A stretch of DNA of 64,000 nucleotides from an uncultured Planctomycetota bacterium (GCA_963752285.1 CAVVXN010000005.1:704001-768000); one strand, 5' to 3'; positions 1-64,000 are shown, counted from the first letter of the stretch. Notes: generated from the sequence alone by a model not told the origin. Program-made: numbers and translations.

Positions 1-594
1 GAGGTCTGCCGCCGAGGCGACGCGTGGGTGCTCAGCGACGAGATCTACTCGCGCATCCTCTTCGACGGTTCCCACGCGAGCGTCGTCGCGGAGGAGGGCA
101 TGGCGGAACGTACGATCGTCCTCGACGGGTTCTCGAAGACGTGGTCGATGACGGGATGGCGCCTCGGCTACGCGATCCTGCCCCCGCCGTTGGTACCGTG
201 TTTCGAACGGCTCATGACCAACAGCGTGTCGTGCGCGGTCCACTTCGTGCAGCGCGCGGCGATCGCCGCGCTCGAAGGCCCCGACGACAGTGTGGTGGCC
301 ATGGTGAACGCGCTCCGCCGGCGGCGCGACGTGCTCGTCCAGGGCCTCGCGGACGTCCCCGGCGTCACCCTCGACGCTCCGGAGGGCACGTTCTTCGCCC
401 TGGCGGACGTTTCCGGCACCGGACGCGAAGCGTCGGCGCTCGCCCGGGACCTGCTCGAACGGGCGGGCGTCGCGCTCGTGGAGGGCGCGTCCTTCGGCCC
501 CTCGGCGCGACAGTCGATCCGTTTCTCGCTGACCGCCCCCGAGGTGCGGATCGCCGAAGCGGTGGATCGTCTGCGAAACCTGCTGCGTTCGTGA
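1..594 (+). CDS. PLP-dependent aminotransferase class I/II (aspartate aminotransferase-like), 5'-partial
   Basis: Frame open from base 1; SDEIY and GFSKTWSMTGWRLG (PLP-lysine) motifs. Confidence 0.9.
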   Translation, partial: EVCRRGDAWVLSDEIYSRILFDGSHASVVAEEGMAERTIVLDGFSKTWSMTGWRLGYAILPPPLVPCFERLMTNSVSCAVHFVQRAAIAALEGPDDSVVAMVNALRRRRDVLVQGLADVPGVTLDAPEGTFFALADVSGTGREASALARDLLERAGVALVEGASFGPSARQSIRFSLTAPEVRIAEAVDRLRNLLRS

Positions 595-687
595 CGGTAC
601 CACCGGGCAGTCCGGCCCTCCCGGGGCCGACTTTTCCCGCACCCCGGCTGCCGAGCGGGCACAATGCCGACTTGGAGGAAGATTCCG

Positions 688-2874
688 ATGCGTACCCTTC
701 GTCGCGTCCTCGCCGCCGTGGCCCTCGTCGCGTGCACGGGACTTCTCGTCGCGCGGGCGGAGCCGCCGGCAGCCTACCGGCTGGAAGCCCGCCTTCCCGC
801 GAGCACGCTCGCGTTCGCCAGCGTGGAGAACGTCCACCGGTTCGGGGAGCGCGCGAGCAAGACGGCGCTCGCCCAGCTCATGTCCGACCCCGAGATGCAG
901 GCGTTCCTGAAGCCCATCGTCGGCGCCGTGCACGAAGTCGCCGCGGGCAGCGTGTCCGAGATGCCGCCCGCCCTGAAGGACGGCCTCGCGCTGCTCGGGA
1001 AGATCCACGGGCAGGTGTCCCTCGCGCTCGTCTCCATGGACGTGCGGCAGGACAAGCCGACCCTGGCGCTGTCGATCGACTTCGGCGGCGCGTCGGACGA
1101 GTTCGTCGCCTTCCTGACGAAGCTCCAGCAGGAGATGGACCCGGGCGGAGACCTCGTGAAGTCGAGCATGCGGGACGGCCGCCAGGTCTGGGACGCGGAC
1201 GTCGGCCCCGTCGCGATCCACGCGACGGTCAAGGACGGCGCGTTCGTGGTCGCGACCGACGAGGCGCTCCTCGCGCGCCTCGTCGGGGACGAGGCGCCGG
1301 ACGGGCTCGGCCAGCAGGCCGACTTCCAGGCCGTTCGTTCGAAGTGCGGCGGCGACGACCTCGCGCTGTTCCTCTACGGCAACGTGCCGGCGATCGTGGA
1401 CCTCGCGAAGGGCCAGATGCCCCGCGCGGAGCGCGGGATGGCCATCGCCAACGTCCTGGGCCTCGACACCCTGAAGGGCGCCGGCTACGGGATGTCGTTC
1501 GTCGGCGAGGGCTTCCGCGACACGGTGGCGATCCACGCTCCGGGTGCCGATCACGGGATCGTGCCGCTGCTCGGGATGAAGCCGCTCACCGCGCCGCGCA
1601 CCCTCGACCTCGTCCCGGCGCAGGCGTTCTACTGGGCCGAGGGGAACCTGCCCCTCGACACGCTGCTCGGCCACGTGCGCGAGCTCGCCGGTCGGGCCGA
1701 TCCCCGGGCCGTGTCGCAGCTCGACGGCGCGCTCGGTCAAGCGAACCGGATGCTGGGCGTGGATATCGAGACCGAGCTGCTCGCCGGTCTCGCGGGCACC
1801 AACGGCGCCTGGATGAGCTTCCCGCCGGCCGGCGGGCTCTACCCCGAGGTCGGTCTCGTGTTCCTCGTGAAGGACCCCGCGACCTACGAGGGCGTCTTCG
1901 AGCGCTTCGCGACGGGGCTCGCGGGCTCGGTCAACGAGGAAGGACACGTCATCGCGAGCACGCGCGTCCTGGACTACCAGGGCGTCAAGCTGCACCTCTT
2001 CGACATGCAGGCCGCGCACGGAGACGACGTCGTTCCGTTCACGCCCACGTGGGCGATCCTCAAGGACCGTCTCGTCCTGACGGTCGTCCCGTACACGATG
2101 AAGGAGATCGTGCTCCGTTCGAAGGGGACCGGGCAGGAGACCCTCGCGACGCAGCCCGACTTCCAGAGCCTGATGGGCGCGAAGCCCGCCTCCGCCGGCG
2201 CCATGGAGTACATCGACCTCAAGGCGGCGATGACGCTCCTCTACGACACGGCGGTCCCGGTCCTCCAGACGCTCGCGAAGCCGAACGTGCTCGGCCGCCA
2301 CATCCCGGTCCCGCTGGACTGGGCGCAGCTTCCGCCGGCGAGCCGCATCGCCGGGCACTTCTCGAGCCTCGCCGAGTACGTGACCTGCAACGAGGACGGC
2401 ATCCAGCTGTCGTGGCAGGGTCCGCTCCCCATGCTGCCGCTCCTGGCGGCGGTGGCCGGCGCGACGGGGTTCGCCACGATGGCGCGTAAGAGCGCGACGC
2501 ACTCCGCGCGCGTACCGGGCCGTCACACGGCGCCGCCCTACGAGGAGCCGAAGGAGGCGCCGCCGCCGCGGGCTCCGAAGGAGGCGCCCGGCGGGTCGCC
2601 CTCCGACATGGAACGCGAGATGGACATCGAGCTGGCCCGCCTGCAGGCGGAGATCTACGCCGACGCCGTCGAGCGCTACCGGACGGACGAGGGGGACGTG
2701 CCGGACGACCTCGAGACGCTCGTGGACGACGGCTACGTCGCCAGCGTCACGAAGGACCCGTGGGGCGAGACCTACCGTGTCCAGCCGAAGGCGGGGGGCG
2801 GCTTCGTGGTCGTCTCCGCGGGCCCCGATCGCCGCGTCGGCACCGACGACGACATTCGCCTCGAGCGGGACTGA
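688..2874 (+). CDS. Large exported protein (DUF3352-like) with a C-terminal type II secretion GspG-like domain
   Basis: GGAGG at 674-678, ATG 688, signal peptide; tail KDPWGETY...[16 protein letters not shown] is typical of GspG C-terminal domains. Confidence 0.7.
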
Positions 2875-3913
2875 CCCTACGAAGGACGGGCCGGCCGACT
2901 TCCGGAGCGACACCGTCACGCGGCCGTCGCCCGCCATGCGGCGGGCGATGGCCGAGGCGGAGGTCGGGGACGACGTCTACGGCGAGGACCCGACGGTGCG
3001 GCGCCTGGAGGAGGCCGTGGCGGCCCGCCTCGGGCGCGAGGCCGCGCTCTTCGTACCGAGCGGGAGCCAGGGCAACCAGATCGCGATCCGGCTCCAGACC
3101 TCGCCCGGAGAGGAGATCCTGGTCGGAGAGGCGAGCCACAGCCTCGACTGGGAGCTGGCCGGGTGTGCGGCCCTGTCGGGCGTGCAGGTGCGCCCGCTCC
3201 CGACGGACCGCGGCCGGATCGACGTGGGCGCGGCGACGCGGGAGCTCCGCAACGCCGGTGGGTTCCGACCCGCGTGTCGCCTCCTCGTCGTCGAGAACAC
3301 GCACAACTTCCACGGCGGGGCGGTCGTGCCCCTCGCGCACCTCGAAGCGCTCCTCGCCGCCGCCCGTGCGCGGGGTGCCCGCGTCCACCTCGACGGGGCC
3401 CGGCTCTGGAACGCGTCCGTCGCGTCGAAGACCCCGCTCGACCGGTACGGACGCGTCGCGGACACGATCATGGTCTGCCTGTCCAAGGGACTCGGCGCGC
3501 CCGTGGGGAGCCTGCTCGTCGGAGACGCCGAGCTGGTCGCGCGGGCGCGGGACGTGCGAAAGCTCTTCGGCGGCGGGATGCGGCAGGTGGGCGTGCTCGC
3601 GGCGCCGGGACTCGTCGCGATCGAGGAGGGGCTCGCCGGCCTCGCCGAAGACCACCGCCGCGCGCGCGCGCTCGCCGAGGGGCTCCTCGGGCTCGAGGGG
3701 ACTTCGCTCCCGCACGGCGAGGTCGAGACGAACATCGTGATCGTGGACGTCGGCACGCGGGACGCCCGCGCGCTCGCCACCGCCATGGCGGCGGAGGGCG
3801 TGCTCGCGAGCGCCCTCTCTCCCGAGCGCCTTCGCTTCGTGACCCACCGGGACGTGGACGACGACGACGTCGAGCGTGCGATCCTGGCGTTCGTCGCCGC
3901 CGCGAAGGACTGA
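2777..3913 (+). CDS. ltaE: Low-specificity L-threonine aldolase (start uncertain)
   Basis: [52 protein letters not shown] motifs. Confidence 0.9.
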
Positions 3914-3917
3914 CCCG

Positions 3918-5093
3918 ATGGGCGGCGGACGCGTGGTGCGCGTCGTGACGCGCCTGAACCGTGGCGGCCCCCTGCGCCAGCTCGAGGCGCTGGTGCCGGG
4001 CCTGCGGCAGCACGGGTGGGACGGCCCCGTCGTGGTGGGGCGGGTGGAGCCGCACGAGCCCGACGGCGCGTCCGAGCTCGAGACGCTCGGCGTCGAGGTG
4101 ATCCGCCTCCCGACGCTCAAGCGTGCCGTGGCGCCGGTGGACGACGCGCGCTCCCTCTCCCGCCTGGCGCGCCTGCTCCAGGACCTCCAGCCCGACGTGG
4201 TGCACACCCACCTCGCGAAGGCGGGCGCGGTCGGGCGCCTGGCGGCGCAGGCCGTGGGCGTGCCCGCCGTCCACACCTTCCACGGCCACCACCTCCGGGC
4301 CGCGCCGCCGCTCGCCTGGTTCGCCCGGCGCTCGGAGCGCTGGCTCGCGCGGAGCACGGCGGCCGCGGTGGTCCTGACGCCGCGGCAGCGGCGCGACCTC
4401 GTGGACCTCTACCGCGTCGTGCCCGCCGCGAAGGCGACCCTCGTTCCCCCCGGCATCGACCTCGGCGCGGTGCGGGCCCGTGCCGAGGCGACGGACGCGC
4501 TCGCGCTCCGCCGACGTCTCGCGCCCGACGGCGCGTGCCTCTTCGTGTGGGCGGGTCGGTTCGTCCACGCGAAGGACCCGGCGTTGCTCGTCGAGGCGGC
4601 GCGGCGGCTCTCGTCGTCCGCGCGCATCGTGTTGCTGGGCGACGGACCGCTGCGCGACGCCGTGCGCGCGCGGGCCACCGCGGGCGGTCTCGCCGATCGG
4701 GTGCGCTTTCCGGGACCCGTGCCCGACGCCGCGCCGTGGATCGCCGCGTCCGACGCCGTGGTGCTGTCGTCGCGGAGCGAGGGCGCGCCGATCCTCCTGC
4801 TCGAGGCGAAGGCCCTCGCACGACCGGCGATCGCGACCTCCGTCGGCGGGGTCCCCGACGTCGTGGCGCACGGGGTGGACGGTCTCTGGGTGCCGCCCGG
4901 AGATCCCGCCGCCCTCGCGAACGCCATCGACCGGCTGGCGCGGGACCCCGCGCTCTGCCGGCGGCTCGGGGAGGCGGCGGGCGCGGGGGTGGAGGCCCGC
5001 TACGGCGCGCTCCGCCTCGCGAGGCGGACGGCCGCCCTGTACGAGCGGGTGAGGGCCCGCGCCGCCGGGGGCCGGGCCGCGGGCCGCCGGTAG
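3918..5093 (+). CDS. Glycosyltransferase family 4
   Basis: TRLNRGGP, PDVVHTHLAKAG, HTFHGH, SRSEGAPILLLEA, TSVGGVPD motifs. Confidence 0.88.
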   Translation: MGGGRVVRVVTRLNRGGPLRQLEALVPGLRQHGWDGPVVVGRVEPHEPDGASELETLGVEVIRLPTLKRAVAPVDDARSLSRLARLLQDLQPDVVHTHLAKAGAVGRLAAQAVGVPAVHTFHGHHLRAAPPLAWFARRSERWLARSTAAAVVLTPRQRRDLVDLYRVVPAAKATLVPPGIDLGAVRARAEATDALALRRRLAPDGACLFVWAGRFVHAKDPALLVEAARRLSSSARIVLLGDGPLRDAVRARATAGGLADRVRFPGPVPDAAPWIAASDAVVLSSRSEGAPILLLEAKALARPAIATSVGGVPDVVAHGVDGLWVPPGDPAALANAIDRLARDPALCRRLGEAAGAGVEARYGALRLARRTAALYERVRARAAGGRAAGRR

Positions 5094-5103
5094 GATCGCG
5101 CCG

Positions 5104-6057
5104 GTGTCCGCCGACCGTCCCGCCCCCGCGAGGCCGCACCCCCTCCACGACCCGGCGCTCAAGCCGCCCGGCGCGCCGCGCGAGCGGCTCGCCCCGTGGC
5201 TCAAGAAGCGGCTGCCGACGGGCGACGGGGTGGAGCGCGTGCGCGCGCTCGTCGCGGGCCAGAGCCTCCACACGGTCTGCCAGAGCGCGCGCTGCCCGAA
5301 CCTGAACGAGTGCTGGTCGCGGCGTGCGGCGACGTTCATGATCCTCGGGGACCTCTGCACGCGCACGTGCCGCTTCTGCACCGTCTTGAAGGGGAAACCG
5401 CTCGCGCCCGACGAGGCCGAGCCCGCGCACGTCGCGGCCGCGGCCGCGGAGCTCGGCCTCCTCCACGTCGTGATCACGAGCGTGGACCGTGACGACCTGG
5501 AAGACCAGGGCGCGGGCCACTTCGCCGCCACGATCCGCGCCGTCCGCGAACGCCTGCCCACCGCGGCGATCGAGGTCCTGACGCCCGACTTTCGCGGCGA
5601 CCTGGACCTCGTGGGCGTGGTCGTGGCCGCGCGACCCACGATCTACAACCACAACCTCGAGACGGTCCCGCGCCTCTACCCGCGGGTCCGCCCCGGCGCG
5701 GGGTACGAGCGGAGCCTCTCGGTCCTGCGGCACGCGAAGGCGCTCGACCCGAAGGGCATCACGAAGTCCGGCCTGATGCTCGGCCTGGGAGAGCGTGACG
5801 ACGACCTCGACCAGACCCTGCGGGACCTCCGCACGATCGGCGTGGACGTCTTGACGCTCGGTCAGTACCTGCGGCCGTCGATGGCCCAGCTTCCGGTGGA
5901 GCGCTTCGTCCCGCCCGAGGAGTTCGAGGCCTGGGCGCGCCGCGGCAAGGAGCTCGGGTTCCTCTCCGTCGCGAGCGGGCCGTTCGTTCGCTCCTCCTAC
6001 AACGCGGCCGAGGTGTACGCCGCGATCGGCACGGCTACGGGCGCGGGGAGCCCGTGA
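5104..6057 (+). CDS. lipA: Lipoyl synthase
   Basis: CQSARCPNLNEC and radical-SAM CTRTCRFC; ITSVDRDDL, HNLETV, GQYL, VRSSY. Confidence 0.97.
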   Translation: MSADRPAPARPHPLHDPALKPPGAPRERLAPWLKKRLPTGDGVERVRALVAGQSLHTVCQSARCPNLNECWSRRAATFMILGDLCTRTCRFCTVLKGKPLAPDEAEPAHVAAAAAELGLLHVVITSVDRDDLEDQGAGHFAATIRAVRERLPTAAIEVLTPDFRGDLDLVGVVVAARPTIYNHNLETVPRLYPRVRPGAGYERSLSVLRHAKALDPKGITKSGLMLGLGERDDDLDQTLRDLRTIGVDVLTLGQYLRPSMAQLPVERFVPPEEFEAWARRGKELGFLSVASGPFVRSSYNAAEVYAAIGTATGAGSP

Positions 6058-6839
6058 CGCCGGCGCCGGTGCTGTCGCTCCTGACGGACTTCGGACCGGG
6101 GAGCGTGTACGTCGGCGAGGTGCACGCGGTCGTGCGCTCGCTGCTCCCCGACGCGGTGGTCGTAGACCTCGCGCACGACTGCCCGCCGGGCGACGTCGAG
6201 GCGGGCGCGTACCTGATCGGCCGGGCGTGGTCGCTCTGCCCGCCCGGAACGGCCCACGTCGTGGTGGTGGACCCCGGCGTGGGGACGGCCCGAAGGATCC
6301 TCGCGGCGCGCGCGCGCGGCCACCTCTTCGTCGGACCCGACAACGGCGTGCTCGCCCCGCTCGTCGAGGGGGGCGAGGTCCGAAGCGTCGAGAACGACGC
6401 GCTGTTCCGCCGTCCGACCTGCGCCACCTTTCACGGTCGCGACGTGATGGCGCCGGTCGCGGCGCGGCTCCTGTCGGGGACCCCGTTCGCGGAGGTGGGG
6501 CCGCCCGCATCGCCCCGCGCGCTCGAAGGCGGCGCCGTCACGAAGGAGGACGTCGTCGAGGGTCGCGTGCTCCTCCACGACCGGTTCGGGAACCTCGTCA
6601 CCAACGTCCCCGCCTCGGCCGTCCTGGCGCTCGGCGGCGTGGGCCGCGCGCTGCGCGTCCGTGTCGGCGACGCGTGCGTCGAGGGCATCTCGCGGACCTT
6701 CGGCGACGTGGCCCAGGGTGCGCCCCTCGCGTACGTGGGCAGCGGAGGTCACCTCGAGATCGCGGTCAACGGCGGGCGCGCCTCCGACCTCTTCCCGTGG
6801 CCGCACGCCGCCGTGCGCGTCGAACGGATGGCGCCGTGA
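6054..6839 (+). CDS. SAM hydroxide adenosyltransferase (DUF62, chlorinase/fluorinase family)
   Basis: LLTDFG, VVDPGVGT, GPDNG, TFHGRD, DRFGNLVTN, LEIAVN motifs; GTGA overlap with lipA. Confidence 0.93.
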   Translation: MTPAPVLSLLTDFGPGSVYVGEVHAVVRSLLPDAVVVDLAHDCPPGDVEAGAYLIGRAWSLCPPGTAHVVVVDPGVGTARRILAARARGHLFVGPDNGVLAPLVEGGEVRSVENDALFRRPTCATFHGRDVMAPVAARLLSGTPFAEVGPPASPRALEGGAVTKEDVVEGRVLLHDRFGNLVTNVPASAVLALGGVGRALRVRVGDACVEGISRTFGDVAQGAPLAYVGSGGHLEIAVNGGRASDLFPWPHAAVRVERMAP

Positions 6840-8053
6840 CGACACACGCGTACTTCGACGCGCCGGCGGGGATCGCGGGCGACATGTGTCTCGGCGCGCT
6901 CGTGGACGCCGGGTGGCCGCTCGAGCGGCTTCGCGAGGTCGTGCGCGCGCTCGACCTCGCCGACGTCGAGGTCGAGGCGCGACGCACGCGGCGCGGCCCG
7001 CTCGCCGCCACGAAGGTGGACGTGCTCTGCCACGGCCACGTGGCCGACCAGAGCCCGCACCGCCACGACGACGCGGACCCCGTGACCCTCGCCCGCGTCA
7101 CGGGGCGGATCGAGCGCGCGTCGACGCTGCCCGAGGCCGCGCGCGCCGGCGCCGTCCGCGCGTTCGCCGCGCTCGCCGAGGCCGAGGGCCGCGTCCACGG
7201 CGAGACGGCCGACCGCGTGCACTTCCACGAGGTCGGGGCCGCCGACGCGCTCGTGGACGTCGTGGGGACCTGCACCGCCCTCGTGGACCTCGGCGTCGCC
7301 GAGGTGCGCGTCTCGCCGCTGCCCTTCGGCGGCGGGAGCGTCACCACCGCGCACGGTGCCCTCGCGCTCCCCGCGCCGGCGACGGTTGAGCTCCTCGCCG
7401 GACATCCGCTCGCACCGAGCGACGAGCGCCACGAGCAGGTGACGCCGACCGGCGCCGCGATCGTCAAGGCGCTCGCGAAGGGCCACACGGTCTGGCCGGG
7501 CTTCACCGTCCGGAGCGTGGGCGTGGGCGCGGGGGCGTTCGAGGGGGGACGTCTCCCGAACGCGGTCCGACTGCTCCTCGGGGACCTCTCGTGCGACACC
7601 CCGCCGGGCGACGCCGTGCTCCTCGAGGCGAACCTCGACGACGCGACCGGCCAGGAGATCGCGCGCGCCCTCGAGCACGCGCTCGAGGCCGGTGCGCTCG
7701 ACGCCTGGGCGACGCCGATCGTGATGAAGAAGGGTCGGCCGGGCACCGTCGTGTCGGTGCTCGCCCGACCGGAGGACGTCGCCCGCCTGGAGTCGCTGCT
7801 CTTCGTCGAGACGCCGACGCTCGGCGTCCGGCGCCGCGCCGTCGAGCGGACGGTTCTCGCCCGCCGCCACGAGATCGTCTCGACGCCCTACGGCGACGTC
7901 CGCATGAAGGTGCGCGAGACGCCCGCGGGGCCCGCGGCGACGCCCGAGTACGAAGACGCGCGCCGGCGGGCCGACGAGCGTCGGGTCCCGCTCCGGGACG
8001 TACTCGACGCCGCCCGCGTCGCGTGGCGGGCGCGCACGGGGCGCGACGCCTGA
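6836..8053 (+). CDS. larC: Nickel pincer cofactor biosynthesis protein LarC
   Basis: GIAGDMCLGAL, VHFHEVGAADA, PAPAT, TPTGAA, LEANLDD, MKKGRPG, ETPTLGVR, PEYED; GTG 6836 overlaps the upstream stop. Confidence 0.93.
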   Translation: MTTHAYFDAPAGIAGDMCLGALVDAGWPLERLREVVRALDLADVEVEARRTRRGPLAATKVDVLCHGHVADQSPHRHDDADPVTLARVTGRIERASTLPEAARAGAVRAFAALAEAEGRVHGETADRVHFHEVGAADALVDVVGTCTALVDLGVAEVRVSPLPFGGGSVTTAHGALALPAPATVELLAGHPLAPSDERHEQVTPTGAAIVKALAKGHTVWPGFTVRSVGVGAGAFEGGRLPNAVRLLLGDLSCDTPPGDAVLLEANLDDATGQEIARALEHALEAGALDAWATPIVMKKGRPGTVVSVLARPEDVARLESLLFVETPTLGVRRRAVERTVLARRHEIVSTPYGDVRMKVRETPAGPAATPEYEDARRRADERRVPLRDVLDAARVAWRARTGRDA

Positions 8054-8056
8054 GGC

Positions 8057-9157
8057 TCAGGCGCCGGGGCCTGCCGCGCAGGCGTCGAGGGTGCGGCCGA
8101 GGCCCTCGAGGGCGCGGGTGAGGGGCTCGTCCTCGAGTAGGAACGAGATCCGGATCGCGTGCGGGAGCTGAAAGAAGCGGCCGGGGACCACGCGCACGCG
8201 TTCCTCGTCCCACGCGTGGCGCGCGACGACCTCGCCGTCGAGGGGCGAACCGGCGGCGCCCAGGCGGAGGAGCCCCGTGAACCCCGCGTCGGGGCGCCGC
8301 CACGCGACGTCCTCGCGTCCCGTCACCCACGCGTCCACGCGCGCGATCTGGCGCGCGGCGAGGTCCCGGACCTCGGCGAGCCGTCGGTCGGCGTGCGGGA
8401 GGAACGCGAGGGCCTCGGCGATCGGGGCCGGAGGGTGGGTGGGGCACACCACGTCGTCCCAGCGTTCGACCGCGGCCACGAGCGCGGGGTGGCCCGCGAC
8501 CCACCCGCCGCGGAGGTCGTAGAGGCCGTACGACTTCGTGAGGCTGTTCGTCGAGAGGACCCGCGGATGCGCGCGGGCGGCGGTCGGCCGGTCGGTCGGG
8601 TCGAGCTCGAGGTAGACCTCGTCCACGAGGACGACCGCGTCGTGGGACTCCGCCACGGCGATCAGGAGCGCGAGGTCGTCCGGGTGGAGGCGGAGCCCGC
8701 TCGGGTTGTGGAGGTCCGTCACGACGAGGAGCCGCGCGCCGGGCAGGACCGCCCGCTCGAGGCTCGCCCGGTCGATCCGCGCACCCGACTCGATCGGCCG
8801 CTCGTACGTGGCGAGCGTCGCGCCGACCGCCCCGGCCACGCCGTGGAGCGGGTCGTAGCCGGGCGACTCGACCACGACCCGGCCCCCGCGCGCGAGCGCG
8901 AGGTACACGAGGAAGTTCGCGTGGGAGGTCCCGATCGTCGGGTAGACGCCCTCGGGCGGCAGCCCCAGTCGTCCCGCGAGCGCCTCCCGCCAGCGGGCGC
9001 GGAGATCGCCCGTCTCGGCGGGCCCGGGCCCGAGCCCGGGGTAGACCTCCCGGCTGGGGCGGCCGGCGCCCGAGAGCCCGAGGCTCAGGGGGTCCGTACG
9101 CGGCAGGAACGCCTTGGCCCAGCGGAGATAGGGCGACGGAGCGCCGTCGGCGGTCAT
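8057..9157 (-). CDS. PLP-dependent aminotransferase class I/II
   Basis: LHNPSG, VDEVY, NSLTKSYGLYDLRGGW motifs; GGAGG upstream. Confidence 0.88.
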   Translation of the reverse strand: MTADGAPSPYLRWAKAFLPRTDPLSLGLSGAGRPSREVYPGLGPGPAETGDLRARWREALAGRLGLPPEGVYPTIGTSHANFLVYLALARGGRVVVESPGYDPLHGVAGAVGATLATYERPIESGARIDRASLERAVLPGARLLVVTDLHNPSGLRLHPDDLALLIAVAESHDAVVLVDEVYLELDPTDRPTAARAHPRVLSTNSLTKSYGLYDLRGGWVAGHPALVAAVERWDDVVCPTHPPAPIAEALAFLPHADRRLAEVRDLAARQIARVDAWVTGREDVAWRRPDAGFTGLLRLGAAGSPLDGEVVARHAWDEERVRVVPGRFFQLPHAIRISFLLEDEPLTRALEGLGRTLDACAAGPGA

Positions 9158-9237
9158 GGGTACCCTCCGGGCAGATCGACGGACCCGGCGTACCCCACCG
9201 CGCCGCGAGGGTCAATCGGTCGGTCCGGAGGACAGCC

Positions 9238-10362
9238 ATGGGCGCTCGCTCGGTCCTGGGTCTCGTCACCTTCCTCGCCCTCGCGTGCGGCGCCGTGCCC
9301 GCGCGGGGCGACGTGCCCGCCGAGCCCGCGCCCCGGGCGGCGCCGAAGGACACCCCCGCGGTCGTAGAGGAGGAGCCCGCGCTCGCCGAGGTCACGGGCG
9401 ATCGCGTGAATCTCCGGGTGGGCCCGCGCCTGGACAGCCACCCGGTCGCCGCGCTCGAGCGCGGCACGGTCGTCGAAATCGTCGAGGAGGTGCCCGGCTG
9501 GGTGGGGGTCCGGGTGCCGCAGGGATTCCCCGTGGCCGTGTCCATGGACTACGTCGTGCCCGAGGGCGCGAACGGTCTCCGGGTGATGGCGAGACGACTC
9601 AACCTGAGGGTCTCGCCGCCCGAGCGGGGCGCGCCGCCGCCCGGCATCTTCCGCGACCATCCCGCGCTGGGAGAGGTCCTGACGCTCATCGACGTCGCCG
9701 ACCCTCCGCCCCCGGAGGCGGACGAGGGGCCGGGGCCCCTTCCGGAGCCGCGCCCGTTCGGCGGGCGCTGGGCCTGGGTCGTGGCGCCGGAGGGCGTCCG
9801 CGCGTATCTGAGCGACGACCTCGTGCGCCGCCTCGAGAGGTCGCCCGACGCGCTCGCGCGCGTCGCGGCCGAACGCACCCGCCGCGGGGACGACGCGAAG
9901 CGCCTCGCCCAGGCGCGGGCGATGCTCGCCGCGAAGGACGCCGCGGCGCGGCTCATGGAGACCGTGGGCGAGATCCAGCAGGACCTCTACCACCTCCGTC
10001 AGGTGGGCGGGAACGACAAGGCGCCCATCGTCGATCTCGCGAACCGTCTCGACGCCGAGCTCCAGAAGGAGGGGGACGCGTCGAGCCCCGTCCTGCGCCT
10101 GGCCCTGGCGCTTCGCAGCGACCTCGAGCGCGAGATCGAGCTCCGCGTGGCACGGAACGACGCCGAGCTCGCGAAGGCGATGGGACGCGAGCCGAACGGC
10201 GTGCCCGCGCTCGAGAAGGTGATGGACCCCTTCGAGGCGGTCGGCCTCCTGCGCTACGAGCCGACGCCCGGGTGGAAGGAGGACGGCGTCTTCTTCCTCT
10301 GGTTGGAGGGGAAGCCGGCGTACGCCCTCCGGCTGACGGTGGGGGGGACCTGCCCCATCTGA
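9238..10362 (+). CDS. Exported SH3-domain protein; probably frameshifted at G7 (10341-10347), true end possibly 10550
   Basis: GGAGG RBS, signal peptide, bacterial SH3 motifs VTGDRVNLRVGP and ARRLNLRVSP, helical middle region. Confidence 0.75.
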   Translation: MGARSVLGLVTFLALACGAVPARGDVPAEPAPRAAPKDTPAVVEEEPALAEVTGDRVNLRVGPRLDSHPVAALERGTVVEIVEEVPGWVGVRVPQGFPVAVSMDYVVPEGANGLRVMARRLNLRVSPPERGAPPPGIFRDHPALGEVLTLIDVADPPPPEADEGPGPLPEPRPFGGRWAWVVAPEGVRAYLSDDLVRRLERSPDALARVAAERTRRGDDAKRLAQARAMLAAKDAAARLMETVGEIQQDLYHLRQVGGNDKAPIVDLANRLDAELQKEGDASSPVLRLALALRSDLEREIELRVARNDAELAKAMGREPNGVPALEKVMDPFEAVGLLRYEPTPGWKEDGVFFLWLEGKPAYALRLTVGGTCPI

Positions 10363-10598
10363 AGCTCGAGGAGTTTGCGGACGGCGCCGAGCACCTGGTC
10401 GAGGGCGCGCTCCCCGGGGAACGCCTCTTCGGTCTCCCCGTGATCGACGTCCGGCACGTGAAGACGCCCCCGCCCTCCCCTCCCGAGCACGGCGCGTCCG
10501 CGGCGGCAAATTCGGTCCGACCGCTTGTGTCCGGGACCCCAGGGCGGTAGAAGACCTCGCTCGCGCGGCGGCCGACCGCCGCAGAAGGGACGGGGGTC

Positions 10599-11057
10599 AT
10601 GAACGAAGAACGTGGCGTTTCTCGCCGCAGCAGGCCCGCGGCCGTGGTTTCGGTCGCGATTCTCCTCGTGGTCGCGTGCGGGGCCATCGGGTACCTGCTC
10701 CTTCCGGGCGCCCTGGCGGGGACGGGGACCGACCCCTGGGCGACGTACGCGCCCACGCCCACCGACAAGCCCGTCTACCAGCTCACCTCGGAGATCGTCG
10801 AGTCCGCGGCGAAGCGGCTCAAGACCCCCGGCGTCTTGCCGGACGAGGTCGAGGCGATCGGGAAGGTGCTCCACGAGCTGTCGGTGTGCCTCAACGCGCC
10901 CCACAAGAAGGTGGACACCCAGGACCCGACGAAGTCGAACCCGCAGCACGCGTACCCGCTCCTCGTGGCGACGTGCCAGAAGGCGGCCGTGGCCGACAAC
11001 GCCCCGAAGTGGCTCGAACTTCTGAGCGCGGACTACCTGATGCACGGGCACGACTGA
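10599..11057 (+). CDS. Hypothetical membrane-anchored protein
   Basis: ATG start, N-terminal hydrophobic helix, coding-like composition. Confidence 0.65.
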   Translation: MNEERGVSRRSRPAAVVSVAILLVVACGAIGYLLLPGALAGTGTDPWATYAPTPTDKPVYQLTSEIVESAAKRLKTPGVLPDEVEAIGKVLHELSVCLNAPHKKVDTQDPTKSNPQHAYPLLVATCQKAAVADNAPKWLELLSADYLMHGHD

Positions 11058-11076
11058 CCGCGGAGGTCGGCCGAGA

Positions 11077-14000
11077 TCAGTGCGCGGGGGAACGCGAGGG
11101 CCTAGGCCCCCCGGCGGTCAGCGACGTGCGGCCCGCCTCGAGGTGTGCGATCCACGGGGGCAGGTGCGCCTCGGTCGCGGACCCGTCGTCGGGCCGCGCC
11201 ACCAGTCGGCGGGCGATCGCGCGGTGCTCGGGTTGTCGCTCCCCGAGGCGACCCGCCGCGAAGGGGCGCGCGACGCGCTCGAGGAGCTCGGGGGTGGGGC
11301 TCGACCCGAGGACGCTCCGGGCCGCCACGATGGCGTCGGCGATCTCCCGCGCGACCTCGCCGCCTTCCTCCAGTGTCCGGAGGAGATCCGAGACGCCCGT
11401 CAGGTCGAGGCAGTCGCAACCGAAGACGCGCGCCTCGAGCAACAGGAGCGCGAATCGGGTCGCGCGCAGCGGCGTCGGCGGGCGCTGGAGGACCGCCGGG
11501 ACGGCCGCCTCGAGCAGCGCCGCCGCGTCGTCCGCGTGGCCGGAGACCGTCTCGTAGAGCGACAGCGCCGCCTGGGCCAGCGTCCTCTCGCTCGGGTCCG
11601 AGGCCCGCGCGGCGCGCATCTCGAACGCGGTCCGGCAACGCGCCGTCTTCGCCGCCTCGCCCGCGCTCGCGGCGAGGTGGAGACCCCACAGGTACGGACC
11701 CGCCGTCGCGTACGAGGCGGTCGCGCGGTCGAGCGTCGCGAGCGCGAGATCGCTCTCCTCCCGCGCGTCCTCGTGACGGCCGAGCGAGAGGAGCGCGCGC
11801 GAGCGGAAGGAGCGAACGCACGCGGCGAGCACGTGTGCGCCCGCCTCCTCCATCTCGCCGATCGAGCGGGCGTGGACCTCGGCCGCGGCGAGTGCGTCGC
11901 CTTGCGCGAGCGCCGTGACGCCGGCCATGGCGCGGCTCACGGCCGCGTTGATGGGCTGGAATGCCGCCTCGCAGAGGCGCGCCGCCTCCTCGTAGCGCGA
12001 ACGCGCCTCGACGTGGTCGAGCCGCTCCGCCGCCAGCGCGCCGAGCTCGTGGACCACCGTGGGTCGGATGCGCGACGACCCGTTCTCGGTGTGGATGCGG
12101 AGCGCGGCCTCCAACGCTTCGGTCGCGTCCCGAAGTCGCCCTTCCCACTTCCAGTGTTCGGCCATGAGGTAGTGCGCGCGGGCCTGGGCGCGCCAGTCGT
12201 TCGTGCGCGGGAGGGCCTCCTTCAGGCACGCCGTGTCCACGGCCGACGGACCGACCTGGTAGGCCTCGAGGTCCTGGGCCCAGATCGCGTGCGTCGCAAA
12301 GAGCGTGTCGTCCCCGAGGGCCAGAGCGGCCGCACCGACACGGCCGAGCAGGGCGCGGGCCTCGTCCATCCGGTCCACGTCCTCGAGCGCGCCCGCGATT
12401 CGAAAGAGGAACGCGGAGGACGCATGGACGCGCTCCGGTCCGAGGTCCGCATCGAGGAGACCGGCGAGCTTCGCGAGCTCGATGGCGCGCAGGTGCTCCT
12501 GACGTCCGGTGGCGGCGAGCGCCGCCTTCTCGAGGTGCGCCGCCGCGCGGACCGGCTCCCCCGCCGCGACCCAGTGGCGGCCGAGGCGTTCGTGGTCCAC
12601 GTCCGAGAGGTCGGCGCGGCCCTCGAGGCGCGTCGCGTACTGCGCGTGGTAGGCCGTGCGGAGCGCGGGGGCGACCCGGTCGTAGATCGCGTCCCGGAGC
12701 AGGGCGTGGTCGAAGCGGTACGCGTCGCGCTCGGGGCGGAGGAGCTCGCGATCGCGACACAGGCGTTGGAGCGAACGCAGGACCCGAAGCAGCGGCTGCT
12801 CGAGCACGTCGGCGACGTCCTCGCCGCGGAAGTCCAGCCCGGCCACGGCCGCCGCCTCGAGCAGGTCGTGATCGGTCTGCGGCAGGCCGGCCAGCCGGGC
12901 CGACACGAGCTCCTGGAGACGGAGGGGCAGACCCGACGTGGCGAGCGGCATCGCCAGGCGGAGCGTGGCGTCCTCGAGGCGGACGACGCCCTCGTCGCGG
13001 AGGTGGCGAACGTACTCGACCAGGAGGTACGGCACGCCCTCCGTGCGCGACCAGAGGGTCCGGCGGAGCTCCGGGGGGAGTCTCTCGGCGCCCAGGACGT
13101 GCGACGCGAGGTCCATGGCGCCGCGCTTCGAGAGCGGTCCGACGGGTACGTGCTCGACCTCCTCGGACGCGGCGAGACGGGCCAGCCCCGCGGGATCCGT
13201 AGATCCGCTCTCGGACGCGTCGAGGTCGTGGGTGCGGAGCGCGAGCACGACGAGCACGGGGAGCTTCTCGAGCCGAGGGAGGAGCCCACGGAGAAGCCGC
13301 ACGCCGTCGGCGTCGCAGCACTGGAGGTCTTCGAGGGTGAAGATCGCGGGGCGCGACCGCGTGACGGCGCGGAGGAGCGTGTCGATCGCCCACGTGGTCT
13401 GCTGCGCGCCTCCCTCGGTCGTGCCGCCGAGGAAGCGGGACAGGGGCTCGGCCGCGGCGCCGAACGTAGCCTCGTCGATCGAGACGCGGGTCTCCGAGTA
13501 CGCGCTCGCCGAGGGATCGGTCGCCTCCCGGACCGCCTCGACGAGTGCGTGCTGGAGCCCGCCGACCGGAGAGACCCGCGCCGCGAGGTGGAACGCACGA
13601 CCGCGCCGCGCCTCGGCGACGACGTCTTCCAGGAGCAGGGACTTGCCGATGCCCTCCGGGCCCGAGAGGAGGAGGGCCTTCCCGTGGCCGCTCCGGGCCT
13701 CGCTCCAGCGGGCATGGAGTCGCTCCCGTTCGGCCTCGCGCCCGATCACCTCCACACGCGACTCGTCGGGCGCGGGGACGGGCCGGGGCGCCGGCTCGGC
13801 CGTGCGATGCGAGCGCGCACCGTCCAGGATCTCCAGGATCGCGCCGCACGACCCGAAGCGGGTCGCCGGGTCCTTCTTGAGGCATCCGCCCACGACGGAG
13901 GCGAGATCCGCGGGCGTCCCTTCCGGGAGGGGGGCCGGTAGCATCGCGGCGATCGCGTTGAAGAGCGCCGGGAGCGACTGGCCCTGGAACGGCAGCGAAC

Positions 14001-14706
14001 CCGCGATCATCCAGTGAAGCAGGACGCCCACGCTCCAGATGTCGCTCTGGGGCCGGGCCTCCTGGCCGAACAGGATCTCGGGCGCCACGTAGTACGGCGT
14101 GCCCACGATGGTGCCCCGCGAGCTGTCGGCCAGGCTTCGTTCGCTGAGCTCGCGTCCGAAGCCGAAGTCGGTGAGCTTCGCGACCCCGTCCTCGCCGAGG
14201 AGGACGTTCTCCGGCTTGACGTCGCGGTGCACGACGAGGTGCCCGTGTGCGGCATCGAGCCCGGTCAGCACGCCGGTGAGGATCCGGCGCGTCTCCTCCG
14301 CCGAGAACGGGCCCTCTGCTCGGACGCGGTCCGCGAGGTTCCCCCCTTCGACCAGCTCCAGCTCGAGCATCCAGGTGCCGGCGTGGTCGGGGTGGACGCG
14401 GTACAGGGTCACGACGTGAGCGCTCTTGAGCACGCCGAGCACCCGGAGCTCGCGCTGCGCGCGGCGTCGGGAGTCTTCGTCCTTTCCCACGCCGGTCAGG
14501 ACCTTCAGCGCGACGTTGCGGCCGATGACCTCGTCGTACGCGCGGAAGACGCGGCTGAACGCGCCCCGGCCGATCTCGGGACCCACCACGAGGTCGCCGA
14601 CGCGCGAACCCTCGTGAAGCGTCTGGAGATCCCCGTCGTCCACGCCTGCCTCCCGGACCCGCGATCCGCCGATTCTACGGATTCGGCGGCGGACCGTGGG
14701 TTCCAT
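11077..14706 (-). CDS. Ser/Thr protein kinase fused to an AAA/STAND-type ATPase and TPR-like repeats
   Basis: IGRGAFSRV, ALKVL, HRDVKPEN, DFG, YVAPE; Walker A GPEGIGKS; LEDLQ; helical C-terminus. Confidence 0.9.
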   Translation of the reverse strand: MEPTVRRRIRRIGGSRVREAGVDDGDLQTLHEGSRVGDLVVGPEIGRGAFSRVFRAYDEVIGRNVALKVLTGVGKDEDSRRRAQRELRVLGVLKSAHVVTLYRVHPDHAGTWMLELELVEGGNLADRVRAEGPFSAEETRRILTGVLTGLDAAHGHLVVHRDVKPENVLLGEDGVAKLTDFGFGRELSERSLADSSRGTIVGTPYYVAPEILFGQEARPQSDIWSVGVLLHWMIAGSLPFQGQSLPALFNAIAAMLPAPLPEGTPADLASVVGGCLKKDPATRFGSCGAILEILDGARSHRTAEPAPRPVPAPDESRVEVIGREAERERLHARWSEARSGHGKALLLSGPEGIGKSLLLEDVVAEARRGRAFHLAARVSPVGGLQHALVEAVREATDPSASAYSETRVSIDEATFGAAAEPLSRFLGGTTEGGAQQTTWAIDTLLRAVTRSRPAIFTLEDLQCCDADGVRLLRGLLPRLEKLPVLVVLALRTHDLDASESGSTDPAGLARLAASEEVEHVPVGPLSKRGAMDLASHVLGAERLPPELRRTLWSRTEGVPYLLVEYVRHLRDEGVVRLEDATLRLAMPLATSGLPLRLQELVSARLAGLPQTDHDLLEAAAVAGLDFRGEDVADVLEQPLLRVLRSLQRLCRDRELLRPERDAYRFDHALLRDAIYDRVAPALRTAYHAQYATRLEGRADLSDVDHERLGRHWVAAGEPVRAAAHLEKAALAATGRQEHLRAIELAKLAGLLDADLGPERVHASSAFLFRIAGALEDVDRMDEARALLGRVGAAALALGDDTLFATHAIWAQDLEAYQVGPSAVDTACLKEALPRTNDWRAQARAHYLMAEHWKWEGRLRDATEALEAALRIHTENGSSRIRPTVVHELGALAAERLDHVEARSRYEEAARLCEAAFQPINAAVSRAMAGVTALAQGDALAAAEVHARSIGEMEEAGAHVLAACVRSFRSRALLSLGRHEDAREESDLALATLDRATASYATAGPYLWGLHLAASAGEAAKTARCRTAFEMRAARASDPSERTLAQAALSLYETVSGHADDAAALLEAAVPAVLQRPPTPLRATRFALLLLEARVFGCDCLDLTGVSDLLRTLEEGGEVAREIADAIVAARSVLGSSPTPELLERVARPFAAGRLGERQPEHRAIARRLVARPDDGSATEAHLPPWIAHLEAGRTSLTAGGPRPSRSPAH

Positions 14707-15124
14707 ATCGCCGACGGTCCGCGCCGGGATGGGGGAAGGATCTGCCCGGCAGAACACCTCGCGCGCCGCGTCGGGTCGCGGCGAGCACTCCGTCGGCGGT
14801 CGCGCCCGGCCGGCTTCGCACCGCGAGGCGGGTCAGGACCGTGGAGGCCATGGACGCGGAAGGCCTTCTCGCGCAAACCGAGGCCCCCCGATCCAGGGCG
14901 TGGGCGCCGGTCCGTGGTCGTGCTCGATCGGCGCCGGGAGCGGGCGCACCGTCTCCGGCTCGGGATCCGGGCCGGCCCGCCCGGACCCTCTACCGCGCGA
15001 CGTGCTCGATGCGCGGCGCGAGGGACCCGCGCGTCGTGGCGGATCCAAGCTCACGATTGCCCCGCCCGGGGAACCTGGCGTGCCGAGGGCCGCGTGATGT
15101 ACGGCGGTTCATGGGTTGTGCGCG

Positions 15125-16681
15125 CTAGATGGCGCGGTGGACGTCGCCGTCGCGGTAGCGGATCTGGTAGAGGTCCGTGCGACGGTCCTTCCAGTTCTGC
15201 ACCGTGCCGGCGTACCGGTGGCGGCGCATCGACTCGAGGTCCACGTCGTGGAGGATCATCGTCTCGATGTTCGCCGTGCATTCCGCCGCGATGGCGTCGC
15301 GGTCGTAGGGGACGTCGGACGGCGTGTAGATGCCCGACTGCGCGTAGTGGATGTCGGCGTTCTCCACGAACGGGAGGTTTCCCACGCAGCCCGAGATGGC
15401 CACGTAGATCTCGTTTTCGATCGCGCGCGCCTGGGCGCAGGTCCGGACGCGGAGATACGCCGAGCGTTCGTCCGTGTTGAAGGGGACGAAGATCAGCTCC
15501 GCGCCGCGTCGGACCGCGATGCGCGCGAGCTCGGGGAACTCGATGTCGTAGCAGACCAGGATCGCTACGCGCCCCCGGTCGGTCTCGAAGATCTCGAGAC
15601 GGTCGCCCGGCTCGACGCCCCACCACTTCCGCTCGCTGGGGGTCACGTGGAGCTTCGCCTGCCGCCCGAGGGTCCCGTCGCGACGGAACAGGTACGCGAC
15701 GTTCAGGAGTCGGTCGCCCTCCAGCGCGAACTGGGAGCCGCCGACGATGTTCACGTTGAACTTGATCGAGAGCTCGCGGAACAGCTCGAGGTAACGGGGC
15801 GTGAGCTCCGCGAGCTTCCGGGCGGCGAGGCCGGGTCGCTCGGCGGGGAGGAACGAGAGGAGCTGCGTCGTGAAGAGCTCGGGGAACACGACGAAGTCGG
15901 CCTTGTAGTCGCCGGCCGTGTCCACGAAGAATTCGCACTGCGTGGCGAACTCGTCGAAGTCCTTGATGGCCCGGAGCTGGTACTGCACCACGGCGAGGCG
16001 CGCGAGGGACACCGTCCGGATGTGTCGGTGGGGACGGGGGACGTGGTCGAGGTTCACCCACTCGAGGAACGTCGCGTAGCCGCGCGAGCTCGTGTCCGAG
16101 GGCAGGTAGTTCGGGATGAGGCCCTTCAGCACGAAGCCGTTCGCGACCTGGGCGGTCAGCACCGGGTCGTGGATGGCCTTCCGCATGACCGCCTCTACGT
16201 ACTCGCGCGGGCTCAGCCCGTCCGCGTGGGCCCCGTAGCCCGGGATCCGCCCGGCGATGATGATCCGGGCGAGGTTCCTCTCGCGTGCGATCCGCTTGCG
16301 CACGTCGTAGAGGCGGCGGGACAGGCGCAGGCCCCGGCACTCGGGGTGCACCATGATCTCGATGCCGTAGAGCGTGTCCCCGTCCGGCTCGTGGTTCCGG
16401 ATGTAGCCGCCGTCTGCGATCTCCTTCCAGTCGTGCCACGCCGAGTACGCGTCGAAGTCCACGATCAGCGAGCTGGCGGACGCGACGACCTCGTCCTCGT
16501 ACTCGACGCAGATCTGCCCCTCGGGGAAGTGCTCGATCTGGCTCTCGATCTGCTCACGGCTCCACGTGGCCATCCCGGGGAAGCAGAGCTGCTGCATCTC
16601 CACGAGGGCCTCGTAGTCGTCGATGCGGATGGGGCGGACCCGGATGTGGGTCTCGAAGTCCTCGAGGTTGATGCGCTTCAT
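15125..16681 (-). CDS. Bifunctional GNAT acetyltransferase / carbon-nitrogen hydrolase
   Basis: N-terminal [14 protein letters not shown]; nitrilase-fold [23 protein letters not shown]. Confidence 0.93.
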
Positions 16682-16691
16682 GTGTCTCGCA

Positions 16692-17921
16692 TTATCGCAT
16701 CCGGTCCTCGGCGCGGCGAACGCGCGCCGCCTGGGCGTCGCGGGCCTCTCGGCTCCCGAGGACCCCGTCCGGGTCGGCCGCCACGCGGGCGCGCCAGCGA
16801 TCCTCTCCGGCCTGGTAGCGCGTGCAAAACGCGTTCGCGAAGGCCTCGAACGTGCCCGCCTCGACCGCGGCCCGGGCGCGCCGGACGAGATCCACGTAGA
16901 AGGTCACGTTGTGGAGCGTCCCGAGCGTCGTGGCGGTGTGCTCGCCGACGGCGAACAGGTGCCGGAGCCAGGCGCGCGAGCAGCGCCGGCACACCTCGCA
17001 GGGACACGCGTCATCGAGGGGCGCCTCGCTCTCCTGGTGGTCCGTCGCGGCGATCCGGACGACGCCGTCTCGCGTGAAGAGGTGCCCGCGCCGGCCGAGG
17101 CGCGTCGGGAGGACGCAGTCGAAGAGGTCGAGGCCCAGCGCGATGCCCTCGAGGATCTCCGGCGGCGTGCCGACGCCCATCAGGTAGCGCGGTCGGTCGG
17201 CGGGCAGCGCGGGGATCGTGGCGAGGAGCGTGTCGCGCCGCGCCGCCCGTCTCTCGCCGACCGCGAGCCCGCCGATGGCGTAGCCGGCGAGGTCGAGCGC
17301 CACGATCTCCCGGGCGCTCCGGGCGCGCACCTCGGGGTCGGTTCCGCCCTGCACGATCCCGAAGAGCGCCTGGTCGTCGCGCGTCTGCGCCGCGCGGCAG
17401 GCGCGCGCCCAGCGCGTGGTCCTCGCGGCCGCCGCCTCGAGGTCGTCCCGGGAGGCCGGCAGGGCGAGGCAGTGGTCGAAGGCCATGATCAAGTCCGCAC
17501 CGAGGTCCTCCTGGATGCGGATCGACTCGGCGGGCCCGAGGAAGACCGGCTCCCCGTCGAGGTGGCTCCGGACGAGGACGCCGTCCTCCCGGACGCGGAC
17601 GAGCGCGCCGAGGGAGAAGACCTGGTAGCCGCCGCTGTCGGTGATCCACGGGCGGTCGAACGGAGTGAACCCGGCGAGACCCCCGAGGCGGCGCACCCGG
17701 TCCCCGCCGGGGCGGAGGTGGAGGTGGTACGCGTTGGCGAGGACCACCTCGGGGTCGATCGTGTCCACGTGGCCGGGCGCGAGGCCCTTCAGGGAGCCCC
17801 GCGTGGCGACCGGCATGAAGGCGGGGGTCCGGACCTCGCCGTGGGGCGTCGCGAAAACGCCCGCGCGGGCCGGGCCGTCGGTGGCGAGGACGCGGAAGCG
17901 GAGGTCGAGTCCGGGCGGCAC
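16692..17921 (-). CDS. tgt: Queuine tRNA-ribosyltransferase
   Basis: [53 protein letters not shown] zinc site. Confidence 0.96.
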
Positions 17922-17992
17922 CGAGCCCTTGTATCCGGCCCCGGGCGGCGCCGACCTCAAGCCGCCCGGGCGTCCCGGTCGACGGGGAGGGC

Positions 17993-18478
17993 GTGGTCGG
18001 ACCGGATCCTGGCGGCTGGAAGCCCGTCCCGCTCGGATCGCGGGCGTTTTCGAACCCCGTGACGGCGCCGCTCCGCCGGCTGCCGCCCGACATCCGATCC
18101 GAGCTCCACGGACGGCGGCAGGCGCTGCTCGACCAGACGGCCCCGCTCGGGCCCCGGATGCGGCGTCGCCTCCGGTTCTACGTGGTGGGCGCGACCATCG
18201 GGATGCCGATCGTGCTCCTCCTGCTGGCGCCGGTCTCGGGTCTCGGCCTGGTCCTCCTCCTACCCCTCGCGGCGCTCTACGGCGCGCTGGTCGCGTGGTT
18301 CCGGCCGGGCGCGTTCCAGAGCGCGATCCTCACCTGGGCGTGCTACGTCGCGATCCTCGTGGCGAGCGGGTCGCCGATCGTCCCGACGGGCTTCCACCTC
18401 TTCCGGCACGCGTTCGTGCTGTTCCTCGGCGCGGCGATTGGCACGGCGGAGGAGGCGAGGGCCGGCGACGGGCTGTGA
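17993..18478 (+). CDS. Hypothetical multi-pass membrane protein
   Basis: Three to four hydrophobic helices; fills the gap between tgt and the kinase gene. Confidence 0.6.
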   Translation: MVGPDPGGWKPVPLGSRAFSNPVTAPLRRLPPDIRSELHGRRQALLDQTAPLGPRMRRRLRFYVVGATIGMPIVLLLLAPVSGLGLVLLLPLAALYGALVAWFRPGAFQSAILTWACYVAILVASGSPIVPTGFHLFRHAFVLFLGAAIGTAEEARAGDGL

Positions 18479-18563
18479 GGGCGGACCGCGCGGGCGCGAG
18501 GCGGAGGCGGCGAAGTTGGACCGCGCGCCACCCGGGGGCGGCGCGCGGCCCGTTCCGCCCGGC

Positions 18564-20138
18564 CTACACCGCGGCGAGCGGTGGGGCGAGCACCACCTGA
18601 ATCTTCCTCAGCAGCGCCTCCGGAGAGAAGGGCTTGGGCAGGAACGCCGTCAACTCCCCTTCGAGCGCGTGCGTCAGACGTTCGGCGTCGCTACATCCGC
18701 TCATCAGGAGCACGCGCAAGCCGGGACGGCTGGTCTGCAGGCGGCGCGCCAGGGCGTCGCCGCCGATGCCTGGGAGCACCACGTCACTGATCAGGAGGTC
18801 GAATCCGCGCGCGTCGCGCTCGGCGAAGGCCAGGGCGTCGGTGGCGGTGTTCGCGTCTACGACCTCCACGTGCTGCATCTCGAGGACCTCGTGGACGAGC
18901 TCGCGCACGACGACGTCGTCCTCGACGAGCAGGGCGCGGATGGGCCGGTCCAGCTCCAGGTGCAGGGCCTCGCCGCCGTTCGCCGGCCCCGTTTCCACGG
19001 CGGCGGGCACGGCGACGCTGGGGAGATGCACGTGGAAGGTCGTGCCCGTACCGCGCCGGCTCTCGACCCGAACGAATCCGCCCTGCGCGCGAACCAGTCG
19101 CTCCACGGTGGAGAGGCCGAGGCCCAAGGCGCCGGACTTCGTCGTGAAGAAGGGAAGGAAGATCTGCGGGAGAATGCGTTCGTCCATGCCGGTGCCCGTG
19201 TCGCGGACCGAGATCACCCCGTAGTCGCCGGCGTGCTCGGCCCCGAGGAGCGGGGCCAGGTCGGGGTCGATCCGGACCTGCTGGGTCCGCACCGAGAGGT
19301 GGCCGCCGTCGTCCATGGCCTCGCGAGCGTTCGCGACGAGGTCCGAGATCACCTGCTCGAGGAGCGCGGGATCGGCCTGGACGCGGACGCCGTCCGCGCC
19401 GGGGTGCGCGTCCACGTCGATGTGGTCTCCGACGAGGCAGCGCAGCGTCGTCAGGTGCCGCGCCAGCCAGTGGTCGAGGTCGAGGACGACGGGTGTCGGG
19501 ACCTCCCGTTCGCCGTGGGCCAGGAGGCGACCCGTGAGGAGCGTGGCGCGAGCGCCCGCCTGTTGAATCTCCGCGACCACGTGATGCACGGGGTCGGAGC
19601 GGTCGAGGCGGGATCGTGCGAGCTCGCAGTAGCCCTGGATCGCCGTGAGGACGTCGTTCATGGGACCGGCGAGACCGCGCGCAAGCGTCCCGATGGCCTG
19701 CATCCGCAGGCCGTTGCGGGCGGCCTCGTCCCGACGCCTCGCGTCGGGGATCGGCGTGATCGAGCACGCGACCTCGAGGACGCGGCCCTCCGGGTCGAGC
19801 ACGGCCTCGCTCGCGAAGAGGGCCGGCGTGGGCGTGCCGGTCGGGCGGCGGACGATGAGCTCGACCTCCCGCCGCGGCTTGCGGTCCACGAGCGTGGACC
19901 ACGGAGGGAGGTCCTCCCTCGAGGCGGGGGTGCCGTCGGGACGGACGATCCGGGCGTGCTCGACCCAGCGGGCGAGCGGGGTGCTCGCCAGGTCGCCGAG
20001 CACCTCGCGGCCCGCGCGGTTCACGAGGCGCGGTACGCCCTCCGGGTCGAGAAGCACCACACCGACGGGAATCGTGTCGAGGACGCCCCGCAGGGCCCCC
20101 GAGAGAGCCGGACCGATGGGACCCGATTCACGGACCAT
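18564..20138 (-). CDS. PAS-domain hybrid histidine kinase/response regulator lacking the phospho-acceptor His
   Basis: PAS-like N-terminus; HATPase NAREAM, DTGTGM, PFFTTK, GLGLS; receiver VEDD...SDVVLPG...KPF; H-box reads LAGPMND. Confidence 0.85.
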   Translation of the reverse strand: MVRESGPIGPALSGALRGVLDTIPVGVVLLDPEGVPRLVNRAGREVLGDLASTPLARWVEHARIVRPDGTPASREDLPPWSTLVDRKPRREVELIVRRPTGTPTPALFASEAVLDPEGRVLEVACSITPIPDARRRDEAARNGLRMQAIGTLARGLAGPMNDVLTAIQGYCELARSRLDRSDPVHHVVAEIQQAGARATLLTGRLLAHGEREVPTPVVLDLDHWLARHLTTLRCLVGDHIDVDAHPGADGVRVQADPALLEQVISDLVANAREAMDDGGHLSVRTQQVRIDPDLAPLLGAEHAGDYGVISVRDTGTGMDERILPQIFLPFFTTKSGALGLGLSTVERLVRAQGGFVRVESRRGTGTTFHVHLPSVAVPAAVETGPANGGEALHLELDRPIRALLVEDDVVVRELVHEVLEMQHVEVVDANTATDALAFAERDARGFDLLISDVVLPGIGGDALARRLQTSRPGLRVLLMSGCSDAERLTHALEGELTAFLPKPFSPEALLRKIQVVLAPPLAAV

Positions 20139-20521
20139 GTCGTCTCCCAAGTCGCACGTCGCGCGGGGATAGTGTGTCCGATCCAGCACCGTGTGGCGCT
20201 AGGCCCCCAACGAGCCCTGAAGCCCGGATTCAGGCTTCTTTCTGCATCCCCGCCGGCGCACGGTCCTCCGCGCGCTCGCGTGAAGGGGATCTTCACGTCG
20301 GCGCGTCCGTACGCCCACGGTGGCGAGCGATCGACTCCGACACGCTGGCCGCCGCCTCGGCAGGCGTCGTAGCGGCGGAGGTCCCGGCGATCCTGGGTTG
20401 CCAGGGCGTACACCGAGGCCGTTCCCGATCGGGGGCGGTGGCGGAACGAGAGCCCGCCGGACGGCCGGCCGCTCCCCAGCGCCCGGCTTGCTACGGGCGC
20501 GGGGGATCCTTGCTCACGCTC

Positions 20522-21709
20522 TCAGTAGACGCGCGTGAACGCGGCGCCCGGGTAGTACCAGGAGAGGATCTCGGACTCCGAGAACCCGCGACGCGCCATC
20601 TCCATCGCGCCCCACTGGCACATGCCGACGCCGTGTCCCCATCCGTGGCCCCGGACTTCCCACCCGTTGCCGACGCGGCGGATCGCCTCGATGTCGTGGG
20701 AGTCGAGCTTCAGCGCGGAGCGGAACTCGGTCCCCGGGAGCACGCGCGTCTTCCGCTGCGGACCGTACGTGACGGTCACCTCGGCGGCCCATCCGCCCGC
20801 GCCCTTCCGCGTCACCTCGATGCCGAGGACCGGGGGGACGATCGGTCGCTTCCGCGCCTCGAGGCCCTTCACGACGTCCCGGTCGGAGACGGTCTTGGTC
20901 CACGAGAAACGCGGGCTCGACTTGCAGAAATCGCAGCGCACGCCGCGCAGCGGCTCGGTGGCGCCTCCGGGGTCGAGGAGCGAGGTCTTCGCGTCGGTGG
21001 TGTGGCCGCCGCACGTGGACGAGTAGTACGCGGGGAAGGGCTGGCTCTGCCACGTCAGGATGACGCCGGCCGTGGCCTCCGCCGCGCGGAGCATGTCCGG
21101 GTACGAAGCGTCGTAGCGGGGTTGGCGGCCGCTGTAGACCTGGCTCGCCTGGTCGTCGTACACGTCGAACGCGCGGTCCTGTCGCGTCGGGTCGTGGATG
21201 CGGATCCACGCGTACGTGCGCGCGGCGACGGCTTGCGCGCGGTACGCGGCCGGCGGCGCGCCCGGCACCATCTCGTTCCCGATCACCCCCGCGACGTACG
21301 TCTCGAGGTCCACGACGTTCACGAAGCGGAGGCGTCCGTCCTGCAGGTGCGCGACGAGCTCGCCGGGATAGCGCGTGCCATCGAGGACGAAGTCGTCGCC
21401 GGACTGCACGTGGAGCACGGTAGCGCGCGTCTGTTCCCGTCCGACGACGATGCCCTCGCGCCCCGGCGTGAGGCGGACCTCGAGCGCCTCGTGTCCGCGC
21501 CGGACCCACGGACGGCCCGCGCCGGACACGACCTGCCAGGCGCGGTCGGGGAGGCGCACCGTCGCGCCGTCCGTGCCGCGGTCCACGAGGATGCGGATCG
21601 TGGGGGGGCGCGAGGCGGCGAGGACGGGCGTCTCGTAGGCGTCGCCGCAGCCCCCGACGGAGAGCACGACGACGGCCAGGGCGCCGAGGGGGAGCGCGGC
21701 GCCCCTCAA
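20522..21709 (-). CDS. SpoIID/LytB domain protein (probable lipoprotein)
   Basis: LETYVAGVIGNEM, AQAVAARTYA, YSSTCGGHT, GHGVGMCQWGA, ILSWYYPG. Confidence 0.92.
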   Translation of the reverse strand: MRGAALPLGALAVVVLSVGGCGDAYETPVLAASRPPTIRILVDRGTDGATVRLPDRAWQVVSGAGRPWVRRGHEALEVRLTPGREGIVVGREQTRATVLHVQSGDDFVLDGTRYPGELVAHLQDGRLRFVNVVDLETYVAGVIGNEMVPGAPPAAYRAQAVAARTYAWIRIHDPTRQDRAFDVYDDQASQVYSGRQPRYDASYPDMLRAAEATAGVILTWQSQPFPAYYSSTCGGHTTDAKTSLLDPGGATEPLRGVRCDFCKSSPRFSWTKTVSDRDVVKGLEARKRPIVPPVLGIEVTRKGAGGWAAEVTVTYGPQRKTRVLPGTEFRSALKLDSHDIEAIRRVGNGWEVRGHGWGHGVGMCQWGAMEMARRGFSESEILSWYYPGAAFTRVY

Positions 21710-22755
21710 AGCGGGAGCGCCCCCTCCCGGTCCACGCCGACCTCGGGCCCGAGAAGTGCGTGCCCCCGGGGCGTCAGCCGACGGCCCTGCGGGGTCTTCA
21801 CGAGCAGGCCCTCCCGAAGCAGGTGCGGCTCGTAGACGTCCTCGAGCGTGCGTTCCTCCTCGCCGACCGAGGCGGCGAGCGTCTTCAGTCCCATCGGGAT
21901 GCCGCCCGCGCGCCCGATGCTCGACAGGATCAGGCGGTCCACGCGGGTGAGGCCGTTCACGTCCACGCCCATCCGGCCCAGGCCCTCCTCGGCCAGGGCG
22001 AGCGTGACGCGGCCCTCGCCCTCGACCTCCGCCAGGTCACGCACCCGCCGCAGGAAGCGGTTCACGATGCGCGGCGTGCCGCGGGCGCGCGAGGCGAGGA
22101 GACGACCCGCGTCGGCATCGAGCCGAATGTCGAGAAGCCGCGCGGACCGCACGACGATCCGCGCGAGGTCGTCGTTCGCGTACGGCTCGAGTCGCTCGTG
22201 GATGCCGAACCGCGCGCGGAAGGGCGCTGAGAGGAGGCCCTCGCGCGTCGTCGCGCCGACGAGCGTGAAGCGGGGGAGGGGCACGGGGACGCTCTTCGCG
22301 GCGTTGCCCTGGCCGATGAGGATGTCGAGGACGAAGTCCTCCATCGCCCCGTACATGTATTCTTCGACGCCGCCCGGAAGTCGATGGATCTCGTCGATGA
22401 AGAGGACGTCGCCGCGCTCGAGGCGCGTCAGGAGGCCGGCGATGTCGGCCGCCCGCTGCAGCGCCGGCGCCGGGGCCTCGAAGAGGACCCCGCCGCTCTC
22501 GCTCGCGATCAGGTGGGCGAGGGTCGTCTTGCCGAGGCCCGGGAGCCCCGAGAGGAGGACGTGGTCCACGGGCTCCCGACGGCCCGTGGCGGCGCGGATC
22601 GCGAGCCTCAGGTTCGCGACGACGCCCGGTTGCCCGACGAACTCGTCGAGCGTCCGGGGACGAAGCGACCCCTCGAAGGCGCGGTCCTCCCCGAGCGCGT
22701 CGCCGTAGGCCGGCGGCGCGACCACCTCCCGCACCCGAGGACGCTCGCTGCCCAT
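21706..22755 (-). CDS. ruvB: Holliday junction branch migration helicase RuvB
   Basis: LRPRTLDEFVGQ, GLPGLGKTT, FIDEIHRL, GATTR, RGTPR, EDVYEP. Confidence 0.97.
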   Translation of the reverse strand: MGSERPRVREVVAPPAYGDALGEDRAFEGSLRPRTLDEFVGQPGVVANLRLAIRAATGRREPVDHVLLSGLPGLGKTTLAHLIASESGGVLFEAPAPALQRAADIAGLLTRLERGDVLFIDEIHRLPGGVEEYMYGAMEDFVLDILIGQGNAAKSVPVPLPRFTLVGATTREGLLSAPFRARFGIHERLEPYANDDLARIVVRSARLLDIRLDADAGRLLASRARGTPRIVNRFLRRVRDLAEVEGEGRVTLALAEEGLGRMGVDVNGLTRVDRLILSSIGRAGGIPMGLKTLAASVGEEERTLEDVYEPHLLREGLLVKTPQGRRLTPRGHALLGPEVGVDREGALPL

Positions 22756-22761
22756 GGGAGG

Positions 22762-22783
22762 AGGGTAGCCCGACCTCCCGACG
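22762..22783 (-). promoter_or_regulatory. Candidate PafBC/RecA-NDp-type promoter of ruvB (CGTCGG-N10-TACCCT)
   Basis: Minus strand reads CGTCGG gaggtcgggc TACCCT cctccc ATG. Confidence 0.6.
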
Positions 22784-22938
22784 GACGCAACGGGATGGGG
22801 GAGAACCGAGGTTCGTCCCCCAGGGGACGAGGTCCGTGGACCGCGCGACGCACGTCCGGACCCCGACGCCCCGCCGGGGTCCGGAATCGCCTCGGTGCGA
22901 TGCCCGCGCCCGGCCGGCCCCGCGTACCCTCCCGAGCG

Positions 22939-23697
22939 GTGACCGAGCGCGTCCTCCCCCCGCCCCGCCGCTTCGCGGACGAGCGCCGGCGGAAGGCCCC
23001 GACGCGGATCGCGCGGATGTTCGACGCGATCGCCCCGACGTACGACCTCCTGAACCACGTGCTCTCGGCCAACGTGGACGCGCGCTGGCGGCGCCGCGTG
23101 GTCGCCCTTCTCGAGCTCCGCGGGACGGAGCGCGCGCTCGACGTCTGTACCGGAACCGGGGACCTGGCGCTCGCGCTCCTCGAAGGCGGCGCGCGCGAGG
23201 TCGAAGGCTGCGATCTCGCCGAGGCGATGCTCGATCGGGCGGAGGAGAAGGCGAAGGGCCGCGTCCGCTTCCGCGTGGGCGACGCGGAGCGCCTTCCGTA
23301 CCCCGACGCCGCGTTCGACGTCGTCACGATCGGGTTCGGCGCGCGGAACCTCCAGCACCTGGACACGGGGCTTCGCGAGATGTGCCGGGTCCTCGCGCCG
23401 GGCGGACGGCTCGCGATCCTCGAGTTCTCGCGGCCGCCGAACCTGCTCGTGCGCTCCGTCTACGAGACCTACTCGACGATCGTGCTGCCGCTCGTCGGGA
23501 ACCTGGTGAGCGGCGGCTCCGACAACGCGTACACGTACCTGCCGCGCTCGGTCCAGGCGTTCCCGACGACGGGCGAGCTCGCGAACCGCCTCTGCGCCGC
23601 CGGCTTCGCCCAGGTGGGCGTGACGCTGCTGACGCTGGGCATCGCCGCGATCCACCTCGCGTCGAAGGCCGCCGGCTCCGACGCCGAGCGCGCCTGA
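22939..23697 (+). CDS. ubiE: Ubiquinone/menaquinone biosynthesis C-methyltransferase UbiE/MenG
   Basis: MFDAIAPTYDLLNHVLS, LDVCTGTGD, GDAERLPY, RVLAPGG, LEFS, AYTYLPRS. Confidence 0.93.
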   Translation: MTERVLPPPRRFADERRRKAPTRIARMFDAIAPTYDLLNHVLSANVDARWRRRVVALLELRGTERALDVCTGTGDLALALLEGGAREVEGCDLAEAMLDRAEEKAKGRVRFRVGDAERLPYPDAAFDVVTIGFGARNLQHLDTGLREMCRVLAPGGRLAILEFSRPPNLLVRSVYETYSTIVLPLVGNLVSGGSDNAYTYLPRSVQAFPTTGELANRLCAAGFAQVGVTLLTLGIAAIHLASKAAGSDAERA

Positions 23698-23701
23698 GGC
23701 G

Positions 23702-23908
23702 TCACGGCCGGACGAACGCCCGGCCGAGCCCGGCGACGAGCACGTGGTCCGCCCCGGGGATGGCGACGAGGGCGATCCCCAAGACGCGATCGCTCCGTCG
23801 CGCACGCAGGACCCCCAGGGCGCGAATGGGCCCCGACGAGGTCCAAGATGGCGCAGGTCGAGGACGGGGTCGGGCGAAACGCTCGACGACCGTGCCCGGG
23901 AACATCAT
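23702..23908 (-). CDS. Small hypothetical protein coupled to the GntR gene
   Basis: ATG overlaps the GntR stop; hydrophobic C-terminus; no recognisable motif. Confidence 0.35.
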   Translation of the reverse strand: MMFPGTVVERFARPRPRPAPSWTSSGPIRALGVLRARRSDRVLGIALVAIPGADHVLVAGLGRAFVRP

Positions 23909-24306
23909 CGCCGCTCCTCCGCGTGGGATCGGGCGTGCCAGACCGTCGCGAGGCGTCGCGCGGTCTCGGCCTCGTCGAGGCCCAGCGCGCGGGCCTGGCG
24001 CACGACCGCGCCGAGCCGCGCGTCGAGGTCGGCGGTGGCCTCCTCGTTCGGCGCCGCGCGCGTGGCCACGAAGGTGCCGCGGCCGCGCCGCGTGCGGATC
24101 CAGCCCTCGCGGTCGAGCACGTCGTACGCGCGCTTCACGGTGAGCGGCGCGACGTGGAGGTCGCGCGCCAGCTCGCGATGCGACGGGAGGCGATCGTCCG
24201 GTCCGAGGACCCCCGCGGCGAGCGCGCCCTTCACCTGCTCGACCAGCTGGCGGTAGATCGGGAGCGGGTCGCCGGGAGCGACCGAGAACAGAGTGCGAGC
24301 CGCCAT
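23905..24306 (-). CDS. GntR-family (YtrA-like) transcriptional regulator
   Basis: PIYRQLVEQV...LPSHRELARDL...TVKRAYDVL...RGRGTFV; short C-terminal domain. Confidence 0.92.
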   Translation of the reverse strand: MAARTLFSVAPGDPLPIYRQLVEQVKGALAAGVLGPDDRLPSHRELARDLHVAPLTVKRAYDVLDREGWIRTRRGRGTFVATRAAPNEEATADLDARLGAVVRQARALGLDEAETARRLATVWHARSHAEERR

Positions 24307-24309
24307 AGA

Positions 24310-24327
24310 GATATACATATATATATC
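24310..24327. promoter_or_regulatory. AT-rich palindrome, putative GntR autoregulatory operator
   Basis: GATATACATATATATATC is self-complementary at 16/18 positions and lies 3 nt upstream of the GntR ATG. Confidence 0.65.
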
Positions 24328-24446
24328 ACAGGAGTTGGCGGTGCGGGGGGGCGCGGTCTCCCGCCGACCGGGGCGCGCCGCCCCGGCCCGTGCGGGGTCG
24401 GCGCCGGCTGAAGGGCGGGACCCGGCGTGCCGACTCCTCAGCGCAG

Positions 24447-25184
24447 ATGGCACGTCGCAAGCGGCCGCCGCCGGTGGACTACCTCTCGCGCACCCGCGAG
24501 CTGCCCGTGAACGTGCTCTTCCTGATGCCCTGGCTCGTCGTCTACGAGCTCAGCCTGCTCGCCACGAACAGCCCCGTCGAGAACGCCGCCGGGGCGTGGT
24601 TCCGTACGCTCGCCGGGACGCTCGGGCGGGAGGGGCTCGCCGCGGTCGGGATCCTCGTCTCCGCGCTCCTGCTCGCGCTCGTGACGCTGCGCGCCCACCA
24701 GGCGCCGCGCGACCGGGGGGTGTACGGCGGGATGCTGCTCGAGGGACTCGCGTACGGCGGTTCGCTCGGTCTCGTCGCCGGCGTGCTCGCGGCGCACCTG
24801 CCCCTCGGCCGGATGGTGCCGCTCTCCGGGTTCTCGACCGCCGGCCTCGGTCCCACCGTCGAGAGGCTCGGCCTCGCCGCCGGCGCCGGGGTCTTCGAGG
24901 AGATCCTCTTCCGCGGCCTCGTGCTCGCGGGTTCGTTCGCGCTCCTCCGCCACGTCTTCGGCGCCGACCGTTGGACCGCGGGCCTCGTCGCGATCGTGGG
25001 GTCCGCCTGGCTCTTCTCGGCGTGGCACCACTGGGGGCCGGGCGCGGAGCCGTGGTCCGAGCCCGTCTTCCGGTTCCGCTTCGCCGCCGGCGCGGTGCTC
25101 GGCACGATCTTCCTGACGCGCGGCCTGGGGATCGCCGCGTTCGCGCATGGGTTCTACGACGCGATCGTCATGCTGTCCCGGTAG
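24447..25184 (+). CDS. CPBP/Abi (CAAX-type) intramembrane glutamic endopeptidase
   Basis: AGVFEEILFRG, FSAWHH, AHGFYD motifs; multiple TM helices. Confidence 0.88.
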   Translation: MARRKRPPPVDYLSRTRELPVNVLFLMPWLVVYELSLLATNSPVENAAGAWFRTLAGTLGREGLAAVGILVSALLLALVTLRAHQAPRDRGVYGGMLLEGLAYGGSLGLVAGVLAAHLPLGRMVPLSGFSTAGLGPTVERLGLAAGAGVFEEILFRGLVLAGSFALLRHVFGADRWTAGLVAIVGSAWLFSAWHHWGPGAEPWSEPVFRFRFAAGAVLGTIFLTRGLGIAAFAHGFYDAIVMLSR

Positions 25185-25508
25185 CGGAGCCGAAGAGGGG
25201 CCCGGGGTCGAGCTCGAACCCGCCGAGCGCCGTCGAGCGAAGGGACGAGTCGTTTCTCGCGCGTGCGACGGATCCCCGACGGCGGACCTCGATCGTGCGC
25301 GCCTCCGGGTCCAGGAGCCAGACCTCGGCCCCGCCGGCCTCGAGGTGGTGTCGCGTCTCGACGTGGCGGTCGCGCGCGGCCGTCGGGGGGGAGAGAACCT
25401 CGACGACGAGGAGGGGGATGCCGACCTCCGGGGCGTCGAGGGGGAGCGGACGCGCGAGGACGACGATGTCGGACTGGAGGACGTTGAGCTCGTCGAGAGC
25501 CACGTCGT
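25168..25508 (-). pseudogene. Uma2/DUF820 endonuclease, C-terminal remnant
   Basis: DVALDELNVLQSDIVV...PLLVVEVLSP...RDRHV...EAGGAEVWLLDPEARTIEV...GFELD; N-terminus missing. Confidence 0.7.
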
Positions 25509-26103
25509 GGGCCGCGGCATCGCCCTCCCGCTCGCGTCCTCGGACGACGTCCCACCGGGCCAGCGGGTGGAGGTGCTCGGGTACCCGGCCGTCGGGTTCG
25601 ACGACGCGACGATGCGTCCGGAGGCGGCGTACCGCGTGCGCGCAAAGGACCGGCAGGTCGCGGGCCAGAGGCCGATGCGCGGCGACGGGGCCGCGATCGA
25701 GATGACCGCCGACATCCACCACGGCGACAGCGGCGGTCCGGTCCTCCACGACCCGCGGTACGTGATCGGCCTGAACGTCGCGGGCCCGGAGGGCGCGGCG
25801 AGCGCCGCCCTGGCGGTCCCCCTGCGCCTCGCCCGCGCCCGGCTCGAGCAGCTGGGCGTTCGTCCGGACCCGGGTCCGCGCACGGAGCCGTGGATCGAGG
25901 CCCTCGCCGACTACCACGCGGGGCGGTACGCCGAGGCGGAGCGTCGCGTCGATGGGATCGGCCAGATCCAGGTCGGTGCGCGCGGGACCGACGGCAGGGC
26001 GCCGATCGTCGGCTCCGTCGCGTGGGCGTTCGCGAGCCACGTGAGCCCGTACGTGCGCGACCTCTCGGGTCTGGTCTACGCGAGTACGCACCCGCAGCGC
26101 TGA
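25509..26103 (+). pseudogene. Trypsin-like serine protease, C-terminal remnant
   Basis: LPLASSDDV...VLGYP...IHHGDSGGPVL; the N-terminal half with catalytic His/Asp and a start are missing. Confidence 0.7.
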
Positions 26104-26119
26104 ACGCCTCGGCGGGACC

Positions 26120-26998
26120 TCAGCGGAGGAGCACCGCCGCGATGCCGGCGCCGCTCAGCACGACGGACACCACCCCGTTCAGCGTGAAGAAGGCCGTGTT
26201 GACGCGCGTGAGGTCGTCGGGACGCACGAGCGCGTGTTCGACCGCGAGCAGGAGCGCCACGACCGCGACCGCCGCGCCGTAGACCCAGCCGAGACCGGCG
26301 AGGAACGCGAGGCCCACGAACGCCGCGAGACAGACGGCGTGCAGCGCCGCGGCGACGCGGAGCGCGGCATGGGTCCCGAGGCGCGCCGGGAGCGAGCGGA
26401 GCCCGAGGCGGCGGTCCACGACCTCGTCCTGCGCGGCGTAGATCACGTCGAAGCCCGCCACCCACGCGAGCACGCCGAGAGAGAGGACCAGCGGGACGGC
26501 GAGGTCCCGGTCGAGGCGGCCGGTCGCGGCGATCCACGCGCCGAGCGGGGAGAGGCCGAGCGCGAGGCCCACGCCCAGGTGCGCGAGGGACGTGAAGCGT
26601 TTGAGGAACGAATAGCCGAAGAGCACGAGCAGGACGAGCGGGGAGAGCGCGAGGGGCAGGGGGCCGAGCGCGAAGGCCGCGAGGAGGAAGACCGCGGTCG
26701 AGGCGACCGTGAAGACCCATGCGAAGCGGACCGAGATCGAGCCGACCACGAGGTGGCGGCGCGCGGTGCGCGGGTTCTCGGCGTCGAACCTTCGATCGGC
26801 GATGCGGTTCACCGTCATCGCCGCGCTGCGTGCCGCGACCATCGCGACCACGACCCATGCGAGCACGCGCGGCGCGGGCCAGCCGCCCGAGGCGAGGAAG
26901 AGCGCGAAGAGCGCGAACGGCAGCGCGAAGACGCTGTGGTGGAACCGGATCATCTGCAGCGTGCGGCGGAGCGAGGAGGCGATGCCGGAGGTGCTCAC
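26120..26998 (-). CDS. ubiA: UbiA-family prenyltransferase (MqnP-like)
   Basis: HSVFALPFA, ARSAAMTVNRIADRRFDAENPRT, YSFLKRF, GFDVIYAAQD, AFFTLNG. Confidence 0.9.
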   Translation of the reverse strand: MSTSGIASSLRRTLQMIRFHHSVFALPFALFALFLASGGWPAPRVLAWVVVAMVAARSAAMTVNRIADRRFDAENPRTARRHLVVGSISVRFAWVFTVASTAVFLLAAFALGPLPLALSPLVLLVLFGYSFLKRFTSLAHLGVGLALGLSPLGAWIAATGRLDRDLAVPLVLSLGVLAWVAGFDVIYAAQDEVVDRRLGLRSLPARLGTHAALRVAAALHAVCLAAFVGLAFLAGLGWVYGAAVAVVALLLAVEHALVRPDDLTRVNTAFFTLNGVVSVVLSGAGIAAVLLR

Positions 26999-27609
26999 GG
27001 AGCGCTCTCCGCGCCGGCCTCGGGCGTTCCCCAGCGGCGGATCAGGTCGGCGTCTACGCCGATCCGGTCGAGGACCTTCTGCACGACGAAGTCCACGAGG
27101 TCGTCGATCGTCTTCGGGCGGTGGTACCAGGCGGGCGCCGCGGGGAGGATCGTGGCGCCCGCGCGCGAGAGGCGGAGCATCGCTTCGAGGACGATGGGGG
27201 AGAGCGGGGTCTCCCGGGGCACGAGCACGAGGGGCCGGGCCTCCTTCAGGGCGACCTCGCACATCCGCTCGAGGAGGTTCGTGGACGCGCCGGAGGCGAC
27301 CCGGCCGAGGAGTCCCGTGCTCGCCGGGCAGACGACGTACGCGTCCACGCGAAACGAGCCCGAGGCGACGTCGGCGGCGACGTCGTCCGGACGGCGGTAT
27401 GCGAGGGACGAGGCGACGTCCGCGCCGAAGAACGCGGAGAGGTCGGGTGCGAAGGGGTCGCAGGCGATCCCCAGCTCGGCCGGCGCGAGCTTCGCGAGGG
27501 TCGGGCTCATCGTGACGAGCGTCTCGCAACCGGCCTCGACGAGGCGCCGGACGAGGCGCTGCCCGTAGACGGTGCCGGAGGCGCCGGAGATGCCGACGGC
27601 GACGCGCAA
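26995..27609 (-). CDS. ubiX: Flavin prenyltransferase UbiX
   Basis: GISGASG, ASGSF, LKEARPLVLVPRETP, PAWYHRP. Confidence 0.93.
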   Translation of the reverse strand: MRVAVGISGASGTVYGQRLVRRLVEAGCETLVTMSPTLAKLAPAELGIACDPFAPDLSAFFGADVASSLAYRRPDDVAADVASGSFRVDAYVVCPASTGLLGRVASGASTNLLERMCEVALKEARPLVLVPRETPLSPIVLEAMLRLSRAGATILPAAPAWYHRPKTIDDLVDFVVQKVLDRIGVDADLIRRWGTPEAGAESAP

Positions 27610-27716
27610 GGGGAACCCCTGGAAAGGAGGGGCAGGATACGGGACCGCTCGGGATCCTCCCCCCGCCCGCGGGACCCGCGGTGGCGCGGTCCCTCGGGCC
27701 CGTAGACTCGCGCGCC

Positions 27717-29492
27717 ATGGCCGACGCCGCGCCCCTGGACCTGCCGGACTTCCTCGACCGGCTCCGGAGGCGGGGCCTCCTCGCCGAGATCGACGCCGAG
27801 GTCGATCCCCGGCTCGAGGCCCCCGAGGTCCACCGGCGCGTGATCCGGGAGGGGGGACCCGCCCTCCTCTTCCGGCGGCCGAAGGGCGGGGCGTTCCCGC
27901 TCGTGATGAACCTCTTCGGCACCGAGGAGCGCGTGCACCTCGCCTTCGGCGACCGGCCGAAACGCTTCGTCGAGCGCGCGGTCGAGGCGCTCCACGTCCT
28001 CGAGCAGCCGTCCCTCGGCTCGCTCTGGCGGCTCCGGGGCCTCGCGCGCGACGCGCTGCGCATGGGGACGCGCGGCCGCCGCCGCGGTCCGGTGTCGGAG
28101 GTCGAGGAGGCGCCCGACCTGGCGAAGATCCCGGCCACGACGTCGTGGGCGACCGACGGCGGACCGTTCCTCACGCTGCCGCTCGTCGCGACGCGGCACC
28201 CCGAGACGGGGCGTCCGAACCTCGGCGTGTACCGCATGCAGGTGTTCGACGCCGAGACCACGGGCATGCACTTCCAGATCCACAAGGGCGGAGGTTTCCA
28301 CCTCCATGAGGCCGAGCGACGCGGCGAGGACCTCCCCGCCACCGTCTTCCTCGGCGGGCCGCCCGCGCTGATCCTCGCGGCCATCGCGCCGCTGCCGGAG
28401 GACGTGCCCGAGATCCTCCTCGCGAGCGTGCTCCTCGGCGCGCGCGTACCCGTCGTCGGACGTCGGACCTCGCACCCGCTCGTCGCGACGGCCGAGATCG
28501 CGCTCGTCGGTCGGGTCCTCGCGAGGGAGCGCAGGCCCGAGGGCCCGTTCGGCGACCACTACGGCTACAACAGCCTCCGCCACGACTACCCGGTGTTCCG
28601 CGTGGACCGCGTGTTCCGCCGGCGCCGTCCCGTCGTCCCGGCGACGGTCGTCGGACCGCCCCGCCAGGAGGACTTCTTCCTCGGCGACTACGTGCAGGAC
28701 CTCCTCTCACCGCTCTTCCCCCTCGCGATGCCGAGCGTGCGGGGCCTCTGGTCGTACGGCGACACCGGGTTCCACAGCCTCGCGGCCGCGCGGGTGGCCG
28801 ACCGCTACCCGCGCGAGGCGCTCGTCTCGGGCCTCCGGATCCTCGGCGAAGGGCAGCTCAGCCTCACGAAGTGCCTGTTCCTCACGGACCAGGCGGTGGA
28901 CCTCCACGACTTTCGCGCGGTGCTCCGATCGTGGCTCGAACGCGCGGACTTCGCGACGGACGTGGTCGTGCTCGGCGAGACCGCGATGGACACGCTCGAC
29001 TACACGGGACCGCGCGTGAACCGCGGGAGCAAGGCGCTGTTCCTCGGGCTGGGCGCGCCGCGGCGGCGGCTCCCCACGGAGGTGCCGTCCGAGCTCCCGG
29101 CCGGCGTGAGGGGCGCACGCGCGTTCACGCCGGGCTGCCTCGTGCTCGGCGGTCGTCCGTACGCCGAAGCCGAGGGCCAGGCCGAGAGCGTGGCGCGACA
29201 CCCCGCGTTCGCCGACTGGCCGCTCCTCGTCCTCGTGGACGACGTCGCCGCGGCGACGGCCTCGACGCCCGCGTTCCTCTGGACCGTGTTCACCCGCTTC
29301 GAGCCCGCGGGCGACCTCGCGGCGCGCGCCCGCCACCTCGACCGGTTCCACGTGGCGCTCGAGCCGCCCCTCGTCTTCGACGCGCGGATGCGGCCTTCGT
29401 ACCCGGACGTGCTCGAGGTCGATCCCGAGACGAGCGCGCTCGTGGACCGCCGCTTCGACGAGTACGGGATCGGTCGGCGGGGGGGACGCTGA
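27717..29492 (+). CDS. ubiD: UbiD-family decarboxylase (MqnL-like)
   Basis: GGPALLF, NLFGT, NLGVYRMQ, EGPFGDHYGY, PPRQED, DTLDYTG. Confidence 0.92.
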   Translation: MADAAPLDLPDFLDRLRRRGLLAEIDAEVDPRLEAPEVHRRVIREGGPALLFRRPKGGAFPLVMNLFGTEERVHLAFGDRPKRFVERAVEALHVLEQPSLGSLWRLRGLARDALRMGTRGRRRGPVSEVEEAPDLAKIPATTSWATDGGPFLTLPLVATRHPETGRPNLGVYRMQVFDAETTGMHFQIHKGGGFHLHEAERRGEDLPATVFLGGPPALILAAIAPLPEDVPEILLASVLLGARVPVVGRRTSHPLVATAEIALVGRVLARERRPEGPFGDHYGYNSLRHDYPVFRVDRVFRRRRPVVPATVVGPPRQEDFFLGDYVQDLLSPLFPLAMPSVRGLWSYGDTGFHSLAAARVADRYPREALVSGLRILGEGQLSLTKCLFLTDQAVDLHDFRAVLRSWLERADFATDVVVLGETAMDTLDYTGPRVNRGSKALFLGLGAPRRRLPTEVPSELPAGVRGARAFTPGCLVLGGRPYAEAEGQAESVARHPAFADWPLLVLVDDVAAATASTPAFLWTVFTRFEPAGDLAARARHLDRFHVALEPPLVFDARMRPSYPDVLEVDPETSALVDRRFDEYGIGRRGGR

Positions 29493-29524
29493 CGTTGGCG
29501 CGGACACCGGCCCGGGACCGCGCC

Positions 29525-30652
29525 GTGCCCGCACCCGAGCTGGAGGCCCGGCTCGAGGGCGGGGTCCCGCCGGTCGTGGTCCTCGCGGGCGCCGAGCGGT
29601 GGTTCCGCGAGCAGGGCCTCCGGTCGATCGTAGGGCGCGTGCTGCCCGAGGGCGACCCCGGCGGGGCGTTCGTGCGCGTGGACGCGCGCCTGACCCCGGA
29701 CCAGGTGGCGGGCGCCGTCGACGAGTTGCGCACGGGGTCGCTCTTCGGCGACGGCAAGGTGGTCCTCGTCGAGAACCCGGAGTGCGCCGAGCTCGGGGGA
29801 GGCACGAGCAAGGAGAGCCCGATCGCGCGCCTCGCGGCGGCCGCGCTCGCGCCGCCGCCGCCCGCTGGCGTGCTCGTGCTCTCGACGTCGAAGGGAGTGA
29901 AGGGCCGGGACGCCGTCCCGACCGCGACCGTCTCGGACGCGGGGGCGCTCGTCGTGGACTGCCGCACGCTCTACGACGCGCCGGGTCCGTGGCAGCGCGG
30001 CGCGGCGCCCCACGACCACGAGCTCGCGCGGTTTCTCTCCGGCCGGATGTCCCGCGTGCACGGGAAGCGGCTTCCCCTCCCGGAGGCGCACGCGCTGACC
30101 CGGCTCGTCGGGAGCGACCTCGGCGAGCTCGACGGCGCGCTCAACGCGCTCGCCCTCTACCTCGGCCCGCGCGCGGCCGTCGCGCTCGACGACGTGGCCG
30201 CGGCCGTGGGGGCGACGCGCACCGATCCCGCGTGGCACCTGGTGGACGCCGTCTTCGAGGGGGACGTCCGGCGCGCCCTCGACCTCCTCCTTCACGCGCG
30301 GACGCACGGGCTCGCCGACGCGCGCGGCGGTTCGATCCGCGGCGACGACGCGCTCCTCGGATACCTCGGCGCCTCGCTCCACGGTCGCTTCCGCCGCACG
30401 CTGGCCGCGGCGGAGGGGCTGGCCCGGGGCGACCCCGCGGACCAGGTCGCACGACGGCTCGGCGTGCCGGGATTCCGGCAGCAGGCGGAGCTCCAGCGCT
30501 GCCACGTCGATCCCGCGCGCCTCCTCGCCGCGCATGAGGCCTTCCTGGAGGCCGAGGCGGGCACGAAGAGCGGGCGGGTGCCGGCCAATGTCGCGCTCGA
30601 CCGCCTCGTCGTGTCGCTGGTCACCGAGCTGCCCGTCGGGGGCCGCGCGTAG
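29525..30652 (+). CDS. holA: DNA polymerase III delta subunit (alternative TTG start 29495)
   Basis: VVLAGAERWFRE, ELRTGSLFGDGKVVLVE, VGSDLGEL, WHLVDAV, terminal LDRLV. Confidence 0.75.
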   Translation: MPAPELEARLEGGVPPVVVLAGAERWFREQGLRSIVGRVLPEGDPGGAFVRVDARLTPDQVAGAVDELRTGSLFGDGKVVLVENPECAELGGGTSKESPIARLAAAALAPPPPAGVLVLSTSKGVKGRDAVPTATVSDAGALVVDCRTLYDAPGPWQRGAAPHDHELARFLSGRMSRVHGKRLPLPEAHALTRLVGSDLGELDGALNALALYLGPRAAVALDDVAAAVGATRTDPAWHLVDAVFEGDVRRALDLLLHARTHGLADARGGSIRGDDALLGYLGASLHGRFRRTLAAAEGLARGDPADQVARRLGVPGFRQQAELQRCHVDPARLLAAHEAFLEAEAGTKSGRVPANVALDRLVVSLVTELPVGGRA

Positions 30653-30655
30653 GCT
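30634..30655 (+). promoter_or_regulatory. Candidate PafBC/RecA-NDp-type promoter of mutL (CGTCGG-N10-TAGGCT)
   Basis: CGTCGG 30634-30639, TAGGCT 30650-30655, ATG 30663; same hexamer and spacing as at ruvB; TAG is also the holA stop. Confidence 0.55.
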
Positions 30656-30662
30656 GGCCCCC

Positions 30663-32453
<1,791 letters not shown>

Positions 32454-32465
32454 CGGGGTCGGCGA

Positions 32466-33374
32466 TCAGTTGGGGGCGGCGAACCGGCTCGCGTCCACCC
32501 CGATGTTGATCTTGATGTCCTGCACGGTGGCCGAGAGGAAGGGCGTCGGCGACGGACGGCCGTCCGGGCCGGTCAGCAGCGCGTAGCCGTAGATCGTGCG
32601 CGGGTAGCGGAACTCGCGGTTCTGCTGCGATCGCGCGTCGTCCCAGTCCTTGAGGATGTAGTCCTCGGTCGGGTCGCCCTTCGTGCGGTCGCCCTCGACG
32701 CGGACGATGCCCGGCCAGGTCGCGACGTCCTCGCCCGTCTTCGGGTCCGTCTCGTACGCGATCCAGAACGTGATGTTGCTCCGACCCGCCACCTTCCGCA
32801 CGACCTTGAGCCAGTTGCCGGCGTACACCGTGTTCGGCGTGCCCGTCGTCTTCTTCTCGAACACGAACGTGGTGCCGGGGCCCTTCAACGTCTGGGGGGC
32901 GAGGAACGTGGCGATGTCGCCCAGGCGGTCGCGGTCGTCCTGGAGCTGCGTGATGGAGCGGCGACCCTCCGCCGAGAGCACGAGGTTCTGCACCCGGCCG
33001 TCCGGCAGCCGGATCCACGCCGTCGTCCCGTTCAGGATCTTCGTCGTGGTCGCGTTGTTCGTGGTGAGCTCCATCCGGTAGTTGCCGGGCTCCTGGAGCC
33101 AGAGACGCATCTCGCCGGTCGCCTGGTTCGCGTCGAGCTTCAGCCACGCGTCGAGCTTCGTGTAGAAGTCTCGGATGGAGGGGATGCCCTGCTGGCCGCG
33201 GGCGACGTACCGGACCATCTGGTCGAAGTACCGGGTTCCGAGGACGACCGACTGGTCGGCGGGCTGAGGAGCGGCCGGCGGGGCCACGACGGGGCCGCCT
33301 TCCGCACGGGCGGGGGCCCGGCCCGTCAGGAGGAGGGCGAGGCCGAACAGCGGGACGATCAGGCGCGTACGCAT
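32466..33374 (-). CDS. Hypothetical exported protein, possibly LolA-like beta-rich fold
   Basis: Signal peptide; LWLQEPGNYRMEL...ILNGTTAWI pattern; TATGAT upstream. Confidence 0.65.
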   Translation of the reverse strand: MRTRLIVPLFGLALLLTGRAPARAEGGPVVAPPAAPQPADQSVVLGTRYFDQMVRYVARGQQGIPSIRDFYTKLDAWLKLDANQATGEMRLWLQEPGNYRMELTTNNATTTKILNGTTAWIRLPDGRVQNLVLSAEGRRSITQLQDDRDRLGDIATFLAPQTLKGPGTTFVFEKKTTGTPNTVYAGNWLKVVRKVAGRSNITFWIAYETDPKTGEDVATWPGIVRVEGDRTKGDPTEDYILKDWDDARSQQNREFRYPRTIYGYALLTGPDGRPSPTPFLSATVQDIKINIGVDASRFAAPN

Positions 33375-33555
33375 CTTCCGTGTGCTCCCTGGGCCGCGCG
33401 GGCCCGAACCGCCGATCATAGGGGCGGAGCCGCGGGGCGGGGTCCAGGAGGGCCCCCGGGTGGGGGCCTCCGGGTTGGACGGGCCGGGCGCGGGGTGGGA
33501 TGCTCCCCGCCCGACCGAGGGGGGACCCTGCCCGGTCGGGGGAGGCGAGCGCCCC

Positions 33556-34860
33556 GTGCACCCGGTCGATCGGCCCCTCACCCGCGGCCTCGCGCCCGGC
33601 GTGACGCTCCACGTGCTGCCGACGCGGCGGTTCACGACCGCGTGGTGCCGGGTGGCGCTGCCCCGACGCCCGGGCCGGGACGTCAGCGGGACCTCGCTCC
33701 TCGCGAGTGTGCTCGAGGCGGCGACGGAACGCCACCCGACCCGCGAGGCGCTCGCGTGGGCGCTCGCCGACCTCGGCGGGGCGACGCTCGGCGTCTCCGT
33801 CGGCCGGCTCGGGGACGCCCACGTCCTCTCCGCCTCGCTCGAGTGGCCCCTCGCGGGCCTCGGCCGGAGGGAGGACCTCCTCGGGAAGGGCCTCCGACTC
33901 CTCGGCGACGTCCTCGCCCGCCCGAAGCGGGAGCGGCCCGGCCGGGACGACCTCGACGAAGGGATCGTCTCGACCGAGCGCCAGAACCTCGCGCAGAGCC
34001 TCGCCGCGGTCCGCGACGACAAGGCGCGCTACGCGCTCCGGCGACTCCTGGAGACCGCCTGCGAGGGCGAGCCGTACGCGACCGACGCGCTCGGGCGGAC
34101 CGAGGACCTCCCGGGGATCGACCCGCGGGGACTCTCGCGCCTGCACGCGAGGCTACTCGCGAGGAGCCCGGTCGTCGTGTTCCTCGCGGGCGACGTCGAT
34201 CCGGCCGCCGCCGTGCGTTCCGTGCGGCGTCACCTCCTCTGGCCCCGCCGCGCGGCGGGCGTGCGCCGCTTCCCACGCGCCGCCGCCGTACGCCGCGCCC
34301 GCGCGGTCCCGCGCCGCGTGGTCGAGCGCGACACCGTCCAGCAGACGCGCCTCGCGCTCGCCTGGCGGGCGCCGGTCGGTCCGCGCTCGCCGCTGCTCCC
34401 CGCGGCGGTCGTGCTGGCCGGCGTGCTCGGCGGCGGGTCGTTCTCGCGTCTCTTCAAGGTCGTGCGCGAGACGGACGGCCTGTGCTACGACGCGTCGGCG
34501 GCCTGGCACGCGGCGAAGGGGCTCCTCACGGTCGAAGCGGGCGTGGACGAGGCGGAGAGGGCCCGCGCGGTCCGGCGGGTGCGGTCCCTCGTCGCCGAGG
34601 TCGCCGCGGGACGGCTCGACGCGCGGTCCCTCCACGGGTTCGCGGAGGCGGTGCGGAGCCGGTTCGAGGCGCTCGGAGACGACCGGGCCTCGATCGCCGC
34701 CTGGTCGCTCGACGCGCTCCTGCTGGGGATCGATCCGGACCCGGAGGCCTATCGCCGGCGTCTCGCCGCCGTGGACGCTCGTGCGGTCCGGGCCGTGGGC
34801 CGGCGCCTCGGCGCCGAGGCGAGCTACGCGCTCGCGCCCCGGCCGGGGAGGCGGCCGTGA
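33556..34860 (+). CDS. M16-family peptidase, non-catalytic subunit (YmfF-like)
   Basis: GGAGG RBS; no HxxEH motif; LGGGSFSRLFKVVRETDGLCY. Confidence 0.82.
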   Translation: MHPVDRPLTRGLAPGVTLHVLPTRRFTTAWCRVALPRRPGRDVSGTSLLASVLEAATERHPTREALAWALADLGGATLGVSVGRLGDAHVLSASLEWPLAGLGRREDLLGKGLRLLGDVLARPKRERPGRDDLDEGIVSTERQNLAQSLAAVRDDKARYALRRLLETACEGEPYATDALGRTEDLPGIDPRGLSRLHARLLARSPVVVFLAGDVDPAAAVRSVRRHLLWPRRAAGVRRFPRAAAVRRARAVPRRVVERDTVQQTRLALAWRAPVGPRSPLLPAAVVLAGVLGGGSFSRLFKVVRETDGLCYDASAAWHAAKGLLTVEAGVDEAERARAVRRVRSLVAEVAAGRLDARSLHGFAEAVRSRFEALGDDRASIAAWSLDALLLGIDPDPEAYRRRLAAVDARAVRAVGRRLGAEASYALAPRPGRRP

Positions 34861-36176
34861 GCCGCCCCCTCGCCGAGCGCCCGGTGGTCGAGGTCGCGCC
34901 GGTCACGGGACACGAGGTGGTCCGGGCGCGGACGCGCTCCGGGGCGGAGGTCGTCGTCGTCGTCATGCCCGGCTTCTCCTCCGCCTTCGCGGTGCTCGCG
35001 ACGCGGTTCGGATCGATCGACGACCGGCTGCCCGACGGGCGGAGGCTGCCGGCCGGCACCGCGCACTTCCTCGAGCACGTGATGTTCCAGAAGGAGACGG
35101 GCGACCTCTTCGACGTGTTCGAGGCGCGCGGCGCGGCGTCGAACGCCTACACGACGTTCCACCACACGGCCTACCTCTTCGCGTGTACGCACGACCTCGA
35201 CGAGAACCTCGCGACCCTCCTCGAGTCGGTGGCGCGGCTCGAGGTCGATGCGCCGCGGATCGAACGCGAGCGCGCGATCATCGGACAGGAGATCGCGCTC
35301 TACGCGGACGACGCCGCGTGGCGCGCGGCGTTCGGCCTCTACCGGGCGCTCTACCGGGCCCACCCCGTGCGGGACGACATCGTCGGGGACCGCGCGTCGG
35401 TCGCGCGGATCCGAAGGCCCCTCCTCCAAGCCGCACACGCGGCGTACTACGCGCCCGGGAACCTGGTGCTCGCCGTCGCGGGCGACGTGGACCCGGGCCG
35501 CGTGATCGTGGCGGCCGAGAGACGCCTCGGCCCGGCCCGCGGGCGCGCGCGGCGCGCGCCCCGGCGCGCGGCCGAGCCGGCCGCGGTCGCCCGCGCCGAG
35601 GTCCGCGCCCGGCTTCCCGTGGGGCGTACGCACGTCGTCCTGGGACTCAAGGACCGGCCGCGTGCGAACGGCCCGGCCCGGATCCGCCGGCATGTGGAGA
35701 CCGCGCTCGTCCTCGACCTGCTCTTCGGCGACGGTGGGCGGGTCGAGGCTCCGCTCTACCGCGAGGGCGTGGTGGACGACAGCCTCTCCGCGATCTACGA
35801 GGACGAGATCGACTTCGCGCACGTGGTCGTGAGCGCGGAGGTGGACGACGAAGCGCGTTACCGGGCCCGGCTCCTCCGTGCGCTCGACGAGGCGGGCGCC
35901 CGGCCGTTCGGGCGGGACGAGCTCGACCGGGTCCGCCGCCGCGCCCGCGGGCGGTTCCTGCGGACCTTCAACGCGCCCGAGAGCGCCGCCTACTGGGCAC
36001 TCGGCCACGCGCTCGACCGGGCGCCCCTCGGCGCACGCGTCGGCGCGCTCGACCGCGCCGCTCCCGCGGCGCTCGACCGTCGGCTCGCGACCCTGCTCCG
36101 GCTGCCGCGGGCGTGGTCGATCGTGACCCCCCCCGTTGAGGCGACCGGTCGCCGACGTAGAATCCCGGTCCGATGA
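34857..36176 (+). CDS. M16-family zinc peptidase (YmfH-like)
   Basis: TRFGSID, GTAHFLEHVMF, SNAYTTF, ERAIIGQEI, YYAPGN; GTGA overlap. Confidence 0.88.
   Translation: MSRPLAERPVVEVAPVTGHEVVRARTRSGAEVVVVVMPGFSSAFAVLATRFGSIDDRLPDGRRLPAGTAHFLEHVMFQKETGDLFDVFEARGAASNAYTTFHHTAYLFACTHDLDENLATLLESVARLEVDAPRIERERAIIGQEIALYADDAAWRAAFGLYRALYRAHPVRDDIVGDRASVARIRRPLLQAAHAAYYAPGNLVLAVAGDVDPGRVIVAAERRLGPARGRARRAPRRAAEPAAVARAEVRARLPVGRTHVVLGLKDRPRANGPARIRRHVETALVLDLLFGDGGRVEAPLYREGVVDDSLSAIYEDEIDFAHVVVSAEVDDEARYRARLLRALDEAGARPFGRDELDRVRRRARGRFLRTFNAPESAAYWALGHALDRAPLGARVGALDRAAPAALDRRLATLLRLPRAWSIVTPPVEATGRRRRIPVR
36136..36163 (+). promoter_or_regulatory. sigma70-type promoter of the WYL gene (TTGAGG-N16-TAGAAT)
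   Basis: TTGAGG 36136-36141, TAGAAT 36158-36163, ATG 9 nt downstream. Confidence 0.5.
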
Positions 36177-37273
36177 CCACCATCGCGCGCGATCGCATCC
36201 GTCGCTGCCTCGCCATGATCCCGTTGATCCGTGCGCGGCCCGGGATCCGCATCCCCGACCTGGCGTCGATCTTCGGGGTCCGCGAGGAGGAGGTCTGGGA
36301 GGACATCACGGAGGTCCTGACGCTCTGCGGCGTTCCCCCGTACCTCCCGCACAACTACCTGGTCTTCTCCATCCACGGCGATCGGGTGCGCATCCACTTC
36401 GCGGAGCACCTCTCCCGACCGGTGCACCTCACCCTGCAGGAGGCGCTGGCGATCGACCTGGCCCTGCGCAGCGTCTCGGGCGGACGTCCGCCGGCGTTCG
36501 GCGACGCCGCGCCGCGCCTGCGGGCGAAGCTGGCCCAGCTCCTGGGCGGGCGGGAGCGGGCCGCGCTCGAGCGGTTCGACCGGTCGCTCGCGGGCGCGCC
36601 GCCCTCCGACCTGGTCACGGACACGATCGGGGTGCTGAAGGAGGCGATGGCCCGGAACGTCTCGGTGGAGATCGAGTACTACACGGCCTCCCGGGACCGG
36701 GAGTCCACCCGGACGATCGACCCGTACGGCCTCGTGGACCACCGAGGGAACTGGTACGTCGTGGCCCGGGACCACCTGCGCGCGCGGGAGCTGCCCTTCC
36801 GCGTGGATCGGATCCGCGCGGCACGGATCCTGCCCGGCGCGGGGTACGAGGTCCCCGACACCTTCACCACGGAGGACTTCCGCCGGGACGAGATGTGGCG
36901 GGAGGGGCCCGAGGACATCGTGGTCAAGGTGCGGTTCGCCGCGCCCGTGGCCGCCCGGGTGCGGGAGGAGGCGGCACGCCGCGACGTGAAGGACGGCCCC
37001 GAGGGGAGCGTGATCCGGTCGTTCCGGATCCAGCGCGGACGGCCGCGCTGGCTCTTCACCCACGTGGCGCGCTACGGGCCCGCGGCGGAGGTCCTGGAGC
37101 CGCCCGAGGTCCGGCGGGGCATGGCGACCTTCCTGGACGCGGTGCGTCGGTCGTCCGGCGAGGCGCGCGAGGAGGCGGGATCCGTGGAGCCGCGGATCCG
37201 CCCGACGGCGACCGCGGCGGCGCGGAGCCGACCGAGCCGACCGAGAACCCGCCGGAAGCCGCGCTCCTCCTGA
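36173..37273 (+). CDS. HTH-WYL-WCX transcriptional regulator, PafC-like
   Basis: N-terminus RIRRCLAMIPLI...DLASIFGV...LCGVPPY...LSRPVHLTLQEA resembles PafC; WYL domain YYTASRD...RTIDPY...WYV...FRVDRI; C-terminal YGPAAEVLEP. Confidence 0.85.
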   Translation: MTTIARDRIRRCLAMIPLIRARPGIRIPDLASIFGVREEEVWEDITEVLTLCGVPPYLPHNYLVFSIHGDRVRIHFAEHLSRPVHLTLQEALAIDLALRSVSGGRPPAFGDAAPRLRAKLAQLLGGRERAALERFDRSLAGAPPSDLVTDTIGVLKEAMARNVSVEIEYYTASRDRESTRTIDPYGLVDHRGNWYVVARDHLRARELPFRVDRIRAARILPGAGYEVPDTFTTEDFRRDEMWREGPEDIVVKVRFAAPVAARVREEAARRDVKDGPEGSVIRSFRIQRGRPRWLFTHVARYGPAAEVLEPPEVRRGMATFLDAVRRSSGEAREEAGSVEPRIRPTATAAARSRPSRPRTRRKPRSS

Positions 37274-37410
37274 TCGCGTCCGATCACTGGCCGATGGCGA
37301 GCGGATGGGGGCCCCGGTATCATCCGGACCAGCGGCCCCGGCGGCTACGGCTCCGGCGGGTGGCCGGGGGCGCGGGGTCTCTGCGACTGGGACGCGGAGG
37401 AGGTTGCGCC

Positions 37411-40400
37411 ATGGGCACGGGCGGGCTCCGACGGCTTCGGGCCGTGGGGCGGGGATCGGTCCTCGCCCTTTTCCTCCTCTCGACCGCTCGGACGGGGGTC
37501 GGCGCCGACGATGCGGCGTCGAAGGGTCCCGTCTGGACGCCGTACCACGCGGGACTCGAGTCCACCGGGATCTCCTCGCTCCGCATCCAGGGCCGGAACG
37601 CGGACGAGATGTTCGCCTTCGTGCACGGGCTCGGGATCGCGAGGTCCAAGGACGAGGGTCAGACCTGGGAGGTGATCCAGGAGGGGATCGACCCGAAGCA
37701 CGTCCCGGGACCGCGCGACCCCGTCGAGATCACGCTCGACTCCAAGGAAGACAAGCTCGTCTGGGTGGTGACGAAGGGCAACGTGTACTTCTCGGAGGAC
37801 GGCGGGGAGCACTGGCAGAACCGGTCGAGCGGCGCGCTCGTCTCCCGGTCCTGGGACCGGCGAGAGAGCGAGATGCTGATCCGCGGGGTCGCCGTGGACC
37901 CGAAGAAGAGCCTGCACGTCCTCGCGGGCACGCGCACCGGCGGGCGGATGCGCGGCGGTCTCTTCGAGACGAGCGACGGCGGCAAGACGTGGGAGCAGAT
38001 CGCGGGCGACGACGTGCAGAAGAGCGAGCTCGGATGCGACGCGTGGCCGATCGTGCTCGATCCGCGGACGGACAAGAACGTCGGCGTGGGGGGGGAGCGG
38101 GGCTTCTGGTTCAGCGACGACCGCGGTCGTCACTTCAAGCCGGCCGACATCGGCGACGTCGGCATCCATGTGGTCCACTCCGTGACCGAGCTCACGTCCC
38201 GGAGCAAGGAGCTCGTCCTGTGCGATGCGCGCGGCCTGTGGAAGTCGCGCGACGGTGGCAAGCACTGGGACAAGAAGCCCGTGCTCGAGGGGGATTGCCA
38301 GTTCGCCGCGCAGTCGCCGTGGAGCCGCAGCCTCGTGTTCGCCGTCCTCCGCGGCCGGGGCCTCGTGTCGAGCGAGGACGGGCGAAACGCGAAGTGGGAC
38401 TCGCGCGGCAACGAGGAGCTCGAGATTCGCGAGATCCTCTTCGACCCGCGCGACAAGGACCGGATCTTCTTCGCCAGCCCCTCGACCGGACTCTACGTGT
38501 CGAAGGACGACGGCGTGTCGATCGCACCCGTGAAGGGGAACGCGCCCGTCGTCGTCCCGGCTGTCGTCGCGGTCGCGCACCACCCGACGGACGTGGACCA
38601 CCTCCTCGCGGCGACGGACCAGGGTGTGCTGTTCGTCTCGGGCGACCGGGGCGAGTCGTGGAAGCGCGCCGGGCGCCTCGGGATGGTGCCCACGCGGCTC
38701 CTCGGCCTCCCGGCGTCCGACTCGACGTGGCTCGCGGCGGGCCGCCGGCTGCTCCGGAGCCCCGACCACGGGGCCACGTGGGAGAAGCTGTACGAGCCGG
38801 AGGACCCCGAGGAGCGCGTCGTGGACGTCGCCCGCGTCGGCGACGGGGGCCTCGCGATCCTGCTCGAGCGGTCTCGTACGGTCCTCGCGAGCAAGGACGG
38901 CGGGCGCACGTGGGAGACCTCGAAGCCGCCGACGAAGACGGCCGACGCGTGGGCGAGCTCCCTCGCGGTGGACGGCACGAATCCCGCGCACCTGCTGATG
39001 GCCACGCGAACCCTGGCGGACTCCTGGACGGGCAAGGACCACGAGGGCGGCCCGTTCGAGTCGTGGGACGGCGGCAAGACCTGGAAGCCGATCGCGGAGG
39101 GGCTCCTGTCCGTGAAGGAGCCGAAGCGGGACTGGAACCGCGGGCGCCTCGCGCTGATCGACCGCACGGCGGGGGTGATGCTCTACGCAGCCGACGGCCT
39201 GGGGCTCTTCGCACGGTCCATCGTCCCGCCCGACGACAAGTCGGCCGAGGCGGCGGGCTGGGTGGACGTGAGTCCGTCCCTGCCGCACTCCGTCGTGGAC
39301 GCGTGGACGGTGCTCGCCCCCGAGCAGGCCGGAGGGCCGGGCGAGCTGGTCCTCCAGGTGGACGGCGAGAACGAGACACGGCTCATCGCGCGCGCGAGCC
39401 TCGCGCGACTGGCGGCGCGGGCGAGCGGACAGGAGGCGGCCGCGACGCCCGGGGCCCCGGCGCTCTGGACGTCGATGCCCGACCCCGGGACGCGGCTGGC
39501 CTGCCTCGACGCGGACCCGCACCTCCACGGGCGCCTCGTCGGGGCCGACGCCGTCGGAACGGCGGGCGTGCTCGTGTTCGGGGTTCCGGGGCAGCGTCCC
39601 GCGGAGGAGGAGAAGCCGAGCGGCGCCGCGACGCCGGTCCCCGGCCCGTCCCAACCCGCGCACAAGCCCCCGCCGAGCGGCCTCCTCGCCTTCACGGCGG
39701 GGAGCGACGGTCAGGTCCGTGTGTGGAACCTGGCCGAGGGCAAGGTCTTGAAGAGCCTCAACGGGCACACCGACGAGGTGTACGCCGTGGCGCTCGCGCC
39801 CGACGAGAGCGTGGTCGCGACGGGCGGGGCCGACAAGTCGGTGCGCGTCTGGGACGCGGCGGACGGTAAGGAGCGGCAGACCCTCGATCCCAAGGAGTAC
39901 GACGCGAAGGTGAACGCCCTCGCGTTCGCACCCGACTCGAAGACGCTCTACGTGGCGATGGAGGAGAGCTGGGCGATCGTCCAGTGGAACCTCGAGACGC
40001 AGGAGCGCCACGCGCTCGAGGGGCACACGGCCGGCGTGCTCGCGTTGGCCCTCACGCCCGACGGGTCGCGCCTCGTCTCGGCGGGGCGTGACCGGACGAT
40101 CCGGGTCTGGGACCCGGCGGATCCCGCGTCGTCGCGGCGGATCGACGCGGGCATCGAGGTGCTGTGCCTCGCCGTCTCGCCGGACGGGAAGCGCGTCTAC
40201 GCCGGAGGGCGCGGTGCCTCGGTGCGCGTTTTCGACCTGGCGGAGGCCAAGCAGGTGGGCGCCGCCGAGGTCATGGGCGAGTACGTGAGCGACCTCGCGC
40301 TCGACCCGGAGGGCAAGCGGCTCTACGTCGCGGGCGACAAGGGCCTCGCGGCGGTAGACGCCGCGACCCTCGCGCCGGTGGAGGGGCCGGCCGCGGGACG

Positions 40401-40683
40401 GTACGAGGGTCCGTCGAAGGCGGTCTTCTCCGTGGCCGTCACGCAGGACGGGGGCTGGGTGGTCGCGGGGGACAGCGAGAGCGGCCTCTGGCTCTGGGCC
40501 ACGGACGAGGCGAAGCCGTACTGGTCGTCCACGACGGCCCACGCCGGGTCGATCCACGACGTGGTGCTCACGCCGGACGTGGCGCAGGCGAAGCCCGGCG
40601 AGGGCGGCGCCCCCGCCCCGGCGCCGCCGGACGGCGACCCGCCCGTGCCGCCTTCCGACGTCCCGTCGCCCGGCGGAAGCTAG
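37411..40683 (+). CDS. Exported Asp-box (BNR/VPS10-like) beta-propeller protein with a C-terminal WD40 domain
   Basis: GGAGGAGG RBS, signal peptide, about ten SxDxGxxW boxes, then GH...WD/WN repeats. Confidence 0.85.
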   Translation: MGTGGLRRLRAVGRGSVLALFLLSTARTGVGADDAASKGPVWTPYHAGLESTGISSLRIQGRNADEMFAFVHGLGIARSKDEGQTWEVIQEGIDPKHVPGPRDPVEITLDSKEDKLVWVVTKGNVYFSEDGGEHWQNRSSGALVSRSWDRRESEMLIRGVAVDPKKSLHVLAGTRTGGRMRGGLFETSDGGKTWEQIAGDDVQKSELGCDAWPIVLDPRTDKNVGVGGERGFWFSDDRGRHFKPADIGDVGIHVVHSVTELTSRSKELVLCDARGLWKSRDGGKHWDKKPVLEGDCQFAAQSPWSRSLVFAVLRGRGLVSSEDGRNAKWDSRGNEELEIREILFDPRDKDRIFFASPSTGLYVSKDDGVSIAPVKGNAPVVVPAVVAVAHHPTDVDHLLAATDQGVLFVSGDRGESWKRAGRLGMVPTRLLGLPASDSTWLAAGRRLLRSPDHGATWEKLYEPEDPEERVVDVARVGDGGLAILLERSRTVLASKDGGRTWETSKPPTKTADAWASSLAVDGTNPAHLLMATRTLADSWTGKDHEGGPFESWDGGKTWKPIAEGLLSVKEPKRDWNRGRLALIDRTAGVMLYAADGLGLFARSIVPPDDKSAEAAGWVDVSPSLPHSVVDAWTVLAPEQAGGPGELVLQVDGENETRLIARASLARLAARASGQEAAATPGAPALWTSMPDPGTRLACLDADPHLHGRLVGADAVGTAGVLVFGVPGQRPAEEEKPSGAATPVPGPSQPAHKPPPSGLLAFTAGSDGQVRVWNLAEGKVLKSLNGHTDEVYAVALAPDESVVATGGADKSVRVWDAADGKERQTLDPKEYDAKVNALAFAPDSKTLYVAMEESWAIVQWNLETQERHALEGHTAGVLALALTPDGSRLVSAGRDRTIRVWDPADPASSRRIDAGIEVLCLAVSPDGKRVYAGGRGASVRVFDLAEAKQVGAAEVMGEYVSDLALDPEGKRLYVAGDKGLAAVDAATLAPVEGPAAGRYEGPSKAVFSVAVTQDGGWVVAGDSESGLWLWATDEAKPYWSSTTAHAGSIHDVVLTPDVAQAKPGEGGAPAPAPPDGDPPVPPSDVPSPGGS

Positions 40684-40721
40684 GGCCCCAACGCTCCGTT
40701 CCCACCCCCGCGCCGGACGCG

Positions 40722-43253
40722 CTAGCGCGCCACGAGCACGACGAGGCGTCCCGGAACCACCATCTCCTTCTCGACGGTCAGCCCCTCGAGGTGATGGGCC
40801 ACCTTCGGGAGCGACTTCGCGCGGCGGAGCACCTCGGCCTCGGGCTCGTCGGCCGGTACGCGGAGGCGGTCCCGGACCTTGCCGTTCACCTGGACGGCGA
40901 GCTCGACGGAGGACCCCACGAGGTGGGCCTCGTCGAACGTCGGCCAGGGACGCCGGCAGAGGAGGTCCTGGCCCCCGAGACGCGCGGCGATCTCCTCGGC
41001 GACGTGCGGCGCGAACGGCTCGAGCATGCGAAGGAAGGCGTCGGCCATCTCGCGCGGCACCGGGCGATCCGAGGCCCGCTCGACCATGCCGTTCAGAAGC
41101 ACCATCAGCTTCGAGATGGCGACGTTGTACGCGAGCGACTCCATGTCGGCGGTGACGCCGGCGATGGTCCGGTGCAGCAGGACGAGGTCGTCCCCCTGCG
41201 GCGGGTCGTCGGAGAGCGGAGCGGGCTCGGCGCGGTCGTCGCCGACGTGCAATCGCCACGCGCGCGACAGGAAACGGGAGACGCCGGAGATGTCGCTGCG
41301 GCTCCAGGTCTTGTCGGCCTCGGGCGGGCCCATGAACAGGATGTAGAGGCGCAGCGTGTCGGCGCCGTGCTCCTGAACGAGCTCGTCGGGGTTGACGACG
41401 TTCTTCTTCGACTTGCTCATCTTCTCCACGACGACGTGCGCGGGGCGCCCCGTCGCGCGGACCACCATCGTCCCGTCGCGCGCCTCGACGTCGTCGGCCG
41501 CCAGGTACGGACCGCTCTCGTCCGCCCGGAAGGAGGGGGAGCGGATCATCCCCTGGTTCACGAGGCGCTGGAACGGCTCCTTCGTGTGGACCAGGCCGAG
41601 GTCGAAGAGCACCTTGTGCCAGAAGCGCGCGTACAGGAGGTGGAGCACGGCGTGCTCGGCACCGCCCACGTACACGTCCACCGGCAGCCAGTAGCGCTCC
41701 GCCTCCGGCGAGACGAAGGCCTGGTCGTCGTGCGGGTCGGCGAAGCGCAGGTAGTACCAGCACGAACCCGCCCACTGGGGCATCGTGTTCGTCTCGCGCC
41801 GCGCGGGCGCGCCAGTGCGGGGGTCGGTGGTCTCGACGAAGGACGGGATCGCGGCCAGCGGGCTCTCGCCCGTTCCGGTGGGGCGGTAGCTCTCGACCTC
41901 GGGCAGGCGAACCGGCAGCGACGACGCCGGCAGGGGCACGACCTGCCCGGACTCCGTGCGGACGAGGGGGAACGGCTCGCCCCAGTACCGCTGGCGCGAG
42001 AAGAGCCAGTCGCGCAGGCGGTACTGCACCTGCGGGCGCCCGAAGCCCTCCTCGGCGAGCCAGGCGACGATTCGGGACTTCGCCTCGGCGACCGGGAGGC
42101 CGTCGAGGAACGACGAGCGGACCAGCGTCCCGTCGCCCTCCCAGGCGGACGTCTCGAGGTCGCCCCCGGTGACCACCTCGCGGACCTCCAGACCGAACGT
42201 GCGCGCGAACTCCCAGTCCCGCTGGTCGTGTCCCGGAACCGCCATCACCGCGCCCGTCCCGTAGCTCGGGAGCACGTAGTCGGCGATCCAGATCGGGATC
42301 TCGCGACCGTCCACGGGGTTCACGGCCATCGCGCCGGTGAAAACGCCGGTCCGCGCCGTCTCGGCGACGCGGTCGCGCTCGGAGCGTCGCGCGGTCCGGT
42401 CCACGTAGGCCGCCACGTCCTCTCGCTGGGTGTCGGTCGTGACCTTCCCCACGAGCGGGTGCTCGGGAGCGAGCACGCAGAACGTCGCGCCGAAGAGGGT
42501 GTCCGGACGCGTGGTGAAGACGGTGAACGAACCGCCGCCCTTCACGCGGAACACGACCTCGGCGCCCTCGGACCGGCCGATCCACTCCCGCTGCATCTGC
42601 TTGATGTGCTCGGGCCAGTCCACGCCCTCGAGATCCGCCAGGAGGCGGTCGGCGTAGGCGGTGATCCGCAGGAGCCACTGGCGCATCGGCCGCCGCTCCA
42701 CCGGATGGCCGCCCCGCTCGCTCTTGCCGTCGATGACCTCCTCGTTTGCCAGCACCGTCCCGAGGGCGGGGCACCAGTTCACGGGGATCTCGGCCTCGTA
42801 CGCGAGCCCGCGCTCGAGGAGGCGCAGGAAGATCCACTGCGTCCACCGGTAGTAGGAGGGGTCGGTGGTGTCGATCTCGCGGGACCAGTCGAACGACCAG
42901 CCGAGGCGCCGCGCCTGGCCCTTGAAGGTCGCGATGTTCTTCTCGACCGCGACCCGCGGGTGGACCTGGTTGTCGATCGCATACTGCTCCGCGGGGAGAC
43001 CGAACGCGTCCCAGCCCATGGGGTGGAGGACGTTCGACCCCCGCGCACGCTCGTACCTCGCCACCACGTCCGTGATCGTGTAGTTCTCTACGTGGCCGAG
43101 GTGCAACCCCTCCCCGGAGGGGTACGGGAACATCCCGAGCACGTATTTCTTGGGTCGCGGGTCGTGGTCCCGGGCCCGGAAGACGCCCTCCGCCTCCCAC
43201 CGCGCCTGCCAGCGGGGCTCGATGCTCCTGGGGTCGTACGCCGTGCGTTCCAC
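40722..43253 (-). CDS. leuS: Leucine--tRNA ligase
   Basis: MFPYPSGEGLHLGH, GWDAFGLPAE, TTRPDT editing domain, KMSKS, QVNGK. Confidence 0.98.
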   Translation of the reverse strand: MERTAYDPRSIEPRWQARWEAEGVFRARDHDPRPKKYVLGMFPYPSGEGLHLGHVENYTITDVVARYERARGSNVLHPMGWDAFGLPAEQYAIDNQVHPRVAVEKNIATFKGQARRLGWSFDWSREIDTTDPSYYRWTQWIFLRLLERGLAYEAEIPVNWCPALGTVLANEEVIDGKSERGGHPVERRPMRQWLLRITAYADRLLADLEGVDWPEHIKQMQREWIGRSEGAEVVFRVKGGGSFTVFTTRPDTLFGATFCVLAPEHPLVGKVTTDTQREDVAAYVDRTARRSERDRVAETARTGVFTGAMAVNPVDGREIPIWIADYVLPSYGTGAVMAVPGHDQRDWEFARTFGLEVREVVTGGDLETSAWEGDGTLVRSSFLDGLPVAEAKSRIVAWLAEEGFGRPQVQYRLRDWLFSRQRYWGEPFPLVRTESGQVVPLPASSLPVRLPEVESYRPTGTGESPLAAIPSFVETTDPRTGAPARRETNTMPQWAGSCWYYLRFADPHDDQAFVSPEAERYWLPVDVYVGGAEHAVLHLLYARFWHKVLFDLGLVHTKEPFQRLVNQGMIRSPSFRADESGPYLAADDVEARDGTMVVRATGRPAHVVVEKMSKSKKNVVNPDELVQEHGADTLRLYILFMGPPEADKTWSRSDISGVSRFLSRAWRLHVGDDRAEPAPLSDDPPQGDDLVLLHRTIAGVTADMESLAYNVAISKLMVLLNGMVERASDRPVPREMADAFLRMLEPFAPHVAEEIAARLGGQDLLCRRPWPTFDEAHLVGSSVELAVQVNGKVRDRLRVPADEPEAEVLRRAKSLPKVAHHLEGLTVEKEMVVPGRLVVLVAR

Positions 43254-43365
43254 GAGGGCCTCCGGGGCCGAACGGAAGCGACGAGGGTAACCGCCGGCCC
43301 GGCTCGCGACGTGGCCCCGCCGGACCGCGCGCGGGTCGCGCGGGTCACACCCACCCGGGGGTCGG

Positions 43366-44622
43366 TCACTCGTGGCGGAGGGCCTCGACGGGGTCGAGCG
43401 CCGCGGCGCGGGCGGCCGGGTAGATGCCGAAGACCACCCCGATCGCGGCGGAGATCCCGAACGCGATCACCAGCGACCACGGCGTCACCACGGTCGGCAT
43501 GCCGAAGAAGTGGGAGAGGAGGGGCGGCCCGCCGACGCCCAGCAGGAGCCCGATCGCGCCGCCCGCCGCCGAGAGGAGGACCGTCTCGGCGAGGAACTGG
43601 GTGACGATGTGGGAGCGGCGCGCGCCCACGGCGCGGCGGATCCCGATCTCCCGCGTCCGCTCCATGACGCTCGCGAGCATGATGTTCATGATCCCGATGC
43701 CGCCCACCACGAGGGAGATGGCGGCGATGATGCTCCCGACGATCGTCCAGATCCGCTTCGTCTCCTGCGCCTCGCGCAGGAGCTCGAGGGGAACCGTGAG
43801 GCGTACGTCGCCTTTCGGGTACCAGCGCTCGACCATCGCGCGGAGGGCCACGGCGATCTCCGGCACGGCCTCGAGGCTCTGCGCCTCGACGACCACGCGG
43901 TGGAGCTCGACGCGCTGCAGGGAGAAGCTCCCCGTCGTCCGGTTGGAGATGACCGAGCCGTAGCGCTCGTTCATCGTCGTGAGGGGCAGGAAGAGGGCCG
44001 CGTCCACGTCTACGAGCGCTCCGCCGGGGGAGTCGCCCCGGCCCGCGAGCACGCCGACGACCTTGTAGGCGAGCGGGCCCGCCCACACGAGCCGCCCCAG
44101 CGGGTCCGAGCTGAGGAACAGCCGGGTCGCCAGCTCGCTCCCGAGCACGCAGACCGCGCGCTGCTCACGCACGTCCGCGTTCACGATGAACCGGCCCCGC
44201 TCGAGCCGGAGCGCGCTCACGTCCGCGTACTCGGGAACGGTGCTGGCGATCGTAGCGGGGAACTTGCGCGGCCCGAACCGCACCTCTTCGGGGATGTCGC
44301 GGCGCGGCACCACGCGCAGCACGCCGGGGACGGTCTGTCGGATCCGCTCCACGTCCACGCGCTTGAGGCCGTACTCGAGGACGTGCTGTCGCCCCTTCGT
44401 CGCGTCCTCGCTCGTGGTGGGCTGCACGCTCGTGAGGAGGATGTTCCGCGACCCGAGACGACGGATCCGGGCCTGGGCGTCCTGGCTCGCCCCTTCGACG
44501 ACCGCCAGCGTCGTGACGACCGATCCCACGCCGAGGAGGATCCCGACGACGGTCAGGAGAGAGCGGAGACGGTGGAGCCAGAGCGTCTTCCACGCCACCT
44601 GGACGACGCGGACGGCCCTCAC
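43366..44622 (-). CDS. MacB-like ABC transporter permease
   Basis: RSLLTVVGI, VGGIGIMNIMLASVMERTREIGIRRAVGA, PAARAAALDPVEALRHE. Confidence 0.93.
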   Translation of the reverse strand: MRAVRVVQVAWKTLWLHRLRSLLTVVGILLGVGSVVTTLAVVEGASQDAQARIRRLGSRNILLTSVQPTTSEDATKGRQHVLEYGLKRVDVERIRQTVPGVLRVVPRRDIPEEVRFGPRKFPATIASTVPEYADVSALRLERGRFIVNADVREQRAVCVLGSELATRLFLSSDPLGRLVWAGPLAYKVVGVLAGRGDSPGGALVDVDAALFLPLTTMNERYGSVISNRTTGSFSLQRVELHRVVVEAQSLEAVPEIAVALRAMVERWYPKGDVRLTVPLELLREAQETKRIWTIVGSIIAAISLVVGGIGIMNIMLASVMERTREIGIRRAVGARRSHIVTQFLAETVLLSAAGGAIGLLLGVGGPPLLSHFFGMPTVVTPWSLVIAFGISAAIGVVFGIYPAARAAALDPVEALRHE

Positions 44623-45317
44623 GAGCGGGCCTCGATGCGGTCGATCCGCCCGTCGAGCATGTGCAGCGTGCGGTGCGCGCGCTGCGCGATCTTCGGGTCG
44701 TGCGTGACGACGACGATCGTCGCGCCCTCCCGGTTGAGGTCGTCCAGGAGGTCGAGGATCTCGAGCCCCGTGGCCGAGTCGAGGTTCCCGGTCGGCTCGT
44801 CGGCGAGGATCAGACGAGGTCGGTTCGCGAGCGCGCGGGCGATCGCCACGCGCTGCTGCTGGCCGCCGGAGAGCTCCGTGGGGCGGTGGTCGAGGCGTCC
44901 CGCGAGGCCCATCCGCCGGGCGAGCTCCAGGGCGCGTTCGTGCGCGTCGCGACCGCCCATGCCGGCGTACTCGAGCGGCACCTCGACGTTCTCGAGCACG
45001 GTGAGGTGCGCGATCAGGTTGTACGACTGGAAGACGAAGCCGAGGTGCGTGTTCCGGACGCGCGAGAGCTCGTCGTCGTCCAGGTCCTCGACGTCGCGTC
45101 CTCCGAGGCGGTAGCGGCCGTGGCTTGGGCGGTCGAGGCAGCCCAGCACGTTCAGCAGCGTGGACTTTCCCGAGCCCGAGGGGCCCATCACCGCGAGGTA
45201 CTCGCCGGCCCCGATCACGAGGTCCACCTCGTCGAGCGCGCGGACGTCCGTGTCGCCCATGCGGTAGACGCGGGAGACACGCTCCAGGACGGCGACCGGA
45301 CCGTCCGCAGCCGTCAT
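44619..45317 (-). CDS. ABC transporter ATP-binding protein (MacB/LolD-like)
   Basis: GPSGSGKST, LSGGQQQRV, ILADEPTGNLD, VTHD. Confidence 0.95.
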   Translation of the reverse strand: MTAADGPVAVLERVSRVYRMGDTDVRALDEVDLVIGAGEYLAVMGPSGSGKSTLLNVLGCLDRPSHGRYRLGGRDVEDLDDDELSRVRNTHLGFVFQSYNLIAHLTVLENVEVPLEYAGMGGRDAHERALELARRMGLAGRLDHRPTELSGGQQQRVAIARALANRPRLILADEPTGNLDSATGLEILDLLDDLNREGATIVVVTHDPKIAQRAHRTLHMLDGRIDRIEARS

Positions 45318-47389
45318 CGTCTCCCGCCCCGGCTCCGGCCCCCGGCGTGGCCCGTCGATCCCGCCGGGGTCGCGGCGTCGGGTTTCGCGCCGGCATCGGG
45401 CGCGGCGGGCGCGGCGGACGCGTCGGACGCGGGCGCGGCGCCGCCCGAAGGCCCGCCCGGGTGCGCGGCGCCCCCGTGGGCGTCGGCCGGGGGCGCGGTC
45501 TCTGCGGCTCCGCCCGCCGCCGGGGCGCCCGGGGCGCCGCGCCGCGTCCTCGCGCCCGACGGCGCCCGGCCGTGGGTCCCGGACGACATGCGGCCCGCGT
45601 GGGGCGGTGCGAGGAGCACGTGCTCGCCGGGCTCCACGCCGTCGAGGATCTGGACCACGAGATCGTTCGAGAGCCCGAGCCTCACGGGCCGGGGCGTGGG
45701 CTCGCCCGGACCTTCGGACACGTAGACGACGGGACGATCCGCCGTGCCGGCGACCGCCTGGACCGGAACGCTCACGGCGTCCTCGATGTCGGCCACGAGG
45801 ATCTCGACCTTCGCGCTCATGCCGGGCCTGAGCGTCGGCGGGACCGCGTCGAGCTGGATCTCGGTCGAGTACACCTTGAGGTCCGGGTTCAGCCAGCTGT
45901 CCGGCGGATCGGGGAGACGCGCGACGGTCTTCACGACGCCCGGGATGGGGCGGTCGGGGAAGGCGTCCACGAGCACCGTGGCCGGCTGGCCCTCTTGCAC
46001 GCGCTCCACCACGGACTCGTGGATGCTCACCTTCACGCCGAGGCTCGCGAGGTCGGGGATCTCGATCAGGGGCTGGCGCTCCTGCACGAGCACCCCCTCG
46101 CGGATCGGGTTGTCGTTGCCCCACCGGCTGTGCCGCTGGCTCGACGCGTAGACGACGAGCCCCGGCTCGGTCGCTCGGATCGTGGCCGCGGCCACCTGGC
46201 GCTGGAGACGCTGGAACCGCTCCGACTGGAGCTGTTCCTGCTCGGTGCGCGAACGGACCTCGGCCAGCTCGCGTTCCTCGGAGGAGCGCGCGCTCTTGAG
46301 GGTCCGCGCGAGCTGCGCCTCGGCCTCCACCAGGTTCGAGAGGAGGCGCTCCGTCTCCTTGCGGAAGTCGTACGTCACGTACTGGTCCCGCGCCGTGCGG
46401 GCGCGGTCCAGGTCGATGCGCCAGCGCTCGAGGGCGATGCGGTCGGCCTCCTCGTCCTCGCGGCTGACGTATCCCTTCTCCAAGAGCCGACCGGTCCAGT
46501 CGAGCTTGACCTGCGCGCGACGGAACTCCTCGTCCGCGATCGAGATGTCGCTGTCGAGCTTGCGAATCGTCTGGAGGGCCTCGCCCTCGAGGCGGGGGTC
46601 GTCGAGCAGCCGCGCGATCCGCCCCTCGAGCGGGTCGGGCTGCTCCGCCGCCGCCATCGCGGCTGCGGTGGGGGGGACGGTCGGAGCCGCCGCCGGCGGG
46701 GACGCGTCGTCTCCGTCCGACCCGCCCGCCGAGACGGGGCCGCCGTCGCCGGCGCCGGCCGGGGCGGGCGCCGTGGGCTCGTGCCGCGCGGTCGGAGCCT
46801 GTGCGGGGGCGGTCGGGGGGACCGACACCCCCGCTTCGGGGGCGTCGTCCGGCGGCAGGTCCACCGGGAGGGCCGCCGCGCTGAGCAGGTCGCCCGAGAG
46901 GTCCTTGCCGACGTACCGCTCGAGGTCGAGGCGCGCGAAGCGCACCTCGAGCTGGGCCTTCCGGATCTCGCTCGCGTTCTGCTGCTGCGTGATGTCGAGG
47001 CTCGCTTCCGCGTTCTTCCGCGCGGCGGTGGCCTGGGCGAGGTCGATCTTCTGACGGTTCAGCTGGTCCACGGTGTTGGCCGCGTCGAGCTGAACGAGCA
47101 ACCGGTGCTCGGCGACGTCCTGGTCGGTCAGGATCGTCCCTTCCGGGACGATGAACAGGATCGCGGCGTTCCCCTCGACCCTGCTCGTGATGGTCTGCGA
47201 CTTGAGCGCCTCGACGCTGCCGCTCTCGAGGACCGTGACGCGGAGCCGCCCGCGCTCGACCTCCGCCACGGGCGGGCCCGAGGCGCCCGTGTCGGCCCGC
47301 CCGGCGAGCCACCACCAGATCCCGCCGCCCAGGAGGAGGACGACCAGCAGGAGGACCCACGGTCCTCGTCGGGCGCGCCGGGCGGACAT
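45314..47389 (-). CDS. Efflux periplasmic adaptor (MacA/HlyD-like)
   Basis: N-terminal TM, VPEG lipoyl half-motif, long coiled coil, LRPGMSAKVEI, GLSND. Confidence 0.88.
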   Translation of the reverse strand: MSARRARRGPWVLLLVVLLLGGGIWWWLAGRADTGASGPPVAEVERGRLRVTVLESGSVEALKSQTITSRVEGNAAILFIVPEGTILTDQDVAEHRLLVQLDAANTVDQLNRQKIDLAQATAARKNAEASLDITQQQNASEIRKAQLEVRFARLDLERYVGKDLSGDLLSAAALPVDLPPDDAPEAGVSVPPTAPAQAPTARHEPTAPAPAGAGDGGPVSAGGSDGDDASPPAAAPTVPPTAAAMAAAEQPDPLEGRIARLLDDPRLEGEALQTIRKLDSDISIADEEFRRAQVKLDWTGRLLEKGYVSREDEEADRIALERWRIDLDRARTARDQYVTYDFRKETERLLSNLVEAEAQLARTLKSARSSEERELAEVRSRTEQEQLQSERFQRLQRQVAAATIRATEPGLVVYASSQRHSRWGNDNPIREGVLVQERQPLIEIPDLASLGVKVSIHESVVERVQEGQPATVLVDAFPDRPIPGVVKTVARLPDPPDSWLNPDLKVYSTEIQLDAVPPTLRPGMSAKVEILVADIEDAVSVPVQAVAGTADRPVVYVSEGPGEPTPRPVRLGLSNDLVVQILDGVEPGEHVLLAPPHAGRMSSGTHGRAPSGARTRRGAPGAPAAGGAAETAPPADAHGGAAHPGGPSGGAAPASDASAAPAAPDAGAKPDAATPAGSTGHAGGRSRGGRR

Positions 47390-47458
47390 CGGGCCGAGGG
47401 TACCAGCGTGGCGCCGGTCCGGCCCCTTCGCGCGCCCCTCGAGCGCGCGCCTCGTCCG

Positions 47459-49204
47459 CTATCTCTCCCCGGGCGCGGACGCGGGCGGGAACGCGGGCGC
47501 CGCGGGGGACGGCGTCGCGGGCGGGGCCAGCGCGGTCGGCGCCGGCGGCGACTCCGCGGTCGGCGAGCCCGACGGCGCCTCGGGCTCGACCCAGCGTCCG
47601 TCGGACCCGACCTGGAGGATCCCGACGTCGCGGAGCAGGACGAGACGGGCGATCGCGTGGTCCACGAGTGCGCGCGTCAGTGCGTTCCGCGCGATGACGA
47701 GGGCGTCCTCGGCGTCGAGCCGGTCGCGCGTGGTCGCCCGGCTCGCCTCGAGCAGGAGGTCCGTGCTCTCCACCCGCCGTTCCGCCAGGTGCACGCCCTC
47801 GGCCTCGATCCGGTAGCTGTCGCGCGCGCGTTCGAGCTGGCGCAGGGCCTCCCGCACCTGGAGGCGGACCTGGTCCTCGAGCGCCTCCCGGTCGCGACGC
47901 GCGCGCATCGCGTCGATCGTCGCGTGTCGGAACGCGTTCCGCTCGGCCGTGCGTTCGAGCGGGAGGTCGATCGTCGGGCCCGCGAACGCCTCGATGTCCG
48001 CGTTCGAGAGCGACTGACGCGAACCAGGTTCTCGCTGGAGGAAGGCCTGGACCTCCAGGTTCGCCCCGGGGCCCAGCTGGTTCGCGGCGACGAGGACCCT
48101 GCGCATGGCGTCCTCCTCGCGGCCGTTCGCGTTCTCGAGGTCGAGCCGCCGCGCCAGCGCCGTCTCGACGGCGGTGGCGCGCTCCACCGGCACGGCACGC
48201 GGGCCCTCGGAGCGGAGCCTCTCGAGGGCGTCCTCCGGGATCTCGACGTCGGCGTCCACCTGGATGCCGAGGGTCTCCTTCATCTCGTCGAGCGCGGTCT
48301 CGTACGCCGTGCGCGCCGCGAGCCGGCGGTTCTCCGCGACGAGAAGGTCCTGCCTCGTCTGGTCCACCTCGAAGTCGGCGAGGCGGCCCGCGCCCGTCGC
48401 GCCGTACGCCTCCTGCCGGGCGAGGAGGCGGCGCAGGCTCTCGTACGTCAGGTCTTCGTTCTTCCACGTGTCGCGCGCCTCGAGGAGGCGGTAGTACGAC
48501 GACACCACGTCTACCGTGAACGACTGCTGGAACCGCGCGTACGAGCGGAGGGCGTAGAGCACGTCCCGCTCGGCCTGCGTCAACGGCTCGCGCGCGTACC
48601 AGCCGGCGCCGCGCGCCATGGGGAGCAGGAGGTCGAGGCTCAGGAGCGTGCGCGCGGGCTCGAACGGATCGCCGCTCGCGAGACTCGCGAGGAATCCCGA
48701 CGCGAGGTCCACGATCAGGCGACCGCCGGTGCTGAAGTTGCGCGTCGCGGTGAGGTCGACCGTTCCCTGCGGCGTGGTGTCGTTTCGGTTGATCCGGGTG
48801 CCCGCCCCGAGCGAGAGGCCGGCGAGGGGGTTCGTGAGGTCGTTCCGGACGCCCGTCAGGTCGAGCGCGACGAGGTACACGTCCTCGCGTTGACGGAGGT
48901 AGTCGCGCGAGGCGGCCGCGGCGAGCGCGAGGGCGTCCTCCAGGGTGAGCCGAAAGGTGCGGGACTCCCGCCGCGCGCAGGCGAGGCGGTCCGCGGCGTC
49001 CACGTCGAGGCGTCCCGCGACCTCGGGCACGCGGGCGCGCGTCGAGGCGAGCGCCGCGTAGACCTCGCGGTCGGCGCCCTCCTTCGTGAACCGCGCGCAG
49101 GCGCCCCCGCCGACGGCGAGCCACCCGACGAGGAGGAGGAGGGAGCGCGCCAGGGCCCGTGCCGGGCGGCGGCCCGCGCCCTCGGCCGGCTTCGCCGGGG
49201 TCAT
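47459..49204 (-). CDS. TolC-family outer membrane protein
   Basis: Lipoprotein-like signal, LTLEDAL, ALARRLDL, DLPLER, DRLDAEDAL; upstream of adaptor and ABC genes. Confidence 0.85.
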   Translation of the reverse strand: MTPAKPAEGAGRRPARALARSLLLLVGWLAVGGGACARFTKEGADREVYAALASTRARVPEVAGRLDVDAADRLACARRESRTFRLTLEDALALAAAASRDYLRQREDVYLVALDLTGVRNDLTNPLAGLSLGAGTRINRNDTTPQGTVDLTATRNFSTGGRLIVDLASGFLASLASGDPFEPARTLLSLDLLLPMARGAGWYAREPLTQAERDVLYALRSYARFQQSFTVDVVSSYYRLLEARDTWKNEDLTYESLRRLLARQEAYGATGAGRLADFEVDQTRQDLLVAENRRLAARTAYETALDEMKETLGIQVDADVEIPEDALERLRSEGPRAVPVERATAVETALARRLDLENANGREEDAMRRVLVAANQLGPGANLEVQAFLQREPGSRQSLSNADIEAFAGPTIDLPLERTAERNAFRHATIDAMRARRDREALEDQVRLQVREALRQLERARDSYRIEAEGVHLAERRVESTDLLLEASRATTRDRLDAEDALVIARNALTRALVDHAIARLVLLRDVGILQVGSDGRWVEPEAPSGSPTAESPPAPTALAPPATPSPAAPAFPPASAPGER

Positions 49205-49470
49205 CCGACGAGCCCGCGGTGGACGAGCAGGGCGGGGCGGGACGCGGACTCCGGGCGGACGAAGAAGTGGCGGCCCGTGAGCCGGCGGCCCTCGCCCTCC
49301 GGCACGACGATGCCCTCGCCGTCGGGTGCCTTCTCGTCGGGGCCGGTGGCGAACCGGACGCCGCCCTCGATCGCCCGCACGACGACCGAGGGCTCCTTCC
49401 GCGCGTCGGGCCGGCCGCCGAGATACGTCCAGCCGTCCGTCTTCCTGAGCCTCAGCGCCATCTGCTCCAC
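49201..49470 (-). CDS. Small hypothetical protein
   Basis: TAGAGT and GGAGG upstream of GTG; stop overlaps the TolC ATG. Confidence 0.6.
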   Translation of the reverse strand: MEQMALRLRKTDGWTYLGGRPDARKEPSVVVRAIEGGVRFATGPDEKAPDGEGIVVPEGEGRRLTGRHFFVRPESASRPALLVHRGLVG

Positions 49471-49796
49471 GGCGTAACCTCCGCGCGGCGCGACTCTACC
49501 CGCCTCGCGCCGCCGGGAGCATCAAGCGTCGATCGGCTGTGACGGAGTCGTGACGAACGGGCGGCGACGCGGGACGCTATGGGACCTTGGCGGCGCGTAT
49601 CCGGCGTGTTCCGGGCCTCGGGATGCAACCCACGTGCGCTCGACGGGAGTACGCTCTGGGGGTCCGCGAGAGGTTCGGCGAGGAGGTCAGAGAGAGTCGG
49701 CTCGCCGAACGTCCACGGGAGATTGTTTGCCAAGGGCGATGCCCTGCCCTACATCTGGGCGTTTGGGGGGCACCCCAATCAGGAGGTAGGTCTGCC

Positions 49797-50819
49797 ATGT
49801 CGAAGCATTCGTTCGTGGAGAGCGGGGGCATCCTCTTCGCCGTCGCGCTGGGTGTGCTCCTCTCCGGTTGCTGCAGCCCGTGCGGCGATCCCTGCGCGCC
49901 GGCGCCGTGCGCCGCGCCCTGCGCTACGCCTTGCGCGACGCCCTGCGCCACCCCGTGCGCGGGCGTGGTGCCGACCGACATCCCGCCCGAGGCCAAGCCC
50001 GGTGAGGCGTGGTGCCGGGTGTGGGTCCCGCCGACGTACGACAACGTCGAAGAGCAGGTCTGCGTGTGCCCGGCCTCGTGCGACCGCAAGTGGGTCGAGC
50101 CCGTGTACGAGGAGAGGACGAAGACCGTCTGCGTGAAGCCCGAGCAGAAGATCTGCGTACCCGAGCCTGCGGTCTACGAGACCCAGCAGGAGCAGGTCTG
50201 CGTGTGCCCGGAGCAGGTGGTCAAGCACCCCGTTCCGGCCGTCTACGAGACCGTGCAGGAGCAGGTGATGACGTGCCCCGCGCGCACCGAGTGGCGCCGC
50301 GTGGACTGCACGCCCGAGCAGCTCGCCGCGGGCGAGAAGCAGGGCGACTGCTGGATGCTCGTCGAGGTCCCGCCCGTGTACGAGAACCGCTGCAAGCAGG
50401 TCTGCACGCAGCCGGCGACGTGCACCGAGGAGACGATCCCGGCGAAGTACGAGACCCGTTGCAAGCAGGTCTGCACGAAGCCCGCCGCCACCCACCAGGA
50501 GACCGTCCCCGCGCAGTACGAGGAGGTCACCGAGCGCGTCTGCACGCAGCCTGGTTACTGGCAGGAGCTGCCGGTCGCCGCGAAGTACGAGACGCGCACG
50601 AAGCCCGTGTGCAAGGCCCCCGGCCACTGGGAGTGGCGCCGCAACCAGGCGTGTGAGGTCCCGCAGGGCCAGCCCGCCGCGGGGATGGCGCCCGCGCCGG
50701 CGACGCCGGAGGCCGCTCTGTCCGACACGGGTCCCGAGCCCGAGGCGGCTCCGGCGCCCGAGGCCGGTTCCGAGGAGCCCGCGGTGCCCGAGGACATGAT
50801 GGGTGGGGACGCCCACTAG
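49797..50819 (+). CDS. Cys/Pro-rich repeat lipoprotein (OmcA-like N-terminus, eight 23-aa repeats)
   Basis: AGGAGGT RBS; lipobox LSGC; about 28 Cys in 340 aa; P-x-x-Y-E...V-C-x-x-P repeats. Confidence 0.85.
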   Translation: MSKHSFVESGGILFAVALGVLLSGCCSPCGDPCAPAPCAAPCATPCATPCATPCAGVVPTDIPPEAKPGEAWCRVWVPPTYDNVEEQVCVCPASCDRKWVEPVYEERTKTVCVKPEQKICVPEPAVYETQQEQVCVCPEQVVKHPVPAVYETVQEQVMTCPARTEWRRVDCTPEQLAAGEKQGDCWMLVEVPPVYENRCKQVCTQPATCTEETIPAKYETRCKQVCTKPAATHQETVPAQYEEVTERVCTQPGYWQELPVAAKYETRTKPVCKAPGHWEWRRNQACEVPQGQPAAGMAPAPATPEAALSDTGPEPEAAPAPEAGSEEPAVPEDMMGGDAH

Positions 50820-50831
50820 CCCGACGCCCTG

Positions 50832-50907
50832 CCTCGTGGGCGGGCTCGTCCCGCCCACGAGGTGAAGCGCTGCCGACGGCCCCCTCGCGGGGCCGTCGGT
50901 CGTTTCG
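50832..50907 (+). terminator. Tandem hairpins, probable terminator or mRNA-stabilising structure
   Basis: 13-bp stem 50832-50844/50850-50862; 11-bp stem 50873-50883/50889-50899 followed by TCGTTTC. Confidence 0.65.
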
Positions 50908-50933
50908 GGGGGCCGTCGCGGTAGGGTGGGGGC

Positions 50934-52277
50934 GTGTCGCGCGCGCTCCTCGTCGGGACCCTGCTCCTCCTTCTCGGGGCGGCGCTCCGCGCCGGCGACG
51001 AGCCGCCGCGGGTCGAGGAAGCGCTCCAGAAGCGCATCAACGAGGCGATCGAGCGCGGCACCGGGTGGCTCGTCTCGAAGCAGCGCAAGCGCGACGGGTC
51101 GTACCCGGGACTCGCGGAGCCGATGCCGCCGGGGCACTTCGACGCGATGGACGTGGGGCTCGACGCCCTGGTCGTCCTGACCCTCGCGCACTCCGGCGTG
51201 GATCCCCACGACGACGCCATCCGGAAGTGCCTCGACTTCTGCCGCTTCGAGTACTCGGGCGGCAAGGGATCGTGGAACCTCAAGTCCAGCGGCAACCTGA
51301 TGGTCTACGTCGCGTCCACGCTCGTTCTCGCGCTCCTGGCCGTCCACGCGCCCGAGGCGCAGAACGTCGTCGCGAAGCGGGATCGGTACGGGGTGCCCGT
51401 GCCGCCCAAGCCCGTGCACTGCAAGCTCCCCTCCGCCGACCGGCACTGGATCGAGGAGCTGGTCGAGTTCCTGGTGAAGGCGCAGGTGAAGCCCGCCGGG
51501 GGGTGGCGGTACCCCGGCAACCCGGTGGACTCGGTCCCGGCCGACACCGACCTCTCCAACACGCAGTACGCGCTGCTCGCGCTCGAGGCGGCGGCTCGCT
51601 GCGGGATCGACGCGCCGGACGAGACCTGGAAGCTCGCCGCGGAGTACCTCCTCCGCGAGCAGGACGAGGACGGCCTCGAGGTCGAGCTCCTGGTGCCGAG
51701 CCCGACCTGGACGACGGGCAGCCCCGAGGCGGAGCGCTTCGTCGGCGGGGGGACGTGGAAGACGCGCGGGTGGTGCTACCTGCCCGGGCACCCCGCGCTC
51801 GCGACGGGCTCGATGACCTGCGCCGGCGTCACGGGCCTGGCGATGGTGAAGGAGCGGCTGTGGGCCCGTGGGCACCTGGACCCGGAGCTGTCCAAGCGGA
51901 TCGACCGCGGCCTGCTCGACGGCCTCGCGTGGCTGCAGGAGCACTTCACCGTCGAGGACAACCCGGACCCGCCGAACCAGTGGCACTACTACTACCTCTA
52001 CGGCCTGGAGCGCACGGGGGCCAAGACGGGCGTGGTCTGGATGGGGAGGCACGACTGGTACCGCGAGGGCGCGCTCCACCTCCTCGCGGCGCAGACGAAG
52101 GAAGGCGGGTGGCGGTCCGCGGTGGGGCAGGACCAGCCCGCGGACTCGAGCGAGTCGGAGATCACGCAGACCTGCTTCGCGCTCCTGTTCCTCGAGCGCG
52201 CGACGCAGCGTCCCCCGATCCCCCTCGTCCCGCCGGTGGTCACGGGCGGGGGAGAGGCGCCCGCGGAGGGGCGATAG
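50934..52277 (+). CDS. Exported prenyltransferase/squalene-oxidase-repeat protein
   Basis: AIERGTGWLVSKQ..DGS, GGWRY, DLSNTQYALLAL, SMTCAG, YYLYGLER, TCFALLFL. Confidence 0.85.
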   Translation: MSRALLVGTLLLLLGAALRAGDEPPRVEEALQKRINEAIERGTGWLVSKQRKRDGSYPGLAEPMPPGHFDAMDVGLDALVVLTLAHSGVDPHDDAIRKCLDFCRFEYSGGKGSWNLKSSGNLMVYVASTLVLALLAVHAPEAQNVVAKRDRYGVPVPPKPVHCKLPSADRHWIEELVEFLVKAQVKPAGGWRYPGNPVDSVPADTDLSNTQYALLALEAAARCGIDAPDETWKLAAEYLLREQDEDGLEVELLVPSPTWTTGSPEAERFVGGGTWKTRGWCYLPGHPALATGSMTCAGVTGLAMVKERLWARGHLDPELSKRIDRGLLDGLAWLQEHFTVEDNPDPPNQWHYYYLYGLERTGAKTGVVWMGRHDWYREGALHLLAAQTKEGGWRSAVGQDQPADSSESEITQTCFALLFLERATQRPPIPLVPPVVTGGGEAPAEGR

Positions 52278-52386
52278 CCCGGGAGCGCGGGGCGATCGGA
52301 CAAAACGGGCCCCGCATCCTCCGGTGAGGTGGGTGCGCTCCGTAGAATTCGCGTCGCAAGGGTCCGCCCACCTGGAGACCGAGCCC

Positions 52387-54444
52387 ATGTCGGATCGCCC
52401 CGAGCCCGAGAGCCCCGCTTCGAGATCCGCGGGCGACGACCTCGCCACCCGCTCGATCAACACGGTCCGGACGCTGGCGATGGACGCCGTCGAGCAGGCG
52501 AAGTCGGGGCACCCCGGCACGCCGATGGCCCTCGCGCCGCTCGCGTACGCGTTGTTCGCCAAGGTGCTCGCGTACGACCCCGGGCGGCCCGACTGGCCCG
52601 ATCGCGACCGCTTCGTCCTCTCGTGCGGGCACGCGAGCCTCCTGCTCTACTCGATGCTCTACCTCACGGGGTACGGGCTCGAGCTCGAGGAGATCGAGTC
52701 GTTTCGACAGTGGGGCTCGCGGACGCCGGGCCACCCCGAGCACGGCATCGCGCCGGGCATCGAGACGACGACGGGTCCGCTCGGGCAGGGTTTCGCGAAC
52801 GCGGTGGGGATGGCGCTCGCCGAGCGGATGCTCGCGGCGCGCTACAACCGTCCGGACCACGAGGTGATCGACCACCGTACGTGGGCCATCGCGAGCGACG
52901 GCGACCTGATGGAGGGGATCAGCCAGGAGGCGGCGAGCCTGGCCGGGCACCTCGGTCTCGCGAAGCTCTGCGTGTTCTACGACGACAACCACATCACGAT
53001 CGACGGCTCGACGGACCTCGCGTTCACGGAAGACGTCGAGACGCGATTCCTCGGGTACGGGTGGCGCGTGATCCGTCTCGGCGACACCGCCACGCCCGCC
53101 GACTACGTCGCCGCGGCGGAGCGCGCCCGGGCCGAAGCGGCGTGCCCGACGCTGGTGATCTGCCGCACGCACATCGGGTACGGCGCGCCCAACAAGCACG
53201 ACACGGCCGCCGCGCACGGCTCGCCGCTCGGAGCCGACGAGGTCCGCGCGGCGAAGAAGAACCTCGGCTGGCCCGAGGACGCGAAGTTTTTTGTCCCGCC
53301 CGACGTGCTCGAGCACATGCGCGAGCTCGGGCGTCGCGGCGCGAAGACCCGGGCGGCGTGGGAAGCACGGCGCGCCGCGCACCGCGACGCGCACCCCGAG
53401 CTGGCGGCGCAGCTCGACCGGGTGCTGGCGGGGCGCCTCCCCGTGTCCCTCGACGACGCCTGGCCGAGCTTCGAGGCGGGGCGGGCGGTGGCCACGCGAA
53501 AGCGATCGCACGCGGTGCTGAACGCGATCAAGGACGCGCTGCCCGAACTCGTCGGGGGGTCGGCGGACCTGACGGTCTCGAACGGTACGGAGCTCGCCGA
53601 CGCGGGGGCGGTCAGCGCGGACTCGTACGAGGGACGGAACCTCCACTTCGGCGTGCGCGAGCACGCGATGGGCGGGATCCTGAACGGGATGGCGCTCCAC
53701 GGCGGTCTCCGGCCGTACGGCGGGACGTTCCTCGTGTTCAGCGACTACATGCGGCCTTCGATCCGGCTCGCGGCGCTGATGGGTGTGAACGTCACGTACG
53801 TGTTCACGCACGACTCCATCGGGCTCGGTGAGGACGGCCCGACGCACCAGCCGATCGAGCAGCTCGCGGCCCTCCGCGCGATCCCCGACCTTCGCGTGAT
53901 CCGACCGGCCGACGGCGCGGAGACGACCGAGGCGTGGCGCGTGGCCGTCGAACGAGGCGGACCCACGGCGCTCGTACTCACGCGACAGAAGGTCCCCGAG
54001 CTCGCGCGGGGCGACGGCGCGCTCGCGTCGGCGTCGGGTCTCGCACGCGGCGCGTACGTCCTCAACCCGGAGGTCGAAGACCCCGAGGTCTCGTTCCTGG
54101 CGACCGGTTCCGAGGTGCAGCACGCGCTCGCCGCGGCGCGAATCCTGTCGGACGAGGGCGTCCGCGCGCGGGTCGTCTCGTTCCCGTGCTGGTCGCTCTT
54201 CGAGGAGCGGCCCCGTGAGGAGCAGGAGCGCGTTCTCGGCCCGGACGCCGTGCGCGTGGCCGTCGAGGCGGCCGCGTCGTTCGGGTGGCACCGATGGGTC
54301 GGGTCGCGCGGCGCGCTCGTTACGATCGACCGGTTCGGGGCGTCCGCGCCGGGCGATCGCATGATGCGGGAGATGGGGTTCACGGCGGAGAACGTGGCCC
54401 GCGTCGCGCGCGAGGCGCTCGCCGCCGCCCGCGCGCCGTCCTGA
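52387..54444 (+). CDS. tkt: Transketolase
   Basis: SGHPG, RDRFVLSCGHAS, TTGPLGQG, DGDLMEG, GVREHAM, THDSIGLGEDGPTHQP. Confidence 0.98.
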   Translation: MSDRPEPESPASRSAGDDLATRSINTVRTLAMDAVEQAKSGHPGTPMALAPLAYALFAKVLAYDPGRPDWPDRDRFVLSCGHASLLLYSMLYLTGYGLELEEIESFRQWGSRTPGHPEHGIAPGIETTTGPLGQGFANAVGMALAERMLAARYNRPDHEVIDHRTWAIASDGDLMEGISQEAASLAGHLGLAKLCVFYDDNHITIDGSTDLAFTEDVETRFLGYGWRVIRLGDTATPADYVAAAERARAEAACPTLVICRTHIGYGAPNKHDTAAAHGSPLGADEVRAAKKNLGWPEDAKFFVPPDVLEHMRELGRRGAKTRAAWEARRAAHRDAHPELAAQLDRVLAGRLPVSLDDAWPSFEAGRAVATRKRSHAVLNAIKDALPELVGGSADLTVSNGTELADAGAVSADSYEGRNLHFGVREHAMGGILNGMALHGGLRPYGGTFLVFSDYMRPSIRLAALMGVNVTYVFTHDSIGLGEDGPTHQPIEQLAALRAIPDLRVIRPADGAETTEAWRVAVERGGPTALVLTRQKVPELARGDGALASASGLARGAYVLNPEVEDPEVSFLATGSEVQHALAAARILSDEGVRARVVSFPCWSLFEERPREEQERVLGPDAVRVAVEAAASFGWHRWVGSRGALVTIDRFGASAPGDRMMREMGFTAENVARVAREALAAARAPS

Positions 54445-54519
54445 GCGCGGCGCCCGACCGCGCGCGGGGGCGGGCCCCCCTCGTACGTAGAATCGCCCGC
54501 TTCATCGTGGGGAGTCGCC

Positions 54520-55380
54520 ATGTCGTCCACTCGTTCGTCGGTAGCGAGGATGCTCGCCCTGAAGGCGTCCGTCGTGTTCGCGCTCGCCCTCTTCGCCGCG
54601 GCGCCCTCGGCGCGGGCGTCGGGCTACGACCTGAACGGCCGTCTCGCGCCGGAGCTCACGTTTCCCGACGGGATGAACGGGATCTCCCGGAGCACGTCGC
54701 TCTCGTCGTACCGCGGGCGGGTCGTCTACCTGAAGTTCGTGCTCCGGGACTGCCCGATCTGTCGCGGCGAGCTCCCGCGCGTCCAGGACCTCTACGAGCG
54801 GTGGGGCGGCAGCGGGTTGGCGGTCGTGGTCGTCGTCCACCAGTACCGCCCCGCCGAGATCCAGCCGTTCCTCGATCAGTTCGGCTACTCGTTCCCCATC
54901 GGGTGCGACCTCGACGGCTCCCTGGCGCAGCGGTACGGCGTGGGACACCGTCCGGCCGACTACCTGATCGGCGTGGACGGCCGCGTGAAGGCGAGCAACG
55001 CGGTCTCGGACGCGGAGATCCGGACCGAGCTCGCGCACTACCGCATGGCCCGGATCGGGGAGGTGCCGCCCGAGCTCGACGCCTTGAAGGACGCCGTGTG
55101 GCGCTGGGACTACGGGACCGCGCTCCGGGCCGGGGAGCCCGTGGCCGAGCGGCCGGAGGCGTCCGCGTCGGTGAAACAGGTGGTCGAGCGGACGCGGGCG
55201 CTCGCGAAGGAGGAGCTCGACGCGAGGGTTGCGTACGCCGACGTGCTCGTCCGACGCGGCCGGACCGAGGTCGCGAGGACCTTCTACGAGCGGGTGGTGG
55301 ACTACTACAAGGGAACCAGCCTGGAGACCCCCGCCGCGGACGCGAGAGCGCGCTTCCTCGCGTCGCTGGGGACGCGATGA
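54520..55380 (+). CDS. Exported TlpA-like thioredoxin (CPIC) with a helical C-terminal domain
   Basis: Signal peptide; APEL...SLSSYRGRVVYLKF...CPICRGELP; YGV...P..YLIGVDGRV. Confidence 0.85.
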   Translation: MSSTRSSVARMLALKASVVFALALFAAAPSARASGYDLNGRLAPELTFPDGMNGISRSTSLSSYRGRVVYLKFVLRDCPICRGELPRVQDLYERWGGSGLAVVVVVHQYRPAEIQPFLDQFGYSFPIGCDLDGSLAQRYGVGHRPADYLIGVDGRVKASNAVSDAEIRTELAHYRMARIGEVPPELDALKDAVWRWDYGTALRAGEPVAERPEASASVKQVVERTRALAKEELDARVAYADVLVRRGRTEVARTFYERVVDYYKGTSLETPAADARARFLASLGTR

Positions 55381-55569
55381 CGGAGCGGTGACCCGACGCT
55401 CCCGGCCGAGAGGGCAGTACGCCCCGAACGCCCCTTTCGAGGCCATCTTCCCTGCCCTCTCGTGAACCGGTCGCGAGGCCGATCGGGAGGGGGACGGTAT
55501 GCTCACGCACGAGGAGCCGGCGAGGGCCGGGCGTCGTCGCCCGACCGGCTCCGACCAGGGAGGAGGTCC

Positions 55570-56742
55570 ATGGTGACCAGGACCACGCTCGAGACATCGT
55601 CGATCGACCGCGTCGCGGGCCGGAGCCGGCGCGCGTGGCCGCTCGCGCTCGTCGTGCTCGCGCTCGTCGCGACGGGCTGCGCCACGGGCCACGCGATGGC
55701 GCCGGCGCCGATGGCCGCTCCCGCGACGGCCGCGCTGCCCCCGCCCACGGACCGACCGCCGGAGGCCAAGCCGGGCGAGGCGTGGTGTCGCGTGTGGGTG
55801 CCCGGCGAGATGGGCGTGATCCAGGAGACCGTGTGCGTGAAGCCGCCGTGCAAGCACACGGTGACGATCCCGGCCAAGTACGGCAGGCGCCCGAAGCTCG
55901 TCTGCGTCGCCGAGGCGCAGCTCGGCGAGCGCGATACGCCCGCCCGGTGGGCGACGAAGAAGCGTCCCGTGATGGTCTGCCCGCCGCGGGAAGAGCTCCG
56001 CCGCGTGGACTGCCCCCCCGCCGACCTCGCGCCGGGCGAGGTGCAGTGCGAGTGCTGGACGAAGGTCCAGCACCCGGCCGTCTGGGGTGAGGAGGACTGC
56101 CCCGTCTGCGTGTCGCCGGAGCGGACCTGCCTCGAGTACAAGCCCGCCGAGTACAAGGTCGTCCAAGAGCGCTTCCTGCTCGAGCCGGCGCACACCGAGG
56201 AGGTGTGCGAGCCGGCGGTGTTCACGACGCGGTGCCGCCAGGCCCCGAGGTGCGGGGGCCACTGGGAGTGGCGCCGAAACGTCGCGTGCGAGGTCCCGAC
56301 CGAGACGGCGACCGCCCCTCCGATGCCCGCTCCCGCGCCGGTACGGCTCAAGGCGTTGCAGGTGGAGATGCAGGACCGCGCGGAGTCCGGCGCGGAGGCC
56401 GGGCAGTTCTCCGTGGGCGACATCGTGCGCTACGACCTCGTCGTCGCGAACGACGAGGGCTCGGAGGGACTGGACGGCCTGAAGGTCGACTTCGCGTTGC
56501 CGCCCGAGCTCGAGTTCGTGAAGGGCGGCGGCTACGGCGTGACCGTCAGCGGCTCGGGTCAGCAGGCGACCTCCGCGAGCTTCGACGTTCCCGTCGGCCA
56601 GTCCGTGACGATCTCCGTGGAGTGCCGCGTCCTGTCGGCGCCGCCTTCCAGCCTCGTCCAGACGAAGGCGACCGTGCGCGACGCCACGGGCACCGAGCTG
56701 GCCGAGGAGACGGAGAGCACGACCCTCAAGCCGAAGCAGTGA
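55570..56742 (+). CDS. Cys-rich repeat lipoprotein with a C-terminal DUF11/OmcB-like domain; paralog of 49797-50819
   Basis: AGGAGG RBS; lipobox ATGC; shared PPEAKPGEAWCRVWVP and GHWEWRRNxACEVP; VGDIVRYDLVVAN...LPPELEFV...EETESTT. Confidence 0.82.
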   Translation: MVTRTTLETSSIDRVAGRSRRAWPLALVVLALVATGCATGHAMAPAPMAAPATAALPPPTDRPPEAKPGEAWCRVWVPGEMGVIQETVCVKPPCKHTVTIPAKYGRRPKLVCVAEAQLGERDTPARWATKKRPVMVCPPREELRRVDCPPADLAPGEVQCECWTKVQHPAVWGEEDCPVCVSPERTCLEYKPAEYKVVQERFLLEPAHTEEVCEPAVFTTRCRQAPRCGGHWEWRRNVACEVPTETATAPPMPAPAPVRLKALQVEMQDRAESGAEAGQFSVGDIVRYDLVVANDEGSEGLDGLKVDFALPPELEFVKGGGYGVTVSGSGQQATSASFDVPVGQSVTISVECRVLSAPPSSLVQTKATVRDATGTELAEETESTTLKPKQ

Positions 56743-57551
56743 GCGGCGCCGGCGGGGGGGCGCGTCGTCGCGCGGTCCTCGTCGCGTCGGTCCTCCTCGC
56801 GGGCGCGGGGTCCGCGTGCGTACCGCTTCGGACGGGCCCGCGCGGGGGTGCCGCCAGGCGCGTTCTCCCCGCGGCCGTGATCCTGCCCGTGCGCGGGCAC
56901 GCGCAGCGTCACGCCCTCTCCTGCGAGTCCCGGTCGGCGGTGGACCTCCTCGCCGCGTACGGGATCGAGGTCGAGGAGGACAGCTTCCTCGAAGGGCTGC
57001 CTCGTTCGGAGAACCCGGAGCGCGGCTTCGTCGGCGACGTGGACGGCCCGGCCGGTCGCCTCCCGCCCGACGGCTACGGGGTGTACGAGGGACCGATCGC
57101 GCAACGGATCCGGTACTTCGGTCTCGAGGCGGAGGCGGTGCGTGGCCGCGACCTCGACTGGCTCCGCGGCCGGCTGGCGGAGGGCCGTCCGTCGATCGTC
57201 TGGGCGACGGCCGGGCTCGAGCCCGCGACGCCGAGGCGCCTCCAGACCTCGTACGGCGAGACGTTCACGGCGGTCTTGTACGAGCACACCTACCTGCTCG
57301 TCGGGTACCGGCGCGGCTCGGTCCTGCTCGTGGACGCGGGCACCGGCGAGCGGACCGAGGAGGACGAGGCAAGGTTCGAAGGGGCGTGGGCCGCTCTGGG
57401 CCGTCGCGCCGTCGTGCCGCGCGACCCGCTCGGGACGCCGCGTTCGGTGGGCTCCGAACGTCGATCCCGGAGGACGCCTTGTGCATTGGATCGACATGCG
57501 GCACCATGCGCGACATGTTCGGGCGGTCGGGAGGATGCCCAAAACCCCTGA
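56739..57551 (+). CDS. C39-like (YvpB-like) cysteine peptidase, probable lipoprotein
   Basis: QRHALSCE, NPERGFVG, GYGVY..PI, EHTYLLVGY, LLVD; GTGA overlap with the upstream gene. Confidence 0.8.
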   Translation: MSGAGGGARRRAVLVASVLLAGAGSACVPLRTGPRGGAARRVLPAAVILPVRGHAQRHALSCESRSAVDLLAAYGIEVEEDSFLEGLPRSENPERGFVGDVDGPAGRLPPDGYGVYEGPIAQRIRYFGLEAEAVRGRDLDWLRGRLAEGRPSIVWATAGLEPATPRRLQTSYGETFTAVLYEHTYLLVGYRRGSVLLVDAGTGERTEEDEARFEGAWAALGRRAVVPRDPLGTPRSVGSERRSRRTPCALDRHAAPCATCSGGREDAQNP

Positions 57552-57675
57552 TGCGCGGGGTTCGGGCGGACCCGCCTCCCCGGGGCCGGGCCGTGGCACC
57601 CGTCGTGCGACCGCCCCTGGCGAAGGCGAGCCACGCCGAGATCGTCGGCAGGCCGCCCTGGACGCGGAGGGATCC

Positions 57676-60600
57676 ATGCTGAAGCCGACCACCTGGCTCC
57701 TGGCGGCGCTGCTGCTGCCCTTGTTCTGGGCCGGCTCCGGCGCCCCGGCGGGCGCAGAGGGGACCGTCGTTCCGACCGCCGAGGGGGGGTGGCGTGGCGT
57801 GCCGGACCTGGCCGAGGACAGCGGCCAGTTCCTCCTCGTCTCCGGCGTCGAGAACGCCGGCATCCCGGGCACGGGCCCCGGGGAGGACCCGGGCCAGCTC
57901 GTGCTCGCCTCGATCTTCGACGAGAACCCGTCGGGCCCCGACGTCGAGCTCGCGATCTTCGACGGCGACACGTCCGGCATCTGGGACCAGCGTGACGACC
58001 GGCCGCCGGTGTCCCCCGAGCTCGGCGTCCGCAAGCCCTTCGACTCGGTCTACCGGGTCTACCCCGACCCGACCGGCGGCGTGGCGCGCGCTCTCGCGCG
58101 TGGCAGCCGTGCGACCACGGACCCGGTTACCCCGGTGGACCGCGACGGCATACCCGAGGTGGACGACGGCGGCATGCCGCTCCCGGCGGTGTACCCGGTC
58201 CTCACCACGAACGCCCTGGGCTCGACGTTCAGCGGCACGAACGCGGCGTGGATCGAGCTGATGAACCAAGAGGGCGACGAGTCCGCCCGCATCGCGGGGA
58301 GCTCGACGTTCGTCTACACGCTTCGCGTGACGCTCGAGGACGGACCGAACGGAGCGCTGAACGGCTTCGAGGTGAACGGCTTCAAGGTCGCCATGACCGG
58401 CCGGCCCCGGCTTCCGAACGGGACGCTCCTGGGCTTCGTCGGCGGCGTGGTGGACATCCGGACGATCCAGGGTTTCGCGCAGTCCGAGGACCCGCTCCCC
58501 GGCTCGACGTATCGTCCGCCCTCGCGCAACGACACGCTCACGAACCACTACGGGGGCGAGTTCGACTTTTCCTTCGACGTGGGCACGGTCTGCGAGGACG
58601 TCGGCTTCGCGGAGGGCGACGCCGATTGGAACGCTCCGATCTCTCCGGACTCGATGTTCGGCGACCAGAACCCGACCGGCATCCCGCCGGACGACGGCGG
58701 TCGGTACGTGTTCGGGACCCAGGTCATCGACAACACGAGCCTGAAGATCCCGCTGCCCGCCGCCGACGAAGCGCTCGGCCGCCACGGGCTCCTCTGGGAG
58801 ATCGTGGACCCGAGTGGCTCGGTCCGGCTCTCGTCCGACGACTCGCCGCTCGGCCATCCGTCGTACTCCGGCGCGATCCAGTCGCCCGTGGCGCCCGTGG
58901 GCGACCCCTTCCAGACGACGACGCTGTCCAAGGACGTGCTGAACAGCCTGAGCGGCACGTGGACGTGGCGCTGGCGCGGCGTGGACAGCCGCAACGCGAT
59001 CTGGGTGAAGGCCCGGGGCGGCTTCGGGCCGAGCCTGGGTGGACCCGTCGTCTCGGGCCGCGTCTGGTGCGACGACGGCAACGGCATCTTCGACGAGGGC
59101 GAGACGCCGCTCGCCGGGGCGACCCTCGTGTTCGAGCCGGTCCCCGCCAGCGACTTCGAGGTGCCGATCATGACCGGCGCCGACGGGACCTGGCAGACCC
59201 ACTCGCTCGGAGCGGGCACGTGGCGTCTGCTCTCGGTGACGCCGGCTCCCGGGTCGTCCAGCGCGTTCGACCCCGCGACGCCGCTCCCGCGGACGTTCGA
59301 GGTGGACTCCTGCGAGGGCGCGACCTTGGACGTCCCCGGCATGTGCGGCTCGGCGCAGGGCCGCATCGCGGGCCGCGTCTGGTGCGACGAGCTCGAGAAC
59401 GGCGTCTTCGACGAGGGTGTGGACATACCGCACGCCGGCGTGACGGTGACGATCACGCCCTCGGGGTCGGCCACGCCGATCGCCACGCTGACGACCTCGG
59501 CCGACGGCACGTACCAGTCCGGACTGCTCGACGCGGGCGACTACACCGTGAGCGTCGATCCGGCCGACCCGGCGCTGGGCGGTCCCACGCCGCTTTCCCC
59601 GACATCGGTGACCGCCACGGTGGTGGCCGAGCAGACGACGAACGTGGACTTCTGGTTCCGCTGCCGGTCCGAGGTGTCCGGTCACGTGATTCGCGAGCAC
59701 CTGACATGCGACGGGGCGTGGGAGAAGGACGTGGAGTCGGGCATCCCGGGCGTGGAGGTCGTGCTGACGCTCCTCGACGACCAGGGCCAGCCGACCCCGA
59801 CCTCCCGCACCGCGACGACGGACGCGACGGGGTACTACGAGTTCACGGACGTCGTGCCCGGCACGTACCGGCTGACGGTGGACGGCGACCAGGCGAACGT
59901 GGTGCGTCTCGCCGCGAACTCCGGGACGACGATCGGGCCGCTCGAGGTGGTCTCGTTGATGAGCTACCCCGACAACGACTTCTTCTTCTGCCCGGGGAAG
60001 ATCCAGGTCAAGGTCGTCAAGAAGGCCCACGGCGAGGCCTGCCAAAACGTGATCGACGTGGGTGACACCCCGATCGCCGGGGTGACCGTGCACCTGTCCG
60101 GAGCGAGCGCCACGACGACGCCCGGTCCGTTCACGGCCACGACCGACGCCACGGGCGTCGCAACCTTCACCGACCTCGACGCCGACATGTACTCCATGTC
60201 GATCGCGGGGTCCCAGACGGTCCTCGTATCGCTGCAGCCCGCCGACGGCGCGACGGCGGCCACCGTGACGCTGCCTGCGGGCGGTCTCGTGGTGATCCCG
60301 AGCGTCTGGTGCGAGGAGACGTGCTCGATCACGGGCACGGTGTTCCGCGAGGCGGAGTGCGTGCCGTGGTGGACGTACGCCGGCCAGGGCATCGGCGGGG
60401 TGACGGTCGAGCTCCGACGGGCCGCCGACGACCCGAGCGGCGCCGCGTACGCGACGACGACGACCGACGCCACGGGCTACTACGCCTTCCTCGACATCCC
60501 GACCGGCGCGTACGTGGTCAGCGTTCCGGACGGACAGGCGGCCCTGGCCGACCTCACGGCCACCACCGACACGTCGGTGGCGGTCCGGCAGTGCGGCTCC

Positions 60601-63375
60601 GGGGTGGACTTCCGGTACGGGACCGCGGGCCTCCGGGTCCACGTCGTGCTGGACGTGTCCTGCTGCGGGTGCGCCGACGGCGGCCTCGTCGCGACGGTCA
60701 AGCTGGAGAAGCTCGACGCCCCGGGCCAGGGCCGGAGCCTCGAGCTCATGACGGGTCCCGACGGGGTCCTGACCTTCCCGAGGCCCGACCAGCCCGCGCT
60801 CTTGCCCGGCCGCTACCGCGTGTCGGTGTCGGCGACCGGGCCGGTAGTCGCGCACGGAGACCTCGTGAAGGAGGTCACCCTCGGCGTCTGCCGCCCGGTG
60901 GACGTGACCTTCGAGTTCTGCGGCACGGCGAGCCTCGTCGGCCGCGTCATCCGCGAGACGGTCGACTGCAACGGCATCGTGGAAGCCGGCGAAGCCGGCA
61001 TCCCCGGCGTCGCGGTGCGGCTCGTCCCCGTGTCGCCGGCCGGGGCGGCCCGCGTCGCGACGACGGACGACACGGGCGCCTATTCCTTCCTGAACCTGCC
61101 GCGCGGCTCCTACGTGGTGCAGGTGGACGGCGGGCAGGCGACGCTCGTGGACCTGAACCCGAGCTCGCTCACACAGGTCCCCGTGACCCTCGTCCCGCCG
61201 GACGAAGGACAGGTGGACTTCACGTTCTGCGCGCCGGGGCGCGTCTGCGGGACGGTCTACCGCGAGCCGCTCGGCGACTGCGACGGCACGCTCGGTGACG
61301 GCGACGAGCCGCTCAGCGGCGTGGTGGTGTCGCTGATCCCGGTCGACCCGAGCGGGCCCACGCTCCAGCGTGTCACCGACGAGCGGGGCGGCTACTGCTT
61401 CACGAAGCTCGATCCGGGTCGCTACGAGGTCTACGTGGACGGCTCGCAGCCGATCCTCGTGAGCCTCTCCGGGACCACGGCGGGCCGCGTGGCCGTCGAT
61501 CTCGGGCCGAGCGGGGACGAGACGGTGAACTTCGGCTACGCGCCGCAGTCCATCACCGGCTACGTCTTCCGCGAGCCGCAGGGGCAGTGCGACGGCGTCT
61601 ACGAGGAGGACGTGGACAGCCCGATCCCGGGCGTCTCCGTCACCCTGATCAAGCTCGACACGCCGTACCGCGGTCTCTCCCGGGTCGCGGTGACGAACGC
61701 GAACGGGCTCTACCGGTTCCTCGACATCCCCTCCGGCCGCTACGAGGTGGCGGTCACCGGCGGGGTTCCGGCGGACCTCACGCCGAGCACCCCCGAGGTC
61801 GTCACGCAGCCGCTGCCGGTCTGCCGCCACCGTCGGGTGGACTTCGGCTACTGTCCGCCCGAGCTCACCGAGATCTGCGGCACGGTGTTCCGCCAGCCGT
61901 GGAACCACTGTGACGAGGTCTTCGACGACGGCGACACGGGCGTGCCCGGCGTCACCGTTCGTCTGGAGAAGACGGACGGGGCCGACGCCGGCTGGATCCG
62001 CGAAGAGGCGACCGACGAGAACGGGCACTACTGCTTCGAGAACCTCCCGGCGGGGACCTACCTGGTCCGCGTGCCGGGGGGACAGCCCCAGCTCGTGAAC
62101 CTCACGCCGAGCACGCCGGAGCAGATCCAGGTGGTGACGCAGGTGGGCGAGGACCACGACGGCGTGGACTTCGGCTACTGCCCGCCCTGCCCGCGGGTGC
62201 CCTGCTGTGACGGCGACCTGCACGAGGTGGTGGTCGAGACGCGCTTCTGGCTGGACCCGTGCGAGAGCTGGTACGACGTGTACGCGTACCTGAAGGACGG
62301 GTGCGGCGACTGCGCGACGGAGATCGACTACGCCGGCATCTACTTCCACGGGGGCTTCCCCGGGGCCGTGACCGGCTACAACGACGTCCTCACGCTCGAG
62401 AACGTCTGGCGCGAGGGCGGATGGGTGTACGTCCGGCTCCGCCTGACGGCGCAGGGAGCGGCGTTCCCGCGCGGGTTCTTCGGGAAGGGGACCCGGTCGG
62501 TGATCGTGACCCTGGGCGACCAGAAGCGCCAGGGCTGCGTGGAGCTCCGGTGCGAGAAGGTGCGACCGGGCTCCTGGTTCACGTCGTCCGACGCGTGCTA
62601 CCTGCCCGACTGCCCGCCGGCGAGAGACGCCTGCGTGCTCGCGTCGGGTAGCTGGGACGACCGGTCGCCGTGCTGCAGCGCCGACTACCGCGTGCTCGAC
62701 ACGTACTCCTGGGAGAACTGGCAGACGTGCGACGGGAAGCCGGAGTGCAAGCAGCAGAGCGAGTCGTGCAAGGCCGGCTACAACACGGTCGAGATCGAGA
62801 TCGACTACTGGGTCAAGAACCACGGCGACCACCACGTGTTCGACGCGGGGTTCTGGTCGTGGGGCAAGACCGAGATCGACCACGTGGGGCTGTCGTTCGA
62901 CGGGACGTCGTGGGAGGGCTCCAAGAAGAGCGACCACGGCCTCGCGACCCTGCTCTACGTGCGTCGGATCGACACCGGGGACGCCGCCGACCTGTGGCGG
63001 GCCCGGTTCCTCGTCCGCTCGTGCGACCGCGCCGACGGGAATCCCGGCGTGCTGCCCGAGCAGCTCGAGATCCGGTCCAAGGTGGACGAGGGCGAGCACG
63101 ACTACTGGCTCGACCTGAACTACGCGAGCAACGCGTGCCTCGAGACGGGGCCGATCCTGTGGAACGGCGAGTTCACCGGGGTCAACCTGATCCGCTGGGT
63201 GAGCGTCCTCGACGCGGCATGGTGCCCGCCCGTCCCGTGCGACGGGTCGTGCGACACGCCCTGCTCGACCTGCCCGCCCGAGACGCCGCCCCCGTCGAAC
63301 GGCAAGCCCGCGCCCAAGACGCCGCCGCAGCCCGTGTGCAAGCCCACGCCGAAGAAGGGCCACGGCCGCCGCTGA
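57676..63375 (+). CDS. 1899-aa exported Cys-rich protein with about 10 SdrD-B/CnaB-like repeats
   Basis: GGAGG RBS; signal peptide; repeated G-x-V...GVxVxL...TDxxGxYxF..L..GxYxV...VDFG units at about 59047-62181. Confidence 0.88.
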   Translation: MLKPTTWLLAALLLPLFWAGSGAPAGAEGTVVPTAEGGWRGVPDLAEDSGQFLLVSGVENAGIPGTGPGEDPGQLVLASIFDENPSGPDVELAIFDGDTSGIWDQRDDRPPVSPELGVRKPFDSVYRVYPDPTGGVARALARGSRATTDPVTPVDRDGIPEVDDGGMPLPAVYPVLTTNALGSTFSGTNAAWIELMNQEGDESARIAGSSTFVYTLRVTLEDGPNGALNGFEVNGFKVAMTGRPRLPNGTLLGFVGGVVDIRTIQGFAQSEDPLPGSTYRPPSRNDTLTNHYGGEFDFSFDVGTVCEDVGFAEGDADWNAPISPDSMFGDQNPTGIPPDDGGRYVFGTQVIDNTSLKIPLPAADEALGRHGLLWEIVDPSGSVRLSSDDSPLGHPSYSGAIQSPVAPVGDPFQTTTLSKDVLNSLSGTWTWRWRGVDSRNAIWVKARGGFGPSLGGPVVSGRVWCDDGNGIFDEGETPLAGATLVFEPVPASDFEVPIMTGADGTWQTHSLGAGTWRLLSVTPAPGSSSAFDPATPLPRTFEVDSCEGATLDVPGMCGSAQGRIAGRVWCDELENGVFDEGVDIPHAGVTVTITPSGSATPIATLTTSADGTYQSGLLDAGDYTVSVDPADPALGGPTPLSPTSVTATVVAEQTTNVDFWFRCRSEVSGHVIREHLTCDGAWEKDVESGIPGVEVVLTLLDDQGQPTPTSRTATTDATGYYEFTDVVPGTYRLTVDGDQANVVRLAANSGTTIGPLEVVSLMSYPDNDFFFCPGKIQVKVVKKAHGEACQNVIDVGDTPIAGVTVHLSGASATTTPGPFTATTDATGVATFTDLDADMYSMSIAGSQTVLVSLQPADGATAATVTLPAGGLVVIPSVWCEETCSITGTVFREAECVPWWTYAGQGIGGVTVELRRAADDPSGAAYATTTTDATGYYAFLDIPTGAYVVSVPDGQAALADLTATTDTSVAVRQCGSGVDFRYGTAGLRVHVVLDVSCCGCADGGLVATVKLEKLDAPGQGRSLELMTGPDGVLTFPRPDQPALLPGRYRVSVSATGPVVAHGDLVKEVTLGVCRPVDVTFEFCGTASLVGRVIRETVDCNGIVEAGEAGIPGVAVRLVPVSPAGAARVATTDDTGAYSFLNLPRGSYVVQVDGGQATLVDLNPSSLTQVPVTLVPPDEGQVDFTFCAPGRVCGTVYREPLGDCDGTLGDGDEPLSGVVVSLIPVDPSGPTLQRVTDERGGYCFTKLDPGRYEVYVDGSQPILVSLSGTTAGRVAVDLGPSGDETVNFGYAPQSITGYVFREPQGQCDGVYEEDVDSPIPGVSVTLIKLDTPYRGLSRVAVTNANGLYRFLDIPSGRYEVAVTGGVPADLTPSTPEVVTQPLPVCRHRRVDFGYCPPELTEICGTVFRQPWNHCDEVFDDGDTGVPGVTVRLEKTDGADAGWIREEATDENGHYCFENLPAGTYLVRVPGGQPQLVNLTPSTPEQIQVVTQVGEDHDGVDFGYCPPCPRVPCCDGDLHEVVVETRFWLDPCESWYDVYAYLKDGCGDCATEIDYAGIYFHGGFPGAVTGYNDVLTLENVWREGGWVYVRLRLTAQGAAFPRGFFGKGTRSVIVTLGDQKRQGCVELRCEKVRPGSWFTSSDACYLPDCPPARDACVLASGSWDDRSPCCSADYRVLDTYSWENWQTCDGKPECKQQSESCKAGYNTVEIEIDYWVKNHGDHHVFDAGFWSWGKTEIDHVGLSFDGTSWEGSKKSDHGLATLLYVRRIDTGDAADLWRARFLVRSCDRADGNPGVLPEQLEIRSKVDEGEHDYWLDLNYASNACLETGPILWNGEFTGVNLIRWVSVLDAAWCPPVPCDGSCDTPCSTCPPETPPPSNGKPAPKTPPQPVCKPTPKKGHGRR

Positions 63376-63401
63376 CCGCGCCCGGCGCGCTCCCGAATCC
63401 C

Positions 63402-63437
63402 GCGAGGCGGCCCGTTCCGGGCCGCCTCGCTTCACTT
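63402..63437. terminator. Hairpin between convergent genes
   Basis: 12-bp stem GCGAGGCGGCCC/GGGCCGCCTCGC (63402-63413/63419-63430) followed by TTCACTT. Confidence 0.65.
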
Positions 63438-64000
63438 CCGGGTTGGCTCGACCGCGGCGAAGCGGCCCGCGAGAAAGCGCCCGGACGCCTCGGCGATCCC
63501 GGGGAGGAGGACGAAGGAGGTCTTGTGCCCGAAGGGCAGCGTGACCCGGCGGGGCCGGCCGAGCGCCTCCCAGAGCCGGAGCTGATAGCCGGTCGGGATC
63601 GAGGTGTCCCGCATCGCGACGAACATCAGGACCTCGTCGCGCGGGACGCGCGGGGCGAGGAGGACGGGATCGGTCACGATGCGGCGCCGGAGACGCTCGC
63701 GGAGGTCCGCGTCGGAGAGGCGGAGCGCCTCGCGGACCGCGGCGCGGTAGCGCACGAACCGGTCCTCCTTGGACTCCGCGAGGACGTCGGCGAGGGGCCC
63801 TCCCGCCAGCACGAAGACGTGCGCGACGGGCCGCGGGTCCACCCCGGCGAGCGTCGCGCTGATCGTGGCGCCCGCGCTGACCCCGAACGTCGCGATTCGC
63901 CGGGGATCGACCTCGGGCCGCGTGACCAGGTAGTCGAGGGCCTGGCGGCTCTGCACGACGTACGCGCGAAGCTCCCCCTCCGCCTGGTCCAGAGCCGTGT
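63432..64000 (-). CDS. Alpha/beta hydrolase, 5'-partial
   Basis: RPEVDPRRIATFGVSAG nucleophile elbow, RDTSIP, PFGH; frame open to the window edge. Confidence 0.8.
   Translation of the reverse strand, partial: TALDQAEGELRAYVVQSRQALDYLVTRPEVDPRRIATFGVSAGATISATLAGVDPRPVAHVFVLAGGPLADVLAESKEDRFVRYRAAVREALRLSDADLRERLRRRIVTDPVLLAPRVPRDEVLMFVAMRDTSIPTGYQLRLWEALGRPRRVTLPFGHKTSFVLLPGIAEASGRFLAGRFAAVEPTRK

Follow-up and report, generated by a model that had tools for sequence, protein, structure and literature searches.

The window (the whole 64-kb stretch of DNA analysed here) comes from a planctomycete-like genome with a TolC-type protein, and ruvB and mutL are the only two repair genes among the about 44 genes called in it. 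Both are preceded by the same element, CGTCGG-N10-TAnnnT, within the following features:

21706-22755, minus strand: ruvB, 349 aa (Pfam RuvB_N, AAA_lid_4 and RuvB_C; NCBIfam NF000868)
22762-22784, minus strand: CCGTCGG-N10-TACCCT, candidate -26 element and -10 of ruvB
22785-22790, minus strand: TTGCGT, weakly resembling a -35 hexamer, 17 nt ahead of the TACCCT of ruvB
29525-30652, plus strand: holA, DNA polymerase III delta, 375 aa (length from database copy P0126)
30633-30655, plus strand: CCGTCGG-N10-TAGGCT, candidate -26 element and -10 of mutL, within the 3' end of holA
30663-32453, plus strand: mutL, 596 aa (Pfam; TIGR00585, 518 bits, cut-off 180)

On the minus strand, CGTCGG at 22783-22778 is followed after 10 nt by TACCCT at 22767-22762 and, 6 nt further on, by the ruvB start codon at 22755. 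Because the ATG lies only 6 nt past the candidate -10, the ruvB mRNA would be leaderless. The adjoining TTGCGT matches TTGACA at three of six positions. Ahead of mutL, on the plus strand, CGTCGG at 30634-30639 is separated by 10 nt from TAGGCT at 30650-30655, and the ATG follows after another 7 nt at 30663. Here the hexamer is formed by the last codons of holA, with GTC encoding the valine at position -5 from the HolA C-terminus, and the TAG of the -10 is the holA stop codon. The original prediction, made from the DNA alone, had described both sites, the doubled use of TAG and the planctomycete-like, TolC-bearing genome, all of which we find as described. Its gene identities are also upheld, with mutL, ruvB (398 bits against NF000868, cut-off 282) and holA (112.7 bits against TIGR01128, cut-off 80) all above their NCBIfam cut-offs. 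Its count of only two sites needs correcting, since a third exact match at 9145-9166, before a lipoprotein gene, had been missed:

8057-9157, minus strand: class I/II aminotransferase; its opening codons (M-T-A-D-G) share bases with the third site
9144-9166, plus strand: CCGTCGG-N10-TACCCT, the third site (the CGTCGG match itself starts at 9145)
9238-10362, plus strand: SH3_3-domain gene with a signal peptide, downstream of the third site

This third site lies 72 nt ahead of the ATG (9238) of the SH3-domain lipoprotein gene, which has GGAGG 6 nt before its start codon, and the element covers codons 3-5 of the divergent aminotransferase gene, its GTC being the complement of the Asp4 codon GAC. 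The site is also part of a palindrome, CGACGG-agcg-CCGTCG (9135-9150). By our reading, LALACG in the signal peptide of the SH3_3 protein appears lipobox-like; a structure-database search returned no solved relative of this protein. All three sites are in promoter position and have the 7-mer CCGTCGG in common, and a sigma-70 consensus scan found no canonical promoter at any of them. An ECF-type reading (GGAAC-N16/17-CGTC) was rejected by eye, with no GAAC at the right distance at any site.

The element fully matches the PafBC consensus, tGTCgg(N10)tA(N3)T, as had been proposed; in the available text of the source, only GTC, A and T of this consensus are strongly conserved (PMC8635444). The -10 elements are credible, since TANNNT is scarce in the window (just 53 occurrences in 128 kb, counting both strands) and yet stands 6-9 nt ahead of the start codon in eight genes. 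CCGTCGG accompanies 3 of the 21 promoter-positioned TANNNT. Nine other -10-like elements had been said to lack the hexamer; eight of these were located and none has CGTCGG, whereas no TANNNT is present upstream of the GNAT-nitrilase ORF as called.

One explanation for the three sites is coincidence: GC-rich codon usage and chance would have placed the hexamers, the promoters would be housekeeping ones, mutL would perhaps be co-transcribed with holA, the residues encoded at two of the sites would be kept for the protein, and a PafC-like protein encoded nearby (described below) would regulate something else. CGTCGG is indeed common, with 231 copies on both strands of the window, two of the three hexamers lie within coding sequence, and the core GTC-N12-TANNNT is not enriched in the window (3 found against 4.19 expected). 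Moreover, when any k-mer at any of 41 spacings from 53 random positions was allowed, 202 of the 300 trials gave at least three copies of some 6-mer and 47 gave at least three of some 7-mer. With open-ended triples this frequent, the excess of the motif counts only because the published PafBC consensus had fixed both motif and spacing beforehand. For that pre-specified motif, CGTCGG-N10-TANNNT, the expected number is 0.31 and the 64-kb window holds three sites, on which the enrichment rests; three was reached in none of 100 shuffles, which argues against coincidence. The corresponding figures for CCGTCGG-N10-TANNNT in the window, a 7-mer that was defined post hoc after the data had been seen, are 3 and 0.03. 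When the sequence ahead of the 53 TANNNT was searched at 60 alternative spacings, CGTCGG turned up six times in total, or about 0.1 per spacing. The position of two of the sites ahead of ruvB and mutL, the only repair genes called, speaks against coincidence as well.

A further argument against coincidence comes from the codons that overlap the element: in two proteins with no relation to each other, a conserved residue close to the terminus is encoded exactly where GTC lies, and its position follows the end of the gene, not the folded domain. HolA tails past the last conserved RLV motif range from 1 to 21 aa in length, and a valine occupies C-terminal position -5 precisely in 42 of the 66 sequences, among them 37 of the 47 with tails of at least 11 aa and 5 of the 19 with shorter ones (background frequency of valine, 9.4%). 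In the long tails, position -4 is proline in 29 of 47 and glycine in 7 of 47, and positions -3 to -1 are variable. As most relatives have proline (CCN), not glycine (GGN), after the conserved valine, GTCGG itself is not conserved at mutL. In the aminotransferase, aspartate is found at residue 4 in five of the nine closest representatives, or six of nine if P0195 starts at its second methionine, and is followed by a linker of variable length; the background frequency of aspartate is 6.4%, and GAC makes up 94% of aspartate codons. This codon-level conservation points to a constraint that may act on GTC at two of the three sites (mutL and the third site). The conservation of Val and Asp, known here from protein sequences, could alternatively act at the protein level.

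Comparison with the DNA of relatives favours coincidence. Among the matches listed in a contig search with a MutL query, only distant relatives (34-48% identity) were found. When the WYL, RuvB, HolA, SH3, YfmH and UbiD proteins were compared by tblastn with 80 loci, no WYL match was obtained, and ruvB lies near mutL in only one of the 80 loci, L001. This is a distant syntenic relative, the sole one among the loci examined, with a RuvB 55% identical to that of the window. It has TATCCT before ruvB but no GTC at -26, and its mutL starts at an overlapping TGATG junction with no motif. The motif is likewise missing before mutL in 13 planctomycete loci. In one of the 13 (L013), a single match with N9 spacing occurs, not near mutL. 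Overall, we consider coincidence unlikely.

The candidate regulator is encoded 5.5 kb from mutL:

36136-36163, plus strand: TTGAGG-N16-TAGAAT, promoter-like, 9 nt before the ATG of the WYL gene
36140-36153: perfect 14-bp palindrome GGCGACCGGTCGCC, covering the last two bases of TTGAGG and extending into the spacer
36173-37273, plus strand: PafC-like WYL regulator, 366 aa, with HTH_PafC, WYL and WCX domains and a conserved basic C-terminal tail

This gene is a true PafC homologue. Its product scores above the Pfam cut-offs for HTH_PafC (69 bits, cut-off 32), WYL (74 bits) and WCX (50 bits), and its best match among solved structures is the PafC half of 6sj9 (2.6e-29), followed by PafC in 7p5x (1e-22); PafB follows at 6e-10, with its HTH not included in the match. 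By fold, a chain of the PafBC-RNAP complex ranks first, a result obtained with a structure model of moderate quality (pLDDT 70, pTM 0.38) that served for fold ranking only. The identification of a PafC-like gene at this position thus holds by domain content, by sequence and by fold. More than 100 planctomycete protein clusters contain homologues at 57-79% identity, including proteins at 75-79% and one at 62%. In an alignment of 25 homologues the HTH is almost invariant, and the basic tail, TAAA..RP...RTRRKP, is conserved but missing from more distant aligned homologues. In relatives the gene is found on the same contigs as holA, as judged by equal contig sizes. In the window it is flanked by two M16 peptidase genes on one side, the stop of one of which it overlaps, and by a WD40/BNR repeat gene on the other. 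The palindrome in its promoter has one exact copy in the window. A shared palindromic operator was considered and rejected, as sequences resembling GGCGACCGGTCGCC are absent at the three sites and near-matches number 36 against 52 expected.

Several properties of this protein bear on whether it could read the element itself. Helix 3 of its HTH is acidic (VREEEVWEDITEV), as in PafC, which appears to disfavour DNA binding by this HTH, and by our reading of the alignment the residue corresponding to the sigma-contacting Asp62 of PafC is valine. In mycobacteria it is PafB that reads GTC, through R46 and R50 of its HTH, and PafC contacts only sigma, according to the portion of the source available (PMC8635444). 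A partner of this kind was not found in the window, where a Pfam scan of 45 ORFs gave no PafB-like gene and no second WYL gene, an absence that also fits coincidence. A search for longer proteins that might represent a fused PafB-PafC form returned one, 32% identical, and none close, and an ESM Atlas search for a planctomycete PafB-like cluster, with PF19187 excluded, gave only generic WYL clusters, mostly from Bacillota, an uninformative outcome. Prediction of a homodimer of the PafC-like protein scored 0.01 against a mark of 0.42, which is evidence neither way.

These properties lend some weight to a second alternative, in which the element is real but is read by an unrelated activator or repressor, and the WYL gene is a mere neighbour that may regulate itself through the 14-bp palindrome. 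No DNA reading is expected from an HTH of PafC type, the palindrome of the WYL promoter is confined to that promoter, and the overlap with the peptidase stop, together with the 5.5-kb distance, would suit a bystander. On the other hand, the element matches the PafBC consensus exactly, and the very clade that shows the valine signal also shows strong conservation of the PafC-like gene. We also know of no other factor class with a GTC element at -26 and a fixed 12-nt spacing to the -10. An unrelated reader seems to us decidedly unlikely.

The reading we prefer, with a probability of roughly 0.4, is that CCGTCGG-N10-TAnnnT is the signature of a small group of hybrid promoters of PafBC type, activated via a WYL factor that includes the PafC-like protein. 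Each promoter would consist of a GTC element centred near -26 and a normal -10, with no usable -35, and the class would drive ruvB and mutL as leaderless mRNAs and the SH3-domain lipoprotein gene as a leadered mRNA. By analogy with sigma adaptation, a WYL-domain factor including the protein encoded at 36173-37273 would insert between the DNA and region 4 of the housekeeping sigma, its trigger would be single-stranded DNA arising from DNA damage, and its GTC-reading subunit or surface would be encoded outside the window. We regard a PafBC-type promoter class as plausible overall and partly supported; the role of the element as a binding site, the action of the PafC-like protein there and DNA damage as the trigger are inferred. 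For the WYL-activated repair regulon as originally predicted, the motif, the PafC-like protein and the codon-level conservation at two of the three sites speak in favour, and the lack of PafB in the window, the acidic helix 3 and the missing motif in L001 speak against.

A PafBC-type promoter class would share with the actinobacterial system its bipartite layout, in which a GTC-containing hexamer stands 10 nt from TAnnnT and a usable -35 is missing, as well as a PafC-type protein (HTH_PafC, WYL and WCX) encoded nearby in the window, and repair genes as putative targets, judged here by promoter position. It would differ in its planctomycete host and in having mutL among its candidate targets; to our knowledge, mycobacteria have no MutL. 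In place of adjacent pafB-pafC or fused pafBC genes there is a single PafC-like gene with no PafB beside it, and the linkage to pafA and proteasome genes has no counterpart in the window, where none of the 45 ORFs scanned matches Pup, proteasome or PafA families. At the mutL site, most relatives show GTN-CCN in place of GTCGG, and the planctomycete PafC-like protein carries a conserved basic C-terminal tail. The strong, constitutive-looking promoter before the WYL gene fits the constant levels of PafBC, which are unchanged on damage in the accessible part of the report (PMC6789036).

A WYL-activated damage regulon outside Actinobacteria, independent of SOS, is already known in the form of that of DriD in Caulobacter (PMC13004042). 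DriD resembles the present case in being a WYL and WCX activator of this kind whose site keeps a constant spacing to the -10 of promoters that have no -35, in having GTCG within its half-site (ATACGAC-N7-GTCGTAT; PMC13004042), and in forming the second-best group of fold matches for the PafC-like protein. It differs in that a homodimer binds a pseudo-palindrome with both HTHs, whereas here the HTH belongs to the PafC type, its helix 3 being acidic, and neither the ruvB nor the mutL element shows an inverted repeat; only the third site has a 6-bp partner, CGACGG-N4-CCGTCG. The defence regulators BrxR and CapW have the same HTH-WYL-WCX fold and match more weakly (4e-9 and below). Unlike theirs, the surroundings of the planctomycete WYL gene contain no defence genes (PADLOC found no defence system in the neighbours and gave only generic WYL models for the PafC-like protein), and identity of 57-79% across so many clusters is unlike that of mobile defence regulators.

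A broader form of the preferred reading would place a sigma-adaptation damage regulon of PafBC type, with mutL as a member, in a clade of Planctomycetota; it would have leaderless -26/-10 hybrid promoters and centre on a lone, highly conserved PafC-like protein, the DNA being read by an unlinked partner or by a new surface such as the basic tail. We think this somewhat unlikely. In the available text of PMC11804915, PafBC is reported as the sole heterodimeric WYL factor; sigma adaptation by PafBC is not known to have been described outside Actinobacteria. If the broader form holds, sigma adaptation by WYL factors would be of greater age and wider distribution than the actinobacterial PafB/PafC pair. 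The same promoter grammar in a phylum of Gram-negative type, with a single PafC-like protein, would raise the question of how GTC is read without PafB, as well as whether damage-inducible mismatch repair belongs to such responses. Planctomycetota, about whose transcription signals little is known, would moreover gain a promoter class open to testing and a candidate damage response independent of SOS. Our literature search found no paper with both PafC and Planctomycet*, and those with 'WYL domain' and Planctomycetes include none on this subject, judged by title.

Finally, one more feature lies upstream of the ruvB promoter:

22803-22814, no strand assigned: LexA-box-like palindrome GAACCGAGGTTC

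Classical LexA (SOS) control of ruvB through GAAC-N4-GTTC, which we take to be the LexA box of Gram-positive type and perhaps not that of Planctomycetota, is the least probable alternative we weighed: GAACCGAGGTTC is the only exact copy in 64 kb, and about 13 nt separate it from the -35-like hexamer downstream, but one copy against 0.72 expected is not a significant count and leaves position alone as suggestive, one-mismatch palindromes show no excess (24 found against 20 expected), and there is no lexA gene in the window. In E. coli, ruvAB is an SOS gene. LexA control would be compatible with the other readings, since in mycobacteria a single gene can be under both kinds of control; an overlap of SOS and PafBC control is described in the available part of the review PMC7617703.

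The element CGTCGG-N10-TAnnnT, which the original prediction placed ahead of ruvB and mutL, is present exactly as claimed at both genes, and a pattern search of the window located a third exact copy between a divergent aminotransferase gene on the minus strand and a gene for an SH3-domain lipoprotein on the plus strand, whose ATG lies at 9238 with GGAGG ahead of it. All three sites share the longer sequence CCGTCGG, and at two of them the hexamer falls inside coding DNA. Genes were called by GC3 and then assigned by Pfam and NCBIfam searches:

9145-9166: third element
21706-22755, minus strand: ruvB
22783-22778 and 22767-22762: CGTCGG, 10 nt, TACCCT, then 6 nt to the ruvB ATG
about 29525-30652, plus strand: holA
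30634-30639 and 30650-30655: CGTCGG, 10 nt, TAGGCT, then 7 nt to the mutL ATG
30663-32453, plus strand: mutL
33382-36176, plus strand: two M16 peptidase genes (YfmF/YfmH-like)
36173-37273, plus strand: WYL gene (HTH_PafC, WYL and WCX domains)

The third element is one half of an inverted repeat, CGACGG-agcg-CCGTCG (9135-9150); the ruvB and mutL elements have no such partner. There is no ruvA or ruvC adjoining ruvB, whose stop shares bases (21706-21709) with the first codon of a gene with a SpoIID domain (20522-21709, minus strand). Between mutL and the peptidase genes, in a gap of 0.9 kb, lies an ORF of about 139 codons (32662-33081, plus strand) that matched no family and whose third-position G+C is 0.99.

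The window has a G+C content of 73.6%, and judged by sequence comparison its gene set appears planctomycete: in a genome-collection search the best relatives of MutL, among the matches listed, are Planctomycetota/Phycisphaerae MAGs (34-48% identity), and those WYL and HolA homologues that carry a name are from Planctomycetota. Leaderless mRNAs seem to be in wide use in this organism, because TANNNT is scarce in the window (53 copies on both strands) yet stands 6-9 nt ahead of the start codon in eight genes: lipA, ruvB, ubiE, ubiD, mutL, the WYL gene, an HlyD-type adaptor gene and ORF 50934 (at 5091, 22767, 22925, 27703, 30650, 36158, 47402 and 50922, respectively). TACCCT is the most frequent form, with six promoter-positioned sites, and the ruvB and mutL hexamers agree with the leaderless pattern. 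Scanning for sigma-70 promoters of the E. coli type gave no -35/-10 pair at the three elements; ruvB has just a weak TTGCGT, 17 nt away.

Three copies of the element compare with 0.31 expected in the window, a number reached in none of 100 shuffles, and CGTCGG occurs only six times in total upstream of the same TANNNT sites at 60 other spacings. The CCGTCGG version, a 7-mer chosen after the data were seen, gives three copies against 0.03 expected. Other results speak against significance. The GTC-N12-TANNNT core is not enriched in the window (3 found, 4.19 expected), two hexamers lie in coding DNA, and of 300 trials that searched 53 random positions at 41 spacings, 202 gave a 6-mer with three copies at one of the spacings and 47 gave such a 7-mer. 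The excess is thus meaningful only because motif and spacing equal a published consensus, that of the actinobacterial DNA-damage activator PafBC, tGTCgg(N10)tA(N3)T, where lower case denotes at most 50% conservation (PMC8635444). On balance, we regard coincidence as rather unlikely.

Conservation was gauged at the protein level, in HolA and the aminotransferase, two proteins that share codons at one end of their genes with the element. For the mutL site we compared 67 HolA homologues, including the window's own copy, and left out P0192, whose end is non-homologous (n = 66). The tails extend 1-21 residues past the last conserved RLV motif, and 42 of 66 have valine at exactly position -5 counted from the C-terminus: 37 of the 47 tails of at least 11 residues and 5 of the 19 shorter ones. 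In four of these five, valine immediately follows RLV and so may be part of the folded domain there. Among the 47 long tails, position -4 is mostly Pro (29) or Gly (7), and positions -3 to -1 are variable. In the window's holA, the element's GTC encodes the -5 valine; 12 nt further on comes the TAG stop that doubles as the start of the mutL -10. A promoter embedded in a gene end would be expected to leave just such a residue, whose position is set by the stop codon and not by the folded domain.

At the third site, the GAC codon for Asp4 of the aminotransferase is the complement of the site's GTC. Asp is residue 4 in five of the nine closest representatives (six if P0195 starts at its second Met; P0196 was excluded for its truncated N-terminus), and a linker of variable length follows. 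The weight of the codon signal comes from the coincidence of a conserved residue with the GTC codon in both proteins. In the window's genes, Val and Asp make up 9.4% and 6.4% of residues, with GTC used for 50% of Val and GAC for 94% of Asp codons. Both signals could be protein-level, in relatives of common ancestry.

In the more distant genomes examined, the motif was not seen at these places. It is found before mutL in none of 13 planctomycete loci. In one planctomycete MAG (L001), the sole examined locus with ruvB (RuvB 55% identical) about 8.5 kb from mutL, ruvB is preceded by TATCCT and 8 nt before its ATG, with no GTC at -26, and mutL begins at an overlapping TGATG junction lacking the motif. 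No WYL homologue was found in the stretches of relatives' DNA examined. The holA-to-WYL neighborhood seems to be conserved in relatives, since HolA and PafC-like homologues lie on contigs of equal size in seven cases (13,332; 16,799; 24,213; 35,956; 46,892; 681,347; and 1,092,971 bp).

The WYL protein is PafC-like. Its best solved relative is the PafC half of Arthrobacter PafBC (6sj9, 2.6e-29), followed by mycobacterial PafC (7p5x) at 1e-22, and PafB matches only from residue 73 onward (6e-10). In a fold ranking based on its AlphaFold model (pLDDT 70, pTM 0.38), a PafBC-RNAP chain leads, ahead of 6sj9 and, after it, DriD, a Caulobacter WYL activator. Homologues fill more than 110 database clusters at 57-79% identity, many labeled 'proteasome accessory factor C' by JGI, and the same architecture is frequent in Gemmatimonadota, Actinomycetota and Myxococcota clusters. 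Across 25 aligned homologues the HTH is near-invariant, with an acidic helix 3. A basic C-terminal tail, TAAA..RP...RTRRKP (37180-37270), which might touch DNA, is common to the closer planctomycete homologues and absent from more distant ones (P0113, P0116 and P0118-P0120; 36-44% identical). According to PMC8635444, the PafB HTH reads GTC via R46 and R50, and the acidic HTH of PafC touches sigma region 4 only. On these roles the window has one half of such a system, the adaptor, without its DNA reader; it contains no second WYL gene, and no fused form close to the WYL protein is in the database.

We propose a class of -26/-10 hybrid promoters activated by a WYL complex that would include the PafC-like protein and a partner reading GTC, bridge to sigma region 4 and be switched on by ssDNA, a reading to which we assign a probability of roughly 0.4. 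The sites, the identity of the PafC-like protein and the conservation of the overlapping codons are observed, whereas the factor's binding to the element, the GTC-reading partner and the ssDNA trigger are inferred. That the element is real and read by another factor seems unlikely given that the site layout is identical to that of PafBC promoters. SOS control may be added at ruvB, as known for some mycobacterial genes (PMC7617703), through an exact LexA-box-like GAAC-N4-GTTC just upstream of its promoter (22803-22814), the sole copy in the window, although one copy is not above chance (0.72 expected).

If real, the system would be a variant of PafBC-type, WYL-activated damage regulons: it shares the PafBC layout but lacks an adjacent PafB and a proteasome linkage, lies in another phylum and takes in mutL. 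DriD already provides such a regulon outside Actinobacteria, but uses a palindromic site (PMC13004042). A literature search returned no paper combining PafC with Planctomycet*.

PADLOC detected no defence context around the WYL gene, whose ATG shares ATGA (36173-36176) with the TGA stop of the YfmH-like peptidase gene and whose promoter-like signal sits within that upstream gene. A perfect 14-bp palindrome, GGCGACCGGTCGCC (36140-36153), straddles the boundary between this signal's TTGAGG, at its 3' end, and the spacer that leads to TAGAAT. It recurs exactly nowhere else in the window and may serve the WYL gene as an autoregulatory operator.
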